Shown: positions 1 to 64,000 of the stretch, one piece after another
How the letters are laid out: every line of letters begins with the position of its first letter
Numbering within the stretch: the first letter of the stretch is position 1
Assembly: GCA_020637435.1 (NCBI GenBank)
Contig: JACJVW010000001.1
Span: forward strand, 150,237-214,236
Length of the DNA: 64,000 nucleotides
Direction of reading: 5' to 3'
Origin: Candidatus Woesearchaeota archaeon
GTDB lineage: Archaea; Nanobdellota; Nanobdellia; Woesearchaeales; JACJVW01
Translations under genes and position numbers: made by a program
The notes under the pieces: generated by a model
Database searches by the model: none
What the model saw: the letters and a program-made list of their open reading frames with translations, nothing else
Told to the model about the DNA's origin: nothing

Positions 1-255
1 CCATTCCCTGTATCTATTGATAAGCACATGTGCTACCTTGATGATATCATCGACCGTCCGCACGCTCTGGATGACGTAGAGATCCCAGCTCGTACTCAGA
101 GATATCTGGTGCTTCGTCAGTTCAAGATTCTTGGTTCGAAACGAGGCAAAATTTGCGGCATCCTTACGAGCCTCTAACTCCAGACGAAGATCATCTATCA
201 TACCCTCATACATCTGAGGTCTCTGTACATCATCCATATCAAGGATTGAACTCAT
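1..255 (-). CDS. Nop5/Nop56-58-like C/D box sRNP protein, N-terminal part (partial; continues beyond window start)
   Basis: The minus-strand ORF starts at ATG 255 and is still open at position 1. Its translation ends ...DLYVIQSVRTVDDIIKVAHVLINRYREW, which matches the NOSIC-type motif (Q.vr..DDi.k..N.l..R.REWY) of Nop5. It is absent from the ORF track because it is incomplete. Confidence 0.5.
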   Translation of the reverse strand, partial: MSSILDMDDVQRPQMYEGMIDDLRLELEARKDAANFASFRTKNLELTKHQISLSTSWDLYVIQSVRTVDDIIKVAHVLINRYREW

Positions 256-413
256 GACCAACAAAATCCTTTGACCCTTTATATACCTTATCTTACTGCA
301 AACACTCAGAAGCAGCATCGTCTTTCCCACACAATAGAACCTCAATTTTGGGGCGTTTAAGGCAACGAAAACCTTTAAATATCGTGCTCCTTTACCCCCG
401 AAGAGGTGATACA

Positions 414-827
414 ATGACTATCGTAGGATTCAATTTCACGAAAATTGTGACGGAGAAGAAAGCTCCGATCAAAGGAAAACTGAATATCACAAACAATGTC
501 TCTATAAAAGATGTCCAGGCAGGAGAGCTAAATCTGGGCAACTCAGGACAGAAAGGACTCAAATTCACCTTCGAATTTACTTCGAAGTACGAACCTGGTT
601 TCGGCGAGATAACCCTCAATGGAGAAGTTATGACCATAGAATCAGAAGAGAGCCAGAAAAAGACTCTCGAAAGTTGGAAGAAAGACAAGAAGATAGGTTC
701 AGAGACGATGACCAGCATCTTAAACCATATCCTTACAAAGGCAAACATCCAGGCTCTCGTCCTATCTACAGAAGTCGGACTGCCTCCTCCCATACAGCTT
801 CCAAAAGTGCAGAGTAAAGCACAATAA
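414..827 (+). CDS. hypothetical protein
   Basis: This is the track ORF 348..827. An in-frame ATG at 414 is preceded by GAGGTGAT (403-410) and TTTAAATA (374-381). No family was recognised. Confidence 0.5.
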   Translation: MTIVGFNFTKIVTEKKAPIKGKLNITNNVSIKDVQAGELNLGNSGQKGLKFTFEFTSKYEPGFGEITLNGEVMTIESEESQKKTLESWKKDKKIGSETMTSILNHILTKANIQALVLSTEVGLPPPIQLPKVQSKAQ

Positions 828-855
828 TTTTTTGTCTTCTTGATTCGTGAACACC

Positions 856-3837
856 ATGGGTAATGAGATAAAATTGAAGGTCGCGGAAGCGATCCAGGAC
901 GACGTCAACAAAGGCATAGTACGGACAGACTCCACGCTGATGCGCGAAATAGGAGTCAAACCTGGCGATGTTGTAGAGATAACCGGCGAAAAGACGACCG
1001 TCGCGACCATCGACCGTGCGTACCCTGGCGATATTGGTCTCAATATCCTTCGTATGGATGGTCTGCTGCGCAGGAACGCAAAGACCGGAATCGGCGAGAC
1101 TGTGACTATTCGAGCTGCAGATGTCGAACAGGCAAAACAAGTCACTATCGCTCCTGCTCGAAAAGACATCATGGTCAAAGCGGACCCTATATTCTTCAAA
1201 CGTGGTCTGCTTGGACGTGCCGTGCTCAAAGGTGACATAATCTCTTTGGGCAATCGCTCTCAACGAAGAAGACGGATGCCAAGCGGTTCTCCGTTCTTCG
1301 ATGATATAGTCGAACTCCTTGACGAGGGACTCATGGGCGGAATAGGATTCTCAGACCTTAAATTCCTCGTTATTGAAACACAACCAGACAAAGCAGTAAT
1401 CATCGGCGAAGACACCGAGATCATATACAATCCTGAAGCAGAAGTCTCTGAACAGGAGACAGCCCCAGAAGTAACCTATGAAGACATAGGAGGTCTCCAC
1501 GAGGAGATCCGAAAAATCAGGGAAATGATCGAACTGCCCATCAAGCATCCCGAAGTCTTCGACAGACTTGGTATTGAGCCACCAAAAGGAGTTCTCCTCC
1601 ACGGACCCCCGGGAACGGGAAAGACTCTACTCGCAAAAGCGGTCGCCAATGAGACAAAATCACATTTCTTAGTCATCAATGGACCTGAGATCATGTCCAA
1701 ATTCTACGGACAGTCAGAAGAGAACCTCAGGAAGAAATTCGAGGAGGCTGAAAAGAACGCTCCATCAATAGTGTTTATCGACGAGATTGACGCTATAGCT
1801 TCAAAGCGTGAGGAAACCCACGGTGACGTTGAAAAAAGAGTCGTCGCACAGCTCCTCGCAGTCATGGACGGTCTTAAGAGCCGCGGCAAAGTAGTCGTCA
1901 TAGCAGCTACCAATATCCCTAACGCGATAGACCCTGCGCTAAGACGACCTGGAAGATTTGACCGTGAGATAGAGATAGGTGTTCCAAAAGAAAACGAGCG
2001 CCTCCAGATACTCAATGTGCATACTCGCAATATGCCTCTGGCACCTCCATTCGACAAGAACAGCGCGGAAGAGAGCATCGCAGACTTTAGGCATAAACTA
2101 GAGCTTGACAGAGACCATGCGGATAAAGAGATAAAAAGCATTACCAAAGAGATAGAACGCCTAAGAAAAGACAAGAATAACGACAGTAAGATACCAGGAC
2201 TTTCTACAAGGCTTTCTCATAAAGAGAAAGACAAGCTCAGGCTTGTAAGCAAGCTTGATGAGCTCAAGAACGCAGAAGCAAAGATACGCAAAGCCATTGA
2301 AAGCATCGATCCTGAGCGAAGACTTTTCGGACTCACCTATGTCGATCTCAAACAGATAACCGAAAAGACATTGGTGCATATCAAATCTGAGATAGCCAAA
2401 CGCATCGAAAAATCAGACTTGCCCCATATTGAAGAATTTGAGAAGATCTCCAGCATAAGGGAACTCAAAGAGATTATTGACAAGCTTGACTCTGAAGAGC
2501 CAAGAAAACAGATCATCGAAAGTGTATTGACTGAAACAGACATCGATATCGACAGTTTCAGATTTTCGGTGCAGGGACTTATCAAGATCCTTCCCGCTCT
2601 AGAGGAGCCAGGACTCAAAGAATACCTGATGAGTGTAACTGAAGAGCTAAGGAACCTTAGCCCCGCGAAAGCTACAAAAGAGCTTAACGAGGTCCTCTCC
2701 GCATCATGGGTAAGCGAAGAGCTTAAAGAAAAGATTAAAGACAATCTCGTAAAAGATATGCTCGCTGAAGTTGCCAAAGTCACGCACGGTTTTGTGGGTG
2801 CTGACCTTGCGAGCCTTGCCAAAGAATCCGCGATGATCGTATTGCGAAGGATCACTGCAGACCTTGATGACCGCAAAGGCGACATCACTAAATACCTTGA
2901 CAAGCTATTCATCTCTCTACATGATTTTAAAGAAGCTCTCAAATTTGTACGACCTTCAGCAATGCGCGAGGTACTCATCGAGATTCCTGACACCACTTGG
3001 GAACAGGTTGGCGGCTTGGACAAAGTCAAACAGGAATTGCTCGAAGCGGTAGACTGGCCATTAAAATACCCCCATACTTTCGAAAGGATGGGCATCCACC
3101 CGCCAAAAGGTGTCCTGCTCTACGGACCTCCTGGAACTGGTAAGACATTGCTTGCAAAAGCCATTGCCAAAGAGGCGCAATCAAACTTCATACTTGTCAA
3201 AGGCCCGGAGCTGCTCTCCAAATGGGTAGGTGAGAGCGAGAAAGCGGTGCGAAAAATCTTCGAAAAAGCACGTCAGACATCACCATCAATCATATTCTTT
3301 GATGAGATAGACTCCATAGCACCCAACAGAGGGTCTTCAGGAGATGCGAACGTTACCGAGCGTGTCGTCAATCAGCTTCTGACGGAGATGGACGGACTTA
3401 TCGAACTGCAAGATGTAGTCATCTTAGCGGCCACGAACAGACCAGACATCATGGACACCGCCCTGCTTCGACCAGGCAGGTTCGACCGTATCATCCTTGT
3501 GCCGGCTCCCGATCAGGAGACCCGGGAAAAAATCTTCAAAGTACACACTAAAAATATCCCCATGGCTGATGATGTGGTCATCAAAGATCTCGCTAAAAAG
3601 ACAGAAGGCTACGCAGGCGCCGATATCGAAGCGCTCTGCAGAGAAGCAGCGATTTTCGCACTGCGTGAAGACCTCGATTGCACGGAAGTTAAGGTAAGTC
3701 ATTTCGAAAAAGCGATAAAGAAAGTCAGGCCCTCCATCACCAAAGAGATAGAAGAAAGCTATGAGAGCATGCAGAATTTCTTCAGCAGCGCTCAGGGAAG
3801 GAAACTTGCAAATGAGAAACCAGCGTACTTTGGATGA
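856..3837 (+). CDS. cdc48: CDC48/VCP-type AAA+ ATPase with a large insertion in D1
   Basis: The N-terminus is a CDC48 N-domain ([24 protein letters not shown]). There are two AAA modules, each with [13 protein letters not shown] Walker A and a Walker B ([10 protein letters not shown] / [10 protein letters not shown]). The start is ATG 856, or alternatively GTG 847. Confidence 0.95.
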
Positions 3838-4360
3838 TTTAGGAGCGTCACTTGGCTACTTTCTTCGTGTTGACGCAGGAAAAGAGCGCTTCAATTCAAG
3901 GCATTGCCTTAATGCGATAGTTGCTGATGCACTGCACCAGGGAAGACTTGACTTTGACGGAGAATTCCATATACGCATTGCACACCTAAGGTCATATGAA
4001 ACAAGAGCGCTCAACGCCCTTGTCGATGCTGACACGATCGAACTTGGTGCGGCGCTGGAATCCATCCACTACCAAGAGGGTCCTGAAGCATTGGCTCATG
4101 CCGGCCTTTTGATCAATCAGACACCTGCTGCTTTGCAGAACCTTGGCATATTCCTCAATAACTACTCCCGTTCTCCAACGTACGAAAAAGCATTGGCAAG
4201 AGTAAGCGATCCGACAAACTTTCCTGATATCTTCGCAACACCCGATAAGCAAAATCAGCTGCAGAACTATGAAGCGGCTTTTGACTACCTCAAAAAAGTC
4301 CCCATCCACGAATCCGTGCTTGACGGCATAAAGTACTCATTCTCAGAGCAAAACATATAA
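3812..4360 (+). CDS. hypothetical protein
   Basis: This is the track ORF 3761..4360. I trimmed it to ATG 3812 to limit the overlap with cdc48. No motif was recognised. Confidence 0.4.
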
Positions 4361-4376
4361 ACAAATCTGACCAGAA

Positions 4377-5447
4377 ATGCAGTATATGCGATACCTGCTC
4401 ATACTACTTTTCCTGATTCCGTCCACGTTTGCGATAGAAATTAGCTCAGGACAAACCCTTATCTGCGACGAAGACATTGTCTGTAAAGCAGATGATGAAG
4501 CAGGAATAATCGTTGCAGATGCCACCAATGTAATTATCCAGGGTTGTACATTGATTGATTGTTTTCAGGGAATTCTCATTTCCGATTCTACTGATGTGAC
4601 AGTTAAAGACACAACTTTTATCAGATCTGGATTTGGAATATTTAGCTTAAACAGTACAAATATCAGGGCAGACAATCTCATCCTTCAAGAAACAATTCCA
4701 AATGGGACATCAATCTACTATGATGGAGAGAGTGTCACCTACAGTAATTTGACTTTAGGAACAGCTCTTGCGCCACGAGGTAAATTAAGAGATTTTTCAA
4801 ACTCCTCTGAGGGAACTCCCATCACAGAAGACCCAGTCGAAGAAGAAATGCCAGCCTCGCAGACAGAATATGTCAGTATCACTCTCACTCCTGACAGCAT
4901 CGACCGCATCCTGCGAAATGTACTTAGTTCTTCCTACCCTGACCTGACCACCGATCAGAAGCAGCTTGTGTTGAGAACAATACAGCAGCAATCTCAGGAT
5001 ATTATCGATCAAGTCACCATCACCAGAACCTTTCTCACCCTTGACAATACAACAAAAGTGACAGTCAAGGTAAATACCACAAAAGGTGGTCTGGACTACT
5101 ATGAAGACATACCAAAATGCGCAGCAGAGCATGCATCACAAATCCTTTTCTACGACAGCACACACAAGATCGTCATCGAAGACCCATTGATAGTATGGGA
5201 GATTGAAGCGCAGCGCTCAGTCAATTATGATATTCCCGGTGTTGTAGACGACCACTGCGCAAGACTATTCAAGAGCGTCCTGCTCGACCAGAATATTGAG
5301 AGCCTTAACCTCTACAACCAATCTGTAAAAGAAGAATATTTTGAAGAAGAGCACCAGAAAAGAACAGGCAATATTTCAATCTTCATCATCATTCTTGGAG
5401 TAGCGATCTTTGGATTCCTGCTCTACGTGTACAACAGAAGAAGGTAA
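4377..5447 (+). CDS. membrane-anchored surface protein with parallel beta-helix-like repeats
   Basis: The N-terminus has a hydrophobic signal (LLILLFLIPSTFA). Repeats of the type NVIIQGCTLIDCFQGILISDSTDVTVKDTTF follow. There are many N-x-S/T sequons and a C-terminal TM helix followed by RRR. Confidence 0.6.
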   Translation: MQYMRYLLILLFLIPSTFAIEISSGQTLICDEDIVCKADDEAGIIVADATNVIIQGCTLIDCFQGILISDSTDVTVKDTTFIRSGFGIFSLNSTNIRADNLILQETIPNGTSIYYDGESVTYSNLTLGTALAPRGKLRDFSNSSEGTPITEDPVEEEMPASQTEYVSITLTPDSIDRILRNVLSSSYPDLTTDQKQLVLRTIQQQSQDIIDQVTITRTFLTLDNTTKVTVKVNTTKGGLDYYEDIPKCAAEHASQILFYDSTHKIVIEDPLIVWEIEAQRSVNYDIPGVVDDHCARLFKSVLLDQNIESLNLYNQSVKEEYFEEEHQKRTGNISIFIIILGVAIFGFLLYVYNRRR

Positions 5448-5948
5448 CTACTCAGGCTTGAGGAGATTGGGTATCGCTGCGCCTATTGCGCATGGCATCG
5501 CTACCACAAAGATGAGTTTCACGAAATTCTCAAGTGTTCCTGCAAGATAGATAAAACCAAACAGATACAGCAAAAAGAACGATACCACTACAGCGATCAG
5601 ATACATCGCGATAAGTCGCTTGATGAGAAACTCGCCGAAGGGTCGCTCCTTAACATTCTTTACGTGGCGGTAGCCGACAAAATAGATCTCGGTAGTCAGA
5701 ATAAACAAAGTCATCGTAACGATCATGATGACATTTGACCAGGGAAGGCGCATACCGACCTCGATAAGCAAACCTTTGAACACGAACGTCAGACCCACGG
5801 TAAGCGCGCCGAAAAGAGCGTTCGTGATATCTTTTCTGCTAAAACGCTGCAGTCGTTTGTCGATGAGTCGTTCATTAAGAAACTCGATATCCTTCTTTAT
5901 CTCCTCAACATCGTGCTCCACGATATCAAGCTTCTTAGACTCCCTCAT
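5448..5948 (-). CDS. integral membrane protein (about 4 TM), unknown family
   Basis: Clean ORF with a charged N-terminal helix followed by hydrophobic segments. Its 3' end abuts the neighbouring gene convergently. Confidence 0.5.
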   Translation of the reverse strand: MRESKKLDIVEHDVEEIKKDIEFLNERLIDKRLQRFSRKDITNALFGALTVGLTFVFKGLLIEVGMRLPWSNVIMIVTMTLFILTTEIYFVGYRHVKNVKERPFGEFLIKRLIAMYLIAVVVSFFLLYLFGFIYLAGTLENFVKLIFVVAMPCAIGAAIPNLLKPE

Positions 5949-6006
5949 GAGACTTTTATATAGGAAGAGGGTATAAAAACCTTAGTATCCATCAATAAGT
6001 AGTACA

Positions 6007-6615
6007 CTACTTGGCGATAACCCTGTTTGAGCGGTTGGATACCTTTGAATAGTGACGCCAAACCAGATAGCCAATAACCAATACTACCGCCACTGCGATA
6101 GATACAACATCCCAGTATTCTTCTATAAGAGCTATGATGGTATGTCCGAAATACATGAGCAGGAAACCTTCGATAAAAAATCGTCCACCACGTCCGATGA
6201 TCGATGCTATGGTAAACTGCTTAAAATCGATGTAGAACACACCAGCTGAAATGGTCGCGAGCTTATATGGGATGGGTGAGAATCCTGCGATGAGCACAGC
6301 AAGCGCCCCCCATTTTTGGTACATCTTATGCACCTTGTCAATCTTATCATGTGCGAAGAACCGTTCAAGGATCGTCCTTTCACCAAGGTACCCTATATAA
6401 TAACCGAAACAACCTCCAAGCACGCTTCCCACTGTTGCGATAAGCGCGAACCACAATGATAATTCTGGCTCAGCAAGGCAAAGCAGGAACAAGAGAGGCT
6501 CAATAGGCAGGGGATTGAAGGATGCTTCAGAAAAAGCCCAGACGAACAAACCCCATCCCTTATATGGAGCGAGCTTGTCCATCATCCAATTGATAGCGTC
6601 CTGTACAACCTGCAT
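6007..6615 (-). CDS. DedA/YqaA (SNARE-associated) family membrane protein
   Basis: The sequence reads FSEASFNPLPIEPLL...GYYIGYLGER...GFSPIPYKLATISAG, which is a typical DedA/YqaA pattern. Confidence 0.6.
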   Translation of the reverse strand: MQVVQDAINWMMDKLAPYKGWGLFVWAFSEASFNPLPIEPLLFLLCLAEPELSLWFALIATVGSVLGGCFGYYIGYLGERTILERFFAHDKIDKVHKMYQKWGALAVLIAGFSPIPYKLATISAGVFYIDFKQFTIASIIGRGGRFFIEGFLLMYFGHTIIALIEEYWDVVSIAVAVVLVIGYLVWRHYSKVSNRSNRVIAK

Positions 6616-6639
6616 ACATCTTCGAAGACATCCTGAGAT

Positions 6640-7836
6640 TTATATAGCTTTGGTGCGGTATATCGACTTCATCCAGAAGAGGCTGGAGATGGCCACCCCC
6701 GTTACGATGATACAGATAGTGAATGCTAAGACTGGTGTCAGACTTAAAAGCAAGATGATGAGGGGGAGCACCACAAGCACACGTCCCAGGTGCAGATAAA
6801 GTTCTCTGTTAAGGACAACATCTCCAACATTAAGTTCAGCCCTCGCATACATCATCGTATGCAGTGGCACTAATATGAAAGGCGCCGTAAAACCACCGAT
6901 ACTTTGCATCAGTGTGATCCCCGCTGGATTCTGGAACGAAGGCCTTAGCATAACCGAAAAACTATGCAGCAATGCTCCGGAGCGAAAGACAGTCATCTTG
7001 CGCTCAGTATCTGAGAGTTTCCCGCTGATATACATCGAGATTGCGTACAGGAACGTCGTAAAAGAGTACAATGCTCCTATGATCATGAGCTGAATCTTTA
7101 CCAGGAACATAAAGAACGGCCACAGCAGACCAAGCGTCGCGCTCTGCATTCCCTCAATCACAAAGACCCGATTTGCACTGGGGTTATCTAGCGACAGGAC
7201 CCCGCTTTTTGTCAAATGGATCTCCTTGTACAGCTCCTTAGAGAAGTACAGAGGGATGCTTGCGACCGCAAGGAATCCTACCACCATGTACAGCGTGACA
7301 TCAAATGAGAATGCTGTCGCTGAGTACCCTCCTATAAAGGGAGCTGCGATACCAAGCAATACAGGCATCGCATTCAAAAGACCAAGCTGCCTGCCTTTCT
7401 TCTCCTTTTGCACACTGCTGACGAAGTCTAGATGAAACGACATCCAGTACAGGCTTTCCCCGCAGACGCCTGCTAAAGCAAGAATAAACAATGACATAGG
7501 TTGACCGAACAATGAGATGAGGAAACTTATCTTGAGCAGGATAAGATAGAAGCTCAACGTGAACAGAAAGCTGATGATTATGGATTTCTTGATCCCAAAT
7601 CGTCCACAGAAACGTATCACAACCAGATTGAAGAAGAAACCCATGATAAACAGGGCAAGCTCGAACACAAGTATGGACAATATGCTTATCCCTTGCATAT
7701 ACATATAGACCGGAAGAAACAATGAAAATAACGAGAGTGAGAAACTCCGCAGTGTATGGCTTAGTAGCAGTTCAGTATAATCATTGTGAAATAGGTAAGA
7801 CACCATATGTTCCATATTATACTTCGTCTGCACCAT
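6640..7836 (-). CDS. MFS-type transporter (about 12 TM)
   Basis: A 398-aa polytopic hydrophobic protein with two-halves MFS-like organisation. The substrate is unknown. Confidence 0.5.
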   Translation of the reverse strand: MVQTKYNMEHMVSYLFHNDYTELLLSHTLRSFSLSLFSLFLPVYMYMQGISILSILVFELALFIMGFFFNLVVIRFCGRFGIKKSIIISFLFTLSFYLILLKISFLISLFGQPMSLFILALAGVCGESLYWMSFHLDFVSSVQKEKKGRQLGLLNAMPVLLGIAAPFIGGYSATAFSFDVTLYMVVGFLAVASIPLYFSKELYKEIHLTKSGVLSLDNPSANRVFVIEGMQSATLGLLWPFFMFLVKIQLMIIGALYSFTTFLYAISMYISGKLSDTERKMTVFRSGALLHSFSVMLRPSFQNPAGITLMQSIGGFTAPFILVPLHTMMYARAELNVGDVVLNRELYLHLGRVLVVLPLIILLLSLTPVLAFTICIIVTGVAISSLFWMKSIYRTKAI

Positions 7837-7969
7837 ACACCTTGAACCGTAAAACTACTTTATTATTCTATCGCCACAAAAAGTATCTCCGTACTTTCCT
7901 TTAGAAGATTCGTGCTGAGATACTATGTATGACATAAGCTTTAAATACACAGCAAACAAGAAATGCACT

Positions 7970-8941
7970 ATGTATGATGTCATTACTATGGGCTCGGCGA
8001 CCGTCGATATATTCGCAAGAACCGATTCTGAGATGATCAAGATAATCGATGCGCAAAACGAGACCAATCACGTAGCGTTCACTACCGGAACTAAACATCT
8101 GATCCATGACCTCATCTACAGTGTAGGTGGAGGAGGAACCAATACTGCCGCAGTCTTCAGCAAACTCGGCTTAAAATGCGCCTTCCTGGGAAAAGTGGGT
8201 GATGACATCAACGGCAAGCTCATCATGGACAGGCTCAAGATGCGAAAGATCGATACAAGCCTCGTAGCAAAAGGCAAAGGTCTCTCCGGTTTCTCCATAG
8301 TGCTCGACAATATGGAGAAAGACCGTGTCATCCTCTCGCACAAAGGTATTAATGACAGTCTTACTCCAAAGGACATTAAACCATTCAAGGCAAAATGGCT
8401 ATTCTCAACATCCCTTATGGGGACATCATATGAGACCCTGCTCAGCCTCACTAGGAAACTTAAGAAACAGGGAGTAAAGATTGCAGTCAATCCAAGCCTC
8501 TACATGACCAAGCTTGGGATAGCACATCTACGACCGCTCCTTGAACGAACAGACTTGCTTATATTCAATCGTAAAGAAGCTGAAACATTAACAGGATTAA
8601 AGGAGATTGATAGCATCTTCGCGATACTCCATCAGCATGGACCATCAACCATCCTCATCACTCAAGGAAAACAAGGAGTCTACGCTTCTGATGGTAAGAA
8701 TTGCCTGCATATGAGCAGCAGGAAAGTCGAAGCGGTCGACACCACTGGAGCAGGAGACACCTTTGCCGCGACATATCTAGGTGCATTCATCAAAGGAAAA
8801 GATATGGAGACAGCACTTCGTCTTGGTCTTGAGAATTCCTGCGCCCTCATACAGGAAATTGGCGCAAAAAATGGTCTGCAGTCATGGCCAACCCTCCTTA
8901 AAAGGATAAAGTTTAAGCCTGTACCTACAAAGAATTGTTAA
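7970..8941 (+). CDS. PfkB-family carbohydrate/nucleoside kinase (ribokinase-like)
   Basis: Motifs GGGGTN and DTTGAGDTFAATYLGAF are present. The start ATG 7970 lies 26 nt downstream of TTTAAATA (7940-7947). Confidence 0.85.
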   Translation: MYDVITMGSATVDIFARTDSEMIKIIDAQNETNHVAFTTGTKHLIHDLIYSVGGGGTNTAAVFSKLGLKCAFLGKVGDDINGKLIMDRLKMRKIDTSLVAKGKGLSGFSIVLDNMEKDRVILSHKGINDSLTPKDIKPFKAKWLFSTSLMGTSYETLLSLTRKLKKQGVKIAVNPSLYMTKLGIAHLRPLLERTDLLIFNRKEAETLTGLKEIDSIFAILHQHGPSTILITQGKQGVYASDGKNCLHMSSRKVEAVDTTGAGDTFAATYLGAFIKGKDMETALRLGLENSCALIQEIGAKNGLQSWPTLLKRIKFKPVPTKNC

Positions 8942-9720
8942 CGATGCTCAAGCTCATCCCGAAGCTTCTCCGCTTGTGAGTACAATCTCTTCGCTTCCAG
9001 GATATCATTTGAGCAATGATCCTCTATCTTCTGCCGAATCTGAAGAAGTCGCTCCTTATCCCCCTGTGAAGCTTTTGCGGCGATTGTATTGATCTCATGG
9101 ATAAGGTCAGCTTCCTGGATCTCAACCTCTGTCTCTGCATCACAAAGAGCATGGAACTCCCGATGCACTAGTTTTACAAGATAAGATAAAAGATCTTTTA
9201 CCTCTTCTCTTGACTTGGGTGAATCCTCTGCGATAAGTTGTGTGATATGTCTGCGGGTCTCCGCCTCTTGTTCTTCAAGGTCGATCTCCTCGCTTGCATC
9301 ACCCATGACCCGGTAGTCTATAGCGACATCACTGTGAAGAAGATGACGGAAGAAATAGTGAACCGAATGCGCTTCATTCGGGAGCGCCTTCTCTTCTAGC
9401 GCCAGATCCTTAAGGATATCATCAAGTTCTTCCTTAAGGATAGTCGCATCCTCCAGGCGGTCAAACACATGGTATGCGAAGAACTGCTTGATGTATGAAG
9501 TAAGCATCTCAATCTTACCCTTTTCATCTTCTTCGGCATAACGCTTAATCTGCTCTATCGAACCGTTCAATAGAAGGTCCACCTTCTGCTCAAACTCATC
9601 GATACGGTCATAGCGTCCATTATGCAATGCTGCGATGACCTCTTCGATATCGTGCTGTTCTGTCTTTGCGGTGATAGCATTCGTGCCGAGCAATGATCCA
9701 AGGAGTGATACGGGTTCCAT
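8938..9720 (-). CDS. hypothetical acidic helical protein
   Basis: Clean ORF with ATG at 9720. The product is E/D-rich and predicted helical. No family was recognised. Confidence 0.45.
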   Translation of the reverse strand: MEPVSLLGSLLGTNAITAKTEQHDIEEVIAALHNGRYDRIDEFEQKVDLLLNGSIEQIKRYAEEDEKGKIEMLTSYIKQFFAYHVFDRLEDATILKEELDDILKDLALEEKALPNEAHSVHYFFRHLLHSDVAIDYRVMGDASEEIDLEEQEAETRRHITQLIAEDSPKSREEVKDLLSYLVKLVHREFHALCDAETEVEIQEADLIHEINTIAAKASQGDKERLLQIRQKIEDHCSNDILEAKRLYSQAEKLRDELEHR

Positions 9721-9860
9721 ACACCACACTCCAACTCATTGAGATTATATAGATTTCCATTGTTAAGCTGCATCACTTACATGTACGAACGTTTTCCCAA
9801 AATATAAGGATACAGCGAAGACAAGAACTCACGTATACGGACGCAGAATAAAATGACTAA

Positions 9861-10418
9861 CTACCCCAAAAGTGCGAACGAATACAACGCTCCGTAAGCG
9901 ACTAACGAAGTCAGTGTGATATTACCAAGCAGTATAGGCAGGAACACATATCGAAATGGTATCTTAGCAAATGCAAGACCAGCAGTCAGTATATCGTTCG
10001 GAACGAACGTGAAACCTGCAACAAGATAAAGTATGAAGGGGATAAAATAGTTAGGAAACTTATGAAGAAAATCGGTGAACTTAGAGACCTTCTCCTGTAT
10101 CCTTGGCGCTAGTGCGCGTCTACCCTGCCTTCCAAGATAATAGAAATACATATCACCCAAAGTCAACCCGATGCCCCCAACTATACCAAGCATTATAGGA
10201 TGCAGACCGCCTTCCGCCAAAGTGGCTACAGCGATAAAATAAGATGTTGACGATACCGCAGTGAAACCACCGGTCACTGCTATAGCAAAGAGAAGTATAT
10301 ATCCATTGTGCAAGCCTATAATATCGATAAGCTGTTGCGGACTGACAAATATGAAGATGACTATCCAGGAGACCAGTAACAAAAGTGTAAAAAGGAATGA
10401 GATACGCTTCTTAAGCAT
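9861..10418 (-). CDS. DedA/YqaA-like small membrane protein
   Basis: Hydrophobic protein containing LGDMYFYYLGRQGR and FVPNDILTAGLA segments, similar to the protein encoded at 6007-6615. Confidence 0.5.
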   Translation of the reverse strand: MLKKRISFLFTLLLLVSWIVIFIFVSPQQLIDIIGLHNGYILLFAIAVTGGFTAVSSTSYFIAVATLAEGGLHPIMLGIVGGIGLTLGDMYFYYLGRQGRRALAPRIQEKVSKFTDFLHKFPNYFIPFILYLVAGFTFVPNDILTAGLAFAKIPFRYVFLPILLGNITLTSLVAYGALYSFALLG

Positions 10419-10528
10419 CTAATGTTATGTGTTCCCTGAGTTTATAAGTATATTGACTCTAGCACACAAGACCATAAATAGATGCTCCACCTCGTAATAC
10501 ACAAGTAGTCATTAGTGGGGTGATAACG

Positions 10529-10636
10529 ATGTTATTCCAGGACAAAGAAGGAAATCTCCTCACACCGGAAGAAGTTGATGAACTTTCCATGTGGGAGATT
10601 GAAGAAAGAAAGGTTCATGCGGTACTTGAATCTTAG
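10529..10636 (+). CDS. possible small ORF (35 aa, MLFQDKEGNLLTPEEVDELSMWEIEERKVHAVLES)
   Basis: ATG 10529 is preceded by GGGGTGAT (10517-10524). The ORF sits in an otherwise empty intergenic gap and is below the ORF-track size cutoff. Confidence 0.3.
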   Translation: MLFQDKEGNLLTPEEVDELSMWEIEERKVHAVLES

Positions 10637-11334
10637 TCCCAGACTATAGGCCTATCAAACGTTACCTTGTGATTTGACCTACTGAGTTTGCCGCGCTTAT
10701 ACTCATAGATAATAGGCTTGCCCGTAGGCAGTTCAAGCTGAGGGATTTCTGAGTCTGAGATTTGGTCAATATACTTAATGATTGCTCGCAGACTATTGCC
10801 GTGTGCGCTGATAACCACATTTTTTTTCCCTTCGATGACGGGCATGATGATCTTTTTAAAATACGGAACACTTCGTAAGTACGTATCCTTTAACGACTCC
10901 CCATTTGGCGGAGGCACATCATAGCTGCGCCGCCAAAGATGCACTTGCTCCTCACCGAATCTCTTTCTTGCCCAGGCCTTGTTCAATCCCTGCAGATCAC
11001 CGTAATAACGCTCATTGAGCGCATCATCTGAATAAATAGGTATCTCGTTCTTCGACATCTTCTGGTCATGATGGGACCACTCCTTGCGCCGTTTGCTATC
11101 ATGCTGGAAGATACCTGTATATTCCTGTTTAGCTAGAATAAGTAAAAGCGTCTCCTGCGCTCGCTCAAGCTTAGAAGTGAACGCAACATCCAACCTTAGA
11201 CCTGCCAGGTGTTTTCCAGCAAGCAGCGCCTCTTTGATGCCCCTGGGACTGAGAGGTACATCAACCCAACCGGTAAAACGGTTCTCCAGATTCCACCTCG
11301 ACTCTCCATGCCGTATAAGGATCACATAGCTCAT
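10633..11334 (-). CDS. gpmA: 2,3-bisphosphoglycerate-dependent phosphoglycerate mutase
   Basis: Contains LIRHGESRWNLENRFTGWVDVPLS and SAHGNSLRA histidine-phosphatase motifs. I trimmed the start to MSYVIL (ATG 11334). Confidence 0.9.
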   Translation of the reverse strand: MSYVILIRHGESRWNLENRFTGWVDVPLSPRGIKEALLAGKHLAGLRLDVAFTSKLERAQETLLLILAKQEYTGIFQHDSKRRKEWSHHDQKMSKNEIPIYSDDALNERYYGDLQGLNKAWARKRFGEEQVHLWRRSYDVPPPNGESLKDTYLRSVPYFKKIIMPVIEGKKNVVISAHGNSLRAIIKYIDQISDSEIPQLELPTGKPIIYEYKRGKLSRSNHKVTFDRPIVWD

Positions 11335-11419
11335 AGTCCTTCTAAGCATTCTTGTACCATAAAAATGTATCGTATCTGAAGAGTATGTCTTATTAATGAT
11401 AAACACCTTATGCAGAGGC

Positions 11420-11998
11420 ATGGACAAACAAGGACTGCTGGCACACTTGTTAGCTGAAGGTTTTGATGAGAGTCTTATAGCGGCATTCGCCAAAGTTGAC
11501 CGTAGTCAGTTCGTACGAAGTGAATACCTCAAGATGGCTTACGAAGACATGGCATTGCCTGTCTCTGAGTATACGACTATCTCACAACCCTACACGATAG
11601 CGTTCATGCTAAGGCTTCTTGAAATAAAAGAAGGATCACGGATACTCGAGATAGGCGCTGGCACTGGATATGTGATGGCGCTGATGGCACAGCTTGCTCC
11701 AAAAGGCGAGCTGATAGGTCTGGAGATAGATGAGGGTCTTGCAAGAGGAGCATCTGAACGCCTGCAGAAATATCCAAAGATTAAGATACTGCATGGTGAT
11801 GGAAAACTTGGCCTGCCCAAACTGGCTCCGTTTGACCGTATCCTCATAAGCGCTGCATGCAATACCGTACCGATTCATCTCAAGCACCAGCTGACCGCCA
11901 ATGGGATCCTGGTAGCGCCTGTAGGTCACAGCATATTTCAATACAGGGAAGAGAAATTGAGAGAATTTCCGGGATTCAGTTTCATTCCGTTAAGATGA
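11420..11998 (+). CDS. pcm: protein-L-isoaspartate O-methyltransferase
   Basis: The N-terminal region reads VDRSQFV..., followed by TISQPYTIAFML. The SAM-binding motif ILEIGAGTGY is present. Confidence 0.85.
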   Translation: MDKQGLLAHLLAEGFDESLIAAFAKVDRSQFVRSEYLKMAYEDMALPVSEYTTISQPYTIAFMLRLLEIKEGSRILEIGAGTGYVMALMAQLAPKGELIGLEIDEGLARGASERLQKYPKIKILHGDGKLGLPKLAPFDRILISAACNTVPIHLKHQLTANGILVAPVGHSIFQYREEKLREFPGFSFIPLR

Positions 11999-12764
11999 GT
12001 TCATGCACCTGATGTTTGAAGCGTCGGGTATCCACCATCTCCATCACATCATCGAAGCGGTGGAAATCGAATATCGATACATCATCAGTCTGCACGTTTA
12101 CCATCAGGTCTGGAACATACCTTTTGACCCGTTCTGATATAAGTGATTGTTGAAGTATGATGTAAGATGAAGACAAGACATCAAAAATACCGGGTTTTCC
12201 TTTGTATTTAGAGAACGTTGCTTCTCCTATAGGGTCTATAGCGATAACCTTGTCAACCTTCCCTGCAAGTGCGTCGAAAGGGACCGGATCAACGATACAT
12301 CCATCGATATAATACCTACCCTTATCTTCCACCGGTTCAAAAACGCCTGGCATTGCGATGCTTTTTTGCACCGCATCGACAATCTTTCCGGATGAAATGA
12401 TAACCTGGCGATGAGCATGAAAATCGGTCGCCACCACCTGCAAAGGTATCTTAAGCGAAGAGAATTGTTTGACCGGCATATTCTGCTCAAGCAGACGCAT
12501 GACCTTCCTACCTTCGATGATACCGCTTTTTGTATGAAATGTGATATCCAAAAGGTCGATAAAATTCTTAAGCTTAAGATTATGGAATTTCTTACGAATC
12601 GATCTTGCGGACATCCCCCCTGCATACAGCGCACCGATCAAAGCACCCATGCTCGTTCCGGCTATGACATCGGGCCGGACACCAAGCTCGTCAAGCGCTT
12701 CAAGATATCGTACATGGGCATAAGCTTTTGCGCCGCCGCCACCAAGGATAAGTCCTACCTTCAT
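11982..12764 (-). CDS. patatin-like phospholipase
   Basis: An oxyanion GGGGAKA motif, the nucleophile elbow GTSMG and a catalytic Asp in IDGC are present. Confidence 0.85.
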   Translation of the reverse strand: MKVGLILGGGGAKAYAHVRYLEALDELGVRPDVIAGTSMGALIGALYAGGMSARSIRKKFHNLKLKNFIDLLDITFHTKSGIIEGRKVMRLLEQNMPVKQFSSLKIPLQVVATDFHAHRQVIISSGKIVDAVQKSIAMPGVFEPVEDKGRYYIDGCIVDPVPFDALAGKVDKVIAIDPIGEATFSKYKGKPGIFDVLSSSYIILQQSLISERVKRYVPDLMVNVQTDDVSIFDFHRFDDVMEMVDTRRFKHQVHELILTE

Positions 12765-13195
12765 GGTGTCATTTCCTTCCTCAGTATGACGCTTGCCCCT
12801 ATCTCTTTTATCTCACTGACCGGGATATGATAAAGAACCTTGCTGAATGCTTTCTTATGCAAAGGTATCACAGTCAGCTGAGTGATGACCGAATCTTCAA
12901 GCACAACATCCTTGACATGTCCTATCTCAGTACCGTCGACCGCTATCACACGCATATTGCGGAATCGTTCAGCAGGCACCTTATTGAGCAGAACAGCATC
13001 GACGCCGAAATGATGGATATAATCGATACCCACAAACAAGTCTGGTTTTAGAAAACCAAGATCTACTGTGATTCCGGTTATCTGTTTGCTTCTGGTATCG
13101 ATATGCAGCTTGACGACGACACCAAGAACAGCTCCATGTGGATCGACTGCCTCTTTTCCGACGATATCGTCTGCAGTGATAATTGCTTCTTTCAT
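12761..13195 (-). CDS. PRC-barrel domain protein (two PRC-like modules)
   Basis: Contains ADDIVGKEAVDPHGAVLGVVVKLHID and VIAVDGTEIGHVKDVVLED. It overlaps both neighbouring genes by 4 nt. Confidence 0.6.
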   Translation of the reverse strand: MKEAIITADDIVGKEAVDPHGAVLGVVVKLHIDTRSKQITGITVDLGFLKPDLFVGIDYIHHFGVDAVLLNKVPAERFRNMRVIAVDGTEIGHVKDVVLEDSVITQLTVIPLHKKAFSKVLYHIPVSEIKEIGASVILRKEMTP

Positions 13196-13644
13196 GGATA
13201 CGCCTTACTCAGAATGATATTCTCCTTACAGATGGATATATGAGACCGGGGAATCTTCTTCACTTTGCTGATGATGTTCTTTCTCACCAGCAGCGAACCA
13301 AAACTATTGTCAGCCGTCCCCTTCTCAAGACCGACAACCTTACCGAGTTTACGTCCCTCAACATCGAAAACCTGCTTTCCTATGATAAACAGGATGGGAT
13401 CGATGCTCAGCATGATAGCGTCATCTGTATCCGAGCTGAAGTACTCCTTGTCGACAAAGATCCTGTATCTTCCGGATACGATGACACCGGCCAACGCATT
13501 GTGCTTGAACACCAGATCATTGACCTTTCCGACAAAGAGTCCTGAAGTGCTGAAGACTTTCCTCCCAAGATACTTCCTTGCGGTAGGCAGACCATCCAGA
13601 TTCTCGAACTTGGTCGAGAGCACCGCTATCTTTCGACTAAACAT
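13192..13644 (-). CDS. PRC-barrel domain protein (two PRC-like modules)
   Basis: Contains YLGRKVFSTSGLFVGKVNDLVF and IIGKQVFDVEGRKLGKVVGLE. Confidence 0.55.
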   Translation of the reverse strand: MFSRKIAVLSTKFENLDGLPTARKYLGRKVFSTSGLFVGKVNDLVFKHNALAGVIVSGRYRIFVDKEYFSSDTDDAIMLSIDPILFIIGKQVFDVEGRKLGKVVGLEKGTADNSFGSLLVRKNIISKVKKIPRSHISICKENIILSKAYP

Positions 13645-13847
13645 AGTAGTATTTTGTGTACTTGAAGTTTATAAAAGTAATTGACAATCATCCGTGTGAA
13701 GTCCTCATCTAAAATATACAGACTGACTTATTGACAAACCCTGGAGTCTTGCTGTACTTACTCTCATCAACCTGATTTTTGGATCGTCAAAACCCGTATG
13801 TTCGACCAAAAACCGTATGAAAAAGAAGGTCTTCCGATGTAGGAGAA

Positions 13848-14471
13848 TCAGATTAAGCTGGCGCCAAACATGAAGAAAAGTACGATTGCAGTGTACTTGA
13901 CCCCTTGGCCAAGCAGGAAAAATGTATAGAACCTTGGTCGATTGTACTTAAAAACACCAAGCATCGCGCTTAGCGGCTGTGAGGGAAGCGGAAGCACATT
14001 AAAGACAAAGATGGCAAGTCCTCCATGCTTATTTATGACACCTTTTATCTTGTAGAATTGCTGAGGACCTATAATCTTCTTTGATATGCCCCCAAGCCGC
14101 ATGCCTATCAGATAATTCACCGAATACGCAACCGTCATCCCAAGCAGGTACATAGAGATAAGCACAGCAGGATGGTGGCCTGCATCGAAAAAAGTGATGA
14201 AAAGCAGTTCCATTGACATGATGACGAAAAACAAGCCGCCAAACATAGCGGCATAGAAGAGGCCGAGCTGAGTGCTTGCGGTGATCTCACCTATGATATG
14301 CCCGAAGAACATATTGATAGCAAGGATGATAGGACTCTCGGAATGCCGCAAGAACATAGCATAATATGTCACAAGTAATGCAAGGACAGTAACCACGATG
14401 ATAAGCATGACAGAGAACGTCCGCTTGCTCTTCTGATTGTAGGTGAACATAGCATCCGGTGCGTATTCCAT
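13848..14471 (-). CDS. DedA/YqaA-like membrane protein
   Basis: A polytopic protein with a NVLPLPSQPLSAMLGVF segment. It is the third member of this type within 8 kb. Confidence 0.45.
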   Translation of the reverse strand: MEYAPDAMFTYNQKSKRTFSVMLIIVVTVLALLVTYYAMFLRHSESPIILAINMFFGHIIGEITASTQLGLFYAAMFGGLFFVIMSMELLFITFFDAGHHPAVLISMYLLGMTVAYSVNYLIGMRLGGISKKIIGPQQFYKIKGVINKHGGLAIFVFNVLPLPSQPLSAMLGVFKYNRPRFYTFFLLGQGVKYTAIVLFFMFGASLI

Positions 14472-14516
14472 ATCCCCATAAGAAGGAACAGATTATTTAA
14501 TCCTTTGGACAAAAGA

Positions 14517-15464
14517 TTAGTTCTCATACGGAATCCGTAAAGACCAATTCTTAGAAATCCTGTTCAGTGAAACAATCTCAGGATTGACCGCAGCTAAGTT
14601 TTTGAGGGGTACATCATACTTTCGGGACAGACCATAGCCGGTATCGCCTGTAGCAACCGTATGCCGGGGAAGACCTGCAAAATAGTCCTTTGTACTTGGA
14701 TGTTGCTCAATAGTAAATCCATACTTCTCGGGATTATCATAAATTTCCTTAAATGCCAGAATCTTAAGGATATGATTTTTAGTCTCACTTGGAAGTTTTG
14801 CAAACTTTTCTTCATCACTTTTGCCATGGTGACGCTTCAGCATCCGGTCTGTACTCCCTTCACCCCAATTGTAACCTGCATTGATCAAGTAACTAGGACC
14901 TTCCTTATACTTCTCAGCAAGGTGAGTGACAAGAGCCGTACAAGCCGGGACTGCCTTGACAGGATTTCGTCGTTCGTCAATAGTATCGTTGACTGTCAAA
15001 CCCCACATCTTTGCTGTACCAGGCATGAATTGGCAGCTGCCAACCGCTCCCTTCTTGGAAGTTGTTGTATGGTCTCCACCATGACTCTCCCATGCAACAA
15101 GTGCCCTCATGTAGTTCATATCTACTGAAGCTTCATCGATCAGATCATCATATGCAGTAACCTGGGATAGCCAGCGTTGATATGTCTTCCGCTCCCAAGG
15201 ATTCCAACTAGCTATCTCTCTATCGACATCATCCTTTAGAAAGCTATCGATGTCATAGCTGGGCTGAGAGAATGATGAAATAAGCGTATCAATACTATCT
15301 CTGGTCGAAGGAGCAGCAGGTTTGACACTTGCATGTACTGAGCTGGCATGGTGTGTTCCTGAAGGCGGTGCTTGATATGTCCTCTGACTGACATAATCAG
15401 GGAGGTATGAAGCTCCCAGGATTACCATTGCGCCTAGAGCATTGAGCGGTCGTTCAAGTTTCAT
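14517..15464 (-). CDS. secreted/anchored lytic transglycosylase (SLT domain) with C-terminal LysM
   Basis: It has an N-terminal hydrophobic anchor. The SLT motifs are WES (catalytic Glu-Ser), GAVGSCQFMPGTA and AGYNWG. The C-terminal LysM reads HTVATGDTGYGLSRKYDVPLKNLAAVNP...LRIP. Confidence 0.75.
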   Translation of the reverse strand: MKLERPLNALGAMVILGASYLPDYVSQRTYQAPPSGTHHASSVHASVKPAAPSTRDSIDTLISSFSQPSYDIDSFLKDDVDREIASWNPWERKTYQRWLSQVTAYDDLIDEASVDMNYMRALVAWESHGGDHTTTSKKGAVGSCQFMPGTAKMWGLTVNDTIDERRNPVKAVPACTALVTHLAEKYKEGPSYLINAGYNWGEGSTDRMLKRHHGKSDEEKFAKLPSETKNHILKILAFKEIYDNPEKYGFTIEQHPSTKDYFAGLPRHTVATGDTGYGLSRKYDVPLKNLAAVNPEIVSLNRISKNWSLRIPYEN

Positions 15465-15528
15465 CAGAAGCAGCGAAAAAGAAATTGTTTATAAGCCTTT
15501 CGGTAAGTTGTTACTAAAGAGTAGTGAA

Positions 15529-16872
15529 TTATGCCTGTTGTTGATGACTTCGGATATACTCTTCCAGCGCAGAGATCATCGCAGTGCGTGAACCGGCTGC
15601 AGAAAGTTTTGATGAAAGCCATTCATTGTGGAACGTGTGGAAGATCCAGGCGGAGAAATCATTCTTGTAATGAGTCACATATTCCTGCATGGACTCATCA
15701 GAATTCTCTTTGAAGAACACGAGCAGCTGGCTAAGACTATTGATAGTCTGCCCGCTCTTAAGCTTGAAGTGAAGGTGTTCAGGTAGCACTTTCGTTTGAG
15801 CTACGGGTGGTTGACCATTAGGTACAGTCTGCGCTGAAGGAACACCTGGTGGTTGCTGCGAAACAGATCCCTGCAAGCTGGGCTGGACCATTACCGGCGA
15901 TGGAGCCGCTTGTTGAGGAGGGTATTGGTGTACAACTTGTTGCTGTGGCTGTTGCATAGCTTGTGGTGGAGCTTGCTGCATAGTTTGCTGTGGTTGCTGC
16001 TGCATAGCTTGTGGTGGAGCTTGCTGCATAGCCGAAGCATGCAGTGCCTCCTTCTCCTTCTTTAGCTTCTCGAACATGGCAGCGGCAGGCCCATGTTGCG
16101 CAGTCGCTGGATGTTGCTGCTCAACAGGTGCTTCCCCATGAGCGGATTGAACAGAACCCATGATATGACGGTCTGCAGTCTGATCCATCTCCAGATCCTC
16201 TTCAGAACGATCAAGGAACGGATTGAATTTGTTGGTCACCAGCTCATAGAGCGCTACAAACTTATCCATATTCTTCTCAAGTTCTTTTAGCTCAAGATAA
16301 TGCTTCTCCATGGTCTTCTGTAGCTTCTCACGGTCAGCGATCTCATCCTTGACCATCTTTTCCGTATCGTTGATACGGCTGTTCAGGTTATTGTCTATCT
16401 CGATGAGTTCCTTGACCTGTTGGATGACCATATTGATAAGCCGGGCATCGTCATAGCTCTCCTTAATCTCGCTGAGATATTGATTGATAGCGCTTTTCGA
16501 GATTGGTTTAGCACTCTCAACTGCTTCTTCCTGCTTCTCCAGCAGCACCCTCTCCAGAACGTCATCAGATTGGTCAGGAACCGCTCCACCGGAAGGGATA
16601 GTAGAAACAGTCTCTCTATCACCCTCTACTTCGACAACATTGACCTGCGGTGGTGCAGAAGGCGCCTGCTGCGAAGCTTGCGGTATTGGTGAAGAAGCCT
16701 GTTGTGAGGGCATCTGCTGAGATGCATAAGGTTGTGCCTGCGGGGGTTGTACTCCTTGAGCTTGTTGCGGCTGAGCCGATGCTCCACCCTCTAATGAAGA
16801 AAAACGTTGCTTTAGATCCTCGATATTAGGAGCACTCTCTTTTTTCTTGAATAGACCCACTTTTCCCCCCAA
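15529..16872 (-). CDS. Q/P-rich low-complexity protein with central FlaC_arch-like coiled coil
   Basis: The sequence FVALYELVTNKFNPFLD (nt 16201-16260) matches the YE.VsN..NPF hallmark of archaeal flagella accessory FlaC/D/E. It is flanked by QQAPPQAMQQ-type repeats, including a 30-nt DNA repeat at 15954-15983 and 16002-16031. Confidence 0.6.
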   Translation of the reverse strand: MGGKVGLFKKKESAPNIEDLKQRFSSLEGGASAQPQQAQGVQPPQAQPYASQQMPSQQASSPIPQASQQAPSAPPQVNVVEVEGDRETVSTIPSGGAVPDQSDDVLERVLLEKQEEAVESAKPISKSAINQYLSEIKESYDDARLINMVIQQVKELIEIDNNLNSRINDTEKMVKDEIADREKLQKTMEKHYLELKELEKNMDKFVALYELVTNKFNPFLDRSEEDLEMDQTADRHIMGSVQSAHGEAPVEQQHPATAQHGPAAAMFEKLKKEKEALHASAMQQAPPQAMQQQPQQTMQQAPPQAMQQPQQQVVHQYPPQQAAPSPVMVQPSLQGSVSQQPPGVPSAQTVPNGQPPVAQTKVLPEHLHFKLKSGQTINSLSQLLVFFKENSDESMQEYVTHYKNDFSAWIFHTFHNEWLSSKLSAAGSRTAMISALEEYIRSHQQQA

Positions 16873-16881
16873 AGGAATAAT

Positions 16882-17823
16882 TTAGTCAAGAGGCCAGATC
16901 CTGGTCTTGACATAGGTCACGACATCTGGCGCACGAGCACGTGCTTCCACAAGCCTGCCTTTCTCGGAAGACATGATGAACATAACATCCTCTCCTGTCT
17001 GAAGAGCATGATTGCTACGTGTCTTGATAAGCAGTTTCACTTTCTCCCGTGAATCAAGGATATAGTCGGAATTACCGATGACAACATCCATACAATAATA
17101 ATCCTCAGGCGGCAGGAAGTCGAATGAACACTCGCTTGCCACTCGTCGTATGACGACGATATCGCCATCGAACTCATTAACATTCGACCCAAGGCCGCTT
17201 ATCTCGATAGAACCATAAATGTCTTCACCTACAGTGATCGGTGTCTCCTCGACATCGATAGCCCCACCGCCAGTGACTGCTGTACCAAGCGAGATATTCT
17301 CCGAGATACCTTCGCTCGAAAGATTGAATACGACTACATCGACGACAGCGCCATCCATTATCATCATATAATCATCAGTGCCGTCTTCATCGAGATCCGC
17401 ACCGATGCTGACCTGCGAAGTAGTGAAGGTAGAGGCATTCACATCTATGTAATTATCATCACCGGGATAGTACAATTGCGCTGCACTATGCACCCGGTTG
17501 GACAAGAGTTCCACATCGAACCTCCTCATCTGCAAAGGGTCCGAACCTGGACTAAGCCTCATGAGGATTTCAAAGTTATTGAACTGCTCTGTAGTATAAT
17601 TTGAATCAGCCATGATGGAGAAAATATCTACTCCGTCCGTGATGGTCTTTCTAGCTTCCTGACCTACGAGCAAAGACCTTTGCTGAAGAACATTAGATGT
17701 AGAGATGAGTACTGCAGCCGCTACCGCCGCAACAAGGATGGTAGCGATGAAGATGATCAGGGTACCGATACCCATGATACCTCTTTTTTGGGGTTTAGCC
17801 CTACGGAATATCGAATAAGTCAT
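16882..17823 (-). CDS. archaellin/type IV pilin-like protein (class III signal peptide)
   Basis: KRGIMGIGTLIIFIATILVAAVAAAVLISTSNVLQQRS matches the archaeal flagellin N-terminal domain. The start ATG 17823 has TTTAAATA upstream on the minus strand (17852-17859). Confidence 0.75.
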   Translation of the reverse strand: MTYSIFRRAKPQKRGIMGIGTLIIFIATILVAAVAAAVLISTSNVLQQRSLLVGQEARKTITDGVDIFSIMADSNYTTEQFNNFEILMRLSPGSDPLQMRRFDVELLSNRVHSAAQLYYPGDDNYIDVNASTFTTSQVSIGADLDEDGTDDYMMIMDGAVVDVVVFNLSSEGISENISLGTAVTGGGAIDVEETPITVGEDIYGSIEISGLGSNVNEFDGDIVVIRRVASECSFDFLPPEDYYCMDVVIGNSDYILDSREKVKLLIKTRSNHALQTGEDVMFIMSSEKGRLVEARARAPDVVTYVKTRIWPLD

Positions 17824-17905
17824 TATCCTTTTATAACCCGGGGTTTGTTCATATTTAAATGTTTCGTTTCCATTGCACTGGCTGTAAGCATCATTTCTAG
17901 CGCTA

Positions 17906-20659
17906 TCAGGACTTATGAGGTTCATTTTGTTCCTCCCGTTCACTTTCAAAACCACGTACGACCATATTTCCTCTGACAAGAGCTGCACGAACCTCAGCGT
18001 ATGTAAAGTACTTCAGCAAAGTGTCCTTTACCTCATTGTCCGGTTTTTTCTGGAAATTCAACAATCTCACCATGTTGAGGATCGAATCCGTCTGGTCCTC
18101 CGTCTTGATCTTGTCTAGCTCTTGCATATTCTTGACAAGCATCTCTTGTATTGAGGTATCCGTTTTAGAAGTGAAGAGGTTCTTGAGGCGTTGTCTATAG
18201 ATATAACCGTAGTATCCCCCTACGCCCAGTACAAGGAATATGATGAAAAGCATGATGATGAGTCCGACCAGACCAAGAGAGCGTTTCGGCGTGTACGTGA
18301 TATCGACCACCACTGGAATTGTCTCTTTCTTGCCGAAAGCTTCCACCCCGATACTGAACGTCATCGTAAAATTTTCATTGTCAGGAACAAGATTGTGCAG
18401 CGTAACATTTCTCTCTTCATTCGGATTGAGATTGATGCTGTCCACAACTTCAAAATAACCGGTAGCTTGCGCTTCAATGGTGATATCAGGAGAAAGATCA
18501 CTGTCTAGATTATTCTTGATATAAAAGACAGGATGCTCTGAAGATGAGTTGATATAGATGCTCTGTGGTGAAAGCGTCAATGGATACGACGAGTATCTGG
18601 TGACATAGACAGATATAGGGAAAGTGTAATCATCATTGCCCGCAGTGCAGGTGAGTGTTCCCTTATACAAATCCTCTTTCGTCTCAGGCTGCGAGAAAAC
18701 AAAATTGAGGCTTGCGCTTCCGGAAGTTATCTGCACGGTCTGATCGCTGCTTATCTCGCCTGAATCCCATACCATCCTGCAGGTAAAGGCATGCGAGGAT
18801 TTCTTTGCCTGAAGCCGGATAGTGCCCCTCTTTCCGAACACCGTAAGCGTATCCTCGGAGGTGATATTAAGGAAGGGATAATCTGCGACAACAACAGGTA
18901 TCTTGGCTACTTCTTCTCCAAGATTTGAGACGGTCAAGTAACCCTCCACGCTGCCCGTCGGAGTCGCTTTTCTGGAGATCTGCACTGACCTGTAAGAATA
19001 TGAGGAGATAGTCTCTTTCTCATCGATAGTGATATAAGCAGGTAGTTCCCCTGACAGATTATATGAAAGTTCACGAAGATTGAATGTAGTGGGATTGAAC
19101 AAGCTGAATGTGACCTCTGCATTATCGACAACGACCACGCCAGGAACAGAAGTAAGCATGGGCCGCGCATAATTCTCTAGAACATAGAATGCGCTACCGA
19201 GAGCTACGGTATCATTGATGGTCAGGTAATCTTCCATATCGCTAAGCCATTCCTCAGCATCCGTAATAGGTTCATTTGACCGATTCATCCCAGAATACAA
19301 TAGACCTAGCACTCCGTGCGCGGTGTGATAAGCCTTCTCATTGATGCTGGCATTATCATCACCCCACGACCCCTCATTGTTCTGCATGAACAATATCCAG
19401 TTGCGAAGTTCATAGATATAACGGTCATACTGTTCACCCTCATCCATGTAGTCGAATCGTTCCATATAAGGAGTATAATCTGCGATGTATTCAGTCTCAC
19501 TCATATTATACATGGTTGCAAGGAACATACTGCTGCCGATCACATCTTCACTGCTGCCGAAATACGCACCCACGATATCTGAAAAATTGACTGCGGAAAA
19601 CATATACCGTTTTGCCTCACGGATATTCGGTTTGTGCAGGTCAAGCAGCGATGCGTAAGCGGTAGTCCTTTCATCGCAGGGCTCGCCTTTCTTGTTCGTC
19701 GACCAGCAAGCGCCGTTTATCTTGTACGTAAGATTATTTCCCGTATACCGGTACATAGGGATCCCGTATTTATCATAGATGACACCTTCAAAATTATCAT
19801 GGCTGATGACATAGATGGTAGAATCCATAGTTGCAGTAAAATTATAGATGCGTGCTGTATTATTGGGAAGACTGAAATTTGTATCAAGCAAATCCTTATC
19901 CTTAGCAACAAGAACAAAGTGAGCATTGTCGACAGGAGATTCAACTTCGACCGTCCACATATCCTCTTGCTGATAGTAGAATTGCTTGTTCTCGATCCAG
20001 TTGCGTGCGTCATTGACGACACGCCTGGCGTCATCAAAACCACTCTCGGTAAGGATAGCAAGAATCTCCATGGTCAGCGGTACATTGCAGGGTGATTGAG
20101 GGAAACATTTCTCTTCCTCATTCCTCTCCAGCTTTAGCCAGGTCATAGCCTGGTCTATCTCATAGTCGAAGATCTTGGGAAAATGCGAGAGCGCCCAGAT
20201 ACCGTACGTCGTATCCTTCGTCGTCCTCCAGCCACCATCACTATACTGGCTGCTGAGTACCTTGTCTAGCACCTTAGAATACTTGCTGACCAGCACATCC
20301 TGCGTCATCCTGTTATTCTCGCCATCCATCTCGTACTCAGCCGAAAGCCGAACGTGTGTACACGAAAAGTCTTCAAGATTGATAGAGCCAATCTGACAGT
20401 TGGAATCGCCCCATGGGTAGCTCACCAGATCCTCGAAATCATTGTCATCGATGCATATGACGGAAAGCTGCAAAGGGATATTTTCCTCCTCAAGACAGGC
20501 GATGAAAGTTATATCTTCTAAGGAAAGATAGGAAGGGACGCTAAGGTTCGACTCTATGTACGTCGTTATAGGCCGAACTAGATGGATACCCTGCTCAAGG
20601 GAAAAGACACAAGGCATAAGCACCATTATCAGTATTCCCACAAGTACGACAAACCTCAT
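17906..20659 (-). CDS. large surface protein with prenyltransferase/terpene-cyclase-like (QW) repeats, C-terminal TM and cytoplasmic tail
   Basis: The signal peptide is MRFVVLVGILIMVLMPCVFS, and its ATG 20659 is preceded by GAGGGGA; alternative starts are 20677 and 20689. QW-type motifs are SQYSDGGWRT and MQNNEGSWGDD. A TM helix (LVGLIIMLFIIFLVLGVGGYYGY) lies near the C-terminus. Confidence 0.7.
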   Translation of the reverse strand: MRFVVLVGILIMVLMPCVFSLEQGIHLVRPITTYIESNLSVPSYLSLEDITFIACLEEENIPLQLSVICIDDNDFEDLVSYPWGDSNCQIGSINLEDFSCTHVRLSAEYEMDGENNRMTQDVLVSKYSKVLDKVLSSQYSDGGWRTTKDTTYGIWALSHFPKIFDYEIDQAMTWLKLERNEEEKCFPQSPCNVPLTMEILAILTESGFDDARRVVNDARNWIENKQFYYQQEDMWTVEVESPVDNAHFVLVAKDKDLLDTNFSLPNNTARIYNFTATMDSTIYVISHDNFEGVIYDKYGIPMYRYTGNNLTYKINGACWSTNKKGEPCDERTTAYASLLDLHKPNIREAKRYMFSAVNFSDIVGAYFGSSEDVIGSSMFLATMYNMSETEYIADYTPYMERFDYMDEGEQYDRYIYELRNWILFMQNNEGSWGDDNASINEKAYHTAHGVLGLLYSGMNRSNEPITDAEEWLSDMEDYLTINDTVALGSAFYVLENYARPMLTSVPGVVVVDNAEVTFSLFNPTTFNLRELSYNLSGELPAYITIDEKETISSYSYRSVQISRKATPTGSVEGYLTVSNLGEEVAKIPVVVADYPFLNITSEDTLTVFGKRGTIRLQAKKSSHAFTCRMVWDSGEISSDQTVQITSGSASLNFVFSQPETKEDLYKGTLTCTAGNDDYTFPISVYVTRYSSYPLTLSPQSIYINSSSEHPVFYIKNNLDSDLSPDITIEAQATGYFEVVDSINLNPNEERNVTLHNLVPDNENFTMTFSIGVEAFGKKETIPVVVDITYTPKRSLGLVGLIIMLFIIFLVLGVGGYYGYIYRQRLKNLFTSKTDTSIQEMLVKNMQELDKIKTEDQTDSILNMVRLLNFQKKPDNEVKDTLLKYFTYAEVRAALVRGNMVVRGFESEREEQNEPHKS

Positions 20660-20703
20660 GCTCCCCTCTTTTCTCATTGATACCCTCATGTTGATTAATA
20701 AGT

Positions 20704-23112
20704 TTATTGGCTGATACCTTCAAGCTCTGTAGCTATCGTATGGATACGCTGATACAAAGTATGCTTGATCGCATCAGGCATACTCTCATACTTTTCATGC
20801 AATTTAGTGTATAGTTCCACTGCCTCCCTATGGAGCATAGGATCATACGAACCAAGCTTTCTCTGGAATCTGATCTTCTGCTCTAAATCAGCTGTGATAT
20901 CAAGGATCTCTTTGCGTTCAAGCTGAGTGCCAAGTGAACGTAGTATCGGTGTGAAGTCGCCGCGTTGCTCCGGTGCAAGGGAATCATACAATTCAAGCAC
21001 CGAAGGATAGTACGCGAACGCATCATCAAGTCTATTAGATTCTATCAGTGAGATTACCCTCTGCAAGAGCAAAGACAGCTGCTGTGCAGGAGGATTCTGT
21101 TGATAGAGCGAGTATTTTGAACCAGGGATAAATAGGGCACCCGCAAGGACGACAGCGATGATGACAAAGATATACGGTAGTATCGAGGCGCCTGCACGGA
21201 TACCTGACTGTACGCTTAGACCTGTGATCTCATTCTCTGGAAGGTCTTCATAATCAGGAACGACCAGAGAAGTGGTCTTCTTAAGGGTCTCAGTGAATAC
21301 CTTCGTCTTGACAACATAAGTATAAGGGTTTTTCGTTGTCCTGTAAAATTGCTCGCTAAGCTTTGAGAGGTCATCGGACATCACCGATAAACCAAGTTTC
21401 TGCGGCACATATTCTATATAGAATACATCATCCATCTCTCCATGGTCGAGATGAGCGATGTCCTTGGTCACATGGGTGATATATGATAATGTGCCGTTCC
21501 TGTAAGTCTTAGTTATTTCTTTTATGCTCAAGGTCAGGACAAAGTTCTCCAGATAGCCCGGCAATGAATCGTGGTAAGATGTCTTCTGTACAGATCCAAG
21601 AGTTGTATCGCTTGCAAGATAGTTTTCGATAATAGCCACAACGTCATCAGGAGGAAGATACTGTATGACCTCATGGTCAAGAGTAAGCTCAACCCGCTCA
21701 GGTATCTGCATACGTATAAGTTCAAGCGCAGTCTCAAGCTTTCTCATCTTATCATCATCAGTGCTCTTCTCAAAGGTGCTTGCAGCTGTTGAGACCTGCT
21801 GCTCAAGTGTATCAAGTTTCTTGACATCATCAGAGAGATAGGGCTGCAGTTCAGCGGAGAAGGAGGTATACATTTTACGGGCACGTTTGATATCCTGATA
21901 CAGAGCAGAGGTAAGACGTTCGTGAGAGGTATCCTTCTGGATAAGGAAACTGACCACAGAAGAGATACCTTCCCCTGCACCATCTGAACAATACGCCCTC
22001 GCCTTATAGCGGCCGGCGGCAAATCCCCGTACAATAAGTCCGTCCTGCTTAGCACTGACCTCATAGCCGAGAAGATCGCTTGGCACTATCCAGCCGCTGC
22101 CATCTGCAGTCTGCAGTTGGATATCGCAAGATTTGGCTGACTGATAGCTAAAAGCGACAACATCATCAACGAACACCTGTCCAGAACTTGGCTGTGTAAG
22201 AGTCACAGTATACATCTCTTTTGCAGCTACCTTCTCTGCTACAGGAAGCTTCTTCAGATAGACATCAAGATCCCATGGACTGTCCACAGAAAGTGGGACG
22301 ACCTCATTCTCATAACCATCCTTGCTAAAAGTAAAAGTGTAGTCGCCATTGGTAAGATTGAGTGTCTTCTTGCCATCCATATCATACCGGTGCTGTTGAC
22401 CGTCATGCTTGTACGTCAATACCACATCGTGCAAGAGTGAGTCTTCGAACATAGGGGAGAAGGTCACCAGATAAGTGGAGACCAAGTCCTCATCATCCCC
22501 TGCACTTACCGTCGTATGCACGACGCTTGAAAGGGAGAAAGTATCGGTAAACCCTACAGTCGCGTCTGCATATTCCATCGTCGCGTCAAGAGAATACTTG
22601 CCAAAATCAGTCAGCCGCACATACCAATCCTTACTGCTAAGATTCTTCGGATTATAGGTAATTGGATTCCCGGGACCGTTGATATAAAGCTTAATCTCCG
22701 AACCCAACGGAGCATCAAGCACCAGATGGACAAACTGGTCTTCATGGTAGTCATCAAGATCGACATCGACCATGAAGGAAGGAGTTTCTATGATAGTCAT
22801 GCTAAAGATAGCACTCTCCTCTACCTTTGTGGTGCCATTAAAAGCAAGTACCTTCCAGGAATATTCCCCTTCAGGTAACGCTAATGAAGTATAAGGAGAG
22901 GTATGGTTCGAAGCGTGCGCGAGCGAGGTCATAGCAACATCATTGTAGATAAGAAGGCCGTAGTGCGTAAAGGGCACAGTCGCGTCATTCCAGCCGAAAG
23001 TATGGCTCTGCTTGACCGTCTTCATTCCATTCTCAGGACTTATAAGACCGAATTGAGCGAAAGCTAGAGGACAGACGAGCAAAAATACCCCCAGCAACGC
23101 AAAAATTCTCAT
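20704..23112 (-). CDS. large surface protein with Ig/PEGA-like beta domains, C-terminal TM and helical cytoplasmic tail
   Basis: The signal peptide is MRIFALLGVFLLVCPLAFA. A PEGA-like segment reads GDYTFTFSKDGYENEVVPLSV. The TM helix is ILPYIFVIIAVVLAGALFI. Confidence 0.7.
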   Translation of the reverse strand: MRIFALLGVFLLVCPLAFAQFGLISPENGMKTVKQSHTFGWNDATVPFTHYGLLIYNDVAMTSLAHASNHTSPYTSLALPEGEYSWKVLAFNGTTKVEESAIFSMTIIETPSFMVDVDLDDYHEDQFVHLVLDAPLGSEIKLYINGPGNPITYNPKNLSSKDWYVRLTDFGKYSLDATMEYADATVGFTDTFSLSSVVHTTVSAGDDEDLVSTYLVTFSPMFEDSLLHDVVLTYKHDGQQHRYDMDGKKTLNLTNGDYTFTFSKDGYENEVVPLSVDSPWDLDVYLKKLPVAEKVAAKEMYTVTLTQPSSGQVFVDDVVAFSYQSAKSCDIQLQTADGSGWIVPSDLLGYEVSAKQDGLIVRGFAAGRYKARAYCSDGAGEGISSVVSFLIQKDTSHERLTSALYQDIKRARKMYTSFSAELQPYLSDDVKKLDTLEQQVSTAASTFEKSTDDDKMRKLETALELIRMQIPERVELTLDHEVIQYLPPDDVVAIIENYLASDTTLGSVQKTSYHDSLPGYLENFVLTLSIKEITKTYRNGTLSYITHVTKDIAHLDHGEMDDVFYIEYVPQKLGLSVMSDDLSKLSEQFYRTTKNPYTYVVKTKVFTETLKKTTSLVVPDYEDLPENEITGLSVQSGIRAGASILPYIFVIIAVVLAGALFIPGSKYSLYQQNPPAQQLSLLLQRVISLIESNRLDDAFAYYPSVLELYDSLAPEQRGDFTPILRSLGTQLERKEILDITADLEQKIRFQRKLGSYDPMLHREAVELYTKLHEKYESMPDAIKHTLYQRIHTIATELEGISQ

Positions 23113-23663
23113 AGCAACACCTCTAGCAATGGATTGTAGATCCTGTTGTAGACATCTTTATTCCTGTTGATATGATTAATAAAGTATTCTATCCCGAAAA
23201 GGACTGCATGCTTGCGGAAAAAGGATGCCTGTGACAGCAGACCTCGCAGTTCATCAGGATTGACTGCATGCACACCAGTTGCACGAAGCTTAGATTCCGT
23301 AACTGCATAGAGCTTTGAAGGAGTAGACAATTGCAGCATGACTGCCCGGGCGCCTGCATCGATGATATCATTCTTCTGCAGCAGAAACGAAGTGGTCGAA
23401 GCGGCGTAGCGCTTAGCGAGCAGTGCATGGGCATAGGCAAGCATACTGACCACCACAGGATGCTCAAGATTGAGTGCACAAAGGTGTGAACGGCCGACAG
23501 GTATCATCCGCAATTCTTCGCGATCCACCATCTCGTTGACCGTCTTATGGACATAGGGGTAATGAAGATCCAGAAGGGTGGCGATCTTATTGATACTGAA
23601 GAGGTCCATATAATTCTGCACATAGAGCGTTACTATCTTCAGTGTAAGATCCTTCTCGATCAT
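23109..23663 (-). CDS. winged-helix DNA-binding protein (putative regulator, first gene of the surface operon)
   Basis: The N-terminal segment FSINKIATLLDLHYPYVHKTVNEMVDREELRMIPVGR looks like a wHTH. It overlaps the next gene by 4 nt. Confidence 0.5.
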   Translation of the reverse strand: MIEKDLTLKIVTLYVQNYMDLFSINKIATLLDLHYPYVHKTVNEMVDREELRMIPVGRSHLCALNLEHPVVVSMLAYAHALLAKRYAASTTSFLLQKNDIIDAGARAVMLQLSTPSKLYAVTESKLRATGVHAVNPDELRGLLSQASFFRKHAVLFGIEYFINHINRNKDVYNRIYNPLLEVLL

Positions 23664-23665
23664 AG

Positions 23666-23820
23666 ATAGTACTATTTTGATATAACTTAATATATAAAAG
23701 TTACTATTAAATTACTTAATAATAGTACTATATATTTATTTACATAATTTAAATATTTTTCAATAACTATGGCAAATATTGCTTTACTATTAAGCTATCT
23801 ATTATATTTATTTAATAGAT
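23666..23820. promoter_or_regulatory. AT-rich divergent promoter region with palindromic candidate operator sites
   Basis: The palindrome ATAGTACTAT occurs at 23666-23675 and 23722-23731. GCAAATATTGC lies at 23772-23782. The inverted repeat ATCTATTA-N8-TAATAGAT lies at 23797-23820. Confidence 0.45.
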
Positions 23821-23867
23821 AATTATATTTTTTAATCTTGCAAAGACATATAAATGCAGCCAACCTC

Positions 23868-25082
23868 ATGCATACTATGTTCAAAGCCTGCGGTAGTTGT
23901 ACCTCCCCAGAGTTCTGCGAGAAGAATATGTGCAGACGAATGGTGAACAAGCGCGCAGTTGAGTCCCGCCTGCGCAAGATTCCGATAGGCAGCTTTCAGA
24001 CCAAGGCGCTAAGCCCGTTCATAGGTAAATTCGGTTACCCTAATGTACACGTCGGCATACTTAATCCGACAAGCCAGGACAATGCGCTGCCTGATGACCC
24101 CAGAAGCTGGGCAAGGCAGAACCTGCAGATCCAGGACATCATCGAGAAACGTACAGACTTGATGGATAGCGGTAAGATAGCAGGCGTCATGGAAACTAAC
24201 AGGTTCACTGAGCTCGCTAAAGAGGTCGCGATGAGCAAAAAGTCAGTTGACGCTGAGCTTGAGCTAACACGCATCCCTACATTCTCTGTCGACCTCTCCG
24301 AATACAGTGCCCCTCACGGCCCCCGAGCTGCGATAGAAAGAGCCGAGCTCACAGAAAATCCTCATATTGAACGAGCTATCGAAAACGCTGTTGCAGACAC
24401 CGATATGAAAGCAAGCACCGGCATCTCTGAACTTTTCAAGAAGGGCTATGACGAGACCATGCTTACCAGACTCCTTTCAGTAGGGGACCTCGGCACAGCA
24501 GGCAGACGAAAATTCGTGCCGACCAGATGGTCCATCACCGCTGTTGACGACACAATCGGAAAAGACATCATCGATGAGATAACTGATGCAAAAGAATTCG
24601 AATTCCAGGCGACCTTCGCAGGCTACCTTGGCAATTACTATCTTATCATGGCCTTGCCGGGGACCTGGGGCTATGAGCTCTTCGAGCTGCGGACCGATAC
24701 CCCCGAGGACTATCACACAGACTATGAATCATATCAAGGACGCAAAACGTATGCAGCGAACACCGCTGGCGGCTACTACGCGGCACGCCTCAGTATCCTT
24801 GAATACTGCAAAGCGGAACGACGCAGAGGTAATATGTTAGTCATACGCTGCATCACTGACGAATACACGACACCGCTTGGAGTCTGGGTATGCAGAGAAG
24901 CCGCAAGAAAATCGACCGAAGCAAAACCCATCGTGTTCGGCGATCTTGACCTGATGATCAACTACGCAAAACTCATCGGTATGAAAAAATTCGGCATCAA
25001 CCTCTCACCTATACTCAAAAGCTCAATAATCATTAAGAACAGGAAAACCCAGACAAACCTGAGTGCATGGCAAGATGGATGA
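23868..25082 (+). CDS. nreA: NreA-like archaeal DNA repair protein (DUF650/DUF651)
   Basis: It has an N-terminal Cys cluster (CGSC..C..C), then FIGKFGYPNVHVGIL and VPTRWSITAVDDTIGK segments as I recall them for the Nre family. Confidence 0.55.
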   Translation: MHTMFKACGSCTSPEFCEKNMCRRMVNKRAVESRLRKIPIGSFQTKALSPFIGKFGYPNVHVGILNPTSQDNALPDDPRSWARQNLQIQDIIEKRTDLMDSGKIAGVMETNRFTELAKEVAMSKKSVDAELELTRIPTFSVDLSEYSAPHGPRAAIERAELTENPHIERAIENAVADTDMKASTGISELFKKGYDETMLTRLLSVGDLGTAGRRKFVPTRWSITAVDDTIGKDIIDEITDAKEFEFQATFAGYLGNYYLIMALPGTWGYELFELRTDTPEDYHTDYESYQGRKTYAANTAGGYYAARLSILEYCKAERRRGNMLVIRCITDEYTTPLGVWVCREAARKSTEAKPIVFGDLDLMINYAKLIGMKKFGINLSPILKSSIIIKNRKTQTNLSAWQDG

Positions 25083-25734
25083 AGTAGCGTTGATACGAAG
25101 GCTGGACGAGATGGTCCAGACTATAGAAAAGCACAAGATAGATGTGGCTAAAGTCATAAATGCCCCCATCACCGACTATGACAAGCAGAAACAGAGCTAC
25201 TTTGTCAAGCAACTGGGTGCGACCATCAAGATGCTCCAGCAAAAAGGAAGCACTAGGGAGCTTACGAAAGACCTCACCGTACTCGACATACCAGGCATCA
25301 AGAAAGCCATCAGCAAGCTTAGCGAACTTAACCTCACCTCCACAAAAAGAGACATACCCGTCGTACCCTATGATATCCGCGATGAAGTCGTCGCCGATAT
25401 CGATGAGATGTACAAGTGCTTCGATGCCGGATGTTATAGAAGCGTCGTCATCATCTGCGGAAGGGTTATGGAAGTGGCTTTGCACCGCGTCTATTACGAA
25501 TCAACAGGCCAAGACATTCTGGAGAAGAATCCAGGAATAGGGCTTGGAAAGCTCATCGCAAAACTCTCAGAAAAAGAATTCAAATTCGACCCAGGTCTAA
25601 CGCAACAGATCCATCTCGTGAATCAGGTGCGTATTTTCTCCGTTCACAAGAAACAGGACACCTTCTACCCTTCAAAAGAGCAGACACAAGCCATGATGCT
25701 CTACACAATCGACGTACTCAAAAGATTGTTCTGA
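25075..25734 (+). CDS. DUF4145-like domain protein
   Basis: The C-terminal half (CFDAGCYRSVVIICGRVMEVALH...LGKLIAKL...IHLVNQVRIFSVH) resembles DUF4145. ATG 25075 overlaps the nreA end by 8 nt. Confidence 0.45.
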   Translation: MDEVALIRRLDEMVQTIEKHKIDVAKVINAPITDYDKQKQSYFVKQLGATIKMLQQKGSTRELTKDLTVLDIPGIKKAISKLSELNLTSTKRDIPVVPYDIRDEVVADIDEMYKCFDAGCYRSVVIICGRVMEVALHRVYYESTGQDILEKNPGIGLGKLIAKLSEKEFKFDPGLTQQIHLVNQVRIFSVHKKQDTFYPSKEQTQAMMLYTIDVLKRLF

Positions 25735-25754
25735 ATAGAGTTGACATGCATATT

Positions 25755-26312
25755 TCAGAATACTATCCGTCCTGCCGCAACATCCCTATGCAGCCTAAGG
25801 ATAGCGAACGCCAGTGGGGACCAGTCAAATTGCCCCTCGATGACCATCCTCTTAAGTTCATCAAGCTCAAATTCCTTCTTCTCAAGGATGACATCCCCAT
25901 CAGGATTTGGTAATGGATCCTCAACCAAGTTGCGAGCGATAAAAAAGTATCGAAGATTATTGTACGACTTCTTCTCATACGGCATCGTAGCGAAGAGTTC
26001 CAATTTACCGGAAAAACCCAATTCCTCACGAAGCTCCCTCTGAGCAGAATCAATAATATCCTCATTATCATCGACCGCACCAGAGGGAACCATCCATCTC
26101 TCTGTTCCTTCAACAGGTCGAAATTCCCTTATCAACCAAATTTTCTTTGACGCAGCGACAGGAAAAATCTGCACTGCAGGCTTGTAGTACACCCTTATCC
26201 AGGTCTTTTCCTGGCCATTGTGTTCAGCGGGCTCATTAGTGACATAGACGCAACCCTGGTTGAAAACGATTTCTTCAGAAGGATTCAGATGAGGAGATAG
26301 ATCAAAAGCCAT
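25755..26312 (-). CDS. NUDIX hydrolase
   Basis: A Nudix box is present: GAVDDNEDIIDSAQRELREELGF. Confidence 0.85.
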   Translation of the reverse strand: MAFDLSPHLNPSEEIVFNQGCVYVTNEPAEHNGQEKTWIRVYYKPAVQIFPVAASKKIWLIREFRPVEGTERWMVPSGAVDDNEDIIDSAQRELREELGFSGKLELFATMPYEKKSYNNLRYFFIARNLVEDPLPNPDGDVILEKKEFELDELKRMVIEGQFDWSPLAFAILRLHRDVAAGRIVF

Positions 26313-26335
26313 AAAGAAATAAAACTATTCATCAC

Positions 26336-26794
26336 TTAAATAGATTTCCCGAACATGTCCTCAACATTCATCGGCTCAGGATACGCAACTGATAGTGCAT
26401 GCTCAGGATACTGATGGATAAAACCTTTAACAGTCTCAAGATAGATATTTCTTCGCAAAGTATCTCCAGGACTATAACCAACAACATACATGCCTACATG
26501 CGCAACATCGACTTTATCGACCGTGATGCTGGGAATGGAGTATTGGTACAGGGACTTTAGTTCAATCTCAGGATGCAACAGAACCGCCCTGTAGATATAT
26601 TGATCCCCTTGTAGGTCACTGACAAGACCTTTCACAAGATAGCAGTCTGCCAAGTTGGTGATAGCGGCCTTAAGAAGATCAGACTGATGACTCCAGCTAG
26701 GGATAGCTGCATTAACTCCAAGGTTTCCAGCAAGTGCTAGAACAAGCGGCTCCAAAGAGGCGATATATGGTTCGACTATCCTTTCTAGGTCCAT
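26336..26794 (-). CDS. hypothetical protein
   Basis: I trimmed the track ORF to ATG 26794 (MDLERIV...) to remove the overlap with the DRG gene. No family was recognised. Confidence 0.4.
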   Translation of the reverse strand: MDLERIVEPYIASLEPLVLALAGNLGVNAAIPSWSHQSDLLKAAITNLADCYLVKGLVSDLQGDQYIYRAVLLHPEIELKSLYQYSIPSITVDKVDVAHVGMYVVGYSPGDTLRRNIYLETVKGFIHQYPEHALSVAYPEPMNVEDMFGKSI

Positions 26795-26947
26795 AGGTGT
26801 TGAAGAACCTGACAGCGAATAAAAAGATTTGCACCAAAAGCTTTTTATGAAGACATTTCTCCCTGTCAGTGGATGGCCAAGGCTCCTAAAAGCAATAAAG
26901 TAGATTCCTCTAATCCGCAGGCTGAGAAAAAGAACAAGCTCGGCCGC

Positions 26948-28033
26948 ATGGATGACGAGATAAAGGAGCTGGAAGACCTTATAGGCAAGACAAAATACAA
27001 CAAGCGCACTCAGCATGCGATAGGCCTGTACAAGGCAAAGCTTGCGGCGCTCAAAGAGAAGCGGGAGACCCGTGCATCATCTGGCAACAAAGGCACAGGA
27101 TTCACCGTACGAAAGACAGGAGACGGTACCGTCGTTTTGCTTGGATTTCCAAGCGTAGGAAAGTCATCCCTGCTTAATGCGCTTACAGGAACCGCGTCCG
27201 AGACAGGAGCGTATGCGTTCACAACACTGACCTGCATCCCGGGTCTGCTCAAGCACAGAGGTGCCCAGATACAGATACTTGATGTACCAGGTATAGTCAA
27301 AGGAGCAGCGGCAGGTACCGGCCGTGGAAAAGAAGTGCTCCAGGTCATCCGTAATTCAGACCTCGTACTCATCCTCCTTGACATCTTCCACCCGGAACAC
27401 CTGCCCGTCCTGGAAAAAGAGGTCTTCGATACTAAAGTACGTATGAACCAGCGAAGGCCGGACATCCGTATCACTAAGACAGCCCGTGGAGGCATACGTA
27501 TCGGTACAACTGTACCGCTTCCTGACCTAAACAATGATACCATAATCGCTATCCTCAAAGAGTTCAAGATCTCAAATGCCGACGTACTCATCAGGACTCA
27601 GGTCGACGCAGACCAGTTCATCGACGCCGTGGAAGGAAACAGGGCATTCGTTCCAGCGATAAGAGTGCTCAACAAGATAGATATGGCTGATGAGGAATAC
27701 ATAAAGCAGATAATCAGGAAGACCAAACCAGACGTGAGCATATCTGCTTTCAAACAGATAAATCTGGAAAAGCTCAAAGACCTTATTTTCGAAGGTTTGG
27801 ACCTCATGCCCGTCTTCTGCAAAGAAGTAGGCAAAAAAGCAGACCTCGATGAGCCCCTCATCCTAAGAAGAGGAAATACAGTAGAAGATATGTGCAATAA
27901 ACTACATAAAGATTTCGTCGACAAATTCAAGTTCGTCAAAGTCTGGGGTCCTTCGGCAAAATTTGACGGACAGGTACTTAGTCTCAAACACACATTGCAG
28001 GAAGGGGATATCGTCGAACTGCACACCCGTTAG
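26948..28033 (+). CDS. developmentally regulated GTP-binding protein (DRG/Rbg, Obg-family GTPase with TGS domain)
   Basis: The GTPase motifs are G1 GFPSVGKSSLLN, G3 DVPG and G4 NKID. The N-terminal helix MDDEIKELEDLIGKTKYNKRTQHAIGLYKAKLA is typical of DRG. An alternative upstream ATG lies at 26873. Confidence 0.85.
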   Translation: MDDEIKELEDLIGKTKYNKRTQHAIGLYKAKLAALKEKRETRASSGNKGTGFTVRKTGDGTVVLLGFPSVGKSSLLNALTGTASETGAYAFTTLTCIPGLLKHRGAQIQILDVPGIVKGAAAGTGRGKEVLQVIRNSDLVLILLDIFHPEHLPVLEKEVFDTKVRMNQRRPDIRITKTARGGIRIGTTVPLPDLNNDTIIAILKEFKISNADVLIRTQVDADQFIDAVEGNRAFVPAIRVLNKIDMADEEYIKQIIRKTKPDVSISAFKQINLEKLKDLIFEGLDLMPVFCKEVGKKADLDEPLILRRGNTVEDMCNKLHKDFVDKFKFVKVWGPSAKFDGQVLSLKHTLQEGDIVELHTR

Positions 28034-28084
28034 AAATACACATTGCCTATTTGATCAGAACTCAAGCATCTTTGCAGCAATCAA

Positions 28085-28885
28085 CTAGAAATAACCGCTA
28101 AGCTTCTCTAACTTCTCACGCTGACAACGGGTAGATGCATGCTTTTGCAGATACGCCAGCTGGAAAAACGAGAAGTCTGCAAAATTATCCAGAGCATGAG
28201 AGATGGAATCTCCGCTCATATATATTTTGAGATCCTCATTGTACAGCACAGGTGCATCATGCATGATCTTGGCAGGAATCCTGCATTGCACCGGACAGAC
28301 CTCATAGACTTCATGAGATGTGGGCGCAGGCACATCTGAAAGAATCATGAATGGGCGAAAAGCCTCACGCATCTGACGGGCATAGAAACTTTCAGTATGT
28401 GCAGCCCAGCTGACCGTGTCCCGAAGATGCTCGACGAACAATGCGTATGCTTCCCTCATATTTTCTGCGCACCCTTCGACCTCCATACACCCGGGTATAC
28501 GGGGGTTCGTCAGTGCCACACCCCGTTGCCACGCACGAAAGACATACGGAAATGGCTGCAACAGAGGAACGCCGAATAAGGATTCTATATGACCTATCTC
28601 TGACTTGCCGTCAAGATGCCTACCATCAAGCGCAAGACTTGCGATGGACTCTGGCTCATGGATAGCTTCAGCACGATGTTCAAGATCCCTGTCGATGCCC
28701 TTCCATCCGCAATCCTCTGAAAGGATAAAGTCACCATTGTCTAGTGCGACTACATCATGCATACGGTCACCAAGCATGACATTAGGCAATAATTCTCCCT
28801 TAGACTGTTCAGCGGAATTTTTACCGATGTAGCGGCGATTGTCGCTTTGCACAAGGACTCGCATCTCGTAGAAGAACATATCCAA
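28085..28885 (-). CDS. hypothetical protein, paralog of the next gene
   Basis: It shares LDNG.(F/Y)(I/L)..(D/E).C and C-terminal helical segments with the product of 28894-29796. No family was recognised; there is only a weak HicB/UPF0150-like impression. Confidence 0.5.
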   Translation of the reverse strand: MDMFFYEMRVLVQSDNRRYIGKNSAEQSKGELLPNVMLGDRMHDVVALDNGDFILSEDCGWKGIDRDLEHRAEAIHEPESIASLALDGRHLDGKSEIGHIESLFGVPLLQPFPYVFRAWQRGVALTNPRIPGCMEVEGCAENMREAYALFVEHLRDTVSWAAHTESFYARQMREAFRPFMILSDVPAPTSHEVYEVCPVQCRIPAKIMHDAPVLYNEDLKIYMSGDSISHALDNFADFSFFQLAYLQKHASTRCQREKLEKLSGYF

Positions 28886-28893
28886 GTTTAAAT

Positions 28894-29796
28894 TTATTTG
28901 TAATACGCCTCAAGCATCTTAAGTCGTCTTACCTGAGCCTTTGTCTTACCTTCAAGATGAAAAAGATCCTCAAACTGGTAGGTGAACAGGCTCTGGAAAA
29001 GATGCTCAATTTCGGGTAATGAGCTGCCTTCAACATAGACGCCTTCATGCTTGGCAAGAACACCGAACATGCCCGTTTGATCCTGCGAGAACACAACCAC
29101 AGGCACCGCGGTCTTGGCACCCTTAGGCATGATAGTTTCCTCATAGAGATCATATGCTTGCATAGACCGATGCATATCTGCAAGTTCTTCACGGTATGCT
29201 TCAGGATATTCCAAAGGTGCAATATACTTATTGAAGAGCTTAAGCAATGAACTGTGTACCCTGGAATCATACAGATAGCAGTCATCAAGCAGTCTTGCAA
29301 GACTGTCAGCAAGAACATCGATCGCGTCTTGGGGGCTATTCGCGATCCCCTCCTCATTGAGGACTCTGGATAGTTCAGGATTGAATGCCCGGTACCACAA
29401 TTGACCGTCGATATCAGCTTCCTCCACCAAAATAGGGATACGTCGGTTGAGGTTGTAGGGCTCAGGCATCTTATGGATAGCGAACCACTCCTGCCGCCAG
29501 GGGCCATACTCAAGCGTGACCAGATTCTCAAGCACTCCCGATGAGATACGGTCATCCACTGTCAGCCCGTCAAGCTCATGCCGTTTCGTATAGTTGTTTA
29601 CATAGAACCAGGGCCGCATATCACGTGAATATCTGCAGTAGTCATCGAAAAGGTAGCAACCGTTGTCAAGCCTGATAAGCAGAGAGGACTCACCCTCTAA
29701 TTCTCCAAGCAGAACTCCCTGTTCACCTGTCGCATTATTGAGGAATATACGTTCATCCGATAGGATCTGCACCCGAGGTGGTTGCGCGCCGTCCAT
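28894..29796 (-). CDS. hypothetical protein, paralog of the previous gene
   Basis: The start is ATG 29796, where the track used TTG 29802. RLDNGCYLFDDYCRY aligns with ALDNGDFILSEDCGW in the neighbour. Confidence 0.5.
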   Translation of the reverse strand: MDGAQPPRVQILSDERIFLNNATGEQGVLLGELEGESSLLIRLDNGCYLFDDYCRYSRDMRPWFYVNNYTKRHELDGLTVDDRISSGVLENLVTLEYGPWRQEWFAIHKMPEPYNLNRRIPILVEEADIDGQLWYRAFNPELSRVLNEEGIANSPQDAIDVLADSLARLLDDCYLYDSRVHSSLLKLFNKYIAPLEYPEAYREELADMHRSMQAYDLYEETIMPKGAKTAVPVVVFSQDQTGMFGVLAKHEGVYVEGSSLPEIEHLFQSLFTYQFEDLFHLEGKTKAQVRRLKMLEAYYK

Positions 29797-29909
29797 AGCC
29801 AAAGAAGAACGTTTCGTGATTTATAAATGAATCTTTAAAAAAGACCCAAGTAGAAACAAAGTTTGAAGGGTACGCAAGTATTAAAAACCACGATGAACTC
29901 TGTGCATCA

Positions 29910-30128
29910 ATGGCAGATATTAGCAAAGACGAACAGATAGGTATTCACAAAGGAGCACTCTCAACACTCGCAAAAGAAAGGGAAGAGCTCATGAGGCTTG
30001 TGGGAATCTGCGAACAGCTCATGCAGATGCACCTAAAAGGCCTAAAAGAGCTTGGCGTTGACATCGAAGCGCAGGCAAAAGAGTCTCAAAAAAGTAAAGA
30101 TTCCAAGAAAATCGACGACCTTCTATGA
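29910..30128 (+). CDS. small helical hypothetical protein
   Basis: A 72-aa ORF whose end overlaps the next gene by 4 nt, suggesting translational coupling. Confidence 0.45.
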   Translation: MADISKDEQIGIHKGALSTLAKEREELMRLVGICEQLMQMHLKGLKELGVDIEAQAKESQKSKDSKKIDDLL

Positions 30129-30529
30129 AGTACACCTTCACTTGCAAAGGTCACGAGAATCTTCTCGGTACGCACAGGAACACGTTTGAATTCACAAAAG
30201 ACAAACACCTCACAAAAAAAGGGGATTGTATCGTCGGTGTGGAAGCGGATTTTGTTCTTGATAAACTGACCCCCTTCCTGACGAAAGATGACATGGTCAT
30301 CACTATTGTAGTAAATAGCTTAACATGGTCATGCAAGTGCACACCCAACAAAGCATTTCATTCAAATCATGAGATTGTGTGCAGACGTGGTGACTTTGAC
30401 TCGAAGCGAACTCTTGGACTAAGATGCGACAAAGCAGCCATTGACATCCCAAGAGAACTCTTGGAACCGATGAAAAATCCTTCAACCGTAATGCACGTAA
30501 CCTTCCACAATGAAACAAAAAACGCTTAG
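30125..30529 (+). CDS. DUF371 family protein
   Basis: CKGHENLLGTHRNTFEFTKDKHLTKKGDCIVGVEADF matches the DUF371 pattern (GH.N....H.tT.E.Tk...lt..GDCI.gv.ad). Confidence 0.65.
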   Translation: MKYTFTCKGHENLLGTHRNTFEFTKDKHLTKKGDCIVGVEADFVLDKLTPFLTKDDMVITIVVNSLTWSCKCTPNKAFHSNHEIVCRRGDFDSKRTLGLRCDKAAIDIPRELLEPMKNPSTVMHVTFHNETKNA

Positions 30530-30974
30530 AAAATCAGATATCAAAGCCCTCCAAAAAGAGTGTGAAGAACTATATGGTAATTCCATCATAGAAAAGAATC
30601 AGAAAGTCAATATTCTCGAAGACCAGAACAACAAATACATCACCGTTGATGATGAGCTTCGATTCTTCTACGTAGACAACCAACCTGTCCCGGTGCTCAA
30701 ATTCCTCATTAAAAACAGAGTACTAAAATCAGTTACCGTCGACATGGGCGCAGTAAAGTTTGTTACGAACGGCGCCGACATCATGCGGCCGGGTATTACA
30801 AAAGTGGATGATGACATCAAAGAAAACGAACTCGTTATTGTCGTGGACGAGAAGAACAACATGCCACTTGCTATCTGCAGGTCCTCTATGGATACTGAAG
30901 CTCTGCGCAGTGCAACCTCAGGCAAAGTCCTCAAAAATATCCACTACGTCGGCGATGACATTTGGAATTTCTAA
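30510..30974 (+). CDS. universal archaeal PUA-domain protein
   Basis: The C-terminal PUA segment reads AVKFVTNGADIMRPGI...VVDEKNNMPLAICRS. Confidence 0.7.
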   Translation: MKQKTLRKSDIKALQKECEELYGNSIIEKNQKVNILEDQNNKYITVDDELRFFYVDNQPVPVLKFLIKNRVLKSVTVDMGAVKFVTNGADIMRPGITKVDDDIKENELVIVVDEKNNMPLAICRSSMDTEALRSATSGKVLKNIHYVGDDIWNF

Positions 30975-31005
30975 TACCAACAAAAAAGAATCTTTGTGCA
31001 AAAAA

Positions 31006-31650
31006 CTAAGGAATCTTAATTTCACTAAACGTTGAAACAACCTGGTCAGCTTCAGCTAATTTCTCTAAAGAGTAGGTAGTACCAATTCCAATGCAATACA
31101 TCCCTGCACGCTTTGCGGCGGTGATACCATGCGGTGCATCCTCAATGACCATACAATGTTCAGGAGCCACACCTAATTGGCGAGCACCGTACAAAAAAAT
31201 CGCAGGGTCGGGTTTTGAAATCCCACCAACATCATCAATACTAAACACCTGACCATTAAACAATTTATCAAGCAGCAAATGTCTATTGACATCCCGAAGG
31301 AGAGGCTTATGCATAGCTGTCGCAACACATGTTGCATACCTCGAAGAAACAGTTTGATAAAAATCTTCAAACCCGGGAACATAAGTTACTGAGGTACGAA
31401 ACATTTCCTGAACAATGTCCATTCGCTCTTGAGCAAGCATTACATCATCGCCAACAAGTGTCTCAAAACCAGCCAATTTTTTCATCAGTCGCACCCCGTC
31501 AACCAACGATTGACCAGTCAACAAAGGCTTATGTGTTGGACGGTCGTATACAATACCATACCTCTGCAAAAACGCAGTGGTTGCGATATCCCATACATGT
31601 TCAGAATCAACAACTACACCTTCCGCATCAAAAAGAATTGCCTTGATCAT
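31006..31650 (-). CDS. HAD-superfamily hydrolase (subfamily IA, beta-phosphoglucomutase-like)
   Basis: Motif I is ILFDAEGVVVDS. The sequence also contains ISKPDP and VIEDAPHGITAAKRAGM. Confidence 0.8.
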   Translation of the reverse strand: MIKAILFDAEGVVVDSEHVWDIATTAFLQRYGIVYDRPTHKPLLTGQSLVDGVRLMKKLAGFETLVGDDVMLAQERMDIVQEMFRTSVTYVPGFEDFYQTVSSRYATCVATAMHKPLLRDVNRHLLLDKLFNGQVFSIDDVGGISKPDPAIFLYGARQLGVAPEHCMVIEDAPHGITAAKRAGMYCIGIGTTYSLEKLAEADQVVSTFSEIKIP

Positions 31651-31662
31651 CGCGTGCCGATC

Positions 31663-32118
31663 CTAAGAGCTCACCTTAAGTCTACGTACCTTAGGGATAA
31701 AATTCAACAGCTGATTTCCTTTGACTTTACCGCAGCCGATAAAATCCTCACCATGTTTAATCAGCACAAACCCCTTAAGCTCGCCAAAGTCACGCTTTAA
31801 GTCCTCACCGTTCATCCACGGAATCAAGTCTTCCTGAGTAAGCTGTAAAATATTCTTTGTCGCCGTCTCTCCAACAAGCTGCGCTCCTTCGATACTAAGC
31901 CGAAGTTCTCCGTTCGCAAGCTCACCGAAATAAACACCGATAGAATTAATCCGTAACCGTTCAATATCCACTCGCTCAATCTCTCGAGTCGTGATATGTA
32001 ATTTACCGTTCTTTTCAAGAAACAGATAATCCTCACTAATGCTTGCGCCCCATTGCTCTTCAATCATCTGACGAATTTCCTTAACCTGCTTCGAATTCAA
32101 AAACACTCCTGCAAACAT
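31663..32118 (-). CDS. Nip7-like PUA RNA-binding (ribosome biogenesis) protein
   Basis: The layout matches archaeal Nip7. Supporting segments are SIGVYFGELANGELRLSIEGAQL and KGFVLIKHGEDFIGCGKVKGNQLLNFIPKVRRL. Confidence 0.5.
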   Translation of the reverse strand: MFAGVFLNSKQVKEIRQMIEEQWGASISEDYLFLEKNGKLHITTREIERVDIERLRINSIGVYFGELANGELRLSIEGAQLVGETATKNILQLTQEDLIPWMNGEDLKRDFGELKGFVLIKHGEDFIGCGKVKGNQLLNFIPKVRRLKVSS

Positions 32119-32188
32119 AATACTTTAAAATTGGGGTGTATTTAAATTACTTTTGACTAGATACCCTGCATTTAGTTATACTATTAGT

Positions 32189-32632
32189 TCATTCAGACTC
32201 CTTATAAGCAATCCAGAGAGGATGTTTTAAAGCAGATTTATCGCACAAACGAAATATTCTACCAATTAGCGTAACTGGTTTCTTATCTGTACCATGATTG
32301 AGAATACAATCTGCAATTTCCATTTTATTATCTGTAAACGCTGATAACGAAAGATTGTTTATTAATTTCAAACTTACCTGAGCGTGGCCTTTATCAAGGA
32401 TAGTTTTTCCAATATCATGGAATAATGCAGAGATTATACCAATAGCCTGCCAATTGGGACAGATTTCATCTATCTGCGTTTTGTAACAACAAGAAGTGAA
32501 TTCATCAAGAACGCATAAAGAATGCGTACGAATTGTACTTTTTTGGGTATGATTCTGAAATTCGAAAGAATCAAATATTTTCAAACATTCGCGGTACAAT
32601 ATTTGGTTTTGCTCACTAAAAAGATTTCTCAT
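32189..32632 (-). CDS. HD-domain phosphohydrolase (small, stand-alone)
   Basis: The HD motif ALFHDIGK is present, with upstream His (THSL) and downstream His and Asp (ILNHG, LCDKSA). It overlaps the radical SAM gene by 4 nt. Confidence 0.7.
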   Translation of the reverse strand: MRNLFSEQNQILYRECLKIFDSFEFQNHTQKSTIRTHSLCVLDEFTSCCYKTQIDEICPNWQAIGIISALFHDIGKTILDKGHAQVSLKLINNLSLSAFTDNKMEIADCILNHGTDKKPVTLIGRIFRLCDKSALKHPLWIAYKESE

Positions 32633-33606
32633 TTATGAACCTCCCAAAACTTGTTTTCATGATAAGAATCTTGAAAAACATCAATTAAATACCTCAATCC
32701 AATCTGAAACATCTTTGGGTGAGATGCATCAAGATAGACAGGTGATAATCTACAAGGTATTAACTGCTTATCAGAACTGTAAAAAATAGTATACAATCCT
32801 TCCTGGCAAGGAAGTGAAGAGCAAGAATCACAGAAATCGTCATGATACCTTGTTCCACTAGTGCTGTCCTTAATTCTAACAGTGTGTGATGAATTCTTTA
32901 ATTCATATTCAAGACTAGGTATCCCAAAAAAACGAGTGTATGTAATTTGCCGTGCATGCTTACTTCTTTTTTTTACTTGATTCCTAGCTCTTTCTAACGG
33001 AGTGTACAAAGACCCCCATTGTCCTTTATTACAGGTAGTTGAGTACATATCAAATAGCTTCAAATTAATTCCCAGCTCCGATGTCAAATCCAAGAGACTT
33101 TCAACTTGTCCAAGATTTTCTTCGGTAACCACCATTGCTAAACGATTTAAAATACCCCTTTTTGCAGTTTCTCTTATACTATTCATTGTCCTATCATACA
33201 TCCTCTCAGAAACACCACAAATAGAAGCAAACATATTTTTCTCAACTGCATCAAGACTGATTCTCAGATCTAGCCTCTTCAAAGAACTAAGATCTTCAAT
33301 ATATTTATGAATCATACTCCCATTTGTTGCCAGAGCATATTCCATATCAGTTTGGGTATCCAGGAATTTCATAACATCAATTGTGCCTTTGGCAATCAAA
33401 GGTTCACCCCCTGTAAGTCGAATTTTTGAGATCCCCTCCTGCTGCGCAATTTTCAATTTGGCGCAAAGATCATCTACATCAATGTCTTCTGAATTTGTTC
33501 CAAAACCTTCACCCATACCTCCCTCACCATCAGGACTACAATAATTACACCTGAAATTACACTTGTTAGTTACTGCAACCGTTAAATAAGGGACTTTGTG
33601 AATCAT
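32629..33606 (-). CDS. MoaA-like radical SAM enzyme
   Basis: The CX3CX2C motif lies in VAVTNKCNFRCNYCSP. IRLTGGEPL and ALATNG follow. The C-terminal Cys cluster FCDSCSSLPCQEG...LIPC parallels the auxiliary cluster region of MoaA. Confidence 0.8.
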   Translation of the reverse strand: MIHKVPYLTVAVTNKCNFRCNYCSPDGEGGMGEGFGTNSEDIDVDDLCAKLKIAQQEGISKIRLTGGEPLIAKGTIDVMKFLDTQTDMEYALATNGSMIHKYIEDLSSLKRLDLRISLDAVEKNMFASICGVSERMYDRTMNSIRETAKRGILNRLAMVVTEENLGQVESLLDLTSELGINLKLFDMYSTTCNKGQWGSLYTPLERARNQVKKRSKHARQITYTRFFGIPSLEYELKNSSHTVRIKDSTSGTRYHDDFCDSCSSLPCQEGLYTIFYSSDKQLIPCRLSPVYLDASHPKMFQIGLRYLIDVFQDSYHENKFWEVHK

Positions 33607-34487
33607 GCTCTTTCACCTAGTAAAGTGTGAAACCTCTTCCCCAAATGGGGATCCAGTTTAGTCGCATAAAAGAAACTTACGCTTCTCAGTATCCTGTTTT
33701 CCTCATTATAGTCAATTGCTTCAGAAATAAAGTTGAGATAATCTTGAATTTCTGGGGAATATGATCCGATAATCTCTTGATTCTCAAACCTAGCCAACAT
33801 TCGTTTTCTATGCAAATCTCTTAGAGATTCATATGCATCATCTTGACTAGAAATAGTTGGATATATGTCCTTCAAAAAACTGTATCTCTTCAATAATTTT
33901 CTCCTAATTTTTATTGGGTCATTAATTATATCGATGAGCTTATACCTAGTAGTTGTATTCTTTACAAAAAACTCAAAATTTTTCCCTTCAAAGTACTGAA
34001 AATTGTCGTTTGTATTAGAAGGCAATACACACCCTAAACATTCTATCTCAGTCTGAAAAACATGATCAAAAAAAGATCTCCCCAAGTTTGATACAGTAAT
34101 ACTGGAATAATGTTTAGAATCATTTTTTGTAAGACGGGTTATGGAATCAAAATCCACCAAATGATCAAGACCAAGAAGTTCATAATCAAACTGCCGGTGA
34201 AAAAACTCATCAGCAGAATATTCATTTGGAGAATCGTGTAGCTCCCTGATAGCATCCCTCCTTCTTTTGCGTTGCATTCGTAACTGGTCACGATATGGTT
34301 TATCTGATAATCTAGATGAAAGATAAAGGTACATTGGTATACTATCAACAAGAATTTGAGTGGAACCTCTATTGTAATTCAATTTAACAGAATTCGGAAG
34401 GTCATATACCTTCTTTATTTCAGACTGATGAAGGTCTAACATAAGTTCTCTGAGTGGTTTGTTTCCTTGGTAATTTTTCTGGTTCAT
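33603..34487 (-). CDS. hypothetical protein (first gene of AT-rich island)
   Basis: The start is ATG 34487, where the track used GTG 34502. It overlaps the radical SAM gene by 4 nt. No motif was recognised. Confidence 0.55.
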   Translation of the reverse strand: MNQKNYQGNKPLRELMLDLHQSEIKKVYDLPNSVKLNYNRGSTQILVDSIPMYLYLSSRLSDKPYRDQLRMQRKRRRDAIRELHDSPNEYSADEFFHRQFDYELLGLDHLVDFDSITRLTKNDSKHYSSITVSNLGRSFFDHVFQTEIECLGCVLPSNTNDNFQYFEGKNFEFFVKNTTTRYKLIDIINDPIKIRRKLLKRYSFLKDIYPTISSQDDAYESLRDLHRKRMLARFENQEIIGSYSPEIQDYLNFISEAIDYNEENRILRSVSFFYATKLDPHLGKRFHTLLGERA

Positions 34488-34746
34488 GATCAATAATCTC
34501 ACAGTAATCCCTTAGCTTTAATGTAGATTATCAAGAAGAAATTGAAGAATTTTCAAAACCAGAAAATTATATTGAAAATCTTTGGAACAAGAGTCCAGAA
34601 GAAATAACAATTAAGCAACAGTAGAAATGACCGAGTTGAATAGAATTGGGTAGTTAGTATGCTTAATATCCCAAAATTGATTTGCTCAATTTATAATAGC
34701 ACTACTTTGACTAAACAAAATCTATGAAGTGATTCCTTAAGTTAAG

Positions 34747-34759
34747 TTTATATAAAAAA
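34747..34759 (+). promoter_or_regulatory. TATA box of alaS (leaderless-type spacing)
   Basis: TTTATATAAAAAA is centred about 26 nt upstream of ATG 34778. Confidence 0.5.
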
Positions 34760-34777
34760 CCCCTTTCATTGGGCTCT

Positions 34778-37291
34778 ATGAAACCGGATAAACAAGTCAA
34801 AAAGGAGTTCAAGCTTGAAGCAAGCAAGAATCCCGAAAAATACTATGCTGTAGGCGTGCTTAAGAAGCACGGATATGAAAGAAAGCAATGCACATCATGC
34901 AATACCTGGTTCTGGACTGTAAACACGGACCAGGAAGTGTGCGGAGATTCAGCCTGCAGCGGTGGATTTAGACTCTTTGAAAACAATCCGTGCAAAAGGT
35001 CTATGACCTATGTCGAAGTCTGGCAGGAATTTGCAAAGATGTTCGAAGGTTTCGGCTACACTCCTATCGACCGGTATCCGGTGGTCGCAAGGTGGAACCC
35101 GACTGTAGATTTCACAAACGCTTCTATTGCGGCATTTCAACCGTACGTCATCTCAGGAGAAGTAGAACCACCAGCAAGAAAACTGGTCATCCCCCAGTTC
35201 TCCATCCGTTTTGGAGACATTGAGAATATTGGTATCACCGCATCCCATCAGACCGGTTTCATCATGATTGGACAGCACCAATTTGTCTCAAAGGACGAAT
35301 GGAACCAGGAACTGGCATTTGAAAACATTGTCACCTGGCTTACCGATGGTCTAGGCCTTCCTTACGAAGAAATTACCTTCCACGAAGACGCATGGGCAGG
35401 CGGCGGCAATTTCGGCCCCTGCATGGAATACTTCTCACGCGGCCTCGAGCTAGGCAACCAGGTCTACATGATGTTTGAACAGACACCAAACGGACCTCAG
35501 CCGCTCTCCCTCAAAGTCCTTGATATGGGTATGGGTATGGAACGTAACGCATGGTTCTCCCAGGCAACACCGACCCAGCATCATGCCATCTACCCTAATG
35601 TGCTCAAAAAGCTCATAGCAAAAACCGCAATAGAAGTTGATGAGGCTTTGATGAAGAAATTCATCCCGCTCTCAGGCATGCTCAACATTGACGAAGTCGA
35701 TGACATCGACGAAGCATGGCAACAGGTGGCTGACAAGCTCGGCATAGAAGTCAAATCACTCAAAAAGAAAATCCTTCCCTTCTCAGGAGTGGTAAGCATA
35801 GCAGACCACACACGAACTTTACTCTTCGCGCTAACAGATGGCGCCCTGCCATCCAACACGGGCGGCGGATACAACCTGCGTATTCTTGTGCGTCGGGCTC
35901 TTTCATTCATAGATAAATTTCACTGGGACGTAGACTTGGGAGATGTCTGCGACTGGCATGCGGATGAGCTTCATGAACTCTTCCCTGAACTCAAAGAGGC
36001 AGTGCCAAACATCAGAAAGATACTCAAAGTCGAAGAAAATAAATTCGAGCAGACCAAAGAAAATATCAAGAGCATCGTGCAGAAGATAATCAGTACTGAC
36101 ATCACAGAAGAAAAGCTCCTTGAACTCTACGACTCCAATGGTATTGCACCGCAGCTCATCATTGAAGAGGCAGCTAAGCACGGCAAAGAAATAGAGATGC
36201 CGCAAAACTTCTTCGGCAAAGTGGCAGAACTCCACGAACAGCAGGAACAGATACACGCAACTAAAAAGGACTACTCTCTTGACCTTGAAGGCCTGCCTGA
36301 CACCAAGGCTTTGTACTTCAATGATTACGCAATGACCGAATTTGAAGGCAATGTGGTTCGCATTCTTGGTAAAGACGTCATCCTCGACAAGACAGCATTC
36401 TATCCCACATCAGGAGGACAGCTTCACGACCTTGGAACGCTTGGGGGAGTAGAAGTCGCTGACATCTTTAAACAGGGTGCTATCATCGTACACCGCCTTA
36501 AAGAAGAACCAACCTTCAAAGTTGGTGATGCAGTAGTAGGTAATATCGATTTTGCCAGGCGTCAGCAACTCGCTCAGCACCACACAGCTACCCATATAAT
36601 TAATGCGGCAGCAAGACAAGTGCTCGGTAATCACGTCAACCAGGCAGGCGCAAAAAAGACTGAAGAAAAAGCGCACATCGACATCACTCACTACGATACT
36701 ATCAGCGATGAGGAAATAAAAAAGATTGAAGAAATCGCAAACAAAATTGTGCAGGATGACATTGAAGTAAATCTCTCTTTCATGCCTAGAGGAAAAGCAG
36801 AGCAGAAATATGGCATGACCATCTACCAGGGTGGAGCGGTACCGGGAAAACACCTGCGCATTGTTGACATCGAAGGCACCGACGTTGAGGCATGTGGTGG
36901 CACCCATCTTGACCACACCGGCATCATTGAGAAAATTAAGATTGTCAAGGCCAACAAAATCCAGGACGGAATCATCCGACTGACTTTCACCGCAGGCAAA
37001 GCTGCGGACCACGTCGAAGCAGCTCAGGGAGACCTTCTTGGTGAAGCTGCGAAGATCCTTGAGTGTGAGCCGCAGCAGGTACCTTCTCGAGCCGCAGAGT
37101 TGTTTTCAAAGTGGAAAAAAGCCAAAAAAGCCAGAAAGAAAGGTAAAGAACTCACAAAGGATGACCTGACCCTCAGTTCGACAGAAGTATCATCTGGCGA
37201 TGCTCTTGCAGAAGCAGCTGAAGCACTTTCCACACAACCGGAGCACATCGTCAAGACGCTTACGAGATTCAAGGCGGAACTCAAACCCTAA
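34778..37291 (+). CDS. alaS: alanyl-tRNA synthetase, archaeal type
   Basis: The N-terminus is archaeal type (YYAVGVLKKHGYERKQCTSCNTWFWT). Editing-domain motifs HHTATHIINAA and CGGTHL are present. Confidence 0.95.
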   Translation: MKPDKQVKKEFKLEASKNPEKYYAVGVLKKHGYERKQCTSCNTWFWTVNTDQEVCGDSACSGGFRLFENNPCKRSMTYVEVWQEFAKMFEGFGYTPIDRYPVVARWNPTVDFTNASIAAFQPYVISGEVEPPARKLVIPQFSIRFGDIENIGITASHQTGFIMIGQHQFVSKDEWNQELAFENIVTWLTDGLGLPYEEITFHEDAWAGGGNFGPCMEYFSRGLELGNQVYMMFEQTPNGPQPLSLKVLDMGMGMERNAWFSQATPTQHHAIYPNVLKKLIAKTAIEVDEALMKKFIPLSGMLNIDEVDDIDEAWQQVADKLGIEVKSLKKKILPFSGVVSIADHTRTLLFALTDGALPSNTGGGYNLRILVRRALSFIDKFHWDVDLGDVCDWHADELHELFPELKEAVPNIRKILKVEENKFEQTKENIKSIVQKIISTDITEEKLLELYDSNGIAPQLIIEEAAKHGKEIEMPQNFFGKVAELHEQQEQIHATKKDYSLDLEGLPDTKALYFNDYAMTEFEGNVVRILGKDVILDKTAFYPTSGGQLHDLGTLGGVEVADIFKQGAIIVHRLKEEPTFKVGDAVVGNIDFARRQQLAQHHTATHIINAAARQVLGNHVNQAGAKKTEEKAHIDITHYDTISDEEIKKIEEIANKIVQDDIEVNLSFMPRGKAEQKYGMTIYQGGAVPGKHLRIVDIEGTDVEACGGTHLDHTGIIEKIKIVKANKIQDGIIRLTFTAGKAADHVEAAQGDLLGEAAKILECEPQQVPSRAAELFSKWKKAKKARKKGKELTKDDLTLSSTEVSSGDALAEAAEALSTQPEHIVKTLTRFKAELKP

Positions 37292-37563
37292 GGTTGCAGA
37301 CGCTTAAGCTTTGCTGCAAGTTTTCTTTTTTGATATTCTATATGTTCAAGCTCTTTTGCAAGCCGCCAGGTCTCGCTCTCATCATAAGCGAGCCTTTTAC
37401 CAGGCTGCTCAAGACTGTCTCGTTCAGCCCGCTCTGCATCCTCTTCCATCCTATGTTCATATTTATGAAGAAGAAATGTCAATCGGTCTGCTCGTTGAGA
37501 CAATTGGTCCAGGCGAACTTCGATGTGTTTCGCCGCATTTTCAGGATTTTCCCAAAACCACAT
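37288..37563 (-). CDS. small charged coiled-coil hypothetical protein
   Basis: A 91-aa ORF lying convergent with alaS, with a 4-nt overlap of the 3' ends. Confidence 0.35.
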   Translation of the reverse strand: MWFWENPENAAKHIEVRLDQLSQRADRLTFLLHKYEHRMEEDAERAERDSLEQPGKRLAYDESETWRLAKELEHIEYQKRKLAAKLKRLQP

Positions 37564-37616
37564 ATTGCCTTATATGGACGTTACCATTCATAAATATTAC
37601 GATAAACAACAAACCC

Positions 37617-38387
37617 TCAAATGAAGAAAAGATAGTAAAGAGTGATTAGCAACACGAAAAAGATATTGACCAACAACCCTTTCTGCAGCTCATTACGTTT
37701 GCCGCTAAGCGCAAAATAGGCGAAGAAGACTGCGCAGTATCCCCCAAGGTGCGCCCAATGACCTATGCCGTCATTGACTGGATAGAGCACACCACTGATA
37801 TCAGACCAGATAGCAATCCAGGCTACCGCGAGCACCGGCATAGGAAATCCAAACAGCATATACGTCAGATAGAACGGCTCTATAAGGATAGCGACAGCGA
37901 TTATACCTGCGATAGCCCCGCTCGCCCCAAGACCTCCCTGGCCGGCCAATGCACTGAACACATCAGCGATAAGCGCAGACATGAAGTACACAAGGAGATA
38001 CTTCACGGGCGATATCTTCCGCTCAAGTATTCGACCGAAGATGTAGAGAAAGAGCATATTTCCCAGAAGGTGTAATAGGTTCGCATGCAAAAACCACGAC
38101 GACACGATAGGTACCACATTAAAAGTCAGTAGATCAGCGGGCATGAAGATAAGCTCACGCAACTGCTCTTCACTCAGATAGAAGATCTCCAGCAGATACA
38201 CAATACTGTTCAGGAAGATAAGCGCAACTGTTAGCTTAGGTTCGAAGAGGAAGACGCCTAGTTCGCGAAGCGGTTTCGTCAATTCATCGGCGCCTCGTTT
38301 ACCAAACAGCACAAGGATAAGCAGGAACGGCAGCTTAAGGACAAACACCAGTTGCCTCCAGACGAATCCAGACTCGCTCTCTATCAT
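37617..38387 (-). CDS. rhomboid-family intramembrane serine protease
   Basis: HANLLHLLGNMLFLYIFG is followed by the catalytic GASGAIAGI and AHLGG. Confidence 0.85.
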   Translation of the reverse strand: MIESESGFVWRQLVFVLKLPFLLILVLFGKRGADELTKPLRELGVFLFEPKLTVALIFLNSIVYLLEIFYLSEEQLRELIFMPADLLTFNVVPIVSSWFLHANLLHLLGNMLFLYIFGRILERKISPVKYLLVYFMSALIADVFSALAGQGGLGASGAIAGIIAVAILIEPFYLTYMLFGFPMPVLAVAWIAIWSDISGVLYPVNDGIGHWAHLGGYCAVFFAYFALSGKRNELQKGLLVNIFFVLLITLYYLFFI

Positions 38388-38545
38388 AACCTGTATCCTA
38401 AAAACCTGATTATATAATCCTTTTCAACAGAGCCGATAGCCTTTATTTTAAGGCTTCAGAGCTCCTAACGCAAAAATCCCCCTTACGAAACCTTTATAAA
38501 ACCCCTCCTATTCCTGGAACTACATACCCAGATGACCGAATATTG

Positions 38546-38644
38546 GGGCTGTGGGGTAGCTTGGTTCATCCTTTCTGGTTTGGGTTGAGGCCGCGCGCTT
38601 CAAAAAACACCAGACGACCCCAGTTCGAATCTGGGCAGCCCCAT
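38546..38644 (+). tRNA. tRNA-Pro (anticodon UGG) with a 24-nt canonical intron (38586-38609, between positions 37 and 38)
   Basis: The acceptor stem GGGGCTG/CAGCCCC is followed by discriminator A. The T arm is CCCAG-TTCGAAT-CTGGG. The anticodon stem is TCTGG/CCAGA and the loop is TT-TGG-G[intron]A. The mature length is 75 nt and CCA is not encoded. Confidence 0.85.
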
Positions 38645-38648
38645 CCGA

Positions 38649-38876
38649 CATTTGAGCAAATGTACAATAAAAGACATCCACATCATCAAGTGTGGATGGA
38701 AGCATTTGCGAAAATGGCGGGGTACATTTGAGCAAATGTACAATAAAAGACATCCACATCATCAAGTGTGGATGGAAGCATTTGCGAAAATGAGAGGGTA
38801 CAAGAATCAATGTACGAAAAAAAACCTCATCAGCAAGTGAGGATGGAAGCATTGATTCGAAACAAAAGTTTATAGC
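38649..38876. repeat. 76-bp tandem repeat, 2 near-identical units plus 1 diverged unit, each with palindromes/hairpin
   Basis: The units start at 38649, 38725 and 38801. Units 1 and 2 contain the palindrome ACATTTG-AG-CAAATGT and the hairpin CATCCACA-tcatcaag-TGTGGATG. Unit 3 keeps the hairpin as CCTCA-tcagcaag-TGAGG. Confidence 0.85.
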
Positions 38877-38947
38877 AATCCCACGTTAAAAAAACGTGAA
38901 ATGCAATTCAGAACAAAGATTAACCTTCGTCATCACAGGTCAAAAAA

Positions 38948-39253
38948 ATGGCTAAAGCTAAAAATTTTGGATCAACAAAGCGATTCGGAGCAAGATACGG
39001 CCGAACCGTCAAAGAAAAGGCAGCAAAAGTCGAAAGTGTGCTGCGTAAGAAGCATAAATGCCCTTACTGTAACACCCTTGGCGTTAAACGGCAGGCTGCA
39101 GGCATCTGGCTCTGCACAAAATGCGGTGCTAAATTCACCGGCCAGGCATACACTCCTGAACAGCGGATGTCCGCAAGAAGCAAGCAGAGCATGCTCGATG
39201 AAGAACTCATCGATATTGAAGAACCTGTCAAAGAGGAAGGTGAAGTTCAATAA
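38948..39253 (+). CDS. rpl37ae: 50S ribosomal protein L37Ae (eL43)
   Basis: MAKAKNFGSTKRFGARYG is followed by the zinc ribbon CPYC...CTKCG. The C-terminal tail is acidic. Confidence 0.9.
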   Translation: MAKAKNFGSTKRFGARYGRTVKEKAAKVESVLRKKHKCPYCNTLGVKRQAAGIWLCTKCGAKFTGQAYTPEQRMSARSKQSMLDEELIDIEEPVKEEGEVQ

Positions 39254-39390
39254 TGGTACACTACAAATGTTTCAGTTGCGGCAAGAAAGTCAGCGACGAA
39301 TACACTAAAAAACGTGTACGTTGTCCATATTGTGGTAGCAAGATCCTCTACAAGCCAAGAGAGATCACCACAAAAGTCAAAGCAAGATGA
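39253..39390 (+). CDS. rpoP: DNA-directed RNA polymerase subunit P (Rpo12)
   Basis: This 45-aa ORF is not in the track: MVHYKCFSCGKKVSDEYTKKRVRCPYCGSKILYKPREITTKVKAR. It has a CxxC...CxxC zinc ribbon. Its TAATG overlaps rpl37ae and its ATGA overlaps the next gene. Confidence 0.75.
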   Translation: MVHYKCFSCGKKVSDEYTKKRVRCPYCGSKILYKPREITTKVKAR

Positions 39391-39608
39391 AGCTTGAAGC
39401 GACCATCATCGCATACGATGATGCGCTCGAGCAGGTCTTTTCCGCTGAGACTGAGATAAACAACGATCGGGCGTCCTGGGAACTTAGGAAAGTGGGTGAC
39501 CAGACGCAGTTCCATATTACAGCGACTGATTCTACCGCATTGCGTGCAGTTTTAAATTCCATTACCAGGTCTTTGACCGTGATCGAGAAAATGAGGGAGA
39601 TTAGATGA
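39387..39608 (+). CDS. pcc1: KEOPS complex subunit Pcc1
   Basis: The size (73 aa) fits, as does the C-terminal ALRAVLNSITRSLTVIEKM pattern. It occupies the conserved archaeal position next to rpoP and pfdB. Confidence 0.65.
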   Translation: MKLEATIIAYDDALEQVFSAETEINNDRASWELRKVGDQTQFHITATDSTALRAVLNSITRSLTVIEKMREIR

Positions 39609-39919
39609 CCGACATGAATGACAACCTCAAGAAACTGCAGACCTACGAACAGAATATGCAGGGGATTCTCAGGCAGAAACAGGATGTTTCCAGTCAGCTC
39701 ATCGAAATCGAATCCGCTCTCTCTGAACTTGGCGAAGTCAATTACAAGATTGTCGGCAACATCATGGTCAGACAGGACAAGGATAAACTGCGCAAAGACA
39801 TTGAAGAGCAGAAAGAGACGCTCAATCTGCGCCTAAAATCGCTCGAAAAACAGGAAAATCTTATTAAGGACAAATCCAAAGAAGTTCAGGAGAAAGTTCT
39901 AAAGCACATGGAGAAGTGA
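39605..39919 (+). CDS. pfdB: prefoldin beta subunit
   Basis: The pattern is coiled coil, beta hairpin, coiled coil: LQTYEQNMQGIL...NYKIVGNIMVRQDKDKL...LEKQE. Confidence 0.75.
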   Translation: MTDMNDNLKKLQTYEQNMQGILRQKQDVSSQLIEIESALSELGEVNYKIVGNIMVRQDKDKLRKDIEEQKETLNLRLKSLEKQENLIKDKSKEVQEKVLKHMEK

Positions 39920-39924
39920 AGACG

Positions 39925-40173
39925 ATGCCAGGCAAATTCGATGCGATCACCGATTACCTAAAAGAACTCATTGACGATAATACTGTTCCACGCAACATCA
40001 AGACAAAGATTGCATCTATCATCGAGATTCTCGAAAAGGAAGCTGAAGAGGACAGCATCAAAGTCAACAAAGCGCTTGATGAGCTTGAGGAGATAAGCAA
40101 TGACACCAATATGCAGCCTTTCACCAGGACGCAGATATGGAATGTCATCTCCTTGCTTGAAAACAGTCTCTGA
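39925..40173 (+). CDS. UPF0147 family protein
   Basis: DDNTVPRNIKTKIASIIEIL and SNDTNMQPFTRTQIWNVISLLE match UPF0147. GTG 39916 is an alternative start. Confidence 0.7.
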   Translation: MPGKFDAITDYLKELIDDNTVPRNIKTKIASIIEILEKEAEEDSIKVNKALDELEEISNDTNMQPFTRTQIWNVISLLENSL

Positions 40174-40737
40174 TTACAATTTCTTTGATTTCTTCACTTC
40201 GTACTTCAACAGAAGAGAGTTTGGTATAGAGATGGTATCACCTGTCTTCGTGACCAGCCTAGTCTCTGTAAGATTTATCTGTTCGACCTTGCCGCGCATG
40301 CCTCTAAAGACAAGAATATCTCCTTCATGGATAAATCCCTTTCCTTGGATGCTCAGGCCTGCAAAAAAGTTCGGAATGAAATCCCTTACTGCCAGTACAA
40401 AGGATATCAACAAGACAAGAATGATCGCAGCCGATATAAGATACAATAGAGGCGTAGTCAATCCCAGTTGATTCAGTGCCATGATGATGACAAAGAAGTA
40501 GATAAGATAGCTGGTAACTCTCCCCGTCGCTTCTTCAAGGTTCAATCGTCTCTTCGTCGCGCTCTTGATCATCTTATCAAGCTCAATCTCATGCAAAACG
40601 CGATGGACAACTTTGCCAAGAAGTCTACCGACAACAAAACCGATAAGGATGATGACAGCCGCTAGTATAAACCGAACAAGAATATCAGAATACACTATAG
40701 AACTGTAATCGAAGAGCTTATCGATGATGGACATCAC
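40174..40737 (-). CDS. small MscS-like mechanosensitive channel protein
   Basis: Three TM helices are followed by the beta-domain segment GDILVFRGMRGKVEQINLTETRLVTKTGDTISIPNS. It is short and lacks the usual C-terminal domain. Confidence 0.6.
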   Translation of the reverse strand: MMSIIDKLFDYSSIVYSDILVRFILAAVIILIGFVVGRLLGKVVHRVLHEIELDKMIKSATKRRLNLEEATGRVTSYLIYFFVIIMALNQLGLTTPLLYLISAAIILVLLISFVLAVRDFIPNFFAGLSIQGKGFIHEGDILVFRGMRGKVEQINLTETRLVTKTGDTISIPNSLLLKYEVKKSKKL

Positions 40738-41408
40738 TTATACCTCTTCTTGCCACCCATATAGATTATCGCTTTCTTCTGGCGCTGCAGACCAAAATAA
40801 ATGATAGCCAGTATCACAAGGATAAGGATGACGAACGCATAACCTGTGTAAGCAGAAGGGACATCTTCAGATGCCGTAGCAGGGTGATCGACAGTGTTGC
40901 AGGTGTGATTGATGACTTCACCCTCACAAGACACATTAAGGCATCTGTAGATACGGGTATTGCAAAATTCATAATCGAGGCATTCAGCATCGCTCTCACA
41001 TTCAAGGTCTTCCTTAAGAGTCATAGTCAAACTCTTTTTGATATCAGTGCAAACTTCCCTTTGCGTGATACTATCCAGTTGGCTCACATTGACGCAACCT
41101 TTATAGAAATAGGTGAATCCTTCATCTGGTTTGAACATCGGTACCTCAAACGTCAAAGAATAAATCTCCCCTGGCGCAATAAGAACAGGGCTGGATACCT
41201 GACCGAACCTTTTTTCAAGCTGAGTCTCATAGAGGAAGTAATCCGTCACCACGATAGAGAAATTTAGATTGTTCTCAATAGTCATATTAAACTCAACATT
41301 CTCTCCATCAAGACAGATATTGTTGGGACATGTATGGCTGACACTTATACCTGCATATGCTACTGACGAAAGCATGAAAAGCATGATAATTCCGAGTATG
41401 GATTTCAT
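40734..41408 (-). CDS. Cys-rich surface protein with signal peptide and C-terminal TM anchor
   Basis: The signal peptide is MKSILGIIMLFMLSSVAYA. A Cys-rich stalk (CESDAECLDYEFCNTRIYRCLNVSCEGEVINHTC) precedes the TM helix YAFVILILVILAIIYF. Confidence 0.6.
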   Translation of the reverse strand: MKSILGIIMLFMLSSVAYAGISVSHTCPNNICLDGENVEFNMTIENNLNFSIVVTDYFLYETQLEKRFGQVSSPVLIAPGEIYSLTFEVPMFKPDEGFTYFYKGCVNVSQLDSITQREVCTDIKKSLTMTLKEDLECESDAECLDYEFCNTRIYRCLNVSCEGEVINHTCNTVDHPATASEDVPSAYTGYAFVILILVILAIIYFGLQRQKKAIIYMGGKKRYK

Positions 41409-41521
41409 GAGAATATGGACTATGATTTACCTTATAAATCTTATTTTTAGTGAAAAGTCCTAAGATATCAGAAAAAGTTACCAAGATGTAGATACGCTGC
41501 TTACATCAAGCAGTAAAACAT

Positions 41522-42910
41522 TCATTTCCTATGGTCACTCAGCCAGCTTCGAAATACAGCTGCATCCTCTGGTGAATTATTGAGCTTATCCATGATATAC
41601 GCATACATACCCTTAAGCATCTGACAGCGCGCATTCAAAGGATTGATAGTAACCAGATTCCCTGATTCCGCGTAATTGCAGACCGGACATACCCCGCAAT
41701 AGGGTTTCCATACGCAGGTATCGCACATCAGCGTATCATTAGTGGATGCGGCGACGATACTCATGACCTTATCGCTCGTGATGACTGACTGGTAATCTTC
41801 TTCCTCAACATTTCCAAGCTTAAAGATCTCTCCGGCAAGCCTTCCCTCATCACAAGTGTAAATATCTCCTTTCTCTGTATAAGCTATCTGGCCGGTGGCT
41901 GCGCCGCACGGGCTTGCCAGATCAGTGTACCAGGCATTCTCTAGATGAAACTTCTTCAGAATATAATAAACAAATCTGTCCGGAAGCAGCCTTCCTTTCT
42001 TATTGATCTCGAGCAGATACTCCATCCCTTCCTTCCAGAATGAAAGGAATTCCTCCGCCGTGTACATGATATCGGGTTCATCCTGCGCATAGCCAAGATT
42101 GTCCAGATAGCGAAGTTTCAACCAGGGCAGGTCATACTTGAGATATTCGTCGATGATCTCTTTAGCATAGGGCAGACTCCTCTTCGTGATGACCATAAGC
42201 GCGTTGACCGGATAATTGTACTCCTCCTTGATGCGCCTGATCCATTTTGTGGTGATAGCATGTCCGCTGCCCTGACCAAGCATCGCCCTATTTTTGTCAT
42301 GGATATAAGCCGGGCCATCCAACGTGGTGCAGATCTCAACATTATGCTCCATAAGATAAGCAAGATACTGCTCATTCATCGCAGCAAGATTTGTCACAAG
42401 AGCGAATTTCACCTGTTTAGGTTGCTCCTGCTGCTTATGCTTCACACGCTCGATGATATACTGCACTATCCTGAAATTAAGCAGCGCATCCCCTCCCTGA
42501 AACTCGATCGTGAGCGGATCAGAAGGGCATTCGAAGATAAAGTCGACTATTCTTCGGGCAGTCGGCCGGTCAAGATCATAGCCCTGCTCAGTAAGCGGCA
42601 CAGACTTGGAATGACAATAGCTGCATTTATGATTGCATCGTTGCGTAGGAACGACGATATGCAAGCTTGGTCCCTGTTTGATATGAGCATATTTCTCTTC
42701 ATATTGTGCGACAATTTTCCCCCTGTTCTTTGGAGTAAGTATGACCAGCTCCTTCTCAAGACGTTTGTAAAGCGCACTGTCTTCGCTGATCTTGCCGCTG
42801 GAGAGAAGCTCATAGTCGGGCTTGTCCAGGACAACCCATGCACCGCTATCGCTCGTCACTAGCATCTGATCCCGCAAGGGTAGCGAACGCAATTTTACTG
42901 ATTCCATCAT
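41522..42910 (-). CDS. radical SAM/SPASM-domain maturase (HxsB/anSME-like)
   Basis: The CX3CX2C motif lies in VPTQRCNHKCSYCHS, after an N-terminal extension of about 95 aa. The C-terminal SPASM Cys motif is CDTCVWKPYCGVCPVCNY. ATG 42910 overlaps the upstream stop as ATGA. Confidence 0.85.
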   Translation of the reverse strand: MMESVKLRSLPLRDQMLVTSDSGAWVVLDKPDYELLSSGKISEDSALYKRLEKELVILTPKNRGKIVAQYEEKYAHIKQGPSLHIVVPTQRCNHKCSYCHSKSVPLTEQGYDLDRPTARRIVDFIFECPSDPLTIEFQGGDALLNFRIVQYIIERVKHKQQEQPKQVKFALVTNLAAMNEQYLAYLMEHNVEICTTLDGPAYIHDKNRAMLGQGSGHAITTKWIRRIKEEYNYPVNALMVITKRSLPYAKEIIDEYLKYDLPWLKLRYLDNLGYAQDEPDIMYTAEEFLSFWKEGMEYLLEINKKGRLLPDRFVYYILKKFHLENAWYTDLASPCGAATGQIAYTEKGDIYTCDEGRLAGEIFKLGNVEEEDYQSVITSDKVMSIVAASTNDTLMCDTCVWKPYCGVCPVCNYAESGNLVTINPLNARCQMLKGMYAYIMDKLNNSPEDAAVFRSWLSDHRK

Positions 42911-43122
42911 AGTACATACTCGTTTGCAACAGTGCCAAACGCGTAATTGCAAAATTCAAGTCCGACCTCTTCAAGGTCTCCTTCACCTTTGAGTTCAAGC
43001 CGTACCTGTGAACCAACTAGCTCTGCTTCAACAATATCAGCGAAAGCAGCTATAGTTTCCTGTATTGAATCAAAAGGATAGAACTTTGTGGCAAAATCGA
43101 TCACCATCACCTTGCCTTCCAT
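42907..43122 (-). CDS. small HxsD-like protein (71 aa)
   Basis: The start ATG 43122 lies directly after the upstream stop. The product is acidic, with KFYPFDSIQETIAAFADI and EFCNYAFG segments. The HxsD resemblance comes from memory of that family and is not verified. Confidence 0.45.
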   Translation of the reverse strand: MEGKVMVIDFATKFYPFDSIQETIAAFADIVEAELVGSQVRLELKGEGDLEEVGLEFCNYAFGTVANEYVL

Positions 43123-43123
43123 C

Positions 43124-43453
43124 TTAATCAGAAGGATCACCCCAGGGTACAAGCAGTTCTTCTCTGTTAGGGTCATAGCCGGCTGTCAATAAGACTCTTT
43201 GCTGCAGCAATTGTCTCGTCTTCGCGTGCTGCGAAGATTGCAGACCGTACATCGCAAGGCAAATCAACTGATCCCAAAACAGATGCACCACATCAGTCTT
43301 ACCATCTTTGGGGCGTAGATAGACCTGTACATGTGCATCATCTTCTTCAAAAAACACATATGATTTTTCCAGAAGCGCATACGCTGCCGCATACACTACT
43401 TCCAGAGGAAAAATATCGTTATGCACACAGATGATCTTAAACCCATCCAACAT
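43124..43453 (-). CDS. small HxsD-like protein (109 aa)
   Basis: ATG 43453 (MLDGFKIICVH) lies 26 nt from the centre of the TATA element at 43475-43483; the track started at TTG 43474. The IFPLEVVYAAAYALLEKSYVFF and FWDQLICLAMYGL segments are reminiscent of HxsD. Confidence 0.5.
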   Translation of the reverse strand: MLDGFKIICVHNDIFPLEVVYAAAYALLEKSYVFFEEDDAHVQVYLRPKDGKTDVVHLFWDQLICLAMYGLQSSQHAKTRQLLQQRVLLTAGYDPNREELLVPWGDPSD

Positions 43454-43474
43454 AGGAACAGGGGCATATTCCAA

Positions 43475-43483
43475 TTTTAAAAA
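43475..43483. promoter_or_regulatory. near-palindromic TATA-like element (TTTTAAAAA) between divergent coding potential
   Basis: It lies about 26 nt upstream of ATG 43453 on the minus strand and about 22 nt upstream of GTG 43501 on the plus strand. Confidence 0.45.
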
Positions 43484-43500
43484 GGTTGCTGCTATAACCA

Positions 43501-43581
43501 GTGCTCCGAAAGGAAGTCATCGATGTACGCAAAAAGAATTTTGGACAAATGTTAGGTGCAGCTGAACAGAGATGTTTCTGA
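43501..43581 (+). CDS. candidate small ORF 1 (26 aa, GTG start: MLRKEVIDVRKKNFGQM-LGAAEQRCF)
   Basis: It begins at the first base of 50-bp repeat copy 1. Its first 17 codons are identical to those of candidate ORF 2. There is no independent expression evidence. Confidence 0.25.
   Translation: MLRKEVIDVRKKNFGQMLGAAEQRCF
43502..43551. repeat. 50-bp perfect direct repeat, copy 1
   Basis: The sequence TGCTCCGAAAGGAAGTCATCGATGTACGCAAAAAGAATTTTGGACAAATG is identical to 43644-43693. It contains the palindrome CATCGATG. Confidence 0.95.
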
Positions 43582-43642
43582 ACAGGTATCACCTCATTTG
43601 GACAAAACGAGCATCGATGACTGCAGTGAGGAGTACTGGTCA

Positions 43643-43747
43643 ATGCTCCGAAAGGAAGTCATCGATGTACGCAAAAAGAATTTTGGACAAATGAAAGGTA
43701 CAGAAATAGTATATAATAGAATTACAGCAGATTGCGAACTTTGGTGA
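43643..43747 (+). CDS. candidate small ORF 2 (34 aa: MLRKEVIDVRKKNFGQM-KGTEIVYNRITADCELW)
   Basis: ATG 43643 is preceded by GTGAGGAG about 11 nt upstream. Its N-terminal 17 aa are identical to those of ORF 1. Its 3' end overlaps the convergent wHTH gene. Confidence 0.3.
   Translation: MLRKEVIDVRKKNFGQMKGTEIVYNRITADCELW
43644..43693. repeat. 50-bp perfect direct repeat, copy 2
   Basis: It is identical to 43502-43551 and lies 142 bp downstream. A partial third set of the submotifs (TTGGACAAA, CATCGATG) lies between the copies at 43598-43619. Confidence 0.95.
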
Positions 43748-43991
43748 TAAGTTCTGCTATCTCGTTGCCTTTTTTCGTCAGCGTCAGCAGTTTAAGCCGT
43801 CCTTGTTTGTCGAAATTGATGATTCCAGCATTCTGCATTTCCTGAAGGATCTTGACCACATGAGAATAGGTACAATCAATCTTCTTTGCAAGGCTGGAAG
43901 CATAGATTTCTGACTTCGCATTGCGAAGTTCAACAAGGATCATCGCTGGTTTCTGACGGAAAATAACATTGAAGATATTCTCATCGGTCAT
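43722..43991 (-). CDS. small winged-helix transcriptional regulator
   Basis: The 89-aa product contains IYASSLAKKIDCTYSHVVKILQEMQNAGIINFDKQGRLKLLTLTKKG, a wHTH of ArsR/MarR-like type. Confidence 0.7.
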   Translation of the reverse strand: MTDENIFNVIFRQKPAMILVELRNAKSEIYASSLAKKIDCTYSHVVKILQEMQNAGIINFDKQGRLKLLTLTKKGNEIAELITKVRNLL

Positions 43992-44276
43992 ACACTAAAA
44001 CCTCCACTCCATACTATATATCCCGACATGTAGGAATAATCCAACAGTATTTAAACCTTATCTTTTTAAGGATAAGGCGGTCTGAAACCCTTTGCTACAA
44101 AGGAATACAAAAAGAGTAGCGGTCTTTAAGAGACCACAAACACGCCTACGAAATACATACCAATACCCAAATCCCTACAACAAATCTCACCCATAGCGTA
44201 ACTGCTCTTCGCACGCACCGATGTCCAGGACCACAGGACAAGCAAAACCCATATAAAACCCATCCCTTCCACAAGA

Positions 44277-46139
44277 ATGATGCTGTTCCCCCATGATACC
44301 CCTAGACCGGGGCAGAAAGAACTTCTAGATGACATCTATGATGCCATTCAGCATAAGCGTTGCCACATCGCGCATGCGCCTACAGGTCTTGGAAAGACTG
44401 CCGCTAGCCTTGGAGCCGCTTTGACATACGCAGTGGAACATGATAAGAAAGTGTTCTTCCTTACATCTCGTCACACTCAGCACACCATCGCCATCGACAC
44501 AGTCAAGAGCATCAATAGGAAACAGGGCTGCCAGATAAAAGCGCTCGATATCATCGGCCGCCAGAAGATGTGCCCCGTCCAAGGTACCCAGACCTTGTAC
44601 TCCCGAGAATTCAGTGAATACTGCAAAGCGGTCCGCGAGGATATGAAGTGCAGCTTCTATGTAAACACAAGAACCAAGAACGGTGGGCTTACCGTCAGGG
44701 CAAAAGGAGTCATGGGTGAACTCATGCAGATACAGCCATTCCACGCGGAAGAACTGCAGCAACGCGCCCAGGAGCAGGAGATGTGCCCTTATGAAGTGAC
44801 ACTCGCGATGGCCAAGAAAGCGCAAGTCATCGTCACCGATTACTATTACGTATTCTCACCGTCTGTGCGTGATGTCTTCTTCTCAAAGATGGAGATTGAC
44901 CTCGAGGATTGTATCGTCATTGTAGATGAGGCACACAATCTGCCAGGCCGTATACGGGAACTCATGACCCAGAAACTCTCCACGCTCAGCATAAAACGAG
45001 CGATTACAGAAGCGAAAAAATTCGGTTTCGATGACGCGCTGCATTATCTTGAACGCATCCAGCAGATTATGGTCACGCTCGCAAAAGACATGAAGCAGGA
45101 TACGCAACAACTTATGTCCAAGCGGAGTTTCCAGTCGAAGATTGAAGAGCTCACTGATTACAAAGACCTGGTGCAGGGCCTAAGCGTGGCCGGTGACTCC
45201 ATCCGTGAGACGCAAAAACAAAGTGCTATCGGAGCAATAGCTTCCTTCCTGCAGGGTTGGCTTGGCGAAGACATAGGCTACGTCCGTATCCTCGAACGCC
45301 GCAAAGAGTCCTACGGCGAATACATCATGCTGTCCTATCAATGCCTTGACCCTTCCATAATCTCAAAGGAGACCATCGACGCATGCCACAGTGTCATATG
45401 CATGTCAGGAACCCTTACGCCAACATCCATGTATAAAGATGTGCTTGGGTTTCCTGTAGACACAACCGAAAAAGAGTACACAAGCCCCTTTCCTCAGGAG
45501 AACAGGCTTGTCATCATCAATCCCTCAGTAACGACAAAATTCTCAGCACGCTCAGAACAGCAGTTCCACAATATCGCAAGACTAAGTGCTGACATCGCGA
45601 ATCATGTACCTGGCAATACAGCGATATTCTTCCCAAGCTATCAGCTGAAGACAGAGATAAGCCCCCTCCTCTCAAGCATAGTCGAAAAGACTGTCTTCGA
45701 AGAGTATCCGGGAGCCACAAAAGAAGAAAAATCCGACCTCATCGAGCGCTTCAAATCTTACAAAGACACTGGAGCTGTGCTCCTCGCTGTATCTTCTGGA
45801 TCGTACGGAGAAGGCATCGACCTTCCGGGCGACCTCTTAAAAGCTGTCATAGTCGTAGGAATCGCTCTGCAACCGCCAACTCTAGAAGTCAAAGAACTCA
45901 TCGAATACTATGAACGAAAGTTCGGCAAAGGCTGGGATTACGGTTACACACTGCCTGCAATTTCTACCAGCTTACAGAACGCGGGCAGATGTATCAGGAC
46001 AGAGAACGACAAAGGAGTTATCGCATTTCTGGACGTACGGTACAGCTTCCAGAACTACCTCAAATGTTTTCCCTACGAATGGAACCCTCAAATCACCAAC
46101 AAGCACGAAAAACTCATCAAGTACTTCTTCAATCATTAA
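44277..46139 (+). CDS. xpd: XPD/Rad3-family FeS DNA helicase
   Basis: Walker A APTGLGKT and the DEAH box VDEAHNL are present. Four Cys residues (MCPV, YCKA, KCSF, MCPY) form the FeS domain between motifs I and II. Confidence 0.9.
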   Translation: MMLFPHDTPRPGQKELLDDIYDAIQHKRCHIAHAPTGLGKTAASLGAALTYAVEHDKKVFFLTSRHTQHTIAIDTVKSINRKQGCQIKALDIIGRQKMCPVQGTQTLYSREFSEYCKAVREDMKCSFYVNTRTKNGGLTVRAKGVMGELMQIQPFHAEELQQRAQEQEMCPYEVTLAMAKKAQVIVTDYYYVFSPSVRDVFFSKMEIDLEDCIVIVDEAHNLPGRIRELMTQKLSTLSIKRAITEAKKFGFDDALHYLERIQQIMVTLAKDMKQDTQQLMSKRSFQSKIEELTDYKDLVQGLSVAGDSIRETQKQSAIGAIASFLQGWLGEDIGYVRILERRKESYGEYIMLSYQCLDPSIISKETIDACHSVICMSGTLTPTSMYKDVLGFPVDTTEKEYTSPFPQENRLVIINPSVTTKFSARSEQQFHNIARLSADIANHVPGNTAIFFPSYQLKTEISPLLSSIVEKTVFEEYPGATKEEKSDLIERFKSYKDTGAVLLAVSSGSYGEGIDLPGDLLKAVIVVGIALQPPTLEVKELIEYYERKFGKGWDYGYTLPAISTSLQNAGRCIRTENDKGVIAFLDVRYSFQNYLKCFPYEWNPQITNKHEKLIKYFFNH

Positions 46140-46175
46140 ACAAATTTTTTAAAGGTAGGCCGAAGTAGATATCCC

Positions 46176-47876
46176 ATGGACAAGAAACTGCTGTTCGCAA
46201 ATCTCATCGCAAAGAACCTTGGAAAAAGTGTAGACGAAGTCTTCCCGCTCATAGAAAAACCAAAAGACCCAAGATTCGGAGATTTGGCGTTCCCATGCTT
46301 TACGCTCGCAAAAGACCTAAGAAAAAATCCGGCACAGATAGCGCAGGATCTGGCGGCAACAACTCAAGTAGCTCAAGACTTCGAGAAATTTGAAGCTGTA
46401 GGGCCCTACATCAATGCTTATCTCAACCCAACCAAAACTGCTGAAGAACTCTTCGAACTTTATTCAGCTAACAGCATATGCAACTACACGCTTAATAAGA
46501 AGACCTATCTTATCGAATGGCCGTCTCCAAATTCAAACAAACCACTGCATCTGGGTCATGTCCGAAACATGCTGCTAGGAAAGGCACTCTCTATTCTGCT
46601 AGAAAAAACAGGCAACAAGGTCATCAAAGTCAACCTCAATAATGACCGCGGTATCGCCATCTGCAAGTCCATGCTTATCTACAAAAAATTCCACGCAGAC
46701 GAAGAACCCCAGAGTAGAAAATCTGACTACTTCGTAGGCGATTGTTACACGGAATTTGAAACGAGAGTCAAAGACCAGCCAGAATTGGAGCATGAAGCGC
46801 AAGACCTGCTAAGAAAGTGGGAATCCAGCGAGGCCGAGACTATTGCATTGTGGAAAAAAATGAATGCCTGGACCTTCGCGGGACATGAAATAACCTACGC
46901 TAAATTTGACATAAATCACGAAAAGTCCTACTTTGAAAGCAACATCTACAAAGAAGGAAAGGACATCGTCCAGGAGTATGAGCAGAAAGGTGTCTTCACG
47001 CGAGATGAGAAAGACAACATCATCTGCGACCTCACAAAAGAAGGGTACGATGAGAAAGTCCTGCTCCGCGCGGACGGCACATCAGTCTACATGACGCAGG
47101 ACCTTGCCTTGCTAAAAGAAAAAGCGAAAGATTTCCCGGACTGTGACAGATACATATTCATCGTCGGCAATGAGCAGGCGTACCATTTCAAAGTCCTCTT
47201 CGAGATAGCAAAAAAACTCGGTTATGGTGATCTTGACAGATTTTACCATTTTGCGTATGGCATGATCTCCCTTCCTGAAGGGAAGATGTCATCAAGGAAA
47301 GGAAATGTTATCTATGCCGATGAACTCATTGACGAAGTAGAACTGCGCTCAATTGAAATCCTCAAAGAAAAAGAGATTTCCAAAAACCTGCCACCTGAAG
47401 AATTGGAGCGAAGAGCAAAGATTATTTCGCATGCGGCTGTGGCTTTCTACGTCCTGAAATACAATCCACTTGCAGGATTTGTGTTCAATCCAGAAGAATC
47501 CCTCTCCTTCGAGGGGGAGACTGGTCCCTACGTACTCTACACCTATGCGCGCATCCAAAGTGTGCTAAGAAAAGCGAATGCCATCAAGAGCTTCGACATA
47601 GGTCATCTGCACGAAAAAGAGGTACAGCTCATCAAAGTTCTCATGGAGTACACAGCCACCATCAAGCAGGCAGCCGAACAGATGCAGCTTTCAAGCATAG
47701 CCAATTACCTGATCGACCTTGCGCAGGCATGCAATGAATTCTACCACAGCTGCCCGATTATAGCCGCAGAAACTGATGACACCAAGCATATGCGACTCAC
47801 CCTGGCAAAACTCTCCGGCGAAGTAATCAAAGACGCACTAAGCTTACTCAGTATCGATGTCCTTGAGGAGATGTGA
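46176..47876 (+). CDS. argS: arginyl-tRNA synthetase
   Basis: The HIGH-type motif is SPNSNKPLHLGHVRN and the KMSK-type loop is GKMSSRKG. The C-terminal anticodon-binding domain ends in ...EEM. Confidence 0.9.
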   Translation: MDKKLLFANLIAKNLGKSVDEVFPLIEKPKDPRFGDLAFPCFTLAKDLRKNPAQIAQDLAATTQVAQDFEKFEAVGPYINAYLNPTKTAEELFELYSANSICNYTLNKKTYLIEWPSPNSNKPLHLGHVRNMLLGKALSILLEKTGNKVIKVNLNNDRGIAICKSMLIYKKFHADEEPQSRKSDYFVGDCYTEFETRVKDQPELEHEAQDLLRKWESSEAETIALWKKMNAWTFAGHEITYAKFDINHEKSYFESNIYKEGKDIVQEYEQKGVFTRDEKDNIICDLTKEGYDEKVLLRADGTSVYMTQDLALLKEKAKDFPDCDRYIFIVGNEQAYHFKVLFEIAKKLGYGDLDRFYHFAYGMISLPEGKMSSRKGNVIYADELIDEVELRSIEILKEKEISKNLPPEELERRAKIISHAAVAFYVLKYNPLAGFVFNPEESLSFEGETGPYVLYTYARIQSVLRKANAIKSFDIGHLHEKEVQLIKVLMEYTATIKQAAEQMQLSSIANYLIDLAQACNEFYHSCPIIAAETDDTKHMRLTLAKLSGEVIKDALSLLSIDVLEEM

Positions 47877-48581
47877 GTACCGCAGAAATCCCTCATCCTC
47901 AACTTCCCTAAATGGTAACTCATAATTCAGGACACGTTCAAAGGTGATGCCCTCCATGCCTTCTGCTCCCTGGCTCTGCAAATAAGCAAATGCCGCAGAC
48001 ATATTTCGGCCGGTCTTCATAAAATCATCAACCACCAGCACGCGTTCACCTTCATAGTCAACATCAAATGCTACCTTAAACTTTCGTTGAGCACCAACAA
48101 CCTCTCGATACTGATAGTAGCCAAAGTTTACAGGCAGACCAAGCCGTGTAGCAAGAACGATAGCAGCCTCATTCCCGCCAGAATGCACAGCCAACACTGA
48201 ACTGAATGCTCCTGAGGGAAACATATCCTCAAGATAATCATAGTCACCCCGGTCATACTTCACAGACGAATGCCCCGGTAAGGGAAGCAAGGAGGATGTA
48301 TCAAACCCAAGCTTAAATCCATTTCCCTTGTAAAACTCATCCAACTGATACGCAAGATCCCCCAGCATTTCATTTAGTGGACCACGAAGCCGTTCATTCT
48401 GCCAGTCATGGTCGCATTCCCTGCATGTAAGAGACTCTATTCCCATCCCAAACAGTGCTAACGCAGCATCCTTACGGACCCAGGGAGAACTATGCAAAAG
48501 CAGTCCGACAAGTGAGTCTGCACGCTGATAAGAGACTGACTCTTGTTCATCATACAGACCATATAGCTCTATGAGATTCAT
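47844..48581 (-). CDS. phosphoribosyltransferase-domain protein with N-terminal extension
   Basis: The type I PRTase PRPP loop is ERVLVVDDFMKTGRNM. The N-terminal part is of unknown function. Its 3' end overlaps the argS 3' end by 33 nt. Confidence 0.55.
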   Translation of the reverse strand: MNLIELYGLYDEQESVSYQRADSLVGLLLHSSPWVRKDAALALFGMGIESLTCRECDHDWQNERLRGPLNEMLGDLAYQLDEFYKGNGFKLGFDTSSLLPLPGHSSVKYDRGDYDYLEDMFPSGAFSSVLAVHSGGNEAAIVLATRLGLPVNFGYYQYREVVGAQRKFKVAFDVDYEGERVLVVDDFMKTGRNMSAAFAYLQSQGAEGMEGITFERVLNYELPFREVEDEGFLRYSHLLKDIDTE

Positions 48582-49249
48582 AGATACCGCTCCATCTTTC
48601 TGCTAGGAAGGACTTTTTTACCGCCAATAGTATGTGTAAACAAATCCGTATCCCCTATATAATCAAAACAAAACATCGCTTGTGCGTGATCACCTACCTC
48701 AACTATATACGCTTCAGAATCCTTAAACAGACTGCAGGTTAACCCATCTTCAACTCGAGACTTCAGTACCTTGCTTATGTCATGCACCCTGTCGACTATC
48801 ATTTTTCCGTGCAAGTGATCGAATTCATGCATTGCATACGCTGCATTATCACCTTCAAGAATACCTTTGTAAAGATCGCCGCTAAGAAGATATGCCTTCA
48901 CATGAACACGCTGTGGTCTTTTCAAGATAACACCAAAAGCGCTTCTCTCATCCGTCTCGATTGAACCGCACTCCTCATACCGTACAAGTTGAGGTTGACC
49001 CCATATCTCAGGATTAACAAGCACCAGATCCTCATCAAGCGTGCCTCGCACAATCATAACAGATAAAAGATAATCATCGATAGACGAACCTTCAGGAGGT
49101 AAGACGTTCTGTGGAGTTATCGCGGCAAGACCATAGTCATCAAGAGCTCTCCTCAGATGGTCGACTACAGGCCAGATTTGTGGCAGATACATAACCTGCT
49201 TTGCCGGCCTGCGAAGAATGTCTTCATCCCAAAAAATACTCGTCAACAT
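48578..49249 (-). CDS. def: peptide deformylase-like metallohydrolase
   Basis: The three PDF motifs appear in diverged form: GLAAITPQN (G.G.AA.Q), EECGSI (EGCLS) and HEFDHLHG (HE.DH). Confidence 0.6.
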   Translation of the reverse strand: MLTSIFWDEDILRRPAKQVMYLPQIWPVVDHLRRALDDYGLAAITPQNVLPPEGSSIDDYLLSVMIVRGTLDEDLVLVNPEIWGQPQLVRYEECGSIETDERSAFGVILKRPQRVHVKAYLLSGDLYKGILEGDNAAYAMHEFDHLHGKMIVDRVHDISKVLKSRVEDGLTCSLFKDSEAYIVEVGDHAQAMFCFDYIGDTDLFTHTIGGKKVLPSRKMERYL

Positions 49250-49285
49250 AAGTAAGAAAGAATCAAATCCGATATAAAAGTCTGT

Positions 49286-49429
49286 TCAATCGTCGTAGTC
49301 TTCCAAACGTCTCTTATCTTCAATGGCCTGACACGAATCGCAAAGAGTGACTCGAGACTGTCCTTTCGACACCACAAATCGTATCTTGCAGTGTCTGCAA
49401 TATTTGACTATTTTGTAATCTGCTCCCAA
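49286..49429 (-). CDS. possible small zinc-ribbon protein (47 aa, TTG start)
   Basis: The translation is (M)GADYKIVKYCRHCKIRFVVSKGQSRVTLCDSCQAIEDKRRLEDYDD, with CxxC...CxxC. CTTATAAAGAGG lies about 25-30 nt upstream. It is below the track cutoff. Confidence 0.3.
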   Translation of the reverse strand: MGADYKIVKYCRHCKIRFVVSKGQSRVTLCDSCQAIEDKRRLEDYDD

Positions 49430-49526
49430 GAATAATACAGAGAAAGTCCCCTCTTTATAAGATATTGCATTTACTGAGTTATTAGAGCAAAAAGGATTAT
49501 AAAATTATGAAGAATAATCATCTTTC

Positions 49527-50030
49527 ATGGAGTTCGCATTCATCTACAATAAATTCACGGCTTCATTAACTGTTGCGCTAATAGTAGCTACCATATACCT
49601 GCTGTTGCATAGACCTAAGATAGTCGATGTGCATAGATACATGTTGACAGCGGTGCTCGGTCTTGGTTCACTCGCATCCGTCCTGATATACTCTGAGATC
49701 ATTGGATACGAACCCTGTTCATTGTGCTGGACACAAAGAATCATCCTCATCGGTATCGTAGCTATCTCATTGCTGCCAAAGTGGACCTTTTCAGATTGGT
49801 CAATACGGATAATCTCTGCCGCAGGCATCATCATCTCATTATACCAGTACTACCTGCAGATGTCGCAGACAGGTTCTTTCTGCACCGTGGGCGAGACTTC
49901 CTGCAGTGCTATTTTTGTCAAAGAGCTCGGATTCATCACCATACCGTTCATGGCGCTCGTCCTCTTCAGTTTTGTGCTCGTTGTACATATCCCAAAAAAG
50001 TCAAGGCCCTCGTACATAAAGCTTAAATAA
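49527..50030 (+). CDS. DsbB/BdbC-like disulfide bond formation membrane protein
   Basis: There are four TM helices. CSLCW (CxxC) sits in the first loop and a second Cys pair (FCTVGETSC) in the second loop. Confidence 0.6.
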   Translation: MEFAFIYNKFTASLTVALIVATIYLLLHRPKIVDVHRYMLTAVLGLGSLASVLIYSEIIGYEPCSLCWTQRIILIGIVAISLLPKWTFSDWSIRIISAAGIIISLYQYYLQMSQTGSFCTVGETSCSAIFVKELGFITIPFMALVLFSFVLVVHIPKKSRPSYIKLK

Positions 50031-50052
50031 GCCAAAAATAGAAAATAGGCTT

Positions 50053-50748
50053 ATGATAATCGCTAAAAGCATCTCAAAATCCTTTGGCACGACCAAAGCT
50101 GTCGACAATGTATCGCTTGAGGTCGGTAAAGGTCAGCTCTATGGACTCCTTGGTCCCAACGGTTCAGGAAAATCAACCATGATAAAGATGCTTACCGGAC
50201 AGATATCCCCGTCTTCAGGTCACGCTTCTGTCGAAGGGATCGATACACAGAGAGACCCCATAGAAGTGCGCAGCAAAGTGGGTATCATTCCAGAGCAGGA
50301 GAATCCGCCAAGTTTCCTCACCGCCGGGGAATATCTAGATTTTGTCGCAAAAGCTAGAAAGTTAGAACAATATGATACGGACAAGTGGTTCACTCTTCTA
50401 GATTTCAAGGATCAAAAAGACATCCTCTGCAAAGACCTCTCTCGGGGAACCCGGCAAAAGCTGATGATCGCGCAAGCATTCATGCACAACCCGGCGGTCG
50501 CGTTCATCGATGAGCCACTTATCAATCTCGACCCCATATCTCAGAACACCATAAAATCGTATATCGTCGACTTCGTCAAAAAAGGGGGTACTGTCTTCTT
50601 CTCGACACATGTGCTAGAGATTGCGCAGGAGATTTGTACGCACATAGGCATACTTTACAAGGGAAAGCTGCATTTCTCAGGAAAACGACCAAAAGGCGAC
50701 CTTAATACTTTCTTCCTTAAACAGGTGAAGCATGCGGGATCTGATTAA
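50053..50748 (+). CDS. ABC transporter ATP-binding protein
   Basis: Walker A is GPNGSGKST, the signature-like motif is LSRGTRQK, and Walker B is AFIDEPLINLD. Confidence 0.9.
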   Translation: MIIAKSISKSFGTTKAVDNVSLEVGKGQLYGLLGPNGSGKSTMIKMLTGQISPSSGHASVEGIDTQRDPIEVRSKVGIIPEQENPPSFLTAGEYLDFVAKARKLEQYDTDKWFTLLDFKDQKDILCKDLSRGTRQKLMIAQAFMHNPAVAFIDEPLINLDPISQNTIKSYIVDFVKKGGTVFFSTHVLEIAQEICTHIGILYKGKLHFSGKRPKGDLNTFFLKQVKHAGSD

Positions 50749-52090
50749 ATACCTGATAACTGAGGAGTGGAGGACGCACACCACGCTTTTTGGAAGTTTT
50801 CTCTTTGTGTTGTTCCCAATCATAGTCATCCTTATGGTGCTGGCCATGGCCGTCTTCATACCCATCATCAATCTCATGATGGCAGAATCAACAGCCATGC
50901 TTATTTTGCACCTCATCATTGCATTCCTTGGGCTCCAGGTAGGCGCATTTGGCATCTACGGCCAGGAATTCATGCAGCGTAGATTCGGTCACGCAAGCCT
51001 CTTATCCTATTCCGCCCGCATCCTCCCATTAAGTGACCGCAAGATTTTCCTAGCGGTAGTCATCAAAGACATCCTCTATTATTTTTGCATGCTTCTTATG
51101 CCTATCATCATCGGCCTTAGCCTCATAACCATTCTCATTCCTGATGTCCATATCTACCTTCGTGCCTTCGTACCCTCATGCATCCTGGCATTCCTCATGG
51201 GTATCGCTGTAGTATTCTTCCTCTCGATCGTGTTTGCACATTCAAGGATACTTCTCCTGGTAGCTGCGGCAGGCATAGGTTTTCTGTTCGCGATGATAGG
51301 GGATTTCCCGCCGTTCATGTTCTACATGGAACGCAGTCTCACAAATCTCCTGCTCGCCACAATCCCTTCTTTCATACTTATCGCTATGTCGATATGGTTT
51401 TTCAAAGTTGACGAACGCCATGAACAGCACAGATTCAAGAATCAGCTCAAAGGGAGAAAGGACCTCCTCTTCACCAAAGATATGATCGACCTGCACAGAA
51501 GCAGAGGCGGCATCGGTAGGATCATCTTCTCCCTTCTCTTGCCCATGGCGTTCATCTGGTTTTTCCTTAAACACTTTGTCGAGTATCTTTCAATCGTAAA
51601 TTTCCTCTTCCTCTTCTCCGTCTTCCTGGGCGTGTACAGCTCATCTATATATAATTGGATCTGCAGATACGACACCTACGGTCAGTACTCCTATCTTCCC
51701 ATCAGAATTTTTAGCGTTATACTCACCAAAGTGAGAATCTCCCTTGCGCTCGGCACTATTCCGATAATCATATTCATTGCAGCGGCAATTAATGAACAAT
51801 CCTCACCGCTCGTGGTACTCCTTTCAGCAACATCTGCCGCGGCCCTCTATGTCTATGGACTGGCCATCACCGTCCTGTTGACCGGGTTAGCCCCACATAT
51901 ATTGTTCTTCAATGGTAAAGTGCTAGTCAAATACCTCATCCTCATCATACCGCCACCGGTCATCCTCATCGTGCTTTCTGTCTTCGCGCCGCAATATCTT
52001 TTCCTTGCGACCATCCTCTTCGTCCTGTCGTGGTATATCGTAAGATGGGGCGCACAACATTGGGAAAACTCAGAGCAGCAACTGTTCTGA
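50732..52090 (+). CDS. polytopic membrane protein, putative ABC permease partner
   Basis: The 452-aa product has 10 or more hydrophobic segments. The gene overlaps the ATPase gene by 17 nt. Confidence 0.5.
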   Translation: MRDLIKYLITEEWRTHTTLFGSFLFVLFPIIVILMVLAMAVFIPIINLMMAESTAMLILHLIIAFLGLQVGAFGIYGQEFMQRRFGHASLLSYSARILPLSDRKIFLAVVIKDILYYFCMLLMPIIIGLSLITILIPDVHIYLRAFVPSCILAFLMGIAVVFFLSIVFAHSRILLLVAAAGIGFLFAMIGDFPPFMFYMERSLTNLLLATIPSFILIAMSIWFFKVDERHEQHRFKNQLKGRKDLLFTKDMIDLHRSRGGIGRIIFSLLLPMAFIWFFLKHFVEYLSIVNFLFLFSVFLGVYSSSIYNWICRYDTYGQYSYLPIRIFSVILTKVRISLALGTIPIIIFIAAAINEQSSPLVVLLSATSAAALYVYGLAITVLLTGLAPHILFFNGKVLVKYLILIIPPPVILIVLSVFAPQYLFLATILFVLSWYIVRWGAQHWENSEQQLF

Positions 52091-52129
52091 CTCCAAACAT
52101 TTATAAGTCTTTAAACCAATCTGCTACAT

Positions 52130-52990
52130 ATGAAGTGGGGAGTATACGGTGCAATCTTTGTTATGCTTAGCGCATTCACTTACGCAGCATGCCAATATAA
52201 TGCTACTGAAACCTACATTGCAGGAGAGCGTGAGATACTAACAGGACCTGATGGAAAGGAAGTGCTGCCGCTTACGACCGTTTTCAACAGTACACAAAAC
52301 GACGGCTACAAAGAAGATGTCCAGGTAATCAATCCTAATCCTTTCGCCATCAAAGCGGTGCTCTCCTCAGTTGTTGAGGTGCGCGACGACCCAAGATGCG
52401 ATGCCGAACCAGCTCTGAAAGTTATCGATATTGAAGTAGGTCCAAATGGCATGACCAAGATTCCAGTACGAAGAACCACAGGCAGCATATTCTGTAAAGC
52501 CTTCAGATTCACCGAACCCTTCAACCTGACCATTAAACAGGACAGTAATATCAAACTGGAGCTGGTCGATATCGAAGAGACAAGAATCGTGTGCTCTGGC
52601 AAGGACGACGGCGCATCGTGCGAACTCGCAGGTGAATGCGGCGGTGGATTTTGCATCCGAAACGTATGCACAACATCTGAAAACTGCTACAATAACAACT
52701 GCGATTGCGCAGCAGATGAACTACAGTGCTTACAGAAGAGTTGCGTCAAACGCGAAGCAATTCCCATAGGCCAGGCACCAACCTGCGGCATGGACCACGA
52801 ATGCGTCTCAAATTACGTCGATTCCATGACTGGACTTTGCGCACCCATCCCAAGCGCAATGACCGAAGGAGGCATCGTTGAAAAGTTTGCGCAACAGATA
52901 GTGCACAAAGACAATCGTCCATGGTTGCTCTTAGTCCTTCTTCTTGCCATTATCGCTATCGCAGTAACGTTTAGGATGCAGCGCAGATGA
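52130..52990 (+). CDS. Cys-rich surface protein with signal peptide and C-terminal TM anchor
   Basis: It has an N-terminal signal, a Cys-rich stalk (CSGKDDGASCELAGECGGGFCIRNVCTTSENCYNNNCDC...) and the TM helix WLLLVLLLAIIAIAVTF. The architecture matches that of the 40734-41408 product. Confidence 0.6.
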   Translation: MKWGVYGAIFVMLSAFTYAACQYNATETYIAGEREILTGPDGKEVLPLTTVFNSTQNDGYKEDVQVINPNPFAIKAVLSSVVEVRDDPRCDAEPALKVIDIEVGPNGMTKIPVRRTTGSIFCKAFRFTEPFNLTIKQDSNIKLELVDIEETRIVCSGKDDGASCELAGECGGGFCIRNVCTTSENCYNNNCDCAADELQCLQKSCVKREAIPIGQAPTCGMDHECVSNYVDSMTGLCAPIPSAMTEGGIVEKFAQQIVHKDNRPWLLLVLLLAIIAIAVTFRMQRR

Positions 52991-53322
52991 GACGAAAAGT
53001 CTACGGCGAAAACAAGCTAGATACTTGCCAGTTCTGCGACAAAACAGCTACCGTACAGAATGCTCAGGGTGTACCTACCTGTATTACACACACTCAGAAA
53101 TTGCTTGATGACAAAAAATGCGTCTGCGGAGAATGGATGCCAGTAAAAACTGGCAAATGGGGTGCGTTCTTTCTATGTCCTACCTGTGGCCCTACATCAA
53201 TAAAGAAAGCAGAATCCATGGACAACAAAGGCTACAAGCTGAATAAAAGTTTCCGTGAGAAACAAACTCCAAAAAAAGAGAAAGTCTATACCCTTGATGA
53301 GCTCGAGCGACTTTGGGATTAA
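52987..53322 (+). CDS. zinc-finger protein (topoisomerase C4 zinc-finger-like)
   Basis: Contains CQFC...C..H and CVCGEWMPVKTGKWGAFFLCPTCG. It overlaps the upstream gene by 4 nt. Confidence 0.45.
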   Translation: MRRKVYGENKLDTCQFCDKTATVQNAQGVPTCITHTQKLLDDKKCVCGEWMPVKTGKWGAFFLCPTCGPTSIKKAESMDNKGYKLNKSFREKQTPKKEKVYTLDELERLWD

Positions 53323-53513
53323 AGTTTGGGTAGTGTGCCAGGAGGATTATAGACGGTCCGCGGATATCCAAAATACCACTTCATTTCATGGTCATATCGC
53401 AGAGCTCCTGCAGCTTGTTGTTGTTTCTGGATCTCGGCAAGCTGAAGCTTCAGTTGCTGTTGTTCTTCAAAGAGTCTGTAGTGCTGGGTTACCATGTCAT
53501 CGACGCTGCTCAT
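53319..53513 (-). CDS. small Q-rich coiled-coil hypothetical protein
   Basis: A 64-aa ORF immediately downstream of the Fur-family gene on the same strand. Confidence 0.3.
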   Translation of the reverse strand: MSSVDDMVTQHYRLFEEQQQLKLQLAEIQKQQQAAGALRYDHEMKWYFGYPRTVYNPPGTLPKL

Positions 53514-53544
53514 GCTCAGTTGCGAAAAAGTACCTTATTAAAAA

Positions 53545-53934
53545 CTAATCGCATTTTTTACACACGCCGCGCACTTCAATCTGAAAACTTGTGATTGTGC
53601 CTGGGATTTTATCCTTCAGAAAATCAAGGGAATTCACATCAAAGTGGATAATTTCCCCCGTCTCCTCGCAGATGAAATGGCAATGGCTCTTCTTGGTTGT
53701 AGAATACAGCTGCCGATTATCGCAATCATACGAATAAAGCTTGCCAGCCTCTCGCAAATCCTTTAGAAATCTGTAGACTGTGGCAAGACCAATAGTTGCA
53801 TCATGTTCATGAACTCTTCCAAAAAGGTCATGAGCAGAGAAAAAACCAGAAAATGTTCGCATCTGCTTATCAATAAGCAGTTTCTGATTTGTCTTGCGTG
53901 AATTTCTCGGCATCTTATTGAGAATGAGAATCAT
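53545..53934 (-). CDS. Fur-family metalloregulator (probable Zur)
   Basis: The wHTH reads GLATVYRFLKDLREAGKL. Metal-binding sites are HCHFIC and CKKC. It is divergent from a ZIP zinc transporter gene. Confidence 0.8.
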   Translation of the reverse strand: MILILNKMPRNSRKTNQKLLIDKQMRTFSGFFSAHDLFGRVHEHDATIGLATVYRFLKDLREAGKLYSYDCDNRQLYSTTKKSHCHFICEETGEIIHFDVNSLDFLKDKIPGTITSFQIEVRGVCKKCD

Positions 53935-53938
53935 TAAT
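53920..53938. promoter_or_regulatory. Fur-box-like 19-mer
   Basis: GAGAATGAGAATCATTAAT matches the classical GATAATGATAATCATTATC at 15 of 19 positions. It spans the fur start codon in the fur/ZIP divergent region. Confidence 0.5.
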
Positions 53939-53969
53939 ACTTATAAATACCTTTGTATTCTACAAGAGT

Positions 53970-54806
53970 ATGGAGATTATCTATACCATTGTCAGCGTCA
54001 TAATTGTATCACTCGTATCTGTCATATTTGCGCTGCCATTCTTCCTCCATCAGAAAATTGATAGAAGAATTCTGGTATTCCTGCTTAGTATTTCAGTGGG
54101 TGTGCTACTCAGTACGGTCTTTGTTGACCTGCTCCCTGAAGCATACGAAATGAGTTTAGAGCACGAACATCTCCAGGAGTTGGAAATCCCACAAGATGAA
54201 ACGGTGGATGAAGACCACGAAACTCACTTTAGTTTTCTACCCTTTTACATTCTAGCTGGTTTCCTACTCATGTTCATACTGGAAAAACTAGTGCATTTCC
54301 ATCATGACCATATGAAAGTAAAAGGTGACCCCGGTCATGGTCACGCTTATAGCATAGCGCCTATGAATCTTATTGGTGACGGAGTCCATAATTTCCTTGA
54401 CGGTCTGGTAATTGCTGGAGCTTATATGGTAGACATCAGTGTGGGCATCGCCGCGACAATTTCAGTCATATTCCATGAAATACCCCAGGAACTTGCAGAT
54501 TTTGGAGTACTCCTGTACTCAGGTATGAACAAGATAAAAGCACTGCTCTTTAACCTGCTCTCCTCATTGACCGCAATAGCAGGTGCAATTGTTGGTATTG
54601 TGCTTTCCAATAATATGGAGGGGTTCAGTATGTTCATTATACCCTTCGCGGCAGGAAATTTCCTGTACATTGCCGCAGCAAATCTCATACCCCAATTACA
54701 TAGGCATGAAAACATTAAAGATAGCCTATTGCATGTAGTGGCAATAATTATAGGAATCGGCATCATTGTGCTCGTCCACACCATTTCTGGCCATACTCAC
54801 GCATAA
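53970..54806 (+). CDS. ZIP-family zinc transporter (ZupT-like)
   Basis: Contains HNFLDGL, HEIPQELADFGVL and a His-rich loop (HFHHDHMKVKGDPGHGH). Confidence 0.85.
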   Translation: MEIIYTIVSVIIVSLVSVIFALPFFLHQKIDRRILVFLLSISVGVLLSTVFVDLLPEAYEMSLEHEHLQELEIPQDETVDEDHETHFSFLPFYILAGFLLMFILEKLVHFHHDHMKVKGDPGHGHAYSIAPMNLIGDGVHNFLDGLVIAGAYMVDISVGIAATISVIFHEIPQELADFGVLLYSGMNKIKALLFNLLSSLTAIAGAIVGIVLSNNMEGFSMFIIPFAAGNFLYIAAANLIPQLHRHENIKDSLLHVVAIIIGIGIIVLVHTISGHTHA

Positions 54807-54841
54807 ACAGGTTTAAATAGAGATACTTTTGCCACTCGCTC

Positions 54842-55735
54842 ATGATCATCTGGATACTGGACAAGCAGGAATCTGAATCTGAATACTCTACACAAAAGCT
54901 CATGGTCACAGGTAAAGAACGGGGCCACGAGGTGCGATTCGTCTATCCGGAACAGTGCGAACTCATCCTTGAAGACAAAGATTTCTCATTGTATTTTGAA
55001 GGCAAGAAGACCATGTTGCCAAATGTGGTGATTAGCAGGATGGGTTCATCCTCGACATATTTCTCGCTTTCACTTCTCGAACAGCTACAGCAGCTCGGAG
55101 TAAGGGTCCTTAATACGCCCCAAGGAATCTCCCGCAGCATGGATAAATTTAGAACACTCCAAATACTTGCTTCAAAAAGTATCCCTATTCCAAAAACTTT
55201 GCTTGCAAAATTCCCCATCGACCATAAACTAGTCGAACAGCAGTTTGGTTTTCCGGTCATCGTCAAATGCCTTCAGGGGTCAAAGGGCAAAGGCGTCTCT
55301 ATATGCAAGACAAGACATGAGTTCATCGATACGATGGATTTCCTCGAAGCTTCAAAATCACCTTCCGTCCAATTTCTCATCCAGGAATTCATCTCATCAA
55401 GCAAAGGAAGGGATCTACGTGCAATCGTCATAGGAAGCCGCGTCATAGGAGTCATGCTTCGCCAGGCAAGCAAAGGCAACTTCAAAGCAAATGTAGCCAG
55501 AGGCGCGAAGACGCTGGTGTATGAGAAAGACGCGGCTATCGATTGGCTCTCCACCGAATGCACCAAGATCCTCAATCTTGATATCGCAGGGATAGACATC
55601 CTCTTTAGCCAGGATGAATATGTCATTTGTGAGATCAATTCTTCACCCGGATTCCAGGGTTTTGAGAAAGCTACAGGCATCGACGTAAGCCAGGCTATCT
55701 ACGAGTTCGTTGAACTGCACAATTATTCTGCATAA
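54842..55735 (+). CDS. RimK/LysX-type ATP-grasp ligase
   Basis: ATP-grasp motifs are present: FPVIVKCLQGSKGKGV, DLRAIVIG and CEINSSPGF. Confidence 0.75.
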   Translation: MIIWILDKQESESEYSTQKLMVTGKERGHEVRFVYPEQCELILEDKDFSLYFEGKKTMLPNVVISRMGSSSTYFSLSLLEQLQQLGVRVLNTPQGISRSMDKFRTLQILASKSIPIPKTLLAKFPIDHKLVEQQFGFPVIVKCLQGSKGKGVSICKTRHEFIDTMDFLEASKSPSVQFLIQEFISSSKGRDLRAIVIGSRVIGVMLRQASKGNFKANVARGAKTLVYEKDAAIDWLSTECTKILNLDIAGIDILFSQDEYVICEINSSPGFQGFEKATGIDVSQAIYEFVELHNYSA

Positions 55736-55767
55736 GATTTATATGTAGTCTTTTCCATTCTACGATT

Positions 55768-56532
55768 ATGGAACTCATCTGGCTCATGCTCATAGCAAGC
55801 AACATCATACAGATACTGCTATTCATTCCTGCGTTCATTTTCAAAACAGATAAACTGACAGATTTGTCCTATAGCATGACCTTTATTCTACTATCGATAA
55901 TTGCATTCGTTTTTTCTACCAAGACATTTGAACATCTAGTCATCATGGTCATGGTCATCCTGTGGGGATTGCGTCTCGGATACTATCTCTTTAACAGGAT
56001 CATAAAGATGAAGATAGACCACAGGTTTGATGATTTTCGAGACAGCTTCTTCAAATTCCTGGGATTTTGGGTAATCCAGGGAGTCACGGTTTGGGTTGTC
56101 CTCATTCCCCTTTTCCTATTTATGGCATTGCCAATCCCTGCATTGAATTGGTGGGGAATATACATCTTCCTCATAGGCTTATGGATTGAAGCTATCGCAG
56201 ACCAGCAGAAATTTAATTTCAAGAGCACAGGTCAAAAAGGGTTCATCCAATCCGGTCTATGGAAATATTCAAGGCATCCAAATTACTTTGGCGAGATGCT
56301 GGTATGGGTAGGTGTCTATCTAAGCATCGCATCAGCTCTAAGTATCGGAGAAGCGGTCATCGGCCTCATAAGTCCCTTATTCATAATATCGTTGCTCCTC
56401 TTCTTTAGCGGCATCCCTCCTCTGGAAAGAAGTCACCTAAAGAAGTACGGAAAAGCATACAAAGAATACCAGCTTTCCACAAGTCTGCTGATTCCTATGC
56501 CAAAAAAGAAGCCAAATCACCTAAACAGGTAG
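55768..56532 (+). CDS. DUF1295 / steroid 5-alpha-reductase-like membrane protein
   Basis: WKYSRHPNYFGEMLVWVG is the hallmark motif of the family. Confidence 0.75.
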   Translation: MELIWLMLIASNIIQILLFIPAFIFKTDKLTDLSYSMTFILLSIIAFVFSTKTFEHLVIMVMVILWGLRLGYYLFNRIIKMKIDHRFDDFRDSFFKFLGFWVIQGVTVWVVLIPLFLFMALPIPALNWWGIYIFLIGLWIEAIADQQKFNFKSTGQKGFIQSGLWKYSRHPNYFGEMLVWVGVYLSIASALSIGEAVIGLISPLFIISLLLFFSGIPPLERSHLKKYGKAYKEYQLSTSLLIPMPKKKPNHLNR

Positions 56533-57476
56533 TGATACACTTGCCACTCCTTACCCTGATCATATCCGAATAATTCTGAGACAGCAATAAAGAAGACACG
56601 CCAGTTATTGAACCACAAAACAGAATCCTTTCCATAGACCTCCTTGAAAAGCTCAAGAACCTTGTCCCTATTCGCATCCAGGCGTGCAAGCCAGGCGTCA
56701 GACGTATCCCTATAATGTTTCCCGTTGACAGTCCAAAGTTTCTCCAACACAAAGTCCTCAGCCATAGTAGGGAGCAGCTTCTTTGAGGGCATTGTTCCGC
56801 CGGTAAAGAAATTCCGGGTCATCCAGCCTTCTTCGTACAGCATCGCGTGGCTATGATGTCCAAATACATGGATGAACATCTTCCCGGCGCAAAGTGGCCG
56901 AAGCCATCTGAACAGTTCTCCATAATTTCTCATATGCTCAAACATCTCGATAGAGACGATCCGATCAAACGTACCCCCAACTGAAAGTTCGTTTACATCC
57001 TGGGTCAGAACCTCTACATTCGGCAGTCCATAGCTCATAATGTGCTCACGTTGGGAGTTAGAATTTGACACTGCTGTTATTTTACTTGCAGGATAATGCT
57101 CCGCCATATACTTAGTAAGTGAACCCCATCCGCAACCAAGCTCCAAAATCCGTTGCCCATCCTCAAGCTCTGCCCGCTCACACGTCATACGCAACATTTC
57201 TTCCTCAGCATCAGCTAAAGTCATACCATTTCGAAAATAGCAACAGCTATACTTGTATCTTGGGCCAAGCACAAGTTCAAAAAATCTTGCTGGAACCTCG
57301 TAGTGCTGCTCATTCGCTTTTGCTGTATGCGTGGCGACAGCGCTTAAACGAAGCTCCTTGAGGAGAGATGCCTGCGAAACATCCTTTGCATGAGCTAGCA
57401 TTCGCCCGCACATATACCTTGAACCGACTCGCAATAAAGGATCCGGAAGTACTCCTGAGGCTAATAACCAATCCAT
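56517..57476 (-). CDS. cfa: cyclopropane-fatty-acyl-phospholipid synthase family methyltransferase
   Basis: Contains ANEQHYEVPARFFELVLGPRYKYSCCYF, the SAM motif ILELGCGWGSL, and VSIEMFEHM. Confidence 0.85.
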   Translation of the reverse strand: MDWLLASGVLPDPLLRVGSRYMCGRMLAHAKDVSQASLLKELRLSAVATHTAKANEQHYEVPARFFELVLGPRYKYSCCYFRNGMTLADAEEEMLRMTCERAELEDGQRILELGCGWGSLTKYMAEHYPASKITAVSNSNSQREHIMSYGLPNVEVLTQDVNELSVGGTFDRIVSIEMFEHMRNYGELFRWLRPLCAGKMFIHVFGHHSHAMLYEEGWMTRNFFTGGTMPSKKLLPTMAEDFVLEKLWTVNGKHYRDTSDAWLARLDANRDKVLELFKEVYGKDSVLWFNNWRVFFIAVSELFGYDQGKEWQVYHYLFR

Positions 57477-57564
57477 GTGGAGCAGAAATCCTAATTGATT
57501 TATAGGTCTTACGGGCTAGGTAAACTCCATAAGCTTTATAGATGAAAAAACACTCTTCTGCCTG

Positions 57565-58749
57565 ATGAAAGCTATAGAATGGCTGCTGGAAAAACTGGCC
57601 AGAGCGCAGTACAGGTTTCCGGCAATAATCCTCATCATATTCACTATTTTCTCCATAATTATGGGCCTGGGACTTCCAAAAGTGCATCTTGAAAGCGATT
57701 TTGATGTGCTCATGCCACAGGATATTCCTATCGCACAGCTCAATCAACGTATCGACGACACTTTCGGCGGTCAAGACACCGTATTCGTTCTGCTCCAGCT
57801 TGACGATACGCTTGAGACAGACAGCTCTATCAAGGATATTCGTGACCCGCTCATAATGCAGTATGTCATGCTGCTAGAGAATCGCATAAAAGAGCAGAGC
57901 ATGGTCGAGAATGTGGCATCAGTCTCACCTGCCTTCAAAGATATGTTGCCTTGGCAGTGGACCCCTGATTTTGTAAGATTCAAGCTTGACCAGTACGCGG
58001 CTACCTCATCGTTCATTAGTGAAGATCTAAAAAAGACCATACTTATCGTCACGGCAGACATTGGAGGAGGCGACAAAGGTGTTCAAAACCTAAACGAACT
58101 CGTTGAAGAAGAGCTCAAAGCCATCTCTAAACCGCCGGGTGTTGACATCATCATCACAGGCACACCGCAGATCCAGGCGACCGTCATCCAACTTCTCAAA
58201 CGTGATTCAGTCTACACCCTGCTCATAGCTTCAGGTATCATCATCATCCTGCTCTGGATACTTCAGCGTTCATTCAAAAGAGCACTCGTCATCTACACAC
58301 CCATCCTGCTAAGTATTCTCTGGACGCTTGGAGCAATGGGACATTTCGGCATCTCCCTCTCCATTGTAACCGCCGGACTTGGAGCGATGATACTTGGACT
58401 CGGTGTAGAATATGGGGTATTCATACTTACCAGATACCGCGAAGAACGCCATAAGGGTGCTAATCAGGAACAGGCATTACGAGCATCCGTTCCTGGTGTA
58501 GGCTCAGCTATTCTTGGCTCAGGTTCCACCACCATCATCGGATTTCTAGCGCTAACCCTTTCTGTCCTGCCGATGCTTGCTCTGCTTGGATTAAGCCTGG
58601 CAATTGGTATTTTCTTCTCCATCATAGCAGCAGTAGTTGTAGAACCGGTCATCATTATCTACAAAGAAAGGCTTGAACATTACTTTGCTAAACGACAAAA
58701 ATTAGCGCTCAAACAAAAAGAAAAAGAGATGAGGGAGATGCCGCTATGA
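57565..58749 (+). CDS. RND-superfamily (MMPL/COG1033-type) exporter, first half
   Basis: One TM helix is followed by an extracytoplasmic domain (ESDFDVLMPQDIPIAQLNQRIDDTFGG) and a 5-TM bundle. It overlaps the second half by 4 nt. Confidence 0.7.
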   Translation: MKAIEWLLEKLARAQYRFPAIILIIFTIFSIIMGLGLPKVHLESDFDVLMPQDIPIAQLNQRIDDTFGGQDTVFVLLQLDDTLETDSSIKDIRDPLIMQYVMLLENRIKEQSMVENVASVSPAFKDMLPWQWTPDFVRFKLDQYAATSSFISEDLKKTILIVTADIGGGDKGVQNLNELVEEELKAISKPPGVDIIITGTPQIQATVIQLLKRDSVYTLLIASGIIIILLWILQRSFKRALVIYTPILLSILWTLGAMGHFGISLSIVTAGLGAMILGLGVEYGVFILTRYREERHKGANQEQALRASVPGVGSAILGSGSTTIIGFLALTLSVLPMLALLGLSLAIGIFFSIIAAVVVEPVIIIYKERLEHYFAKRQKLALKQKEKEMREMPL

Positions 58750-59864
58750 AATGGGTTGACCATTACGCAAAAGCGGTGTCCAACCACCCATTTATCGTGC
58801 TCGTGCTTGTCGTAATTATCACGCTTGCCGCAAATCAGGCGTCCCAAAATGTTGGTACAAAATCAATGGACAACAAAGACATGATTCCTGATACCTATCC
58901 CGTCATCAATGCCTTTGGCGTCATTGAAGACACCTTTGGGGGTAGTGATTCCGTCATGATTGCAGTCGAAACATCCAGAGATATTCGCGACCCGGAAATT
59001 ATACAGTACATCTACACACTCACTAAACTTTCAGAACGTGTTGATGATGTCCAGTCTGCAACCAGCGTAGGCACAATCCTCACGCAGATGAACAATGATA
59101 CCGTGCCCTCTGACAGATACGTCATTCGTGACCTTATAGAAGAGAACCCAATACTAACCAGATACATCTCAGACGATTTCGGCATGGCCATCATTCGCAT
59201 TTCTCTTGAAGACCAGTATGACGCTAATGATATCGCAGTCGACCTACAAACACTCATAGGCGACCTCCCTATCCCTAATGGACTTGAAGTCGCACCAGCT
59301 GGAGAAATTGTGATGGACCCAATAATTGAACAGGAAATCGGACCAGACATGCAGCGCACATCCCAGTTTTCCATGATAGGTATCATCATAGTACTCTTCC
59401 TGCTCTTCTTCTCAATAAGATATGCACTAACCCCGCTAGTCGTCATCGTACTTGGCATAGCTTGGGCATTCGGCTACTTCGGCCTGGTAGGTATTAACCT
59501 AAGCCCGCAGACCTCAGGAGCGATCTCCATGATTATGGGTATCGGCATAGACTTCGGCATCCAGATAATTGCAAGGTTCCGCCAGGAGCTTCGTAATTTC
59601 AAACCAAAGGAAGCGATGCGCATAACCATGAACCAAGTATTCATACCTATGAGCACCACAACCATAGCAGCCCTTATTGGATTCAAAGCCATGTCCATGG
59701 GAGAGCTAAGCGTACTGCAGGAGTTGGCCACCATCATGGGTTATGGTGTATTCTTCTGCTTCCTTGCAGCTATCACAGTCGTACCTGCAGTCGCCGTACT
59801 TGGCGACGAAATCAATACCAAAGTGAAACTTTGGTTCAATAAAACAATAAAGGTGAAATCATGA
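58746..59864 (+). CDS. RND-superfamily (MMPL/COG1033-type) exporter, second half
   Basis: It has the same 1 TM + loop + 5 TM organisation as the first half (DMIPDTYPVINAFGVIEDTFGG). Confidence 0.7.
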   Translation: MKWVDHYAKAVSNHPFIVLVLVVIITLAANQASQNVGTKSMDNKDMIPDTYPVINAFGVIEDTFGGSDSVMIAVETSRDIRDPEIIQYIYTLTKLSERVDDVQSATSVGTILTQMNNDTVPSDRYVIRDLIEENPILTRYISDDFGMAIIRISLEDQYDANDIAVDLQTLIGDLPIPNGLEVAPAGEIVMDPIIEQEIGPDMQRTSQFSMIGIIIVLFLLFFSIRYALTPLVVIVLGIAWAFGYFGLVGINLSPQTSGAISMIMGIGIDFGIQIIARFRQELRNFKPKEAMRITMNQVFIPMSTTTIAALIGFKAMSMGELSVLQELATIMGYGVFFCFLAAITVVPAVAVLGDEINTKVKLWFNKTIKVKS

Positions 59865-61096
59865 ATAAAGGACTAATGGTAACTCTACTTATCGGACTAA
59901 TGGTTGCTACCACTGTTTCGGCTGCCGATTTTTCACAGCTGAGGATCAACCTTCTTAATCAGGACCCGGACCCCGCGAAACAGGGGGAATACCTTGAACT
60001 TAGGTTTAAGGTAGAGAAACTCGGAAATGACAAGATAGAAGATGTGACCTTTGAATTGGATACAGAATATCCCTTCTCTTTTGATGGCACAGACCAACCT
60101 ATAAAAAAACTTGGAAGTTGGATAGGCTACTCTGATAATGAGGAATTCTACACCCTCTACTACAAAATCCGCTTAGCTGATGATGCACTTGAAGGCACCT
60201 ATGATATTCCTCTCCACGTGTCTCACAAAAACCTTCCCGAACAGACCCAGGAGTTCGCTATTCGTGTTGATGAAAAGAAAGAATCCTCCTTTGTAGTTGG
60301 GAATATGCAGACCTCTCCAAGAAAACTAGTAGCTGATACAGATGAAGCCCAGCTCGAGATTGATATAGAAAACATAGGTGACGAGAACGCTGAACACATG
60401 CAAGTCACTCTAAATCTGCCGGAAGGAATTGAAGCATCTTATTCCTATGCAGACCGGGAGAATCTGGGAACCGTCGAGGCTGGTGCGAGTAAGACAGCAA
60501 CCTTCTACATCGATATTCCAGAAGACATCGAAGCCGGTGCCTATGATGCGTCACTCACATTAAAATTCAAAGAAGCAGATGATGATGACAATGTGTACTT
60601 GACTAAAGTGATACCTATCCAGATTCCCATCAAAGACCGACCTAAGCTCGAACTGGTCAGTTACGAAGTACAGCCGCAAAAACTAGAGCCTGGACAGATA
60701 GGTAAAATCATGCTGAAGCTCGCCAATGTTGGCGGCAAAGAAGCAGAGTCTGTCTCCGTTAAGGCCTTCAAAGACAGTACCCAACCATTTGACTATGAAG
60801 AGAAATCAGATTTTGTAGGCAACCTGGATGCAGGAGAGGAAGGCGAAGCAGTCATTGTCTTTGAAGTTGAGCCTGAAGCTAACGCAAAAGAATACCAACT
60901 TGACCTTGAGATGCGAACCGTTTATGAAAACGAAGTGCTCATCTTCAAAGACGATATCATAGTGCAGGTTGTCGAAGCGGAGAAGAACGACAGCGTGCCG
61001 CAGGCGTCTATAGGCATAGGCATCGTTGTAGCCATTGTCGTGGTAGGTCTGATTGCTTTTTTCACCCTTAAAGGCAGTAAGAAGAAGAAAAAATAA
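59861..61096 (+). CDS. S-layer-domain/CARDB-like surface protein (COG1361-type) with C-terminal anchor
   Basis: It has a signal peptide, then repeated beta-sandwich modules (ELRFKVEKLGNDKIEDVTFEL, IDIENIGDENAEHMQVTL, IMLKLANVGGKEAESVSV). A C-terminal TM helix is followed by KKKKK. Confidence 0.6.
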   Translation: MNKGLMVTLLIGLMVATTVSAADFSQLRINLLNQDPDPAKQGEYLELRFKVEKLGNDKIEDVTFELDTEYPFSFDGTDQPIKKLGSWIGYSDNEEFYTLYYKIRLADDALEGTYDIPLHVSHKNLPEQTQEFAIRVDEKKESSFVVGNMQTSPRKLVADTDEAQLEIDIENIGDENAEHMQVTLNLPEGIEASYSYADRENLGTVEAGASKTATFYIDIPEDIEAGAYDASLTLKFKEADDDDNVYLTKVIPIQIPIKDRPKLELVSYEVQPQKLEPGQIGKIMLKLANVGGKEAESVSVKAFKDSTQPFDYEEKSDFVGNLDAGEEGEAVIVFEVEPEANAKEYQLDLEMRTVYENEVLIFKDDIIVQVVEAEKNDSVPQASIGIGIVVAIVVVGLIAFFTLKGSKKKKK

Positions 61097-61105
61097 ATTT
61101 TTCTT

Positions 61106-61128
61106 GGACAAAGATGTCCGTTATTTTT
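61106..61128 (+). terminator. possible terminator: short hairpin plus T-tract between convergent genes
   Basis: GGACA-aaga-TGTCC (61106-61119) is followed by TTATTTTT. Confidence 0.3.
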
Positions 61129-61152
61129 GATTATTATTATAGAAATCGAAAT

Positions 61153-62454
61153 TTATATCTCGCGAAGATAACCCCAGTTATGCAGTTTATCGCTGTCTTC
61201 GAACCATCGGTTGCCTATATCGTTCCGGTAATACATGTGCGGAACCGAGATCTGCTTGATCCTCTGGTAAACTTGTGACTGCGCTTGCTTCATCGTCTGG
61301 CCGCAGCCGCAGATGACGAGGATGACTCCGCTCTCTCCGGTGACGACCCATTCTCCGTTGACCAGCTTGATATCCTCAAAATGGACACCCTGCACGTTAC
61401 CTTTGAAATAGACGATGGAATCTTTTGACTTCACTTCGAAGGTCTCCTTATCCGTGAAAGGGAAAGGAGGCACGACGATACGCACACCTATCTGGAAACC
61501 TGCCTTTGTCTTCAGCTGAGGCTTCTCTCCATTCGCCAGAGCGTTGAAGAAATCGCCTATCGGAGTGACCATACCCTCTTCCTGGATGATGATTGTGGGG
61601 TACCCAAACCTGCTGGTAAATTCTAGCGGATAGATACCTTTGCCGTTAACGATGCAGTTAAGATCGATATATCCGACAAATCCCTCCTCAGCAAGCTTCG
61701 GTTCCATCTTCTTAAGCGTCAGTGAGAATAGCTTGTTTGGACCTGACCAGAACATAGCAGTGCCCATCTCGCCTGTTGACGGACCAAGATTTCCTGGAAA
61801 AAGTTTCTTGTGCTCAAAATTGACATTGATGGGATAGATGAATTCCTTGCCGTTGAAAAACGCGCCTACGGCGACCTCTACACCAGTGATACGTTTCTGC
61901 AGCTGGAAGGTAGGGATTTTGTCTGCCCAAGCTTTCTTGTAATCCTCAAGCACCTGGATAACATCCCTGCCGTCATCCTCCTCGCCGATGAAGAGAAGAC
62001 CTTTCAGGTTTGCGGCTTCACCGCAGGGTTTCATCACATAGCGGTCGGGCTGGACACGGATGTATGTGATTGCTTCATCAAAGTTTGAGAAGATCTTGTA
62101 AGGAAGGATATGGACGCCAAGCTTGCGAAGCTCCTCCTGTCCAAACTCACGGTCATCCTCAAGCTGGTCAGTGTACGGTGTGCCACCGATAACTGCCTTG
62201 CCTGCATCCCGAAGCCTCTTTGCAATAGCACCCTGGCCAAGCACATCATCAAACACAATAACGTCCGCCCAGTCAACATGCGGTTCCCAGGAATCGACCA
62301 TGTCGATAAAACCGGCACCGACCTCTTTGTCACTTTTCTCCTTGACATAGTACTTCACTTCATGGCCCTGGAGCTTGATCCTCCAGGCAATATCAGCGAT
62401 AAGGCTGTCCAGAGTGATGAAGAGAAACTTTCTTGGTGTTGTTGTCATATTCAT
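61153..62454 (-). CDS. PurD-like ATP-grasp enzyme (phosphoribosylamine-glycine ligase family, divergent)
   Basis: The central ATP-grasp region is YVMKPCGEAANLKGLLF. FEHKKLFPGNLGPSTGEMGT matches the PurD hK....g..GpnTGGMG motif. The N-terminus is atypical. Confidence 0.55.
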   Translation of the reverse strand: MNMTTTPRKFLFITLDSLIADIAWRIKLQGHEVKYYVKEKSDKEVGAGFIDMVDSWEPHVDWADVIVFDDVLGQGAIAKRLRDAGKAVIGGTPYTDQLEDDREFGQEELRKLGVHILPYKIFSNFDEAITYIRVQPDRYVMKPCGEAANLKGLLFIGEEDDGRDVIQVLEDYKKAWADKIPTFQLQKRITGVEVAVGAFFNGKEFIYPINVNFEHKKLFPGNLGPSTGEMGTAMFWSGPNKLFSLTLKKMEPKLAEEGFVGYIDLNCIVNGKGIYPLEFTSRFGYPTIIIQEEGMVTPIGDFFNALANGEKPQLKTKAGFQIGVRIVVPPFPFTDKETFEVKSKDSIVYFKGNVQGVHFEDIKLVNGEWVVTGESGVILVICGCGQTMKQAQSQVYQRIKQISVPHMYYRNDIGNRWFEDSDKLHNWGYLREI

Positions 62455-62492
62455 GGCACACGGCTAAGAGAAACTTGTATTTAAAATAGTAC

Positions 62493-63884
62493 TCAAAATC
62501 CGTAGAGAGGGCCGAACTTATCTTTAAGGTAAGAAGTGAAAGCACTCGCATCAAGCGGCGCCCCGGTTGCCGTCGTGATGATGTCCTCAGCAGATCTCGT
62601 CCTGCCGTATCTGTAGACATGTTCGGTGAGCCATACCGTAAAGGGGGTAAAGTCAAGACGCTTCATACATGCCCCCATCTGAACCTGCTTTCGCATAGCG
62701 GCTGACAATTGTGCGGCATAGATCATACCGATAGCATAGCTGGGAAAATAGCCAAAGTCTCCGGTCGCCCAATGGATATCTTGCAAAATACCCTCATTGT
62801 CATTCCTGGGCTTAAGACCAAAAAGCTCATAGAATCGTTTGTTCCAATAATCCTTCGCTTCCTTCACCTGCAGTGTGCCGTTGATAAGACCCCTCTCTAT
62901 CTCATATCTAAGGATAATATGTAGGCAATACGTCAACTCATCTGCATTGACCCGTATGTATGATGGCCGGACCTGATTGACCAGTCTAAAGACCTTCTCA
63001 GCGGTGTAGCCATGGATATGCCTGCGAAAGACAGAGATATACGCTTCCCAGAATGCTTTGCTCCTGCAGATGGTATGCTCCCAGAACATAGCCTGAGATT
63101 CATCAAGACCATAGCTGGTCGCACCATAGAGAAGAGTATAACCGTACGATGTAGGTAACCCAAGACCGTACAGAGCGTGCCCCGCTTCATGAGCCATATT
63201 AAAGAATGATTCATCGAACTGCGCATATCTTGTAGCAATTCTCACATCGCCCGGGCCGATGATCGTCGTGAAAGGATGCTGCGCAAGACTCACAGAAAGC
63301 TCATCCTTGCCGATGCCTATTCGCTTAAGTAGGTCATGCACCAGCCGCTCCTGAGACTTGCGGTCAGCTTTAATATGGTCAGGATGTGTAGGTTTAATCT
63401 TTTTGAGCATAGCTGAAAGGTCTGTAGCTAATGGACCGAAGAGTGCATCAAGCTTCTTTGTGTTCATCCCTTCTTCATATTCCTGCAACAATGCGTCATA
63501 CGGATTTATGGGATCGATAAGGTTTCCGATACGTCGCTTTATCTCAACCATCCTTTTAAGCGAGGGTTGAAACAAGGTATAGTCATTCATCTTCCTGGCG
63601 TATTTCCAGGATGAGGTCGCCTTGACCACTTCGGAGACTACTCGTCGCACAACACTTGTCGAAAGTTGTCTCTGACGCTTGTAGACCTTAGACTGCTCAA
63701 GGATCATCGTGTTGAAACGATGGCCGTATCTGTCATACGTAGGGATAGGCGCCGCACGAACAAACCGGTCATGGATGAGCTGCTGCAGAAGTTCTCCCTG
63801 ATACTCTCGGGTCTGTGTCCCGTTAGATGGCATGATAGTGTTCTGATCCCAGTCAAGCACAAGCCATGTACCCTTTAATTGCAT
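62493..63884 (-). CDS. M32 carboxypeptidase (carboxypeptidase Taq family)
   Basis: Contains HEAGHALY, DELTY and IHWATGDFGYFPSY. The frame stays open upstream of ATG 63884 to the window edge, so the true start may lie beyond 64000. Confidence 0.85.
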   Translation of the reverse strand: MQLKGTWLVLDWDQNTIMPSNGTQTREYQGELLQQLIHDRFVRAAPIPTYDRYGHRFNTMILEQSKVYKRQRQLSTSVVRRVVSEVVKATSSWKYARKMNDYTLFQPSLKRMVEIKRRIGNLIDPINPYDALLQEYEEGMNTKKLDALFGPLATDLSAMLKKIKPTHPDHIKADRKSQERLVHDLLKRIGIGKDELSVSLAQHPFTTIIGPGDVRIATRYAQFDESFFNMAHEAGHALYGLGLPTSYGYTLLYGATSYGLDESQAMFWEHTICRSKAFWEAYISVFRRHIHGYTAEKVFRLVNQVRPSYIRVNADELTYCLHIILRYEIERGLINGTLQVKEAKDYWNKRFYELFGLKPRNDNEGILQDIHWATGDFGYFPSYAIGMIYAAQLSAAMRKQVQMGACMKRLDFTPFTVWLTEHVYRYGRTRSAEDIITTATGAPLDASAFTSYLKDKFGPLYGF

Positions 63885-64000
63885 GATCTCACGTTGCGTC
63901 TTCTGGATCTTGCGAAGACCCTCATCAAGGACAAAACTGCAGAGATATGACTTCTTTCCGCTGCCCTCCCAATTCTTGTGGATAACAAGTTTTTGGGCGC

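Follow-up and report, generated by a model that had tools for sequence, protein, structure and literature searches.

A probable filament-side archaellum locus with a clade-specific accessory module in a Woesearchaeota-type archaeon

Why would an archaeon encode an archaellin beside two giant membrane proteins and a murein hydrolase, with no archaellum motor gene in the vicinity? The question is raised by six minus-strand genes in a 64-kb stretch of DNA (the window, meaning everything that was analysed) from a Woesearchaeota-type DPANN archaeon. An earlier, sequence-only reading took the six for a single motor-less apparatus for attachment or penetration, in which a filament, adhesins and murein cleavage act against a bacterial host. 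We consider it probable, instead, that a split archaellum (arl/fla) gene set has its filament side here, accompanied by a clade-specific accessory module.

The locus and the whereabouts of its motor

All six genes claimed between 14517 and 23663 are present as open reading frames:

23109..23663, minus strand: g1, wHTH-like protein, 184 aa
20704..23112, minus strand: g2, giant membrane protein, 802 aa
17906..20689, minus strand: g3, giant membrane protein, 927 aa
16882..17823, minus strand: g4, archaellin, 313 aa from the likely ATG start at 17823 (the ORF spans 17988-16882)
15529..16872, minus strand: g5, FlaC-domain protein, 447 aa, TTG start
14517..15464, minus strand: g6, SLT and LysM protein, 315 aa

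The ORF coordinates also agree with the claimed short spacing (a 4-nt overlap and gaps of at most 82 nt): g1 and g2 overlap by 4 nt, and the subsequent gaps through g6 are 14, 82, 9 and 64 nt.

The description of g4 as archaellin- or pilin-like holds above curated cut-offs. The protein matches PF01917 (Arch_flagellin; E=2.2e-20, 74 bits, cut-off 29.5) and the NCBIfam models TIGR02537 (27.1, cut-off 20) and NF006325 (E=1e-26), and it has an archaellin-type N-terminus with a class III signal peptide (...KRG/IMGIGTLIIFIATILVAAVAAAVLISTS). It shares 51-65% identity with the archaellins that follow g3 in relatives, and 51% with the archaellin within the complete arl operon of one of them (L004). 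Judged by its sequence, g4 is a canonical archaellin of the ArlB/FlaB type. The identification of g5 as a Q/P-rich FlaC-domain protein also holds: it matches PF05377 (FlaC_arch; 31.8 bits, cut-off 27.8) through a coiled-coil domain at 166-219, has Q/P-rich linkers (21% Q+P overall) and ends in a conserved DUF5752-like domain. In L004/L005, L008, L009/L014, L015 and L016 the archaellin is followed by a homologue that is 45-62% identical across the FlaC region. This makes g5 an ArlC/D/E-type protein, itself a motor-associated component of the archaellum, which speaks against a motor-less apparatus.

The window does lack FlaH/I/J, a prepilin peptidase and a secretion ATPase, as had been reported and as the apparatus reading expects. 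ArlG, ArlH and ArlI of a relative gave no tblastn match in it, and Pfam found no T2SSE, T2SSF, KaiC-like FlaH or Peptidase_A24 domain among 38 window ORFs and the overlapping Logan contigs, for whose genes precomputed entries were used. Related genomes nevertheless speak against the idea that the module works without a motor. Loci L004, L005 and L017 read g2-g3-archaellin-archaellin-FlaC-like-...-ArlG/F-ArlH-ArlI-ArlJ (ArlH at 220 bits against a cut-off of 215), and in L004 the g2-g3 pair sits within an uninterrupted co-directional string of arl genes. This is the one lineage in which the module is contiguous with motor genes. In GCA_051819765.1, a MAG from the window's own clade, g1-g2-g3-X-archaellin-FlaC is found on contig JBNJGT010000037.1 (L016) and ArlG/F-ArlH-ArlI-ArlJ on contig JBNJGT010000019.1 (L031). 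In CP060219.1, a complete genome, 254 accession numbers separate the g3 homologue (USN45763.1) from ArlI (USN46017.1). Next to the L031 motor genes lies a comparable pair, coding for a wHTH protein and a surface protein of 1162 aa, neither homologous to the window's genes.

Of the genes that the earlier reading proposed to look for in the rest of the genome (FlaHIJ/PilBC and a prepilin peptidase), one candidate has come to light, an ArlI. With 691.8 bits this protein (MCB9362133.1, Ca. Woesearchaeota, our P0103) exceeds the cut-off of 550 for NF058587 (NCBIfam FlaI), and it is recorded on a 782,209-bp contig; the window's g2 is carried by a contig of equal length, and this equality is what links the two. 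The motor genes are very probably encoded elsewhere in this genome, with ArlI as the single motor protein recorded.

A conserved trio of genes upstream of the archaellin

The g1 protein is cytoplasmic; its N-terminal part is wHTH-like, and its C-terminal domain is conserved (H152, G157, E159). Its family comprises 12 homologues with 26-35% identity, in the same place upstream of g2-g3, and 8 of the 12 match PF25212 below threshold; the other weak wHTH matches are to HTH_24, TrmB and Rrf2. No NCBIfam, PDB or EarA (PF07381) match was found for g1, and no family member matches PF07381 or a curated regulator family at E<=0.1. The AF2 model reaches a pLDDT of 35. The earlier call of a wHTH protein is therefore sound as to the ORF and tentative as to the fold, given sub-threshold matches. 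The 4-nt overlap with g2 suggests translational coupling.

Both g2 and g3 encode type-I membrane proteins with cytoplasmic tails of about 95-135 aa. The earlier portrait of g2 (802 aa, signal peptide, Ig/PEGA-like domains, C-terminal TM and tail) is matched by profile searches: the signal peptide is followed by several beta-sandwich domains (PKD/CarboxypepD_reg-like), a central helical segment, a TM helix at ~636-669 and a conserved tail of ~135 aa. The profile, from an alignment of 18 positional homologues (14-26% identity), finds PKD/PEGA-type domains in the PDB.

Behind its signal peptide g3 has a Cys-rich beta-sandwich (34-135), an alpha/alpha toroid (140-235 and 340-507) into which another beta-sandwich is inserted (243-323), three Ig-like domains (513-797), a TM helix at ~808-830 and a conserved helical tail in the cytoplasm. 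The QW repeats and the anchor topology shared with g2 were thus read correctly, as was the giant size, although the ORF has 927 aa rather than ~918. The two QW motifs (QYSDGGW at 148, QNNEGSW at 436) are conserved, and at E=3e-9 the family profile matches squalene-hopene cyclase. The toroid and the beta-sandwich domains are visible in the AF2 model (pLDDT 85); we regard the toroid as non-catalytic. Foldseek matches, all of low TM-score, are Ig-repeat proteins, alpha-2-macroglobulins and S-layer proteins (SbsB 4aq1, 7ptp). The 29 full-length homologues (34-48% identity) are nearly all labelled Woesearchaeota, Nanobdellota or Nanoarchaeota. In their alignment N872 of the tail is invariant, and E865, I870, F879, Q880, I887 and F895 are nearly so, which argues for a cytoplasmic partner.

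The 29 g3-family proteins and 17 genome loci collapse to 21 distinct loci, and the core of the g1-g5 module is found again in all 21. Wherever there is enough upstream sequence g2 lies directly upstream of g3, and in 13 loci the pair is preceded by g1. There is an archaellin within 10 kb in 11 loci, as the next or next-but-one gene in 8, and a g5 homologue follows it in 6. Four independent lineages of the closest clade share the order g1-g2-g3-(X)-archaellin-FlaC-like, where X is an additional archaellin-like gene, present in relatives and missing from the window, that separates g3 from the archaellin. The recurring order and the 13 g1 positions support the view of genes 1-5 as a conserved, functionally linked surface-structure cluster. 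Put to the proposed test of conservation in relatives, the six-gene order holds for g1-g5 and fails for g6, which is absent from all 30 related loci. As the other 10 of the 21 loci have no archaellin within the available flank, the trio may be a surface module whose tie to the archaellum is loose. Members of the g3 family number in the tens and Woesearchaeota-type ArlI matches in the thousands, so the trio is not a general archaellum part. We found no published description of g1-g3, in keeping with the earlier remark that the system was not recognised as a described one. The trio is a clade-specific unit, which we read as an accessory.

Promoters were predicted as consensus matches. A TATA box stands exactly 29-30 nt before the ATG of 13 of the 54 window genes, g6 and g7 among them; those of g4 and g1 lie at -35 and -34/-36, and none was found upstream of g2, g3 or g5. 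The relevant features are:

17851..17858, minus strand: TATA-like box TTAAATAT, 35 nt upstream of the g4 ATG
15486-15499, minus strand: BRE/TATA AAGGCTTATAAACA of g6, at the canonical -30
23664..23837, no strand: AT-rich stretch separating g1 from the Nre gene, a divergent promoter region whose TATA box for g1 lies 34-36 nt before that gene
23666-23675 and 23722-23731: two copies of the palindrome ATAGTACTAT, candidate operator
23701-23710 and 23784-23793: two copies of TTAATAGTAA, candidate operator

By analogy with the window-wide -29/-30 pattern, TTAAATAT is probably a separate promoter for g4-g5. The predicted transcription units are g1-g2-g3, g4-g5, g6 and g7. Within the 64 kb both repeats are unique to the g1 promoter region, with 0.07 (ATAGTACTAT) and 0.15 (TTAATAGTAA) copies expected by chance, and they may act as operators. 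TAGTATA-like words occur upstream of g1 in relatives too; the palindrome is not strictly conserved there, and none lies upstream of g4.

Alternative readings and the murein hydrolase gene

It is possible, if unlikely, that the archaellum machinery builds what is mainly an adhesive or host-contact fibre, with g2 and g3 as sensors or adhesins whose tails signal to g1, the archaellin being switched between free and attached states. Such a fibre would fit the biology of DPANN archaea: their archaella have been linked to a stage in which the cell is free and seeks a host, few occur on attached cells of Nanobdella aerobiophila (PMC11104419), and archaellins have been suggested as mediators of host attachment (PMC11606122). 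The g1-g2 coupling, the palindromes unique to the g1 promoter, the conserved tails and the toroid and Ig-like ectodomains, typical ligand-binding modules, point the same way. However, DNA binding by g1 is a prediction from wHTH matches below threshold, and the palindrome neither is strictly conserved in relatives nor recurs upstream of g4.

We think it decidedly improbable that g1-g3 are a general cell-envelope set, S-layer-type or adhesin, with its own regulator and mechanistically unrelated to the archaellum, placed beside archaellins through a clustering of highly expressed surface genes. The 10 loci lacking a nearby archaellin, the S-layer proteins among the Foldseek matches, the fast evolution of g2 (like that of S-layer proteins), the apparently separate promoter of g4-g5 and the non-homologous surface-protein pair beside the L031 motor genes would all suit this explanation. 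Against it, archaellin adjacency in 11 of 21 loci far exceeds a chance of a few percent per locus (a rough guess by hand, assuming 1-3 archaellin genes in a ~1 Mb genome), and the L004 pair lies inside the uninterrupted arl string. Conserved cytoplasmic tails are also untypical of simple S-layer subunits, and the family is restricted to a sub-clade, while an S-layer is needed by all.

The sixth gene was rightly called an SLT+LysM murein hydrolase. Matches to PF01464 (SLT; E=8.7e-15), a C-terminal PF01476 (LysM; E=4e-6) and an MltD-like NCBIfam model are accompanied by the family-1 lytic transglycosylase motifs E126-S127, GxxQFM and AGYNWG, with E126 and S127 invariant in the family alignment, and the enzyme is plausibly active. 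Its nearest relatives are 30-39% identical; a search of 1.8 billion cluster representatives gave none above 39%. Five of these relatives are named, and four of them are SLT proteins of DPANN/Nanoarchaeota. Its inclusion in the unit does not hold. Homologues of g6 and g7 are missing from 30 g3-related loci (496 kb; nearest g3 relative 48% identical), and archaellin, FlaC, g1, g2 and g3 are missing from 80 metagenomic loci with g6 relatives (861 kb). In L014 the FlaC-like gene is followed by opposite-strand housekeeping genes. Because the 64-nt g5-g6 gap has no clear oligo-T terminator, transcription may read through from g5, but g6 has its own predicted -30 promoter. From these sequence comparisons g6 appears to be a neighbour outside the conserved unit, an independently transcribed murein hydrolase, secreted or anchored, such as earlier work has described in Woese-/Pacearchaeota. 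With g6 outside that unit, the idea of an attachment or penetration device directed at murein is supported by nothing more than adjacency in one genome. A single six-gene apparatus is thus highly improbable: the six genes are co-directional with short gaps, and bacterial hosts are the proposed target of SLT proteins in Woese-/Pacearchaeota (PMC8204110), but g6 and the archaellum genes are absent from each other's related loci, and the module recurs inside a relative's full arl operon, with motor genes elsewhere in related genomes.

Relation to known systems and proposed role

Archaellins are sometimes encoded away from motor genes (PMC4858521); in Woesearchaeota arl genes have been annotated (PMC8407392) and flaB is highly expressed (PMC11606122). 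The locus resembles the Euryarchaeal-type cluster (arlB-arlC/D/E-arlF-arlG-arlH-arlI-arlJ) in that a class III archaellin is followed by a FlaC-domain gene, and L004/L005 continue in the classical order to ArlG/F, ArlH, ArlI (with an intein) and ArlJ. It differs in that the set is split, with any motor more than 14 kb away on one side and 40 kb on the other, in that g1-g3 head the filament locus, and in that relatives' motor loci show one ArlF/G-like gene.

Large, secreted, multi-Ig proteins beside archaellin or arl genes are also found in Methanococcales (arCOG05057) and Thermococcales, as S-layer-like Ig-fold proteins proposed to adapt the envelope to the filament (Makarova et al. 2016, PMC4858521; bioRxiv 10.64898/2026.04.22.720090). 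Going by the descriptions, g2 and g3 are set apart from these proteins by their pairing, each with a C-terminal TM and conserved tail, the QW toroid of g3 and the coupled wHTH-like gene. Like EarA (arCOG03422, PF07381), ArnR/ArnR1 and arCOG03067, g1 encodes a small, putatively (w)HTH-type protein near archaellin genes, with repeated words in the promoter region; unlike them, it carries a further conserved domain at its C-terminus and is apparently coupled in translation to a giant membrane protein.

With its Glu-Ser motif and LysM, g6 resembles bacterial MltD and the SLT-domain proteins known from Woese-/Pacearchaeota (Castelle et al. 2021, PMC8204110), although it has 315 aa against up to 3000 aa for fam00969 (PMC8204110). 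It differs from MltD in its single LysM and predicted archaeal leaderless-type promoter. Nanobdella aerobiophila, of a different order from the window's organism, is likewise a DPANN archaeon with arl genes; its archaellin is highly expressed, and its filament, with a proximal corrugated segment and thorns, serves the free, host-seeking stage (PMC11104419). In the window the filament locus is headed by the g1-g3 trio. To our knowledge, no g1-g3 homologues are known from Nanobdella aerobiophila.

We prefer to see the g1-g3 trio as an archaellum accessory. For the g4 archaellin we would expect cleavage by a class III signal peptidase and polymerisation by ArlI/ArlJ, with the genes for all of these lying elsewhere in the genome, and g5 would work with the motor in the cytoplasm as an ArlC/D/E-type protein. 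The g1 protein would probably regulate its own locus through the repeated palindromes of its promoter. The g2 and g3 proteins could build a collar, anchor or adhesin embedded in the envelope, surrounding the archaellum or close to it, with tails that may touch cytoplasmic partners such as g1, the ArlC-like protein or the motor. The trio may thus serve the archaellum as an envelope anchor or a contact sensor.

An archaellin locus and its predicted transcription units

Six open reading frames on the minus strand had been read from the sequence alone as a motor-less attachment or penetration apparatus aimed at a cell with a murein wall. All six are present, with a 4-nt overlap between g1 and g2 and gaps of 14, 82, 9 and 64 nt from g2 to g6, and the domains proposed for g2 to g6 are borne out by profile matches, an AF2 model of g3 and topology. 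The observation is thus confirmed, but its interpretation was right only in part: the motor-less penetration device falls. Our verdict is that the window holds a split archaellum locus and a clade-specific, undescribed three-gene accessory module, beside an unrelated, predicted murein hydrolase. The genes are as follows.

23663-23109, minus strand: g1, wHTH-like protein, 184 aa
23112-20704, minus strand: g2, giant surface protein, 802 aa
20689-17906, minus strand: g3, giant surface protein, 927 aa
ORF to 17988 with an ATG at 17823, minus strand: g4, archaellin, 313 aa from that ATG
16872-15529, minus strand: g5, FlaC/ArlC-like protein, 447 aa, TTG start
15464-14517, minus strand: g6, SLT+LysM protein, 315 aa
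13848-14471: g7, multi-TM protein downstream of g6, 207 aa

The product of g4 matches PF01917 (Arch_flagellin) with 74 bits (cut-off 29.5) and TIGR02537 with 27.1 (cut-off 20), and it begins with the archaellin-typical class III signal peptide KRG/IMGIGTLIIFIATILVAAVAAAVLI. It therefore carries both the signal peptide and the Arch_flagellin domain of an archaellin. A 368-aa long form of g4 was rejected, as it overlaps g3 and the ATG at 17823 yields the archaellin-type N-terminus of relatives. The Q- and P-rich product of g5 (Q+P = 21%) scores 31.8 bits against PF05377 (FlaC_arch, cut-off 27.8) and is homologous to the FlaC-like gene within the complete operon of two related loci, L004 and L005, which makes it the ArlC/D/E (or ArlX) component. 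An archaellin and an ArlC-type protein are the features that can be tested in the window, and both are found. In our view the locus belongs to, and works like, a euryarchaeal-type archaellum gene set. It differs from the classical operon, where the motor genes are contiguous; this contiguity is not seen in the window. The low-complexity linkers of the FlaC-like protein differ greatly in length among lineages. For example, at locus L014 (14565-16781) long Q/P-rich repeats enlarge the protein to 738 aa, with a run of N within the repeat in that assembly.

Among the 54 genes of the window, 13 have a TATA box exactly 29-30 nt before the ATG, while 13 other TATA matches are spread over the remaining 52 upstream positions examined. 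The signature is TTWWAWA, often preceded by AAAGG, i.e. AAAGG-(A/C)TTAWAWA; examples lie at 15486-15499, at 14492-14505 and upstream of the genes at 37617-38387 and 49527-50030. This sharp peak indicates mostly leaderless mRNAs in the lineage of the window, and the signature is useful there for calling starts and operons. The predicted promoter of g6 (AAGGCTTATAAACA) lies at -30 and that of g7 at -29, with TATA boxes at -35 for g4 and at -34/-36 for g1. By contrast with these, g2, g3 and g5 have no TATA box and are each tightly coupled to the gene before. We thus predict the transcription units [g1-g2-g3], [g4-g5], [g6] and [g7], with read-through possible.

The window also encodes archaeal CDC48, Nre and XPD, its sequence is found in the Logan assemblies of runs SRR12358676 and SRR15882951, and Rfam and tRNA scans of the 64 kb gave no match. 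Bacterial-type genes are present as well: peptide deformylase, a DsbB-like disulfide oxidoreductase, CMAS (cyclopropane-fatty-acyl-phospholipid synthase) and a split MMPL/RND transporter (48578-49249, 49527-50030, 56517-57476 and 57565-59864). A low-GC island at 32001-34000 (0.348, against about 0.45 elsewhere), which spans a radical-SAM gene (32629-33606) and a 299-aa ORF with no annotation (33603-34502), may have been horizontally acquired.

Motor genes outside the window

The motor genes had been described as missing, and this is correct for the window. ArlF/G/H/I/J, a secretion ATPase, a platform protein and Peptidase_A24 are all absent from the 64 kb; a relative's ArlG/H/I gave no tblastn match and Pfam scans found no T2SSE, T2SSF or FlaH. 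The further step to a motor-less system does not hold, given a complete arl string in the relative L004 and a separate motor contig in GCA_051819765.1.

The loci L004, L005 and L017 come from two assemblies of one Woesearchaeota lineage. They carry the co-directional string g2-g3-archaellin-archaellin-FlaC-like-(82 aa), after which come a 191-aa gene in divergent orientation and, beyond it, ArlG/F-ArlH-ArlI-ArlJ, with ArlH above its NCBIfam cut-off. In MAG GCA_051819765.1, from the clade of the window, the filament module is on JBNJGT010000037.1 (L016) and the motor module (191-aa homologue, ArlG/F, ArlH, ArlI, ArlJ) is on JBNJGT010000019.1 (L031); the layout is the same at L032. ArlG/F-ArlH-ArlI-ArlJ are always grouped in the relatives' motor loci examined. 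In the complete genome CP060219.1 a g3 homologue and ArlI are 254 protein accession numbers apart, which we take as roughly 250 genes since accession numbers usually follow gene order. Archaellins are known to be encoded at times in a locus apart from the motor (Makarova et al. 2016, PMC4858521).

For the genome of the window itself we searched with a relative's ArlI from which the intein had been removed. The Ca. Woesearchaeota protein P0103 (MCB9362133.1) is 65% identical to this intein-free query and scores 691.8 bits against the NCBIfam FlaI equivalog (cut-off 550). As a contig of exactly 782,209 bp is recorded for both P0103 and g2 of the window, the window's own contig very likely encodes ArlI, outside the window. 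This evidence for ArlI is strong but indirect, and the support for motor genes in this genome is indirect only.

Two observations concern the motor loci themselves. The ArlI/FlaI at L004 18911-22441 (also in L005 and L017) hosts an intein of about 630 aa, placed after AFQAMQ in the ATPase core, so that the protein has 1176 aa against about 548 aa in intein-free orthologues. In addition, a conserved, divergently oriented gene of 191-195 aa (48-49% identity) lies directly upstream of ArlG/F in all motor loci examined (L004 16980-17555, L031 8036-8623 and L032 446-1027, each on the minus strand) and has only a weak HTH (MsvR-like) match. It is a candidate regulator or a candidate for the missing stator partner, the latter since the motor loci have a single ArlF/G-like gene.

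A predicted murein hydrolase beside the cluster

The sequence of g6 has the features of a family-1 lytic transglycosylase with LysM (MltD-like). It matches PF01464 (SLT) with 54.8 bits (cut-off 21.3, E=9e-15) and, C-terminally, PF01476 (LysM) with 27.1 bits (cut-off 20.9, E=4e-6). It carries the Glu-Ser pair (E126-S127), GxxQFM and AGYNWG, and in an alignment of 13 family members E126, S127, G142, Y198 and N199 are invariant and Q145 is nearly so. It is therefore plausible, judging from these residues, that g6 is an active enzyme.

Even so, several lines of evidence set g6 apart from the filament genes and speak against its proposed role as part of the apparatus. Neither g6 nor g7 has a homologue in 30 related loci (496 kb, tblastn E<=5). 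What follows the FlaC-like gene differs: opposite-strand housekeeping genes in L014 and the motor genes, not g6, in L004. When 1.8 billion cluster representatives were searched exhaustively, no relative of g6 exceeded 39% identity; of the five relatives with a name, four are SLT-domain proteins from Nanoarchaeota or DPANN. A metagenome scan found no relative with the g6 sequence alone as query; with a 5-sequence alignment it yielded 80 loci (861 kb), none of which holds an archaellin, a FlaC-like gene, g1, g2 or g3. The best of these, a DPANN-like contig of low GC, has unrelated neighbours. On these grounds our verdict is that g6 is an unrelated neighbour of the filament cluster, of a DPANN type already known; SLT-domain proteins with a proposed action on bacterial walls have been published for Woese- and Pacearchaeota (PMC8204110).

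Downstream, g7 weakly resembles a VTT/DedA-type protein. A relative (28% identical) lies at L033 6912-7442 on a DPANN-like metagenome contig, 2.5 kb upstream of an SLT+LysM gene, and there may be a loose linkage of g6 and g7.

A conserved trio found with archaellin genes

Full-length members of the g3 family number 29 (34-48% identity), and almost every homologue with a name comes from a MAG of Candidatus Woesearchaeota, Nanobdellota or Nanoarchaeota. Species-representative genomes, when scanned, gave 17 loci; once duplicates are merged, the g3-related loci come to 21. g2 and g3 are adjacent in all of them, with a g1 homologue preceding the pair in 13. An archaellin is found within 10 kb in 11 of the 21, in 8 of them as the first or second gene after g3, and a g5 homologue follows the archaellin in 6. 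The closest clade, with g3 44-48% identical, consists of four independent lineages (L007/8, L009/14, L015 and L016) with the order g1-g2-g3-X-archaellin-FlaC-like. The proposed six-gene order is thus conserved in part: g1 to g5 recur as a unit in relatives and g6 does not.

The gene X does not occur in the window. In the closest clade its product is archaellin-like and divergent, 296-369 aa long, and has a hydrophobic N-terminal helix; in these relatives the N-terminus is basic. X may be a minor or a proximal subunit of the filament. Its position is between g3 and the archaellin, with the following lengths.

L007/L008: X, 369 aa
L009/L014: X, 297 aa
L010: X, 373 aa
L016: X, 306 aa

The TPA MAG records L014, L017, L021, L022, L024, L025 and L030 are titled 'uncultured Methanosarcinales archaeon' despite the Woesearchaeota-specific module; the g3 product of L017 is identical to P0010, a protein named Candidatus Woesearchaeota by NCBI. 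One further g3 homologue is labelled Thorarchaeota. These Methanosarcinales- and Thorarchaeota-labelled carriers of the module are probably mislabelled bins.

The products of g2 and g3 share a topology of signal sequence, single C-terminal TM helix and cytoplasmic tail. In g2, PKD/PEGA-type beta-sandwiches are strung together, with a helical segment at the centre; a word-indexed homologue search returned the query alone, and its relatives were chosen by position in the related loci. The AF2 model of g3 (pLDDT 85) combines three Ig-like domains with an alpha/alpha toroid into which a beta-sandwich is inserted. The QW/toroid domain, with two conserved QW motifs, lies between signal peptide and TM helix and is therefore extracytoplasmic. 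Whole-chain Foldseek searches mostly return generic Ig-repeat proteins (TM-scores 0.1-0.2), matches that support the modelled domain types only and no particular family. The ectodomain has ten conserved cysteines, which the DsbB-like gene of the window fits. The tail of g3 has N872 as an invariant residue and E865, I870, F879, Q880, I887 and F895 as nearly invariant ones; the tail of g2 carries the motif YP..LY..L.P..R.EL. The conservation of both tails points to cytoplasmic partners.

Two enzyme-like or reactive identities were rejected for g3. The family profile finds squalene-hopene cyclase in the PDB (E=3e-9) over about 50 residues, which is local QW-repeat similarity only: the Pfam cyclase family gives 15.4 bits (cut-off 26.1), the catalytic D.DD (DxDD) motif was not found in g3 and the domain is extracytoplasmic, all of which argues against a squalene-hopene or terpenoid cyclase. 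An alpha-2-macroglobulin or thioester protein can be dismissed since the CxEQ (CGEQ) motif was not found in g3; Foldseek TM-scores to A2M structures are about 0.1 (4rtd, 6tav).

g1 encodes a cytoplasmic protein that lacks TM helices. The call of a wHTH protein has weak support in its N-terminal 65 residues, which resemble a winged helix, and nothing firm in family matches: the profile found nothing significant in the PDB, NCBIfam gave no match and the single-sequence AF2 model (pLDDT 35) is of no use for the fold. The putative C-terminal domain has the invariant residues H152, G157 and E159. EarA (PF07381/arCOG03422) was considered and rejected; none of 12 family members matches PF07381 (DUF1495/EarA) at E<=0.1, and by this measure g1 is not a detectable EarA. 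The divergent promoter region between g1 and Nre holds two repeated words.

23666-23675 and 23722-23731: palindrome ATAGTACTAT, perfect, 10 bp
23701-23710 and 23784-23793: second 10-mer, TTAATAGTAA

Each is present there in two copies and has no other occurrence in the 64 kb, where 0.07 and 0.15 matches, respectively, are expected by chance. One copy of ATAGTACTAT is between the TATA box and the ATG of g1, and TAGTATA-like words are also found upstream of g1 homologues in other loci. Both repeats are candidate operators.

A like layout adjoins the motor locus at L031 (3873-7903, minus strand), where a 186-aa MarR-like wHTH gene overlaps the gene of a 1162-aa Big_9 surface protein. As with g1-g2, a small wHTH gene is coupled to a giant surface protein, but homology is not detectable.

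We propose that g2 and g3 would form an envelope-embedded accessory of the archaellum, i.e. a collar, anchor or adhesin, with g1 as its coupled regulator or adaptor. Large S-layer-like Ig-fold proteins have been described in arl loci of Methanococcales and Thermococcales (bioRxiv 10.64898/2026.04.22.720090). Compared by description, these arCOG05057 proteins and g2/g3 are alike in kind only, as multi-Ig surface proteins in arl loci; the pair differs by having a TM helix with a tail, a QW toroid and a wHTH gene coupled to it. A more elaborate reading, which we offer as speculation and consider rather improbable, is that g1-g2-g3 is a new module for contact sensing and anchoring which, in one Woesearchaeota clade, is coupled to the archaellum. 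Here ectodomains of Ig-like domains and a non-enzymatic QW toroid would bind a ligand on a host or surface, and the tails would control g1, which on the palindromic operators would switch between swimming host-seeking and an attached state. Archaella of Nanobdella (DPANN) are functional swimming organelles (PMC11104419), and in situ flaB ranks with the most expressed genes of Woesearchaeota (PMC11606122).

These results remove a false lead, as there is no motor-less, murein-piercing filament in the window. At least one Woesearchaeota clade has its archaellum genes divided between two loci, one for the filament and one for the motor. Annotation pipelines for which co-localisation is a requirement can therefore overlook or misinterpret such systems. 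In these uncultivated DPANN archaea a conserved trio, a wHTH-like protein and two giant, tailed, membrane-anchored proteins, is genetically tied to archaellin genes. Should the trio anchor the archaellum in the envelope or couple host contact to motility, it would be relevant to the way in which these tiny symbionts locate their hosts and hold on to them.

Follow-up and report, generated by a model that had tools for sequence, protein, structure and literature searches.

A horizontally acquired cassette of a MoaA-like radical SAM enzyme, an HD-domain phosphohydrolase and a protein of an isolated family in a woesearchaeal genome

Background

Among the radical SAM enzymes that act on nucleotides, MoaA, viperin, OxsB and QueE have all brought new chemistry to light, and the products of two of these are antiviral. 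MoaA binds the purine at the open iron site of its auxiliary cluster. Viperins belong to a family neighbouring MoaA, have no auxiliary cluster and convert nucleoside triphosphates into antiviral analogues; the pVips are encoded by single genes or linked to kinases. Phosphohydrolases of the NUDIX (NudB) or HD (MptB) type are employed in GTP-derived pterin pathways.

Two described systems combine such a radical SAM enzyme with a phosphate-removing partner. In the biosynthesis of oxetanocin-A, an antiviral nucleoside analogue, the cobalamin-dependent OxsB, which remodels a purine nucleotide, and the small HD phosphohydrolase OxsA, which removes phosphates, act on dAMP, dADP and dATP (PMC9204698, PMC7074753). 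Ophion (OpnABC), an anti-jumbo-phage system of Gammaproteobacteria, consists of a radical SAM enzyme of the viperin/MoaA neighbourhood, a metal-dependent PHP phosphoesterase and a PRTase; its proposed mode of action involves modified nucleotides (bioRxiv 10.1101/2025.09.30.679545). In DPANN archaea, whose defence repertoire is still largely uncharted, CRISPR-Cas and restriction-modification systems are reported to be under-represented (PMC12988326).

Here we analyse a three-gene cassette in a window of 64,000 nucleotides from a Candidatus Woesearchaeota archaeon (contig JACJVW010000001.1), for which an earlier note, made from the sequence alone, had proposed a nucleotide-modifying or defence function. 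Like OxsB/OxsA, the cassette pairs a small HD phosphohydrolase with a radical SAM enzyme; like Ophion, it is a three-gene set in which a further protein joins the radical SAM enzyme and the metal-dependent phosphoesterase. It differs from the former in that its radical SAM enzyme is MoaA-like and has no B12-binding domain, in that its third protein (here called the anchor) has no counterpart in OxsAB, and in that its HD protein shows no specific similarity to OxsA, which was absent from the matches of an HD profile search against the PDB at E<=10. From Ophion it is set apart by domain content rather than by the OpnA sequence, with HD in place of PHP and the anchor in place of the PRTase; indeed, Pfam detected neither a PHP nor a PRTase domain in the three proteins. 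Viperin and the pVips, finally, resemble the cassette enzyme in fold (TMq 0.62-0.64) and by weak HMM matches to the core, but the pVips are linked to neither an anchor nor an HD protein, and the cassette enzyme has an auxiliary Cys cluster. The earlier note did not know this architecture as described, and we too found no description of it in the searchable literature. PADLOC-DB 2.0 likewise gave no system-specific match, with no match at all for the anchor, only matches at E about 0.01 for the HD protein (Cas3/Cas10 HD) and only the generic pVip core for the radical SAM enzyme (59 bits, residues 10-188).

Results

The three genes lie on the minus strand (34487-33603, 33606-32629 and 32632-32189) and are linked by two 4-bp ATGA overlaps, as the ORF coordinates and ATG starts confirm. 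They encode the anchor (294 aa, 33603..34487), the MoaA-like radical SAM enzyme (325 aa, 32629..33606) and a minimal HD-domain phosphohydrolase (147 aa, 32189..32632). The anchor could start at GTG 34502 (299 aa) or at ATG 34487 (294 aa); the family alignment favours the ATG, which was also the start originally chosen. Within the window the cassette is flanked by a PUA-domain (nip7-like) gene downstream and by the divergent alaS, whose start is ATG 34778 as called in L023. Its non-coding borders, previously put at about 70 and about 290 bp, measure 70 bp (32119-32188) and 290 bp (34488-34777). The former, an AT-rich spacer without an ORF, separates the cassette from the PUA-domain gene and forms the low-coordinate edge of the low-GC island; the latter, between the cassette and alaS, is likewise AT-rich, lies inside the low-GC block, contains no ORF and no Rfam match, and presumably includes the promoter of the operon.

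The GC content of the cassette is 0.349 compared with 0.455 in the remaining window, which corresponds to a z of -8.4 relative to equal-length windows outside the island (mean 0.455, sd 0.013, minimum 0.421). GC3 values of 0.270, 0.291 and 0.303 in the three genes contrast with 0.35-0.61 in the 27 other genes of the window, so that the AT-richness noticed by eye is borne out by both measures. Where hosts are themselves low in GC, the GC content of the cassette equals that of the host, which makes a donor of about 30-33% GC plausible. The cassette of this DPANN archaeon is thus foreign in composition and was acquired horizontally from a donor of lower GC content, and its GC composition indicates that the transfer was recent. 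As for marks of integration, the window contains no tRNA, no Rfam elements and no flanking repeats; the only repeat pairs are short ones, as chance would give. In a search for an empty site, an identical flanking PUA protein was found on one other contig only, which comes from the same strain and is arranged in the same way.

The anchor belongs to a small, isolated family. In agreement with the earlier note, which had seen no recognisable domain, it has no match in Pfam, NCBIfam, PADLOC or PHROGs. Profile searches retrieved 17 homologues, and an exhaustive HMMER search of 1.84 billion clusters yielded 24 representatives, all at E<=1e-10, and no remote relatives beyond the family itself. Structure prediction, as suggested in the note, gave a confident and largely alpha-helical AF2 model (pLDDT 85, pTM 0.81) for which Foldseek found no fold match in the PDB or BFVD (best E 0.5, TM<0.25); judging from this model, the anchor probably has a novel fold. 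Ten residues are invariant or nearly so in the family (R13, E103, D108, T180, N261, E262, R265, R268, S269, R293), all of them are present in the window copy, and the arginines and acidic side chains among them suggest that a charged ligand is bound. A 441-aa protein upstream of the radical SAM enzyme P0015 (L007), which is 35% identical to the cassette enzyme, shows no demonstrable homology to the anchor (14% identity, no anchor HMM or Pfam match). Two scans of IMG/VR with anchor patterns retrieved no viral contig with an anchor. Contig L016, with small ORFs on one strand, has a single PHROG match whose function is not assigned in PHROGs, and is therefore not callable as viral.

For the middle protein, the full MoaA layout had been claimed on the strength of CNFRCNYC, IRLTGGEPL and an auxiliary Cys cluster at the C-terminus. 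These elements are indeed present: C16, C20 and C23 (CX3CX2C) and T65-G-G-E-P-L70 are invariant in the family alignment, and C259, C262 and C285 align with the auxiliary cysteines of MoaA. MoaA (PDB 1tv7/2fb2/2fb3; TIGR02666) is also the nearest family by HMM, by PDB sequence search, where S. aureus MoaA ranked first over the N-terminal 180 aa only, and by fold, with a TM of 0.71 over the full length for the first Foldseek match of the AF2 model (pLDDT 86). The layout is nevertheless not that of a complete MoaA. Pfam recognises PF04055 (63 bits) and, weakly, PF13353, but not PF06463 (Mob_synth_C), which is present in nearly all true MoaA matches and absent also from all of P0001-P0017. Scores of 124.7, 112.6 and 95.8 bits against TIGR02666, TIGR02668 and NF001199 compare with cutoffs of 284, 325 and 231, the first thus being below half of its cutoff; other cassette-linked copies score 82-148 bits against the MoaA models. 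The GTP-contacting arginines of MoaA (S. aureus numbering) are lost, with R17 replaced by T and the TRAR motif (R266/R268) by an insertion, and the C-terminus (...ENKFW...) lacks the Gly-Gly. The same three arginines were singled out by the depositors of PDB 2fb2, an Arg17/266/268Ala mutant of MoaA. The insertion (SLPCQEGLY, nine residues) accounts for the auxiliary spacing of CX2CX22C as opposed to CX2CX13C in MoaA and brings in a fourth conserved cysteine (C267), which could close the open iron site of the auxiliary cluster. The basic residues that bind the triphosphate in MoaA are retained, with K69 and R71 unchanged, K163 replaced by R and R192 by K. Identity is 53-58% within the clade of the cassette enzyme and about 25% to true MoaA. 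No moaB/C/D/E or moeA gene was found in the flanks of L001, L003, L005, L006, L013 and L023 over 6-8 kb or to the contig end, which extends what had been noticed for the window. The enzyme is therefore MoaA-like but represents a distinct subfamily outside the MoaA orthologs, always paired with an anchor and a phosphohydrolase, typically of the HD type; it appears to be a MoaA offshoot that has lost the residues for guanine recognition and kept those for triphosphate binding.

The second-best folds are the twitch enzymes SkfB, SuiB and BlsE (TM 0.52-0.64), whose C-terminal twitch-like domain likewise holds an auxiliary cluster, fully ligated in their case, as the inserted fourth cysteine would permit here. 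Sequence scores against the RiPP and SPASM-twitch maturase models of NCBIfam are far weaker than for MoaA (39-59 bits; cutoffs 265-850, and 300-400 for the twitch enzymes just named). Neither a precursor peptide gene nor a RiPP recognition element was seen, the upstream gene being that of the anchor. Membership of the viperins was rejected because NF038283 gave 48.4 bits against a cutoff of 180 and because MoaA, SkfB and SuiB structures rank above viperin.

The HD protein matches PF01966 with 23 bits (cutoff 22), its sister copies with 22-24 bits. All metal ligands of the H...HD...H...D motif (H37, H72-D73, H113 and D131) are conserved, as are H83 and N112, and the protein belongs to the HD-domain metal-dependent phosphohydrolase superfamily; the Pfam match behind the HD phosphohydrolase of the earlier note is marginal but real. 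In a profile search of the PDB the best match was 2pq7, a 'predicted HD superfamily hydrolase' (E 0.004). Beyond this generic hydrolase the search gave only a weak match to the HD domain of Cas10, and it did not point to a subfamily. Similarity to Cas3'', Cas3-HD and Cas10 HD (E 0.008-0.06) is far below threshold. In L021 the slot of the HD gene is occupied by a MutT/NudG/NudI-like NUDIX gene, with the NudB model among its weak NUDIX matches.

The operon was found in about 15 uncultivated lineages, mostly Woesearchaeota, with different flanks every time. Gene order (anchor-rSAM-HD) and overlaps are conserved in L001, L003, L005, L017, L020 and L022-L026, and flanks are unrelated between lineages; the triad thus recurs, as the neighbourhood survey proposed earlier was meant to reveal. 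It is rare all the same, with 6 loci among 185,579 species genomes, and in one lineage it has decayed, the anchor being truncated and the radical SAM gene split in the same way in assemblies L020, L024 and L025. Across cassettes the anchor (36-43% identity) and the HD protein (30-36%) diverge faster than the radical SAM enzyme (53-58%). In a sister cassette (type K, as opposed to type R) the place of the radical SAM enzyme is taken by a protein-kinase-like partner in which all catalytic motifs are present and which weakly matches DUF6206, a family for which no papers were found; the anchors of the two types share only 20-23% identity. The conserved core is thus the anchor with the HD protein, to which either the radical SAM enzyme or at least one other partner can be joined; the earlier note had missed this. 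Most cassettes, including that of the window, lie among housekeeping genes, in L021 among ribosomal genes. An Lrp/AsnC-type regulator is encoded upstream in L021, L036 and L003, the operon of L013 begins with a CYTH + LMW-phosphatase gene, and PPDK-type genes adjoin the cassette in L005/L006 and L014. Of the cassettes with dCTP-deaminase genes nearby, L005 lies beside such a defence gene, SoFic and part of a methyltransferase, and L032 has one at a distance of 3 kb; an integrase directly adjoins L034. The cassette is best read as accessory, non-essential and horizontally mobile.

Discussion

The explanation that we favour, tentatively and at somewhat less than an even chance, is that of a horizontally acquired, non-essential DPANN operon in which a nucleotide-modifying radical SAM enzyme derived from MoaA works with a novel-fold anchor and a phosphohydrolase, most likely in conflict. 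By analogy with OxsB/OxsA, viperin and Ophion, its products would modify a nucleoside polyphosphate and hydrolyse the phosphates. What follows on the substrate class, the sequence of steps, the formation of a complex and the biological role is inferred. The radical SAM enzyme would bind a nucleoside triphosphate via the retained basic residues and alter it by the 5'-deoxyadenosyl radical, the anchor might serve as a further subunit, for catalysis or specificity, of a complex whose members are translationally coupled, and the HD protein might strip phosphates from the product or from an intermediate that is toxic. A role in conflict would be the most likely one, ahead of cofactor synthesis; the product might, for example, be a nucleotide analogue with antiviral or antimetabolite action.

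Independent support for nucleotide chemistry comes from the NUDIX enzyme in L021, the CYTH + LMW-phosphatase gene in L013 and the kept triphosphate-binding residues, and this part of the viperin-type idea put forward in the earlier note stands, whereas the likeness to viperin does not extend beyond the radical SAM core. The fourth cysteine may, however, fully ligate the auxiliary cluster; the MoaA-type open site would then be gone and substrate binding would have to differ, which weakens the case for a nucleoside triphosphate. A role in defence is plausible, though the context behind it is thin. For it speak the dCTP-deaminase genes in the vicinity of two cassettes, the integrase that adjoins a third and the faster divergence of anchor and HD protein; against it speak the mostly housekeeping contexts, the PADLOC result with nothing beyond the generic radical SAM core, the lack of flanking repeats or a tRNA, and the IMG/VR scans, which found no viral contig with an anchor. 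More specifically, though on balance doubtful, the cassette could be a hitherto unrecognised, modular archaeal immune or antimetabolite system in which the anchor and the phosphohydrolase are combined with a swappable 'warhead-making' radical SAM or kinase-like enzyme, the product of the former being distinct from 3',8-cH2GTP and ddhNTPs. With a MoaA offshoot, a family without relatives and an HD/NUDIX phosphohydrolase slot, the cassette is a small and tractable three-protein set. If its product is a new nucleotide analogue, the known repertoire of antiviral and antimetabolite nucleotides would be extended, and a first function would be assigned to an anchor family confined to DPANN archaea.

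The same chemistry might instead serve metabolism, the cassette making or salvaging a specialised metabolite (a nucleoside, a pterin or a cofactor-like compound) for a host-dependent DPANN cell without any role in conflict. We consider this unlikely, but it survives best among the alternatives. It would agree with the housekeeping neighbours in the window and in L021, with the Lrp/AsnC-type regulators, which are typical of metabolic operons, with the adjoining PPDK-type genes, and with the NudB and MptB phosphohydrolases of known pterin pathways, given the weak NudB match in L021. A metabolic function is harder to reconcile with the very sparse distribution, the recent transfer, the decay in one lineage and the swapping of partners between cassettes, with the fast evolution of anchor and HD protein, and with the dCTP-deaminase genes and the integrase.

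Rather less probable is a protein-modification system, in which the anchor would be a substrate or effector modified by the radical SAM enzyme (type R) or phosphorylated by the kinase-like enzyme (type K), with the HD or NUDIX protein as an auxiliary or resetting factor; such a system would be a new one. As the kinase-type sister cassette shows, the core can do without radical chemistry, which fits anchor-modifying enzymes about as well. The anchor is the constant part and changes along with its partner, translation of the genes is coupled, and a four-Cys auxiliary cluster and SkfB/SuiB as next-best folds are typical of peptide- and protein-modifying twitch/SPASM enzymes. On the other hand, MoaA and not a peptide maturase is clearly best by sequence and fold (maturase models reach only 40-59 bits against cutoffs of 265-650), the residues for triphosphate binding are kept, the NUDIX and the CYTH + phosphatase genes point to nucleotide substrates, and a 294-aa anchor in which some ten charged or polar positions are invariant resembles an enzyme or ligand binder more than a substrate.

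It is improbable that the HD protein is a nuclease effector, like the HD domains of Cas3 and Cas10, controlled by the anchor and the radical SAM or kinase-like enzyme in a defence or toxin system: the weak Cas similarities that suggest it are all far below threshold, the best PDB match is a generic HD hydrolase, and the slot is held by a pyrophosphohydrolase of the NUDIX type and not by a nuclease in L021. A bona fide MoaA (GTP 3',8-cyclase) for the molybdenum/tungsten cofactor with unrelated neighbours is largely refuted and very improbable, since the best HMM and fold matches, the two kept Cys triads and the labels 'MoaA' or 'GTP 3',8-cyclase' given to homologues in some sources are outweighed by the subequivalog score, the missing PF06463, arginines and Gly-Gly, the insertion with its extra cysteine, the low identity to true MoaA, and linkage to anchor and HD genes but never to moaB/C/D/E or moeA in the flanks examined.

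Two further neighbourhoods are of interest. The PEP-utilizer in L014 corresponds to the C-terminal two-thirds of a PPDK-type enzyme and may be part of the cassette or a mere neighbour. P0017, a related radical SAM enzyme with four cysteines, adds to the case for nucleotide chemistry, since its gene has a HAD phosphatase and a nucleoside-deoxyribosyltransferase-like gene as neighbours.

Composition and origin of the cassette

Three minus-strand genes of the window, which derives from a Candidatus Woesearchaeota (DPANN) MAG, encode a 294-aa protein (hereafter the anchor; 33603-34487, minus strand), a 325-aa radical SAM protein (32629-33606, minus strand) and a 147-aa HD protein (32189-32632, minus strand). 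The ORF coordinates together with the ATG starts confirm that the genes are chained by two 4-bp ATGA overlaps, as an earlier note had described; an upstream GTG at 34502 is a possible alternative start of the anchor, for which the called ATG is favoured by the family alignment. Non-coding stretches of 70 bp (32119-32188) and 290 bp (34488-34777), as that note had estimated, separate the cassette from a PUA-domain (nip7-like) gene and from alaS, respectively. The AT-richness of this block, judged earlier from hand counts of sampled lines, holds in windowed statistics and is large: its GC content is 0.349, compared with a mean of 0.455 (sd 0.013, minimum 0.421) for same-length windows elsewhere (z = -8.4), and the GC3 of the cassette genes is 0.27-0.30 versus 0.35-0.61 for 27 other genes. 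Two genes downstream of the island, a HAD-family hydrolase gene (31006-31650) has a GC3 of 0.349, below the 0.44-0.61 of the other genes measured in the window; its overall GC content of 0.428 is normal, and the gene is not part of the sharply delimited low-GC block.

Other cassette-bearing genomes mostly have a GC content of 0.28-0.39 (0.55 for the contig L007), and their cassettes are within about 0.07 of the flanking DNA. Because the gap between cassette and flanks is 0.106 in the window, the cassette is most likely a recent acquisition of the 45%-GC host from a low-GC relative. Around the insertion, neither an integrase nor a tRNA was detected, nor was a repeat in the flanks or an RNA element, and no empty site was found.

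Recurrence and modularity

A neighbourhood survey showed that the triad is conserved: the order anchor, radical SAM, HD with overlapping genes (type R) recurs in several independent lineages (loci L001/L002/L017; L003/L004/L022/L026; L005/L006; L020/L024/L025) with flanks that are unrelated from lineage to lineage, and further partial copies are found on shorter contigs. Among 185,579 species-representative genomes there are six cassette loci, four labelled Woesearchaeota and two from 'Methanosarcinales' MAGs. The MAGs of L019 and L021 are labelled 'uncultured Methanosarcinales archaeon', all other labelled sources being Woesearchaeota or unclassified 'archaeon'; this label may be unreliable, or else the cassette has moved between phyla. 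In one lineage (L020:4391-6676, L024:2532-4817, L025:6971-9256) the anchor is cut short at 240 aa, and two ORFs of 171 and 176 aa stand in place of an intact radical SAM gene. This state is identical in three independent assemblies and therefore indicates genuine pseudogenisation and not an assembly error.

The HD protein matches its Pfam model only marginally (23 bits, cutoff 22) and could not be assigned to a subfamily by a PDB profile search; its H...HD...H...D ligands are conserved throughout, which upholds the earlier description as a minimal HD hydrolase. At L021:3985-4386 its position is taken by a 133-aa NUDIX hydrolase (MutT/NudG/NudI-like) whose gene, by ORF coordinates, likewise overlaps the radical SAM gene by 4 bp, a non-homologous replacement of the phosphohydrolase. 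Elsewhere the gene order is permuted to HD, anchor, radical SAM (L029), or an LD-carboxypeptidase (S66) gene occupies the usual HD place (L013:3289-4179) and a fused LMW-phosphatase and CYTH (triphosphate tunnel) gene precedes the anchor-radical SAM operon (L013:145-1317).

A sister cassette (type K; L015, L016, L027/28 and L030-L036) lacks a radical SAM gene and consists of a 237-254-aa partner, a divergent anchor and HD, in this order (L015:513-2543, L016:5240-7325, L027:752-2782, L031:422-2474, L032:6225-8255, L034:6270-8201, L035:2988-5028). The partner matches DUF6206 weakly and carries the motifs VxK, E, DxKPEN and DTF, a protein-kinase-like catalytic set. In metagenomes, type K is at least as frequent as the radical SAM version. 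Since NUDIX replaces HD and the type K partner replaces the radical SAM enzyme, the anchor and a nucleotide phosphohydrolase form the conserved core, with at least two partners that can substitute for each other, among them the radical SAM enzyme.

The radical SAM enzyme

The sole Pfam match of the enzyme is PF04055, and its top NCBIfam model is MoaA with 124.7 bits (cutoff 284). It is a member of a compact clade (about 14 clusters, 53-58% identity) in which PF06463 is missing throughout; true MoaA proteins rank next, with about 25-30% identity. The best solved relative by sequence is S. aureus MoaA, over the N-terminal 180 residues only; the same protein is the best fold match of the predicted model (pLDDT 86), over its full length (TM 0.71, E 7e-17). 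Likeness to viperin, of whose chemistry the earlier note had been reminded, was not borne out beyond the radical SAM core: the viperin model scores 48 bits against a cutoff of 180, and viperins (TMq 0.62-0.64) follow MoaA, SkfB, SuiB and BlsE among the fold matches.

The MoaA layout read from the sequence stands in part. Alignments show CX3CX2C, GGEPL and the auxiliary cysteines C259, C262 and C285 retained, and the basic residues K69, R71, K163 and R192 kept or conservatively replaced (K163 by R, R192 by K). In contrast to MoaA, R17 is replaced by Thr, a 9-residue insertion (SLPCQEGLY) that brings a fourth conserved Cys stands in place of the TRAR segment, which holds R266 and R268, and the C-terminal Gly-Gly is absent; R17, R266 and R268 are the same three arginines that are altered in PDB 2fb2. 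Because these traits, retained and lost, are common to all cassette-linked copies, including the divergent ones of L013, L021, L029 and L007, the enzyme is a paralogue derived from MoaA which probably retains the binding of a nucleoside polyphosphate and, judged from the alignments, cannot recognise GTP in the manner of MoaA. That it serves as a genuine MoaA is essentially ruled out.

A more distant MoaA-like radical SAM protein with four cysteines (P0017; L011:4753-7011) has as neighbours a HAD phosphatase and a divergent protein resembling nucleoside-2-deoxyribosyltransferase, on a contig of bacterial appearance (Mur ligase, D-Ala-D-Ala ligase). The wider subfamily may be linked to nucleotides more generally.

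The anchor and the proposed role of the cassette

The anchor has no match in Pfam, NCBIfam, PADLOC or PHROGs. A profile search retrieved 17 homologues, and an exhaustive HMMER search among 1.84 billion cluster representatives 24 relatives, all with E<=1e-10 and without a weak tail. Its AF2 model (pLDDT 85, pTM 0.81) is mainly helical with a small hairpin and has no fold match in PDB or BFVD (top E 0.5, TM<0.25). Ten mostly charged or polar residues are (near-)invariant in both cassette types (R13, E103, D108, T180, N261, E262, R265, R268, S269, R293), and five of them lie on a single long helix with the spacing i, i+1, i+4, i+7, i+8. This pattern, we infer, fits a site that binds a charged ligand or acts on it better than a passive scaffold.

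Tentatively, and with slightly less than even confidence, we regard the cassette as an accessory, horizontally mobile unit for the modification of nucleoside polyphosphates. The MoaA-derived enzyme would carry out the radical modification, the anchor would act as a second catalytic or specificity subunit, and HD (or NUDIX) would trim phosphates. Documented precedents are OxsB/OxsA (PMC9204698, PMC7074753), viperin and Ophion, a system of three genes (bioRxiv 10.1101/2025.09.30.679545). As a nucleotide-modifying combination of a radical SAM enzyme with a phosphohydrolase, the cassette would be of a known kind; its third component, the anchor, is genuinely novel, and the lack of any description in PADLOC-DB 2.0, NCBIfam, Pfam or the searchable literature is, for this incomplete corpus, absence of evidence only. 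One main rival is a protein-modification system with the anchor as substrate, which would explain both the interchangeability of radical SAM enzyme and kinase-like partner and the four-Cys, twitch-like cluster. The other is a metabolic role with the same chemistry as in the nucleotide-modifying unit.

A role of this unit in genetic conflict is plausible but weakly supported, and the genomic context is mixed. At L005:2667-5844, directly upstream of one type R cassette, there are a dCTP-deaminase defence gene (PADLOC dCTPase, 177 bits), a Fic gene of the SoFic/PDC-S04 type and part of a type II methyltransferase gene. A second dCTP-deaminase gene (PADLOC dCTPase, 140 bits; L032:1937-3037) is located 3 kb from a type K cassette. 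Another type K cassette is followed directly by the gene of a tyrosine recombinase (Phage_integrase, 44 bits; L034:8326-9078). L001 shows a weak ParE-type match (PF05016) about 5 kb upstream of its cassette. The cassettes of the window and L021 are surrounded by housekeeping genes, and no anchor was found on IMG/VR contigs.

Several other neighbours were observed. A calcineurin-like phosphoesterase is encoded directly upstream of the type K cassette of L034 (5544-6059). Lrp/AsnC-type HTH regulators, which may be an optional cassette regulator, occur immediately upstream of both cassette types (L021:932-1981, L036:1033-1965, L003:6470-6931); two of them are long (310 and 349 aa), divergently transcribed and alignable to each other over their full length (19% identity, E 5e-7). 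PPDK-type fragments adjoin or sit within cassettes in two unrelated contexts, one in which separate small genes encode PPDK_N and the PEP-utilizers swivel domain (L005:5918-7014, L006:450-1546) and one in which the C-terminal two-thirds of a PPDK-type enzyme lie between anchor and HD (L014:1288-3105).

What the first reader, a model, noticed from the sequence alone, without database searches (positions are those of the whole stretch)
40734..43991. Radical SAM/SPASM maturase locus with two HxsD-like proteins, a dedicated wHTH regulator and a neighbouring Cys-rich surface protein, but no obvious precursor gene
The minus-strand order starts with a wHTH regulator (43991-43722) and a repeat-containing spacer. 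Next come a 109-aa and a 71-aa small acidic protein (adjacent stop and start) and a 462-aa radical SAM enzyme coupled by an ATGA overlap. This enzyme has CNHKCSYC, a roughly 95-aa N-terminal extension, and a C-terminal SPASM motif CDTCVWKPYCGVCPVCNY. After a 113-bp gap comes a secreted, membrane-anchored protein with a densely Cys-rich stalk. The size and layout of the enzyme, and the small partner proteins, recall the His-Xaa-Ser (HxsB/HxsD) type of peptide-maturation system; that resemblance is from memory and unverified. HxsC and an HxsA-like repeat precursor are missing. SPASM enzymes normally modify a peptide or protein substrate, so the substrate here is undefined. Candidates are the small ORFs in the spacer (next finding) or the Cys-rich protein downstream.
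Basis: partly seen in the sequence, partly recalled or inferred. Interest (0 to 1): 0.7.

Follow-up and report, generated by a model that had tools for sequence, protein, structure and literature searches.

The report
Peptide-maturase genes missing their substrate
A small archaeon (Woesearchaeota) carries the enzyme half of a "His-Xaa-Ser" protein-maturation system, one radical-SAM enzyme and two small helper proteins, but not the repeat protein this enzyme normally modifies, so it is an incomplete copy of a catalogued system and not a new kind.

Summary

**What matches**
- The 462-aa enzyme scores 410.6 bits on NCBIfam TIGR03978 (HxsB, cutoff 370), against 95.7 bits for the anaerobic sulfatase maturase model.
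- The 71-aa protein scores 40.3 bits on HxsD_rel (NF038315, cutoff 41).
- The 109-aa protein is a divergent HxsD (PF27806).

**What relatives have**
- About 100 related loci, mostly DPANN archaea and CPR bacteria, share the core [long HxsD][short HxsD][HxsB].
- Most relatives also encode a leader-bearing, membrane-anchored His-Xaa-Ser repeat protein next door. NCBIfam already models it as HxsA3/HxsA4.
- Many relatives add an HxsC-like second radical-SAM enzyme or an A24-type peptidase.

**What the window lacks**
- None of these extras is present anywhere in the 64-kb window.
- The wHTH gene and the Cys-rich surface protein have no homologue at any related locus. Homologues of the Cys-rich protein sit away from HxsB.
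- Neither neighbour is therefore supported as regulator or substrate.

**Best reading:** an intact maturase half-cassette whose HxsA-type substrate is encoded elsewhere in the 782-kb genome contig, or has been lost. The long HxsD is unusually diverged, which fits relaxation or retargeting.

Interest is moderate to low.

The parts
41522..42910 (-). HxsB-type radical SAM/SPASM maturase, 462 aa. It has an N-terminal RRE-like domain (residues ~1-80), a CNHKCSYC radical-SAM cluster motif and a C-terminal SPASM cysteine set.
   Evidence: - TIGR03978 scores 410.6 bits, above the 370 cutoff.
- It retains 86 of 98 columns that are at least 90% conserved. All the invariant Cys are retained.
- The AF2 model has pLDDT 90.7.
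- The best PDB matches are CteB 5WHY/5WGG (E 2.5e-20, full length) and anSME 4K37.
42907..43122 (-). Short HxsD paralogue (HxsD_rel), 71 aa, or 89 aa from ATG 43176. It is translationally coupled to HxsB by an ATGA overlap.
   Evidence: - NF038315 scores 40.3 bits against a cutoff of 41.
- It aligns with the 65-85-aa gene that sits immediately upstream of HxsB in relatives. The Y...EFxNYxLG motif is partly kept, as EFCNYAFG.
- The junction was read directly.
43124..43453 (-). Long HxsD paralogue, 109 aa: an HxsD domain plus a C-terminal PW tail motif. It is unusually diverged.
   Evidence: - TIGR03976 scores 25.8 bits, below the 50 cutoff.
- The identical proteins P0121 and L092 carry a PF27806:HxsD hit.
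- phmmer finds 53 related ORFs upstream of HxsB genes.
- It keeps only 17 of 41 columns that are at least 90% conserved. NELLNY has become DQLICL.
- The AF2 model has pLDDT 83 and a beta-alpha-beta-beta-alpha-alpha fold. No PDB match has E below 0.05.
43454..43721 (.). Upstream spacer and probable promoter/operator region of the cassette. It holds a TATA-like TTTTTAAAATT about 25 nt before ATG 43453, two copies of a 63-nt repeat, three exact TTTGGACAAA boxes and a long hairpin.
   Evidence: - Repeats and inverted repeats.
- A 40-nt core found twice, with 0 expected.
- TTTGGACAAA occurs three times here and only once more, exactly, in the 64 kb.
- RNA fold z-score -6.26.
- No Rfam match.
- The promoter and operator roles are inference from sequence only.
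43722..43991 (-). Small winged-helix protein, 89 aa. It is a neighbour and has not been shown to belong to the system.
   Evidence: - Only sub-threshold wHTH hits: HTH_45 at 24.8 bits (cutoff 25.5) and ArsR-type at 21.6 bits.
- No homologue in any of 90 HxsB loci.
40734..41408 (-). Cys-rich surface protein, 224 aa: signal peptide, conserved domain, Cys-rich stalk, C-terminal TM helix. It is a neighbour and has not been shown to belong to the system.
   Evidence: - No Pfam or NCBIfam family.
- 52 homologue clusters share the same architecture.
- None occurs at any HxsB locus.
- The homologue contexts L096 and L097 lack HxsB.

Best explanation
Positions 41522-43453 (minus strand) form one translationally coupled operon: long HxsD, short HxsD, HxsB. 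This is the maturase half of the DPANN/CPR-type His-Xaa-Ser system.

**Shown**
- Family membership of the three genes.
- Conservation of this three-gene order.
- Integrity of the enzyme's cluster-binding cysteines.
- Absence of HxsA, HxsC and an A24-type peptidase from the 64-kb window.

**Inferred mechanism**
- HxsB is a cytoplasmic radical-SAM/SPASM enzyme built like CteB.
- It captures the conserved N-terminal leader of an HxsA3/HxsA4-type protein. That leader reads KLPKIKKxIxxFLxxEEGKIxKK, then K-x-G, then a hydrophobic helix.
- Capture uses the enzyme's N-terminal RRE-like domain, the HxsD pair, or both. In E. coli, HxsD is required for HxsA processing and binds the partner enzyme HxsC.
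- HxsB then installs a radical modification on the His/Ser(/Cys)-rich repeats before the protein is exported and anchored at the cell surface.

**In this genome**
- The cognate HxsA-type substrate is not linked to the enzyme genes. Most likely it is encoded elsewhere on the 782-kb contig.
- Less likely, it has been lost and the cassette is drifting.

The biological role, for example an envelope-level barrier like the E. coli HXS antiphage system, is an extrapolation.
For: - HxsB scores above NCBIfam's trusted cutoff. The best homologues are DPANN or CPR proteins that NCBI and JGI name HxsB.
- Of 26 related loci with at least 4 kb on both sides, 23 have an HxsD-family ORF and 20 have two or more. 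Sixteen have a leader-type HxsA3/A4 gene, 15 an HxsC-like radical-SAM gene and 9 an A24-like peptidase gene. Only 4 lack all three extras (3 distinct, since L033 and L034 are near-duplicates).
- The neighbour family is HxsA4/HxsA3: NF038313 at 61.6 and 54.1 bits against a cutoff of 55. Its sequences show leader, helix and (HxS)n repeats.
- All the closest relatives (48-49% identity: L008-L011, L093) have such a gene within 1 kb.
- All 17 viral-collection loci with HxsB have either an HxS-repeat gene or a second HxsC-like radical-SAM gene. Sixteen of the 17 have the HxS-repeat gene.
- The coupled junctions are intact. An independent assembly, L092, reproduces the gene order.
- The HxsB model is confident and aligns over its full length, RRE-like N-terminus included, with CteB.
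- PMC13128918 shows that E. coli HxsB, HxsC and HxsD are all needed to mature HxsA.
Against: - No HxsA-like gene, leader or HxS repeat was found in 64 kb. A substrate encoded in trans is assumed, not observed.
- The rest of the genome could not be searched with these tools.
- The long HxsD has lost 24 of 41 highly conserved positions, including the LLN(D)Y-type motif. Mutating that motif impairs E. coli HxsD. This fits decay or a change of partner at least as well as normal function.
- No HxsC-type second enzyme is present. The only other radical-SAM gene in the window is MoaA/viperin-like.
- The chemistry of HxsB is unknown even in E. coli.
Confidence: 0.6

Rival explanations
1. Orphan remnant. 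The locus once had the full DPANN-type set of HxsA4, with or without the A24 peptidase and HxsC-like enzyme. It lost them, and the remaining three genes have no substrate and are drifting.
For: - The long HxsD keeps only 41% of highly conserved columns. In the comparison sequences the figure is at least 86%, with a median of 97%.
- HxsB sits at the low end of its family: 88% against a median of 96%.
- All near relatives have HxsA4 adjacent, but the window has none in 64 kb.
- The upstream spacer is a repeat- and hairpin-rich segment, and the Logan assembly breaks there.
Against: - All three ORFs are intact and still translationally coupled.
- Every invariant Cys and motif of HxsB is retained. 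Its 12 substitutions at conserved columns are mostly conservative.
- The comparison set for HxsD was chosen by profile score, which exaggerates the contrast.
- About 1 in 7 full-flank loci are equally bare, so unlinked arrangements may be viable.
Confidence: 0.22
2. Retargeted maturase. HxsB and the diverged HxsD pair now act on a non-HxS substrate encoded next door. Candidates are the Cys-rich surface protein (40734-41408) or a small spacer ORF, for example the 68-aa ORF containing HCSHRCSFC or the two MTSFRS... peptides.
For: - Cys224 is immediately downstream on the same strand.
- Leader-bearing precursors elsewhere can have Cys-rich cores: L022 GCG repeats, and L013, L032 and L056 CHSS repeats.
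- Cys-rich exported proteins lie within 2.5 kb of HxsB in 19 other loci.
- The strong divergence of the long HxsD could reflect a new partner.
Against: - Cys224 has an ordinary Sec-type signal peptide and no HxsA-type leader.
- Its family is never found at the other 90 HxsB loci, and its homologues sit in unrelated contexts.
- It is not homologous to the recurrent Cys-rich neighbours (hhalign probability 5%).
- Those neighbours are not enriched near HxsB over the local background: 20 of 325 against 5 of 123, p = 0.49.
- The spacer ORFs have no family match, no leader and no conservation data. The 68-aa ORF overlaps the start of the HxsD gene.
Confidence: 0.1
3. Anaerobic sulfatase-maturating enzyme (anSME) or another generic SPASM enzyme, acting on a sulfatase or an unrelated target. 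The small ORFs would be irrelevant.
For: anSME is among the best structural matches (4K37, E 4.5e-18). The anSME models give weak hits.
Against: - The anSME models score 95.7 and 82.4 bits against cutoffs of 349 and 441. HxsB scores 410.6 bits against 370.
- anSME lacks the N-terminal RRE-like domain present here. CteB, which has it, matches over the full length.
- The HxsD genes are conserved and coupled to the enzyme across about 60 loci.
Confidence: 0.02

Closest known systems
E. coli / Pseudomonadota HXS antiphage system, HxsD-HxsB-HxsC-HxsA (Haft & Basu's His-Xaa-Ser system; Li et al., Nat Commun 2026, PMC13128918)
   Same: - The HxsB orthologue scores above the curated cutoff.
- An HxsD-family small protein lies directly upstream of HxsB.
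- The enzyme is a radical-SAM/SPASM protein with two cluster regions.
   Different: - No HxsC and no HxsA in the window.
- Two HxsD paralogues instead of one.
- The host is an archaeon with no periplasm or peptidoglycan, whereas E. coli HxsA has a peptidoglycan-binding domain.
- The published survey put 99.7% of systems in Pseudomonadota and did not mention archaea.
- A defence function has not been tested here.
DPANN/CPR-type His-Xaa-Ser loci catalogued only as NCBIfam models: HxsA3 NF038309, HxsA4 NF038313, HxsD_rel NF038315, HxsC4 NF038332
   Same: - The same [long HxsD][short HxsD][HxsB] core and gene order.
- The same taxa: Woese-, Nano-, Aenigm- and Iainarchaeota, plus Patescibacteria.
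   Different: - The window lacks the leader-bearing HxsA3/A4 gene found in 16 of 26 full-flank loci.
- It lacks the HxsC-like enzyme found in 15 of 26.
- It lacks the A24-like peptidase found in 9 of 26.
- Its long HxsD is far more diverged than the others.
CteB and SCIFF-type sactipeptide/ranthipeptide thioether maturases (PDB 5WHY, 5WGG; TIGR03974; PapB NF047865)
   Same: Overall architecture: an N-terminal RRE-like domain, a radical-SAM barrel and a SPASM domain with auxiliary clusters. These are the best full-length structural matches.
   Different: - Sequence scores are far below those families' cutoffs: PapB 124 against 340, SCIFF 90 against 425.
- The partners are HxsD proteins.
- The expected substrate is a membrane-anchored repeat protein, not a small Cys-rich peptide.
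- The chemistry is unknown.
Anaerobic sulfatase-maturating enzyme (anSME, PDB 4K37)
   Same: The radical-SAM plus SPASM core fold (TM-score about 0.84 on the target).
   Different: - anSME has no RRE-like N-terminal domain.
- The HMM score is 95.7 against a cutoff of 349.
- The conserved neighbours are different.

Membership tests
His-Xaa-Ser (HXS) system, canonical four-gene form | HxsB radical SAM/SPASM maturase (TIGR03978, cutoff 370 bits) | tested here: met
   410.6 bits, E 8e-123, covering residues 14-457 of 462.
His-Xaa-Ser (HXS) system, canonical four-gene form | HxsD small protein (TIGR03976, cutoff 50 bits; PF27806) encoded beside HxsB | tested here: inconclusive
   - The 109-aa protein scores 25.8 bits, below the cutoff.
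- The identical database protein carries a precomputed PF27806 hit.
- It aligns with relatives that score 55.4 bits.
- The signature LLN(D)Y motif is degenerate.
His-Xaa-Ser (HXS) system, canonical four-gene form | Second radical-SAM enzyme HxsC (TIGR03977) adjacent to HxsB | tested here: not met
   - No radical-SAM gene lies next to HxsB.
- The only other one in 64 kb (32629-33606) scores 42 bits on HxsC against a cutoff of 268. It is MoaA-like at 124.7 bits.
His-Xaa-Ser (HXS) system, canonical four-gene form | HxsA protein with tandem His-Xaa-Ser repeats | tested here: not met
   A six-frame regular-expression scan, the family HMM and the leader HMM all found nothing in the 64 kb. The rest of the genome was not searchable.
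His-Xaa-Ser (HXS) system, canonical four-gene form | Antiphage activity through a matured envelope effector | not testable with these tools
   Known only from E. coli experiments (PMC13128918).
DPANN/CPR-type Hxs variant (NCBIfam HxsD_rel / HxsA3 / HxsA4) | Short HxsD-like protein (NF038315, cutoff 41 bits) immediately upstream of HxsB | tested here: inconclusive
   The score is 40.3 bits, 0.7 below the cutoff. Position, size and motif match relatives that score 59.9 bits.
DPANN/CPR-type Hxs variant (NCBIfam HxsD_rel / HxsA3 / HxsA4) | Gene order: long HxsD, short HxsD, HxsB on one strand | tested here: met
   The window order and its coupling were read directly. The same order is seen in most related loci, and 20 of 26 full-flank loci have at least two HxsD ORFs.
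DPANN/CPR-type Hxs variant (NCBIfam HxsD_rel / HxsA3 / HxsA4) | Leader-bearing HxsA3/HxsA4 repeat protein near HxsB | tested here: not met
   The best leader-HMM hit in the window scores 5.4 bits at E = 2. Such a gene is present in 16 of 26 full-flank relatives.
RRE-dependent radical SAM/SPASM peptide maturases (CteB-like) | N-terminal RRE-like beta3-alpha3 domain, a CxxxCxxC motif and a C-terminal SPASM cysteine set | tested here: met
   - The AF2 model has strands at 7-12, 15-20 and 25-29, then helices at 30-38, 46-53 and 63-73.
- Foldseek aligns it over its full length to CteB.
- The Cys motifs are invariant.
- Leader binding itself was not tested.
Anaerobic sulfatase-maturating enzymes | Score above the TIGR03942 / NF010321 cutoffs | tested here: not met
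   95.7 bits against a cutoff of 349, and 82.4 against 441.

The most novel reading that the evidence does not exclude
This Woesearchaeon runs a minimal His-Xaa-Ser-type system of one radical-SAM enzyme and two HxsD paralogues, with no HxsC. It matures an unlinked or non-canonical surface protein as an envelope-level barrier or attachment factor. The strongly diverged long HxsD would mark a switch to a new substrate, possibly the adjacent Cys-rich surface protein. That would give a DPANN-specific, single-enzyme version of the recently described antiphage HXS chemistry.
Probability: 0.12. Interest if true: 0.7.

Novelty: new variant of a known kind. Interest (0 to 1): 0.38.

Why it matters
**Why it could matter**
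- The HXS system was shown only in 2026 to be an antiphage barrier in E. coli. Its radical chemistry is unsolved, and it was reported as almost exclusive to Pseudomonadota.
- This locus belongs to a large branch in DPANN archaea and CPR bacteria that is catalogued as NCBIfam models but absent from the papers searched here. That branch has two HxsD paralogues and leader-plus-anchor HxsA3/A4 substrates, often with an A24-type peptidase.
- The branch could offer simpler systems for reconstituting HxsB chemistry. It also hints at envelope-level defence or surface decoration in ultra-small archaea.

**Why this locus is a weak example**
- The window's copy lacks the substrate gene.
- Its main practical value is as an annotation lesson: look for HxsA elsewhere in the genome.
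- It is also a possible case of an unlinked or decaying cassette.

Tried and rejected
1. The first genome-contig scan used the single protein and returned only 7 loci, 3 of them true HxsB loci. The metagenome scan with an alignment then gave 80 loci.
2. A word-indexed search with the 116-aa HxsD found only the protein itself. A profile query was needed.
3. I tested whether the second radical-SAM gene at 32629-33606 is HxsC. It is not: it is MoaA/viperin-like.
4. I tested whether Cys224 is related to the Cys-rich exported proteins that recur near other Hxs loci. It is not (hhalign probability 5%). Those neighbours are also not enriched near HxsB (p = 0.49).
5. A 469-aa gene upstream of the Cys224 homologue in L097 looked briefly like an HxsB. 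BLASTP shows it is unrelated.
6. Foldseek with the HxsD model gave no significant PDB match. There was only weak resemblance to Pcc1 or ferredoxin-like folds, at E of 0.07 or above. No functional analogy could be drawn, and the fold is not RRE-like.
7. Rfam found nothing on the whole window or on the spacer. ARAGORN found no tRNA genes.
8. The sigma-70 promoter and terminator scanner was not used, because the organism is an archaeon.
9. The NCBI 782-kb contig that holds this window could not be fetched with the available look-ups. The search for HxsA elsewhere in the genome therefore remains open.

Full report
**Observation**

On the minus strand the genes are:
- an 89-aa winged-helix protein (43991-43722);
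- a 268-bp spacer;
- a 109-aa ORF (43453-43124);
- a 71-aa ORF (43122-42907), whose ATG follows the previous TAA after one base;
- a 462-aa radical-SAM enzyme (42910-41522), whose ATG overlaps the previous stop as ATGA;
- after 113 bp, a 224-aa protein with a signal peptide, a Cys-rich stalk and a C-terminal TM helix (41408-40734).

The CNHKCSYC motif and the SPASM stretch CDTCVWKPYCGVCPVCNY are present. C92, C96, C99, C335, C353, C396, C399, C405 and C408 lie in columns that are invariant across 41 homologues.

An independent Logan assembly (L092, SRR12358676) reproduces the same gene order. That contig ends 78 nt upstream of the 109-aa ORF, inside the repeat-rich spacer.

The 109-aa protein is identical to NCBI protein H6504_01135 of a Candidatus Woesearchaeota archaeon, on a 782-kb contig. 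The neighbouring genes (AlaRS, ArgRS, L37ae, RpoP, prefoldin, Pcc1) fit an archaeon.

**Identity of the three core genes**

- The enzyme scores 410.6 bits on NCBIfam TIGR03978, 'His-Xaa-Ser system radical SAM maturase HxsB' (cutoff 370).
- The next-best models are far lower and below their cutoffs: PapB 124 bits, the nif11-like peptide maturase 102 bits, the quinohemoprotein amine dehydrogenase maturase 99 bits, anSME 96 bits and SCIFF 90 bits.
- The 71-aa protein hits only NF038315, 'HxsD-like protein', at 40.3 bits against a cutoff of 41.
- The 109-aa protein hits only TIGR03976 (HxsD), at 25.8 bits against a cutoff of 50. Its identical database copy carries a Pfam PF27806:HxsD hit.
- Profiles iterated from either small protein converge on the same 138 ORFs. 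The two are therefore paralogues within one HxsD superfamily.

Its proposed refutation, clustering with sulfatase maturases, fails.

**Structure**

- An AlphaFold2 model of the enzyme, built from a 41-sequence alignment, has pLDDT 90.7. The N-terminal 80 residues form three strands followed by three helices, which is the topology of a RiPP recognition element.
- Foldseek's best PDB matches are the sactipeptide thioether synthase CteB over the full length (5WHY, 5WGG; E 2.5e-20), then anSME, TigE, ChlB and SuiB.
- The HxsD model (pLDDT 83) is a small beta-alpha-beta-beta-alpha-alpha sandwich. It has no significant PDB neighbour (best E 0.07, Pcc1 or ferredoxin-like). It is not an RRE.

**Comparative context**

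Homologues of the enzyme at 41-49% identity are abundant: 2905 proteins at E of 1e-20 or below among the 8000 candidates scored. Where a source names them, they come from Woese-, Nano-, Aenigm- and Iainarchaeota and from Patescibacteria, and they are already called HxsB.

I collected these loci:
- 80 metagenomic loci;
- eight loci around close homologues, of which two pairs are near-duplicates;
- three bacterial genome loci;
- 17 IMG/VR loci.

I then clustered their ORFs.

- The conserved core is [long HxsD, ~135-155 aa][short HxsD, ~65-85 aa][HxsB].
- The commonest additional neighbour, seen in 35 loci and usually right after HxsB, is a ~100-aa protein with three parts. It has a conserved leader (KLPKIKKxIxxFLxxEEGKIxKK...K-x-G), a hydrophobic helix, and tandem His-Xaa-Ser repeats (SHGSHGSHG...). 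In a few cases the repeats are CHSS or GCG instead, and the protein often ends in Tyr or Trp.
- NCBIfam already models this family as HxsA4 (NF038313: 61.6 and 54.1 bits against a cutoff of 55) and HxsA3 (NF038309).
- Many loci also carry radical-SAM genes that score best on HxsC4 or HxsC (172-180 and 108-127 bits, both below cutoff).
- Many also carry a ~370-aa polytopic protein with PF06819 and a weak PF01478 hit, which marks it as A24 prepilin-peptidase-like.

Among 26 loci with at least 4 kb on both sides:

| Feature near HxsB | Loci |
|---|---|
| HxsD-family ORF | 23 |
| Two or more HxsD ORFs | 20 |
| HxsA3/A4-type gene | 16 |
| HxsC-like gene | 15 |
| A24-like gene | 9 |
| None of the last three | 4 (3 distinct) |

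All the closest relatives of the window's enzyme have an HxsA-type gene within about 1 kb.

L002, from a Cloacimonadota bacterium, shows the canonical bacterial D-B-C-A order.

**What the window lacks**

- A leader HMM run at maximum sensitivity, HMMs of the HxsA-type and A24-like families, and a His-Xaa-Ser regular expression were run over all stop-to-stop segments in six frames of the 64 kb. They found nothing. The best leader hit scores 5.4 bits at E = 2.
- The only other radical-SAM gene (32629-33606) is MoaA/viperin-like: MoaA 124.7 bits, HxsC 42 bits.
- The window therefore holds only the maturase half, with 41 kb of sequence on one side and 20 kb on the other.

**The neighbours proposed as regulator and substrate**

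- Neither the wHTH protein, the Cys-rich protein nor the small MscS-like protein has a homologue in any of the 90 related loci (phmmer E below 0.01).
- An exhaustive HMMER search of 1.84 billion representative proteins found 52 clusters related to the Cys-rich protein. They share its architecture and its invariant cysteines. It is a member of a small family of archaeal surface proteins.
- In the two informative homologue contexts (L096, L097) there is no HxsB nearby.
- Other Hxs loci often have Cys-rich exported proteins nearby (19 loci). These are unrelated to Cys224 (hhalign probability 5%). They are also not enriched near HxsB over the local background: 20 of 325 against 5 of 123, p = 0.49.
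- The spacer ORFs match no family and lack the leader. They are the 68-aa ORF with HCSHRCSFC, the two MTSFRS... peptides created by the 63-nt repeat, and the 63-aa plus-strand ORF.
- I therefore find no support for any of these as substrate. The wHTH protein as a dedicated regulator has no support from conservation.

The spacer does look regulatory:
- a TATA-like TTTTTAAAATT lies about 25 nt upstream of ATG 43453. This favours the 109-aa start and a leaderless transcript;
- there are three exact TTTGGACAAA near-palindromes here and only one more in the 64 kb;
- a long hairpin gives an RNA fold z-score of -6.26.

That reading is inference only.

**State of the cassette**

- HxsB keeps 86 of 98 columns that are at least 90% conserved among relatives, and the changes are mostly conservative.
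- The long HxsD keeps only 17 of 41 such columns. The other sequences keep at least 86%, with a median of 97%.
- Its losses include the NELLNY motif (now DQLICL), which corresponds to the LLNDYxLRE motif of E. coli HxsD. Mutating that motif impairs HxsA processing.
- The comparison set was chosen by profile score, which inflates the contrast. Even so, the divergence is large. It fits relaxed selection or adaptation to a different partner.

**Mechanism and comparison with what is known**

The only experimental work is Li et al. 2026 (PMC13128918).
- HxsD binds HxsC.
- The matured periplasmic HxsA blocks phage DNA entry.
- That survey, based on HxsA homology, put 99.7% of systems in Pseudomonadota. 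The paper does not mention archaea.

By analogy, and from the architecture, I propose the following for this locus. The cytoplasmic HxsB recognises the leader of an HxsA3/A4-type protein through its RRE-like domain, through the HxsD pair, or through both. It then modifies the repeat region before export.

In this genome that substrate must be encoded elsewhere, or it has been lost. I put the model of an intact half-cassette with the substrate in trans at about 0.6, including near-certainty on family identity. The orphan remnant gets about 0.2, a retargeted enzyme about 0.1, and anSME-like about 0.02.

**Novelty and score**

- The gene families are already catalogued as HxsB, HxsD, HxsD_rel and HxsA3/A4, and public annotations name the enzyme's homologues HxsB.
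- Relative to the published four-gene system, this locus is a compositional variant: two HxsD paralogues, no HxsC, no linked HxsA, and an archaeal host.
- The broader DPANN/CPR branch is the more interesting lead. This window is an incomplete example of it.
- Interest: 0.38.

Noticed in passing
window 32189-34502 (minus strand): A low-GC island (GC 0.35 against about 0.45 elsewhere) holds three co-oriented genes. They are a 299-aa protein with no family, a 325-aa MoaA/viperin-like radical-SAM protein, and a 147-aa HD-domain protein. The radical-SAM protein scores 124.7 bits on MoaA (cutoff 284) and 59 bits on PADLOC pVip. This looks like a horizontally acquired module, perhaps nucleotide-modifying or defensive. 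It is not HxsC.
   Followed up: partly
window 38648-38853: The intergenic region between the rhomboid protease gene and the L37ae gene holds a 76-nt tandem repeat. Two copies are 96% identical and there is a partial third. Each copy has a small hairpin and the palindrome CATTTG-N2-CAAATG. Its half-sites recur in the three TTTGGACAAA boxes of the hxs spacer. Seven of the 10 window matches to the palindrome fall in these two regions. This may be a shared operator or a genome-specific repeat element.
   Followed up: partly
window 43454-43721: The spacer upstream of the cassette folds far better than shuffled sequence: -74.3 kcal/mol, z-score -6.26. The cause is an inverted repeat between one copy of the 63-nt repeat and the segment between the copies. 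There is no Rfam match. The Logan contig L092 ends inside it.
   Followed up: partly
related loci, e.g. L010:4172-5284, L093:3774-4889, L095:4854-5978: A ~370-aa polytopic membrane protein lies next to the Hxs genes in 9 of 26 full-flank loci. It hits PF06819 (archaeal peptidase A24 C-terminal domain), hits PF01478 weakly, and has a GDAKLF motif. HxsA3/A4 leaders end in a conserved K-x-G just before the hydrophobic helix. This suggests a dedicated prepilin-peptidase-like leader peptidase. E. coli HxsA is also N-terminally processed.
   Followed up: partly
proteins P0028, P0054, P0067: Some HxsB homologues of 771-795 aa are fused to a PF01636 (APH-type phosphotransferase/kinase) domain.
   Followed up: no
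L099-L115 (IMG/VR contigs): Seventeen contigs classed as viral carry Hxs systems. Some have the canonical D-B-C-A order. Others have the two-HxsD, A24-peptidase and leader-HxsA type. Sixteen of the 17 have an HxS-repeat gene. This fits mobility or location on prophages or genomic islands.
   Followed up: partly
L022:10180-10740, L013:1504-2013, L032:3148-3501, L056:7484-7768, L087:6376-6672, L025/L026/L060: Leader-bearing HxsA-type proteins do not always have His-Xaa-Ser cores. Some cores are Gly-Cys repeats (L022), CHSS or CTHSSC repeats (L013, L032, L056), or a non-repetitive core behind a divergent leader (L087). In three loci the HxS region is fused to a ~300-aa C-terminal domain with no family match.
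   Followed up: no
whole window 1-64000: No tRNA gene (ARAGORN) and no Rfam family at gathering threshold were found in 64 kb of an otherwise gene-dense archaeal region.
   Followed up: no
window 37617-38387 (minus strand): A rhomboid-family intramembrane serine protease (PF01694, 86.5 bits) lies 2.3 kb downstream of the Cys-rich protein gene. No link to the Hxs cassette was found.
   Followed up: no
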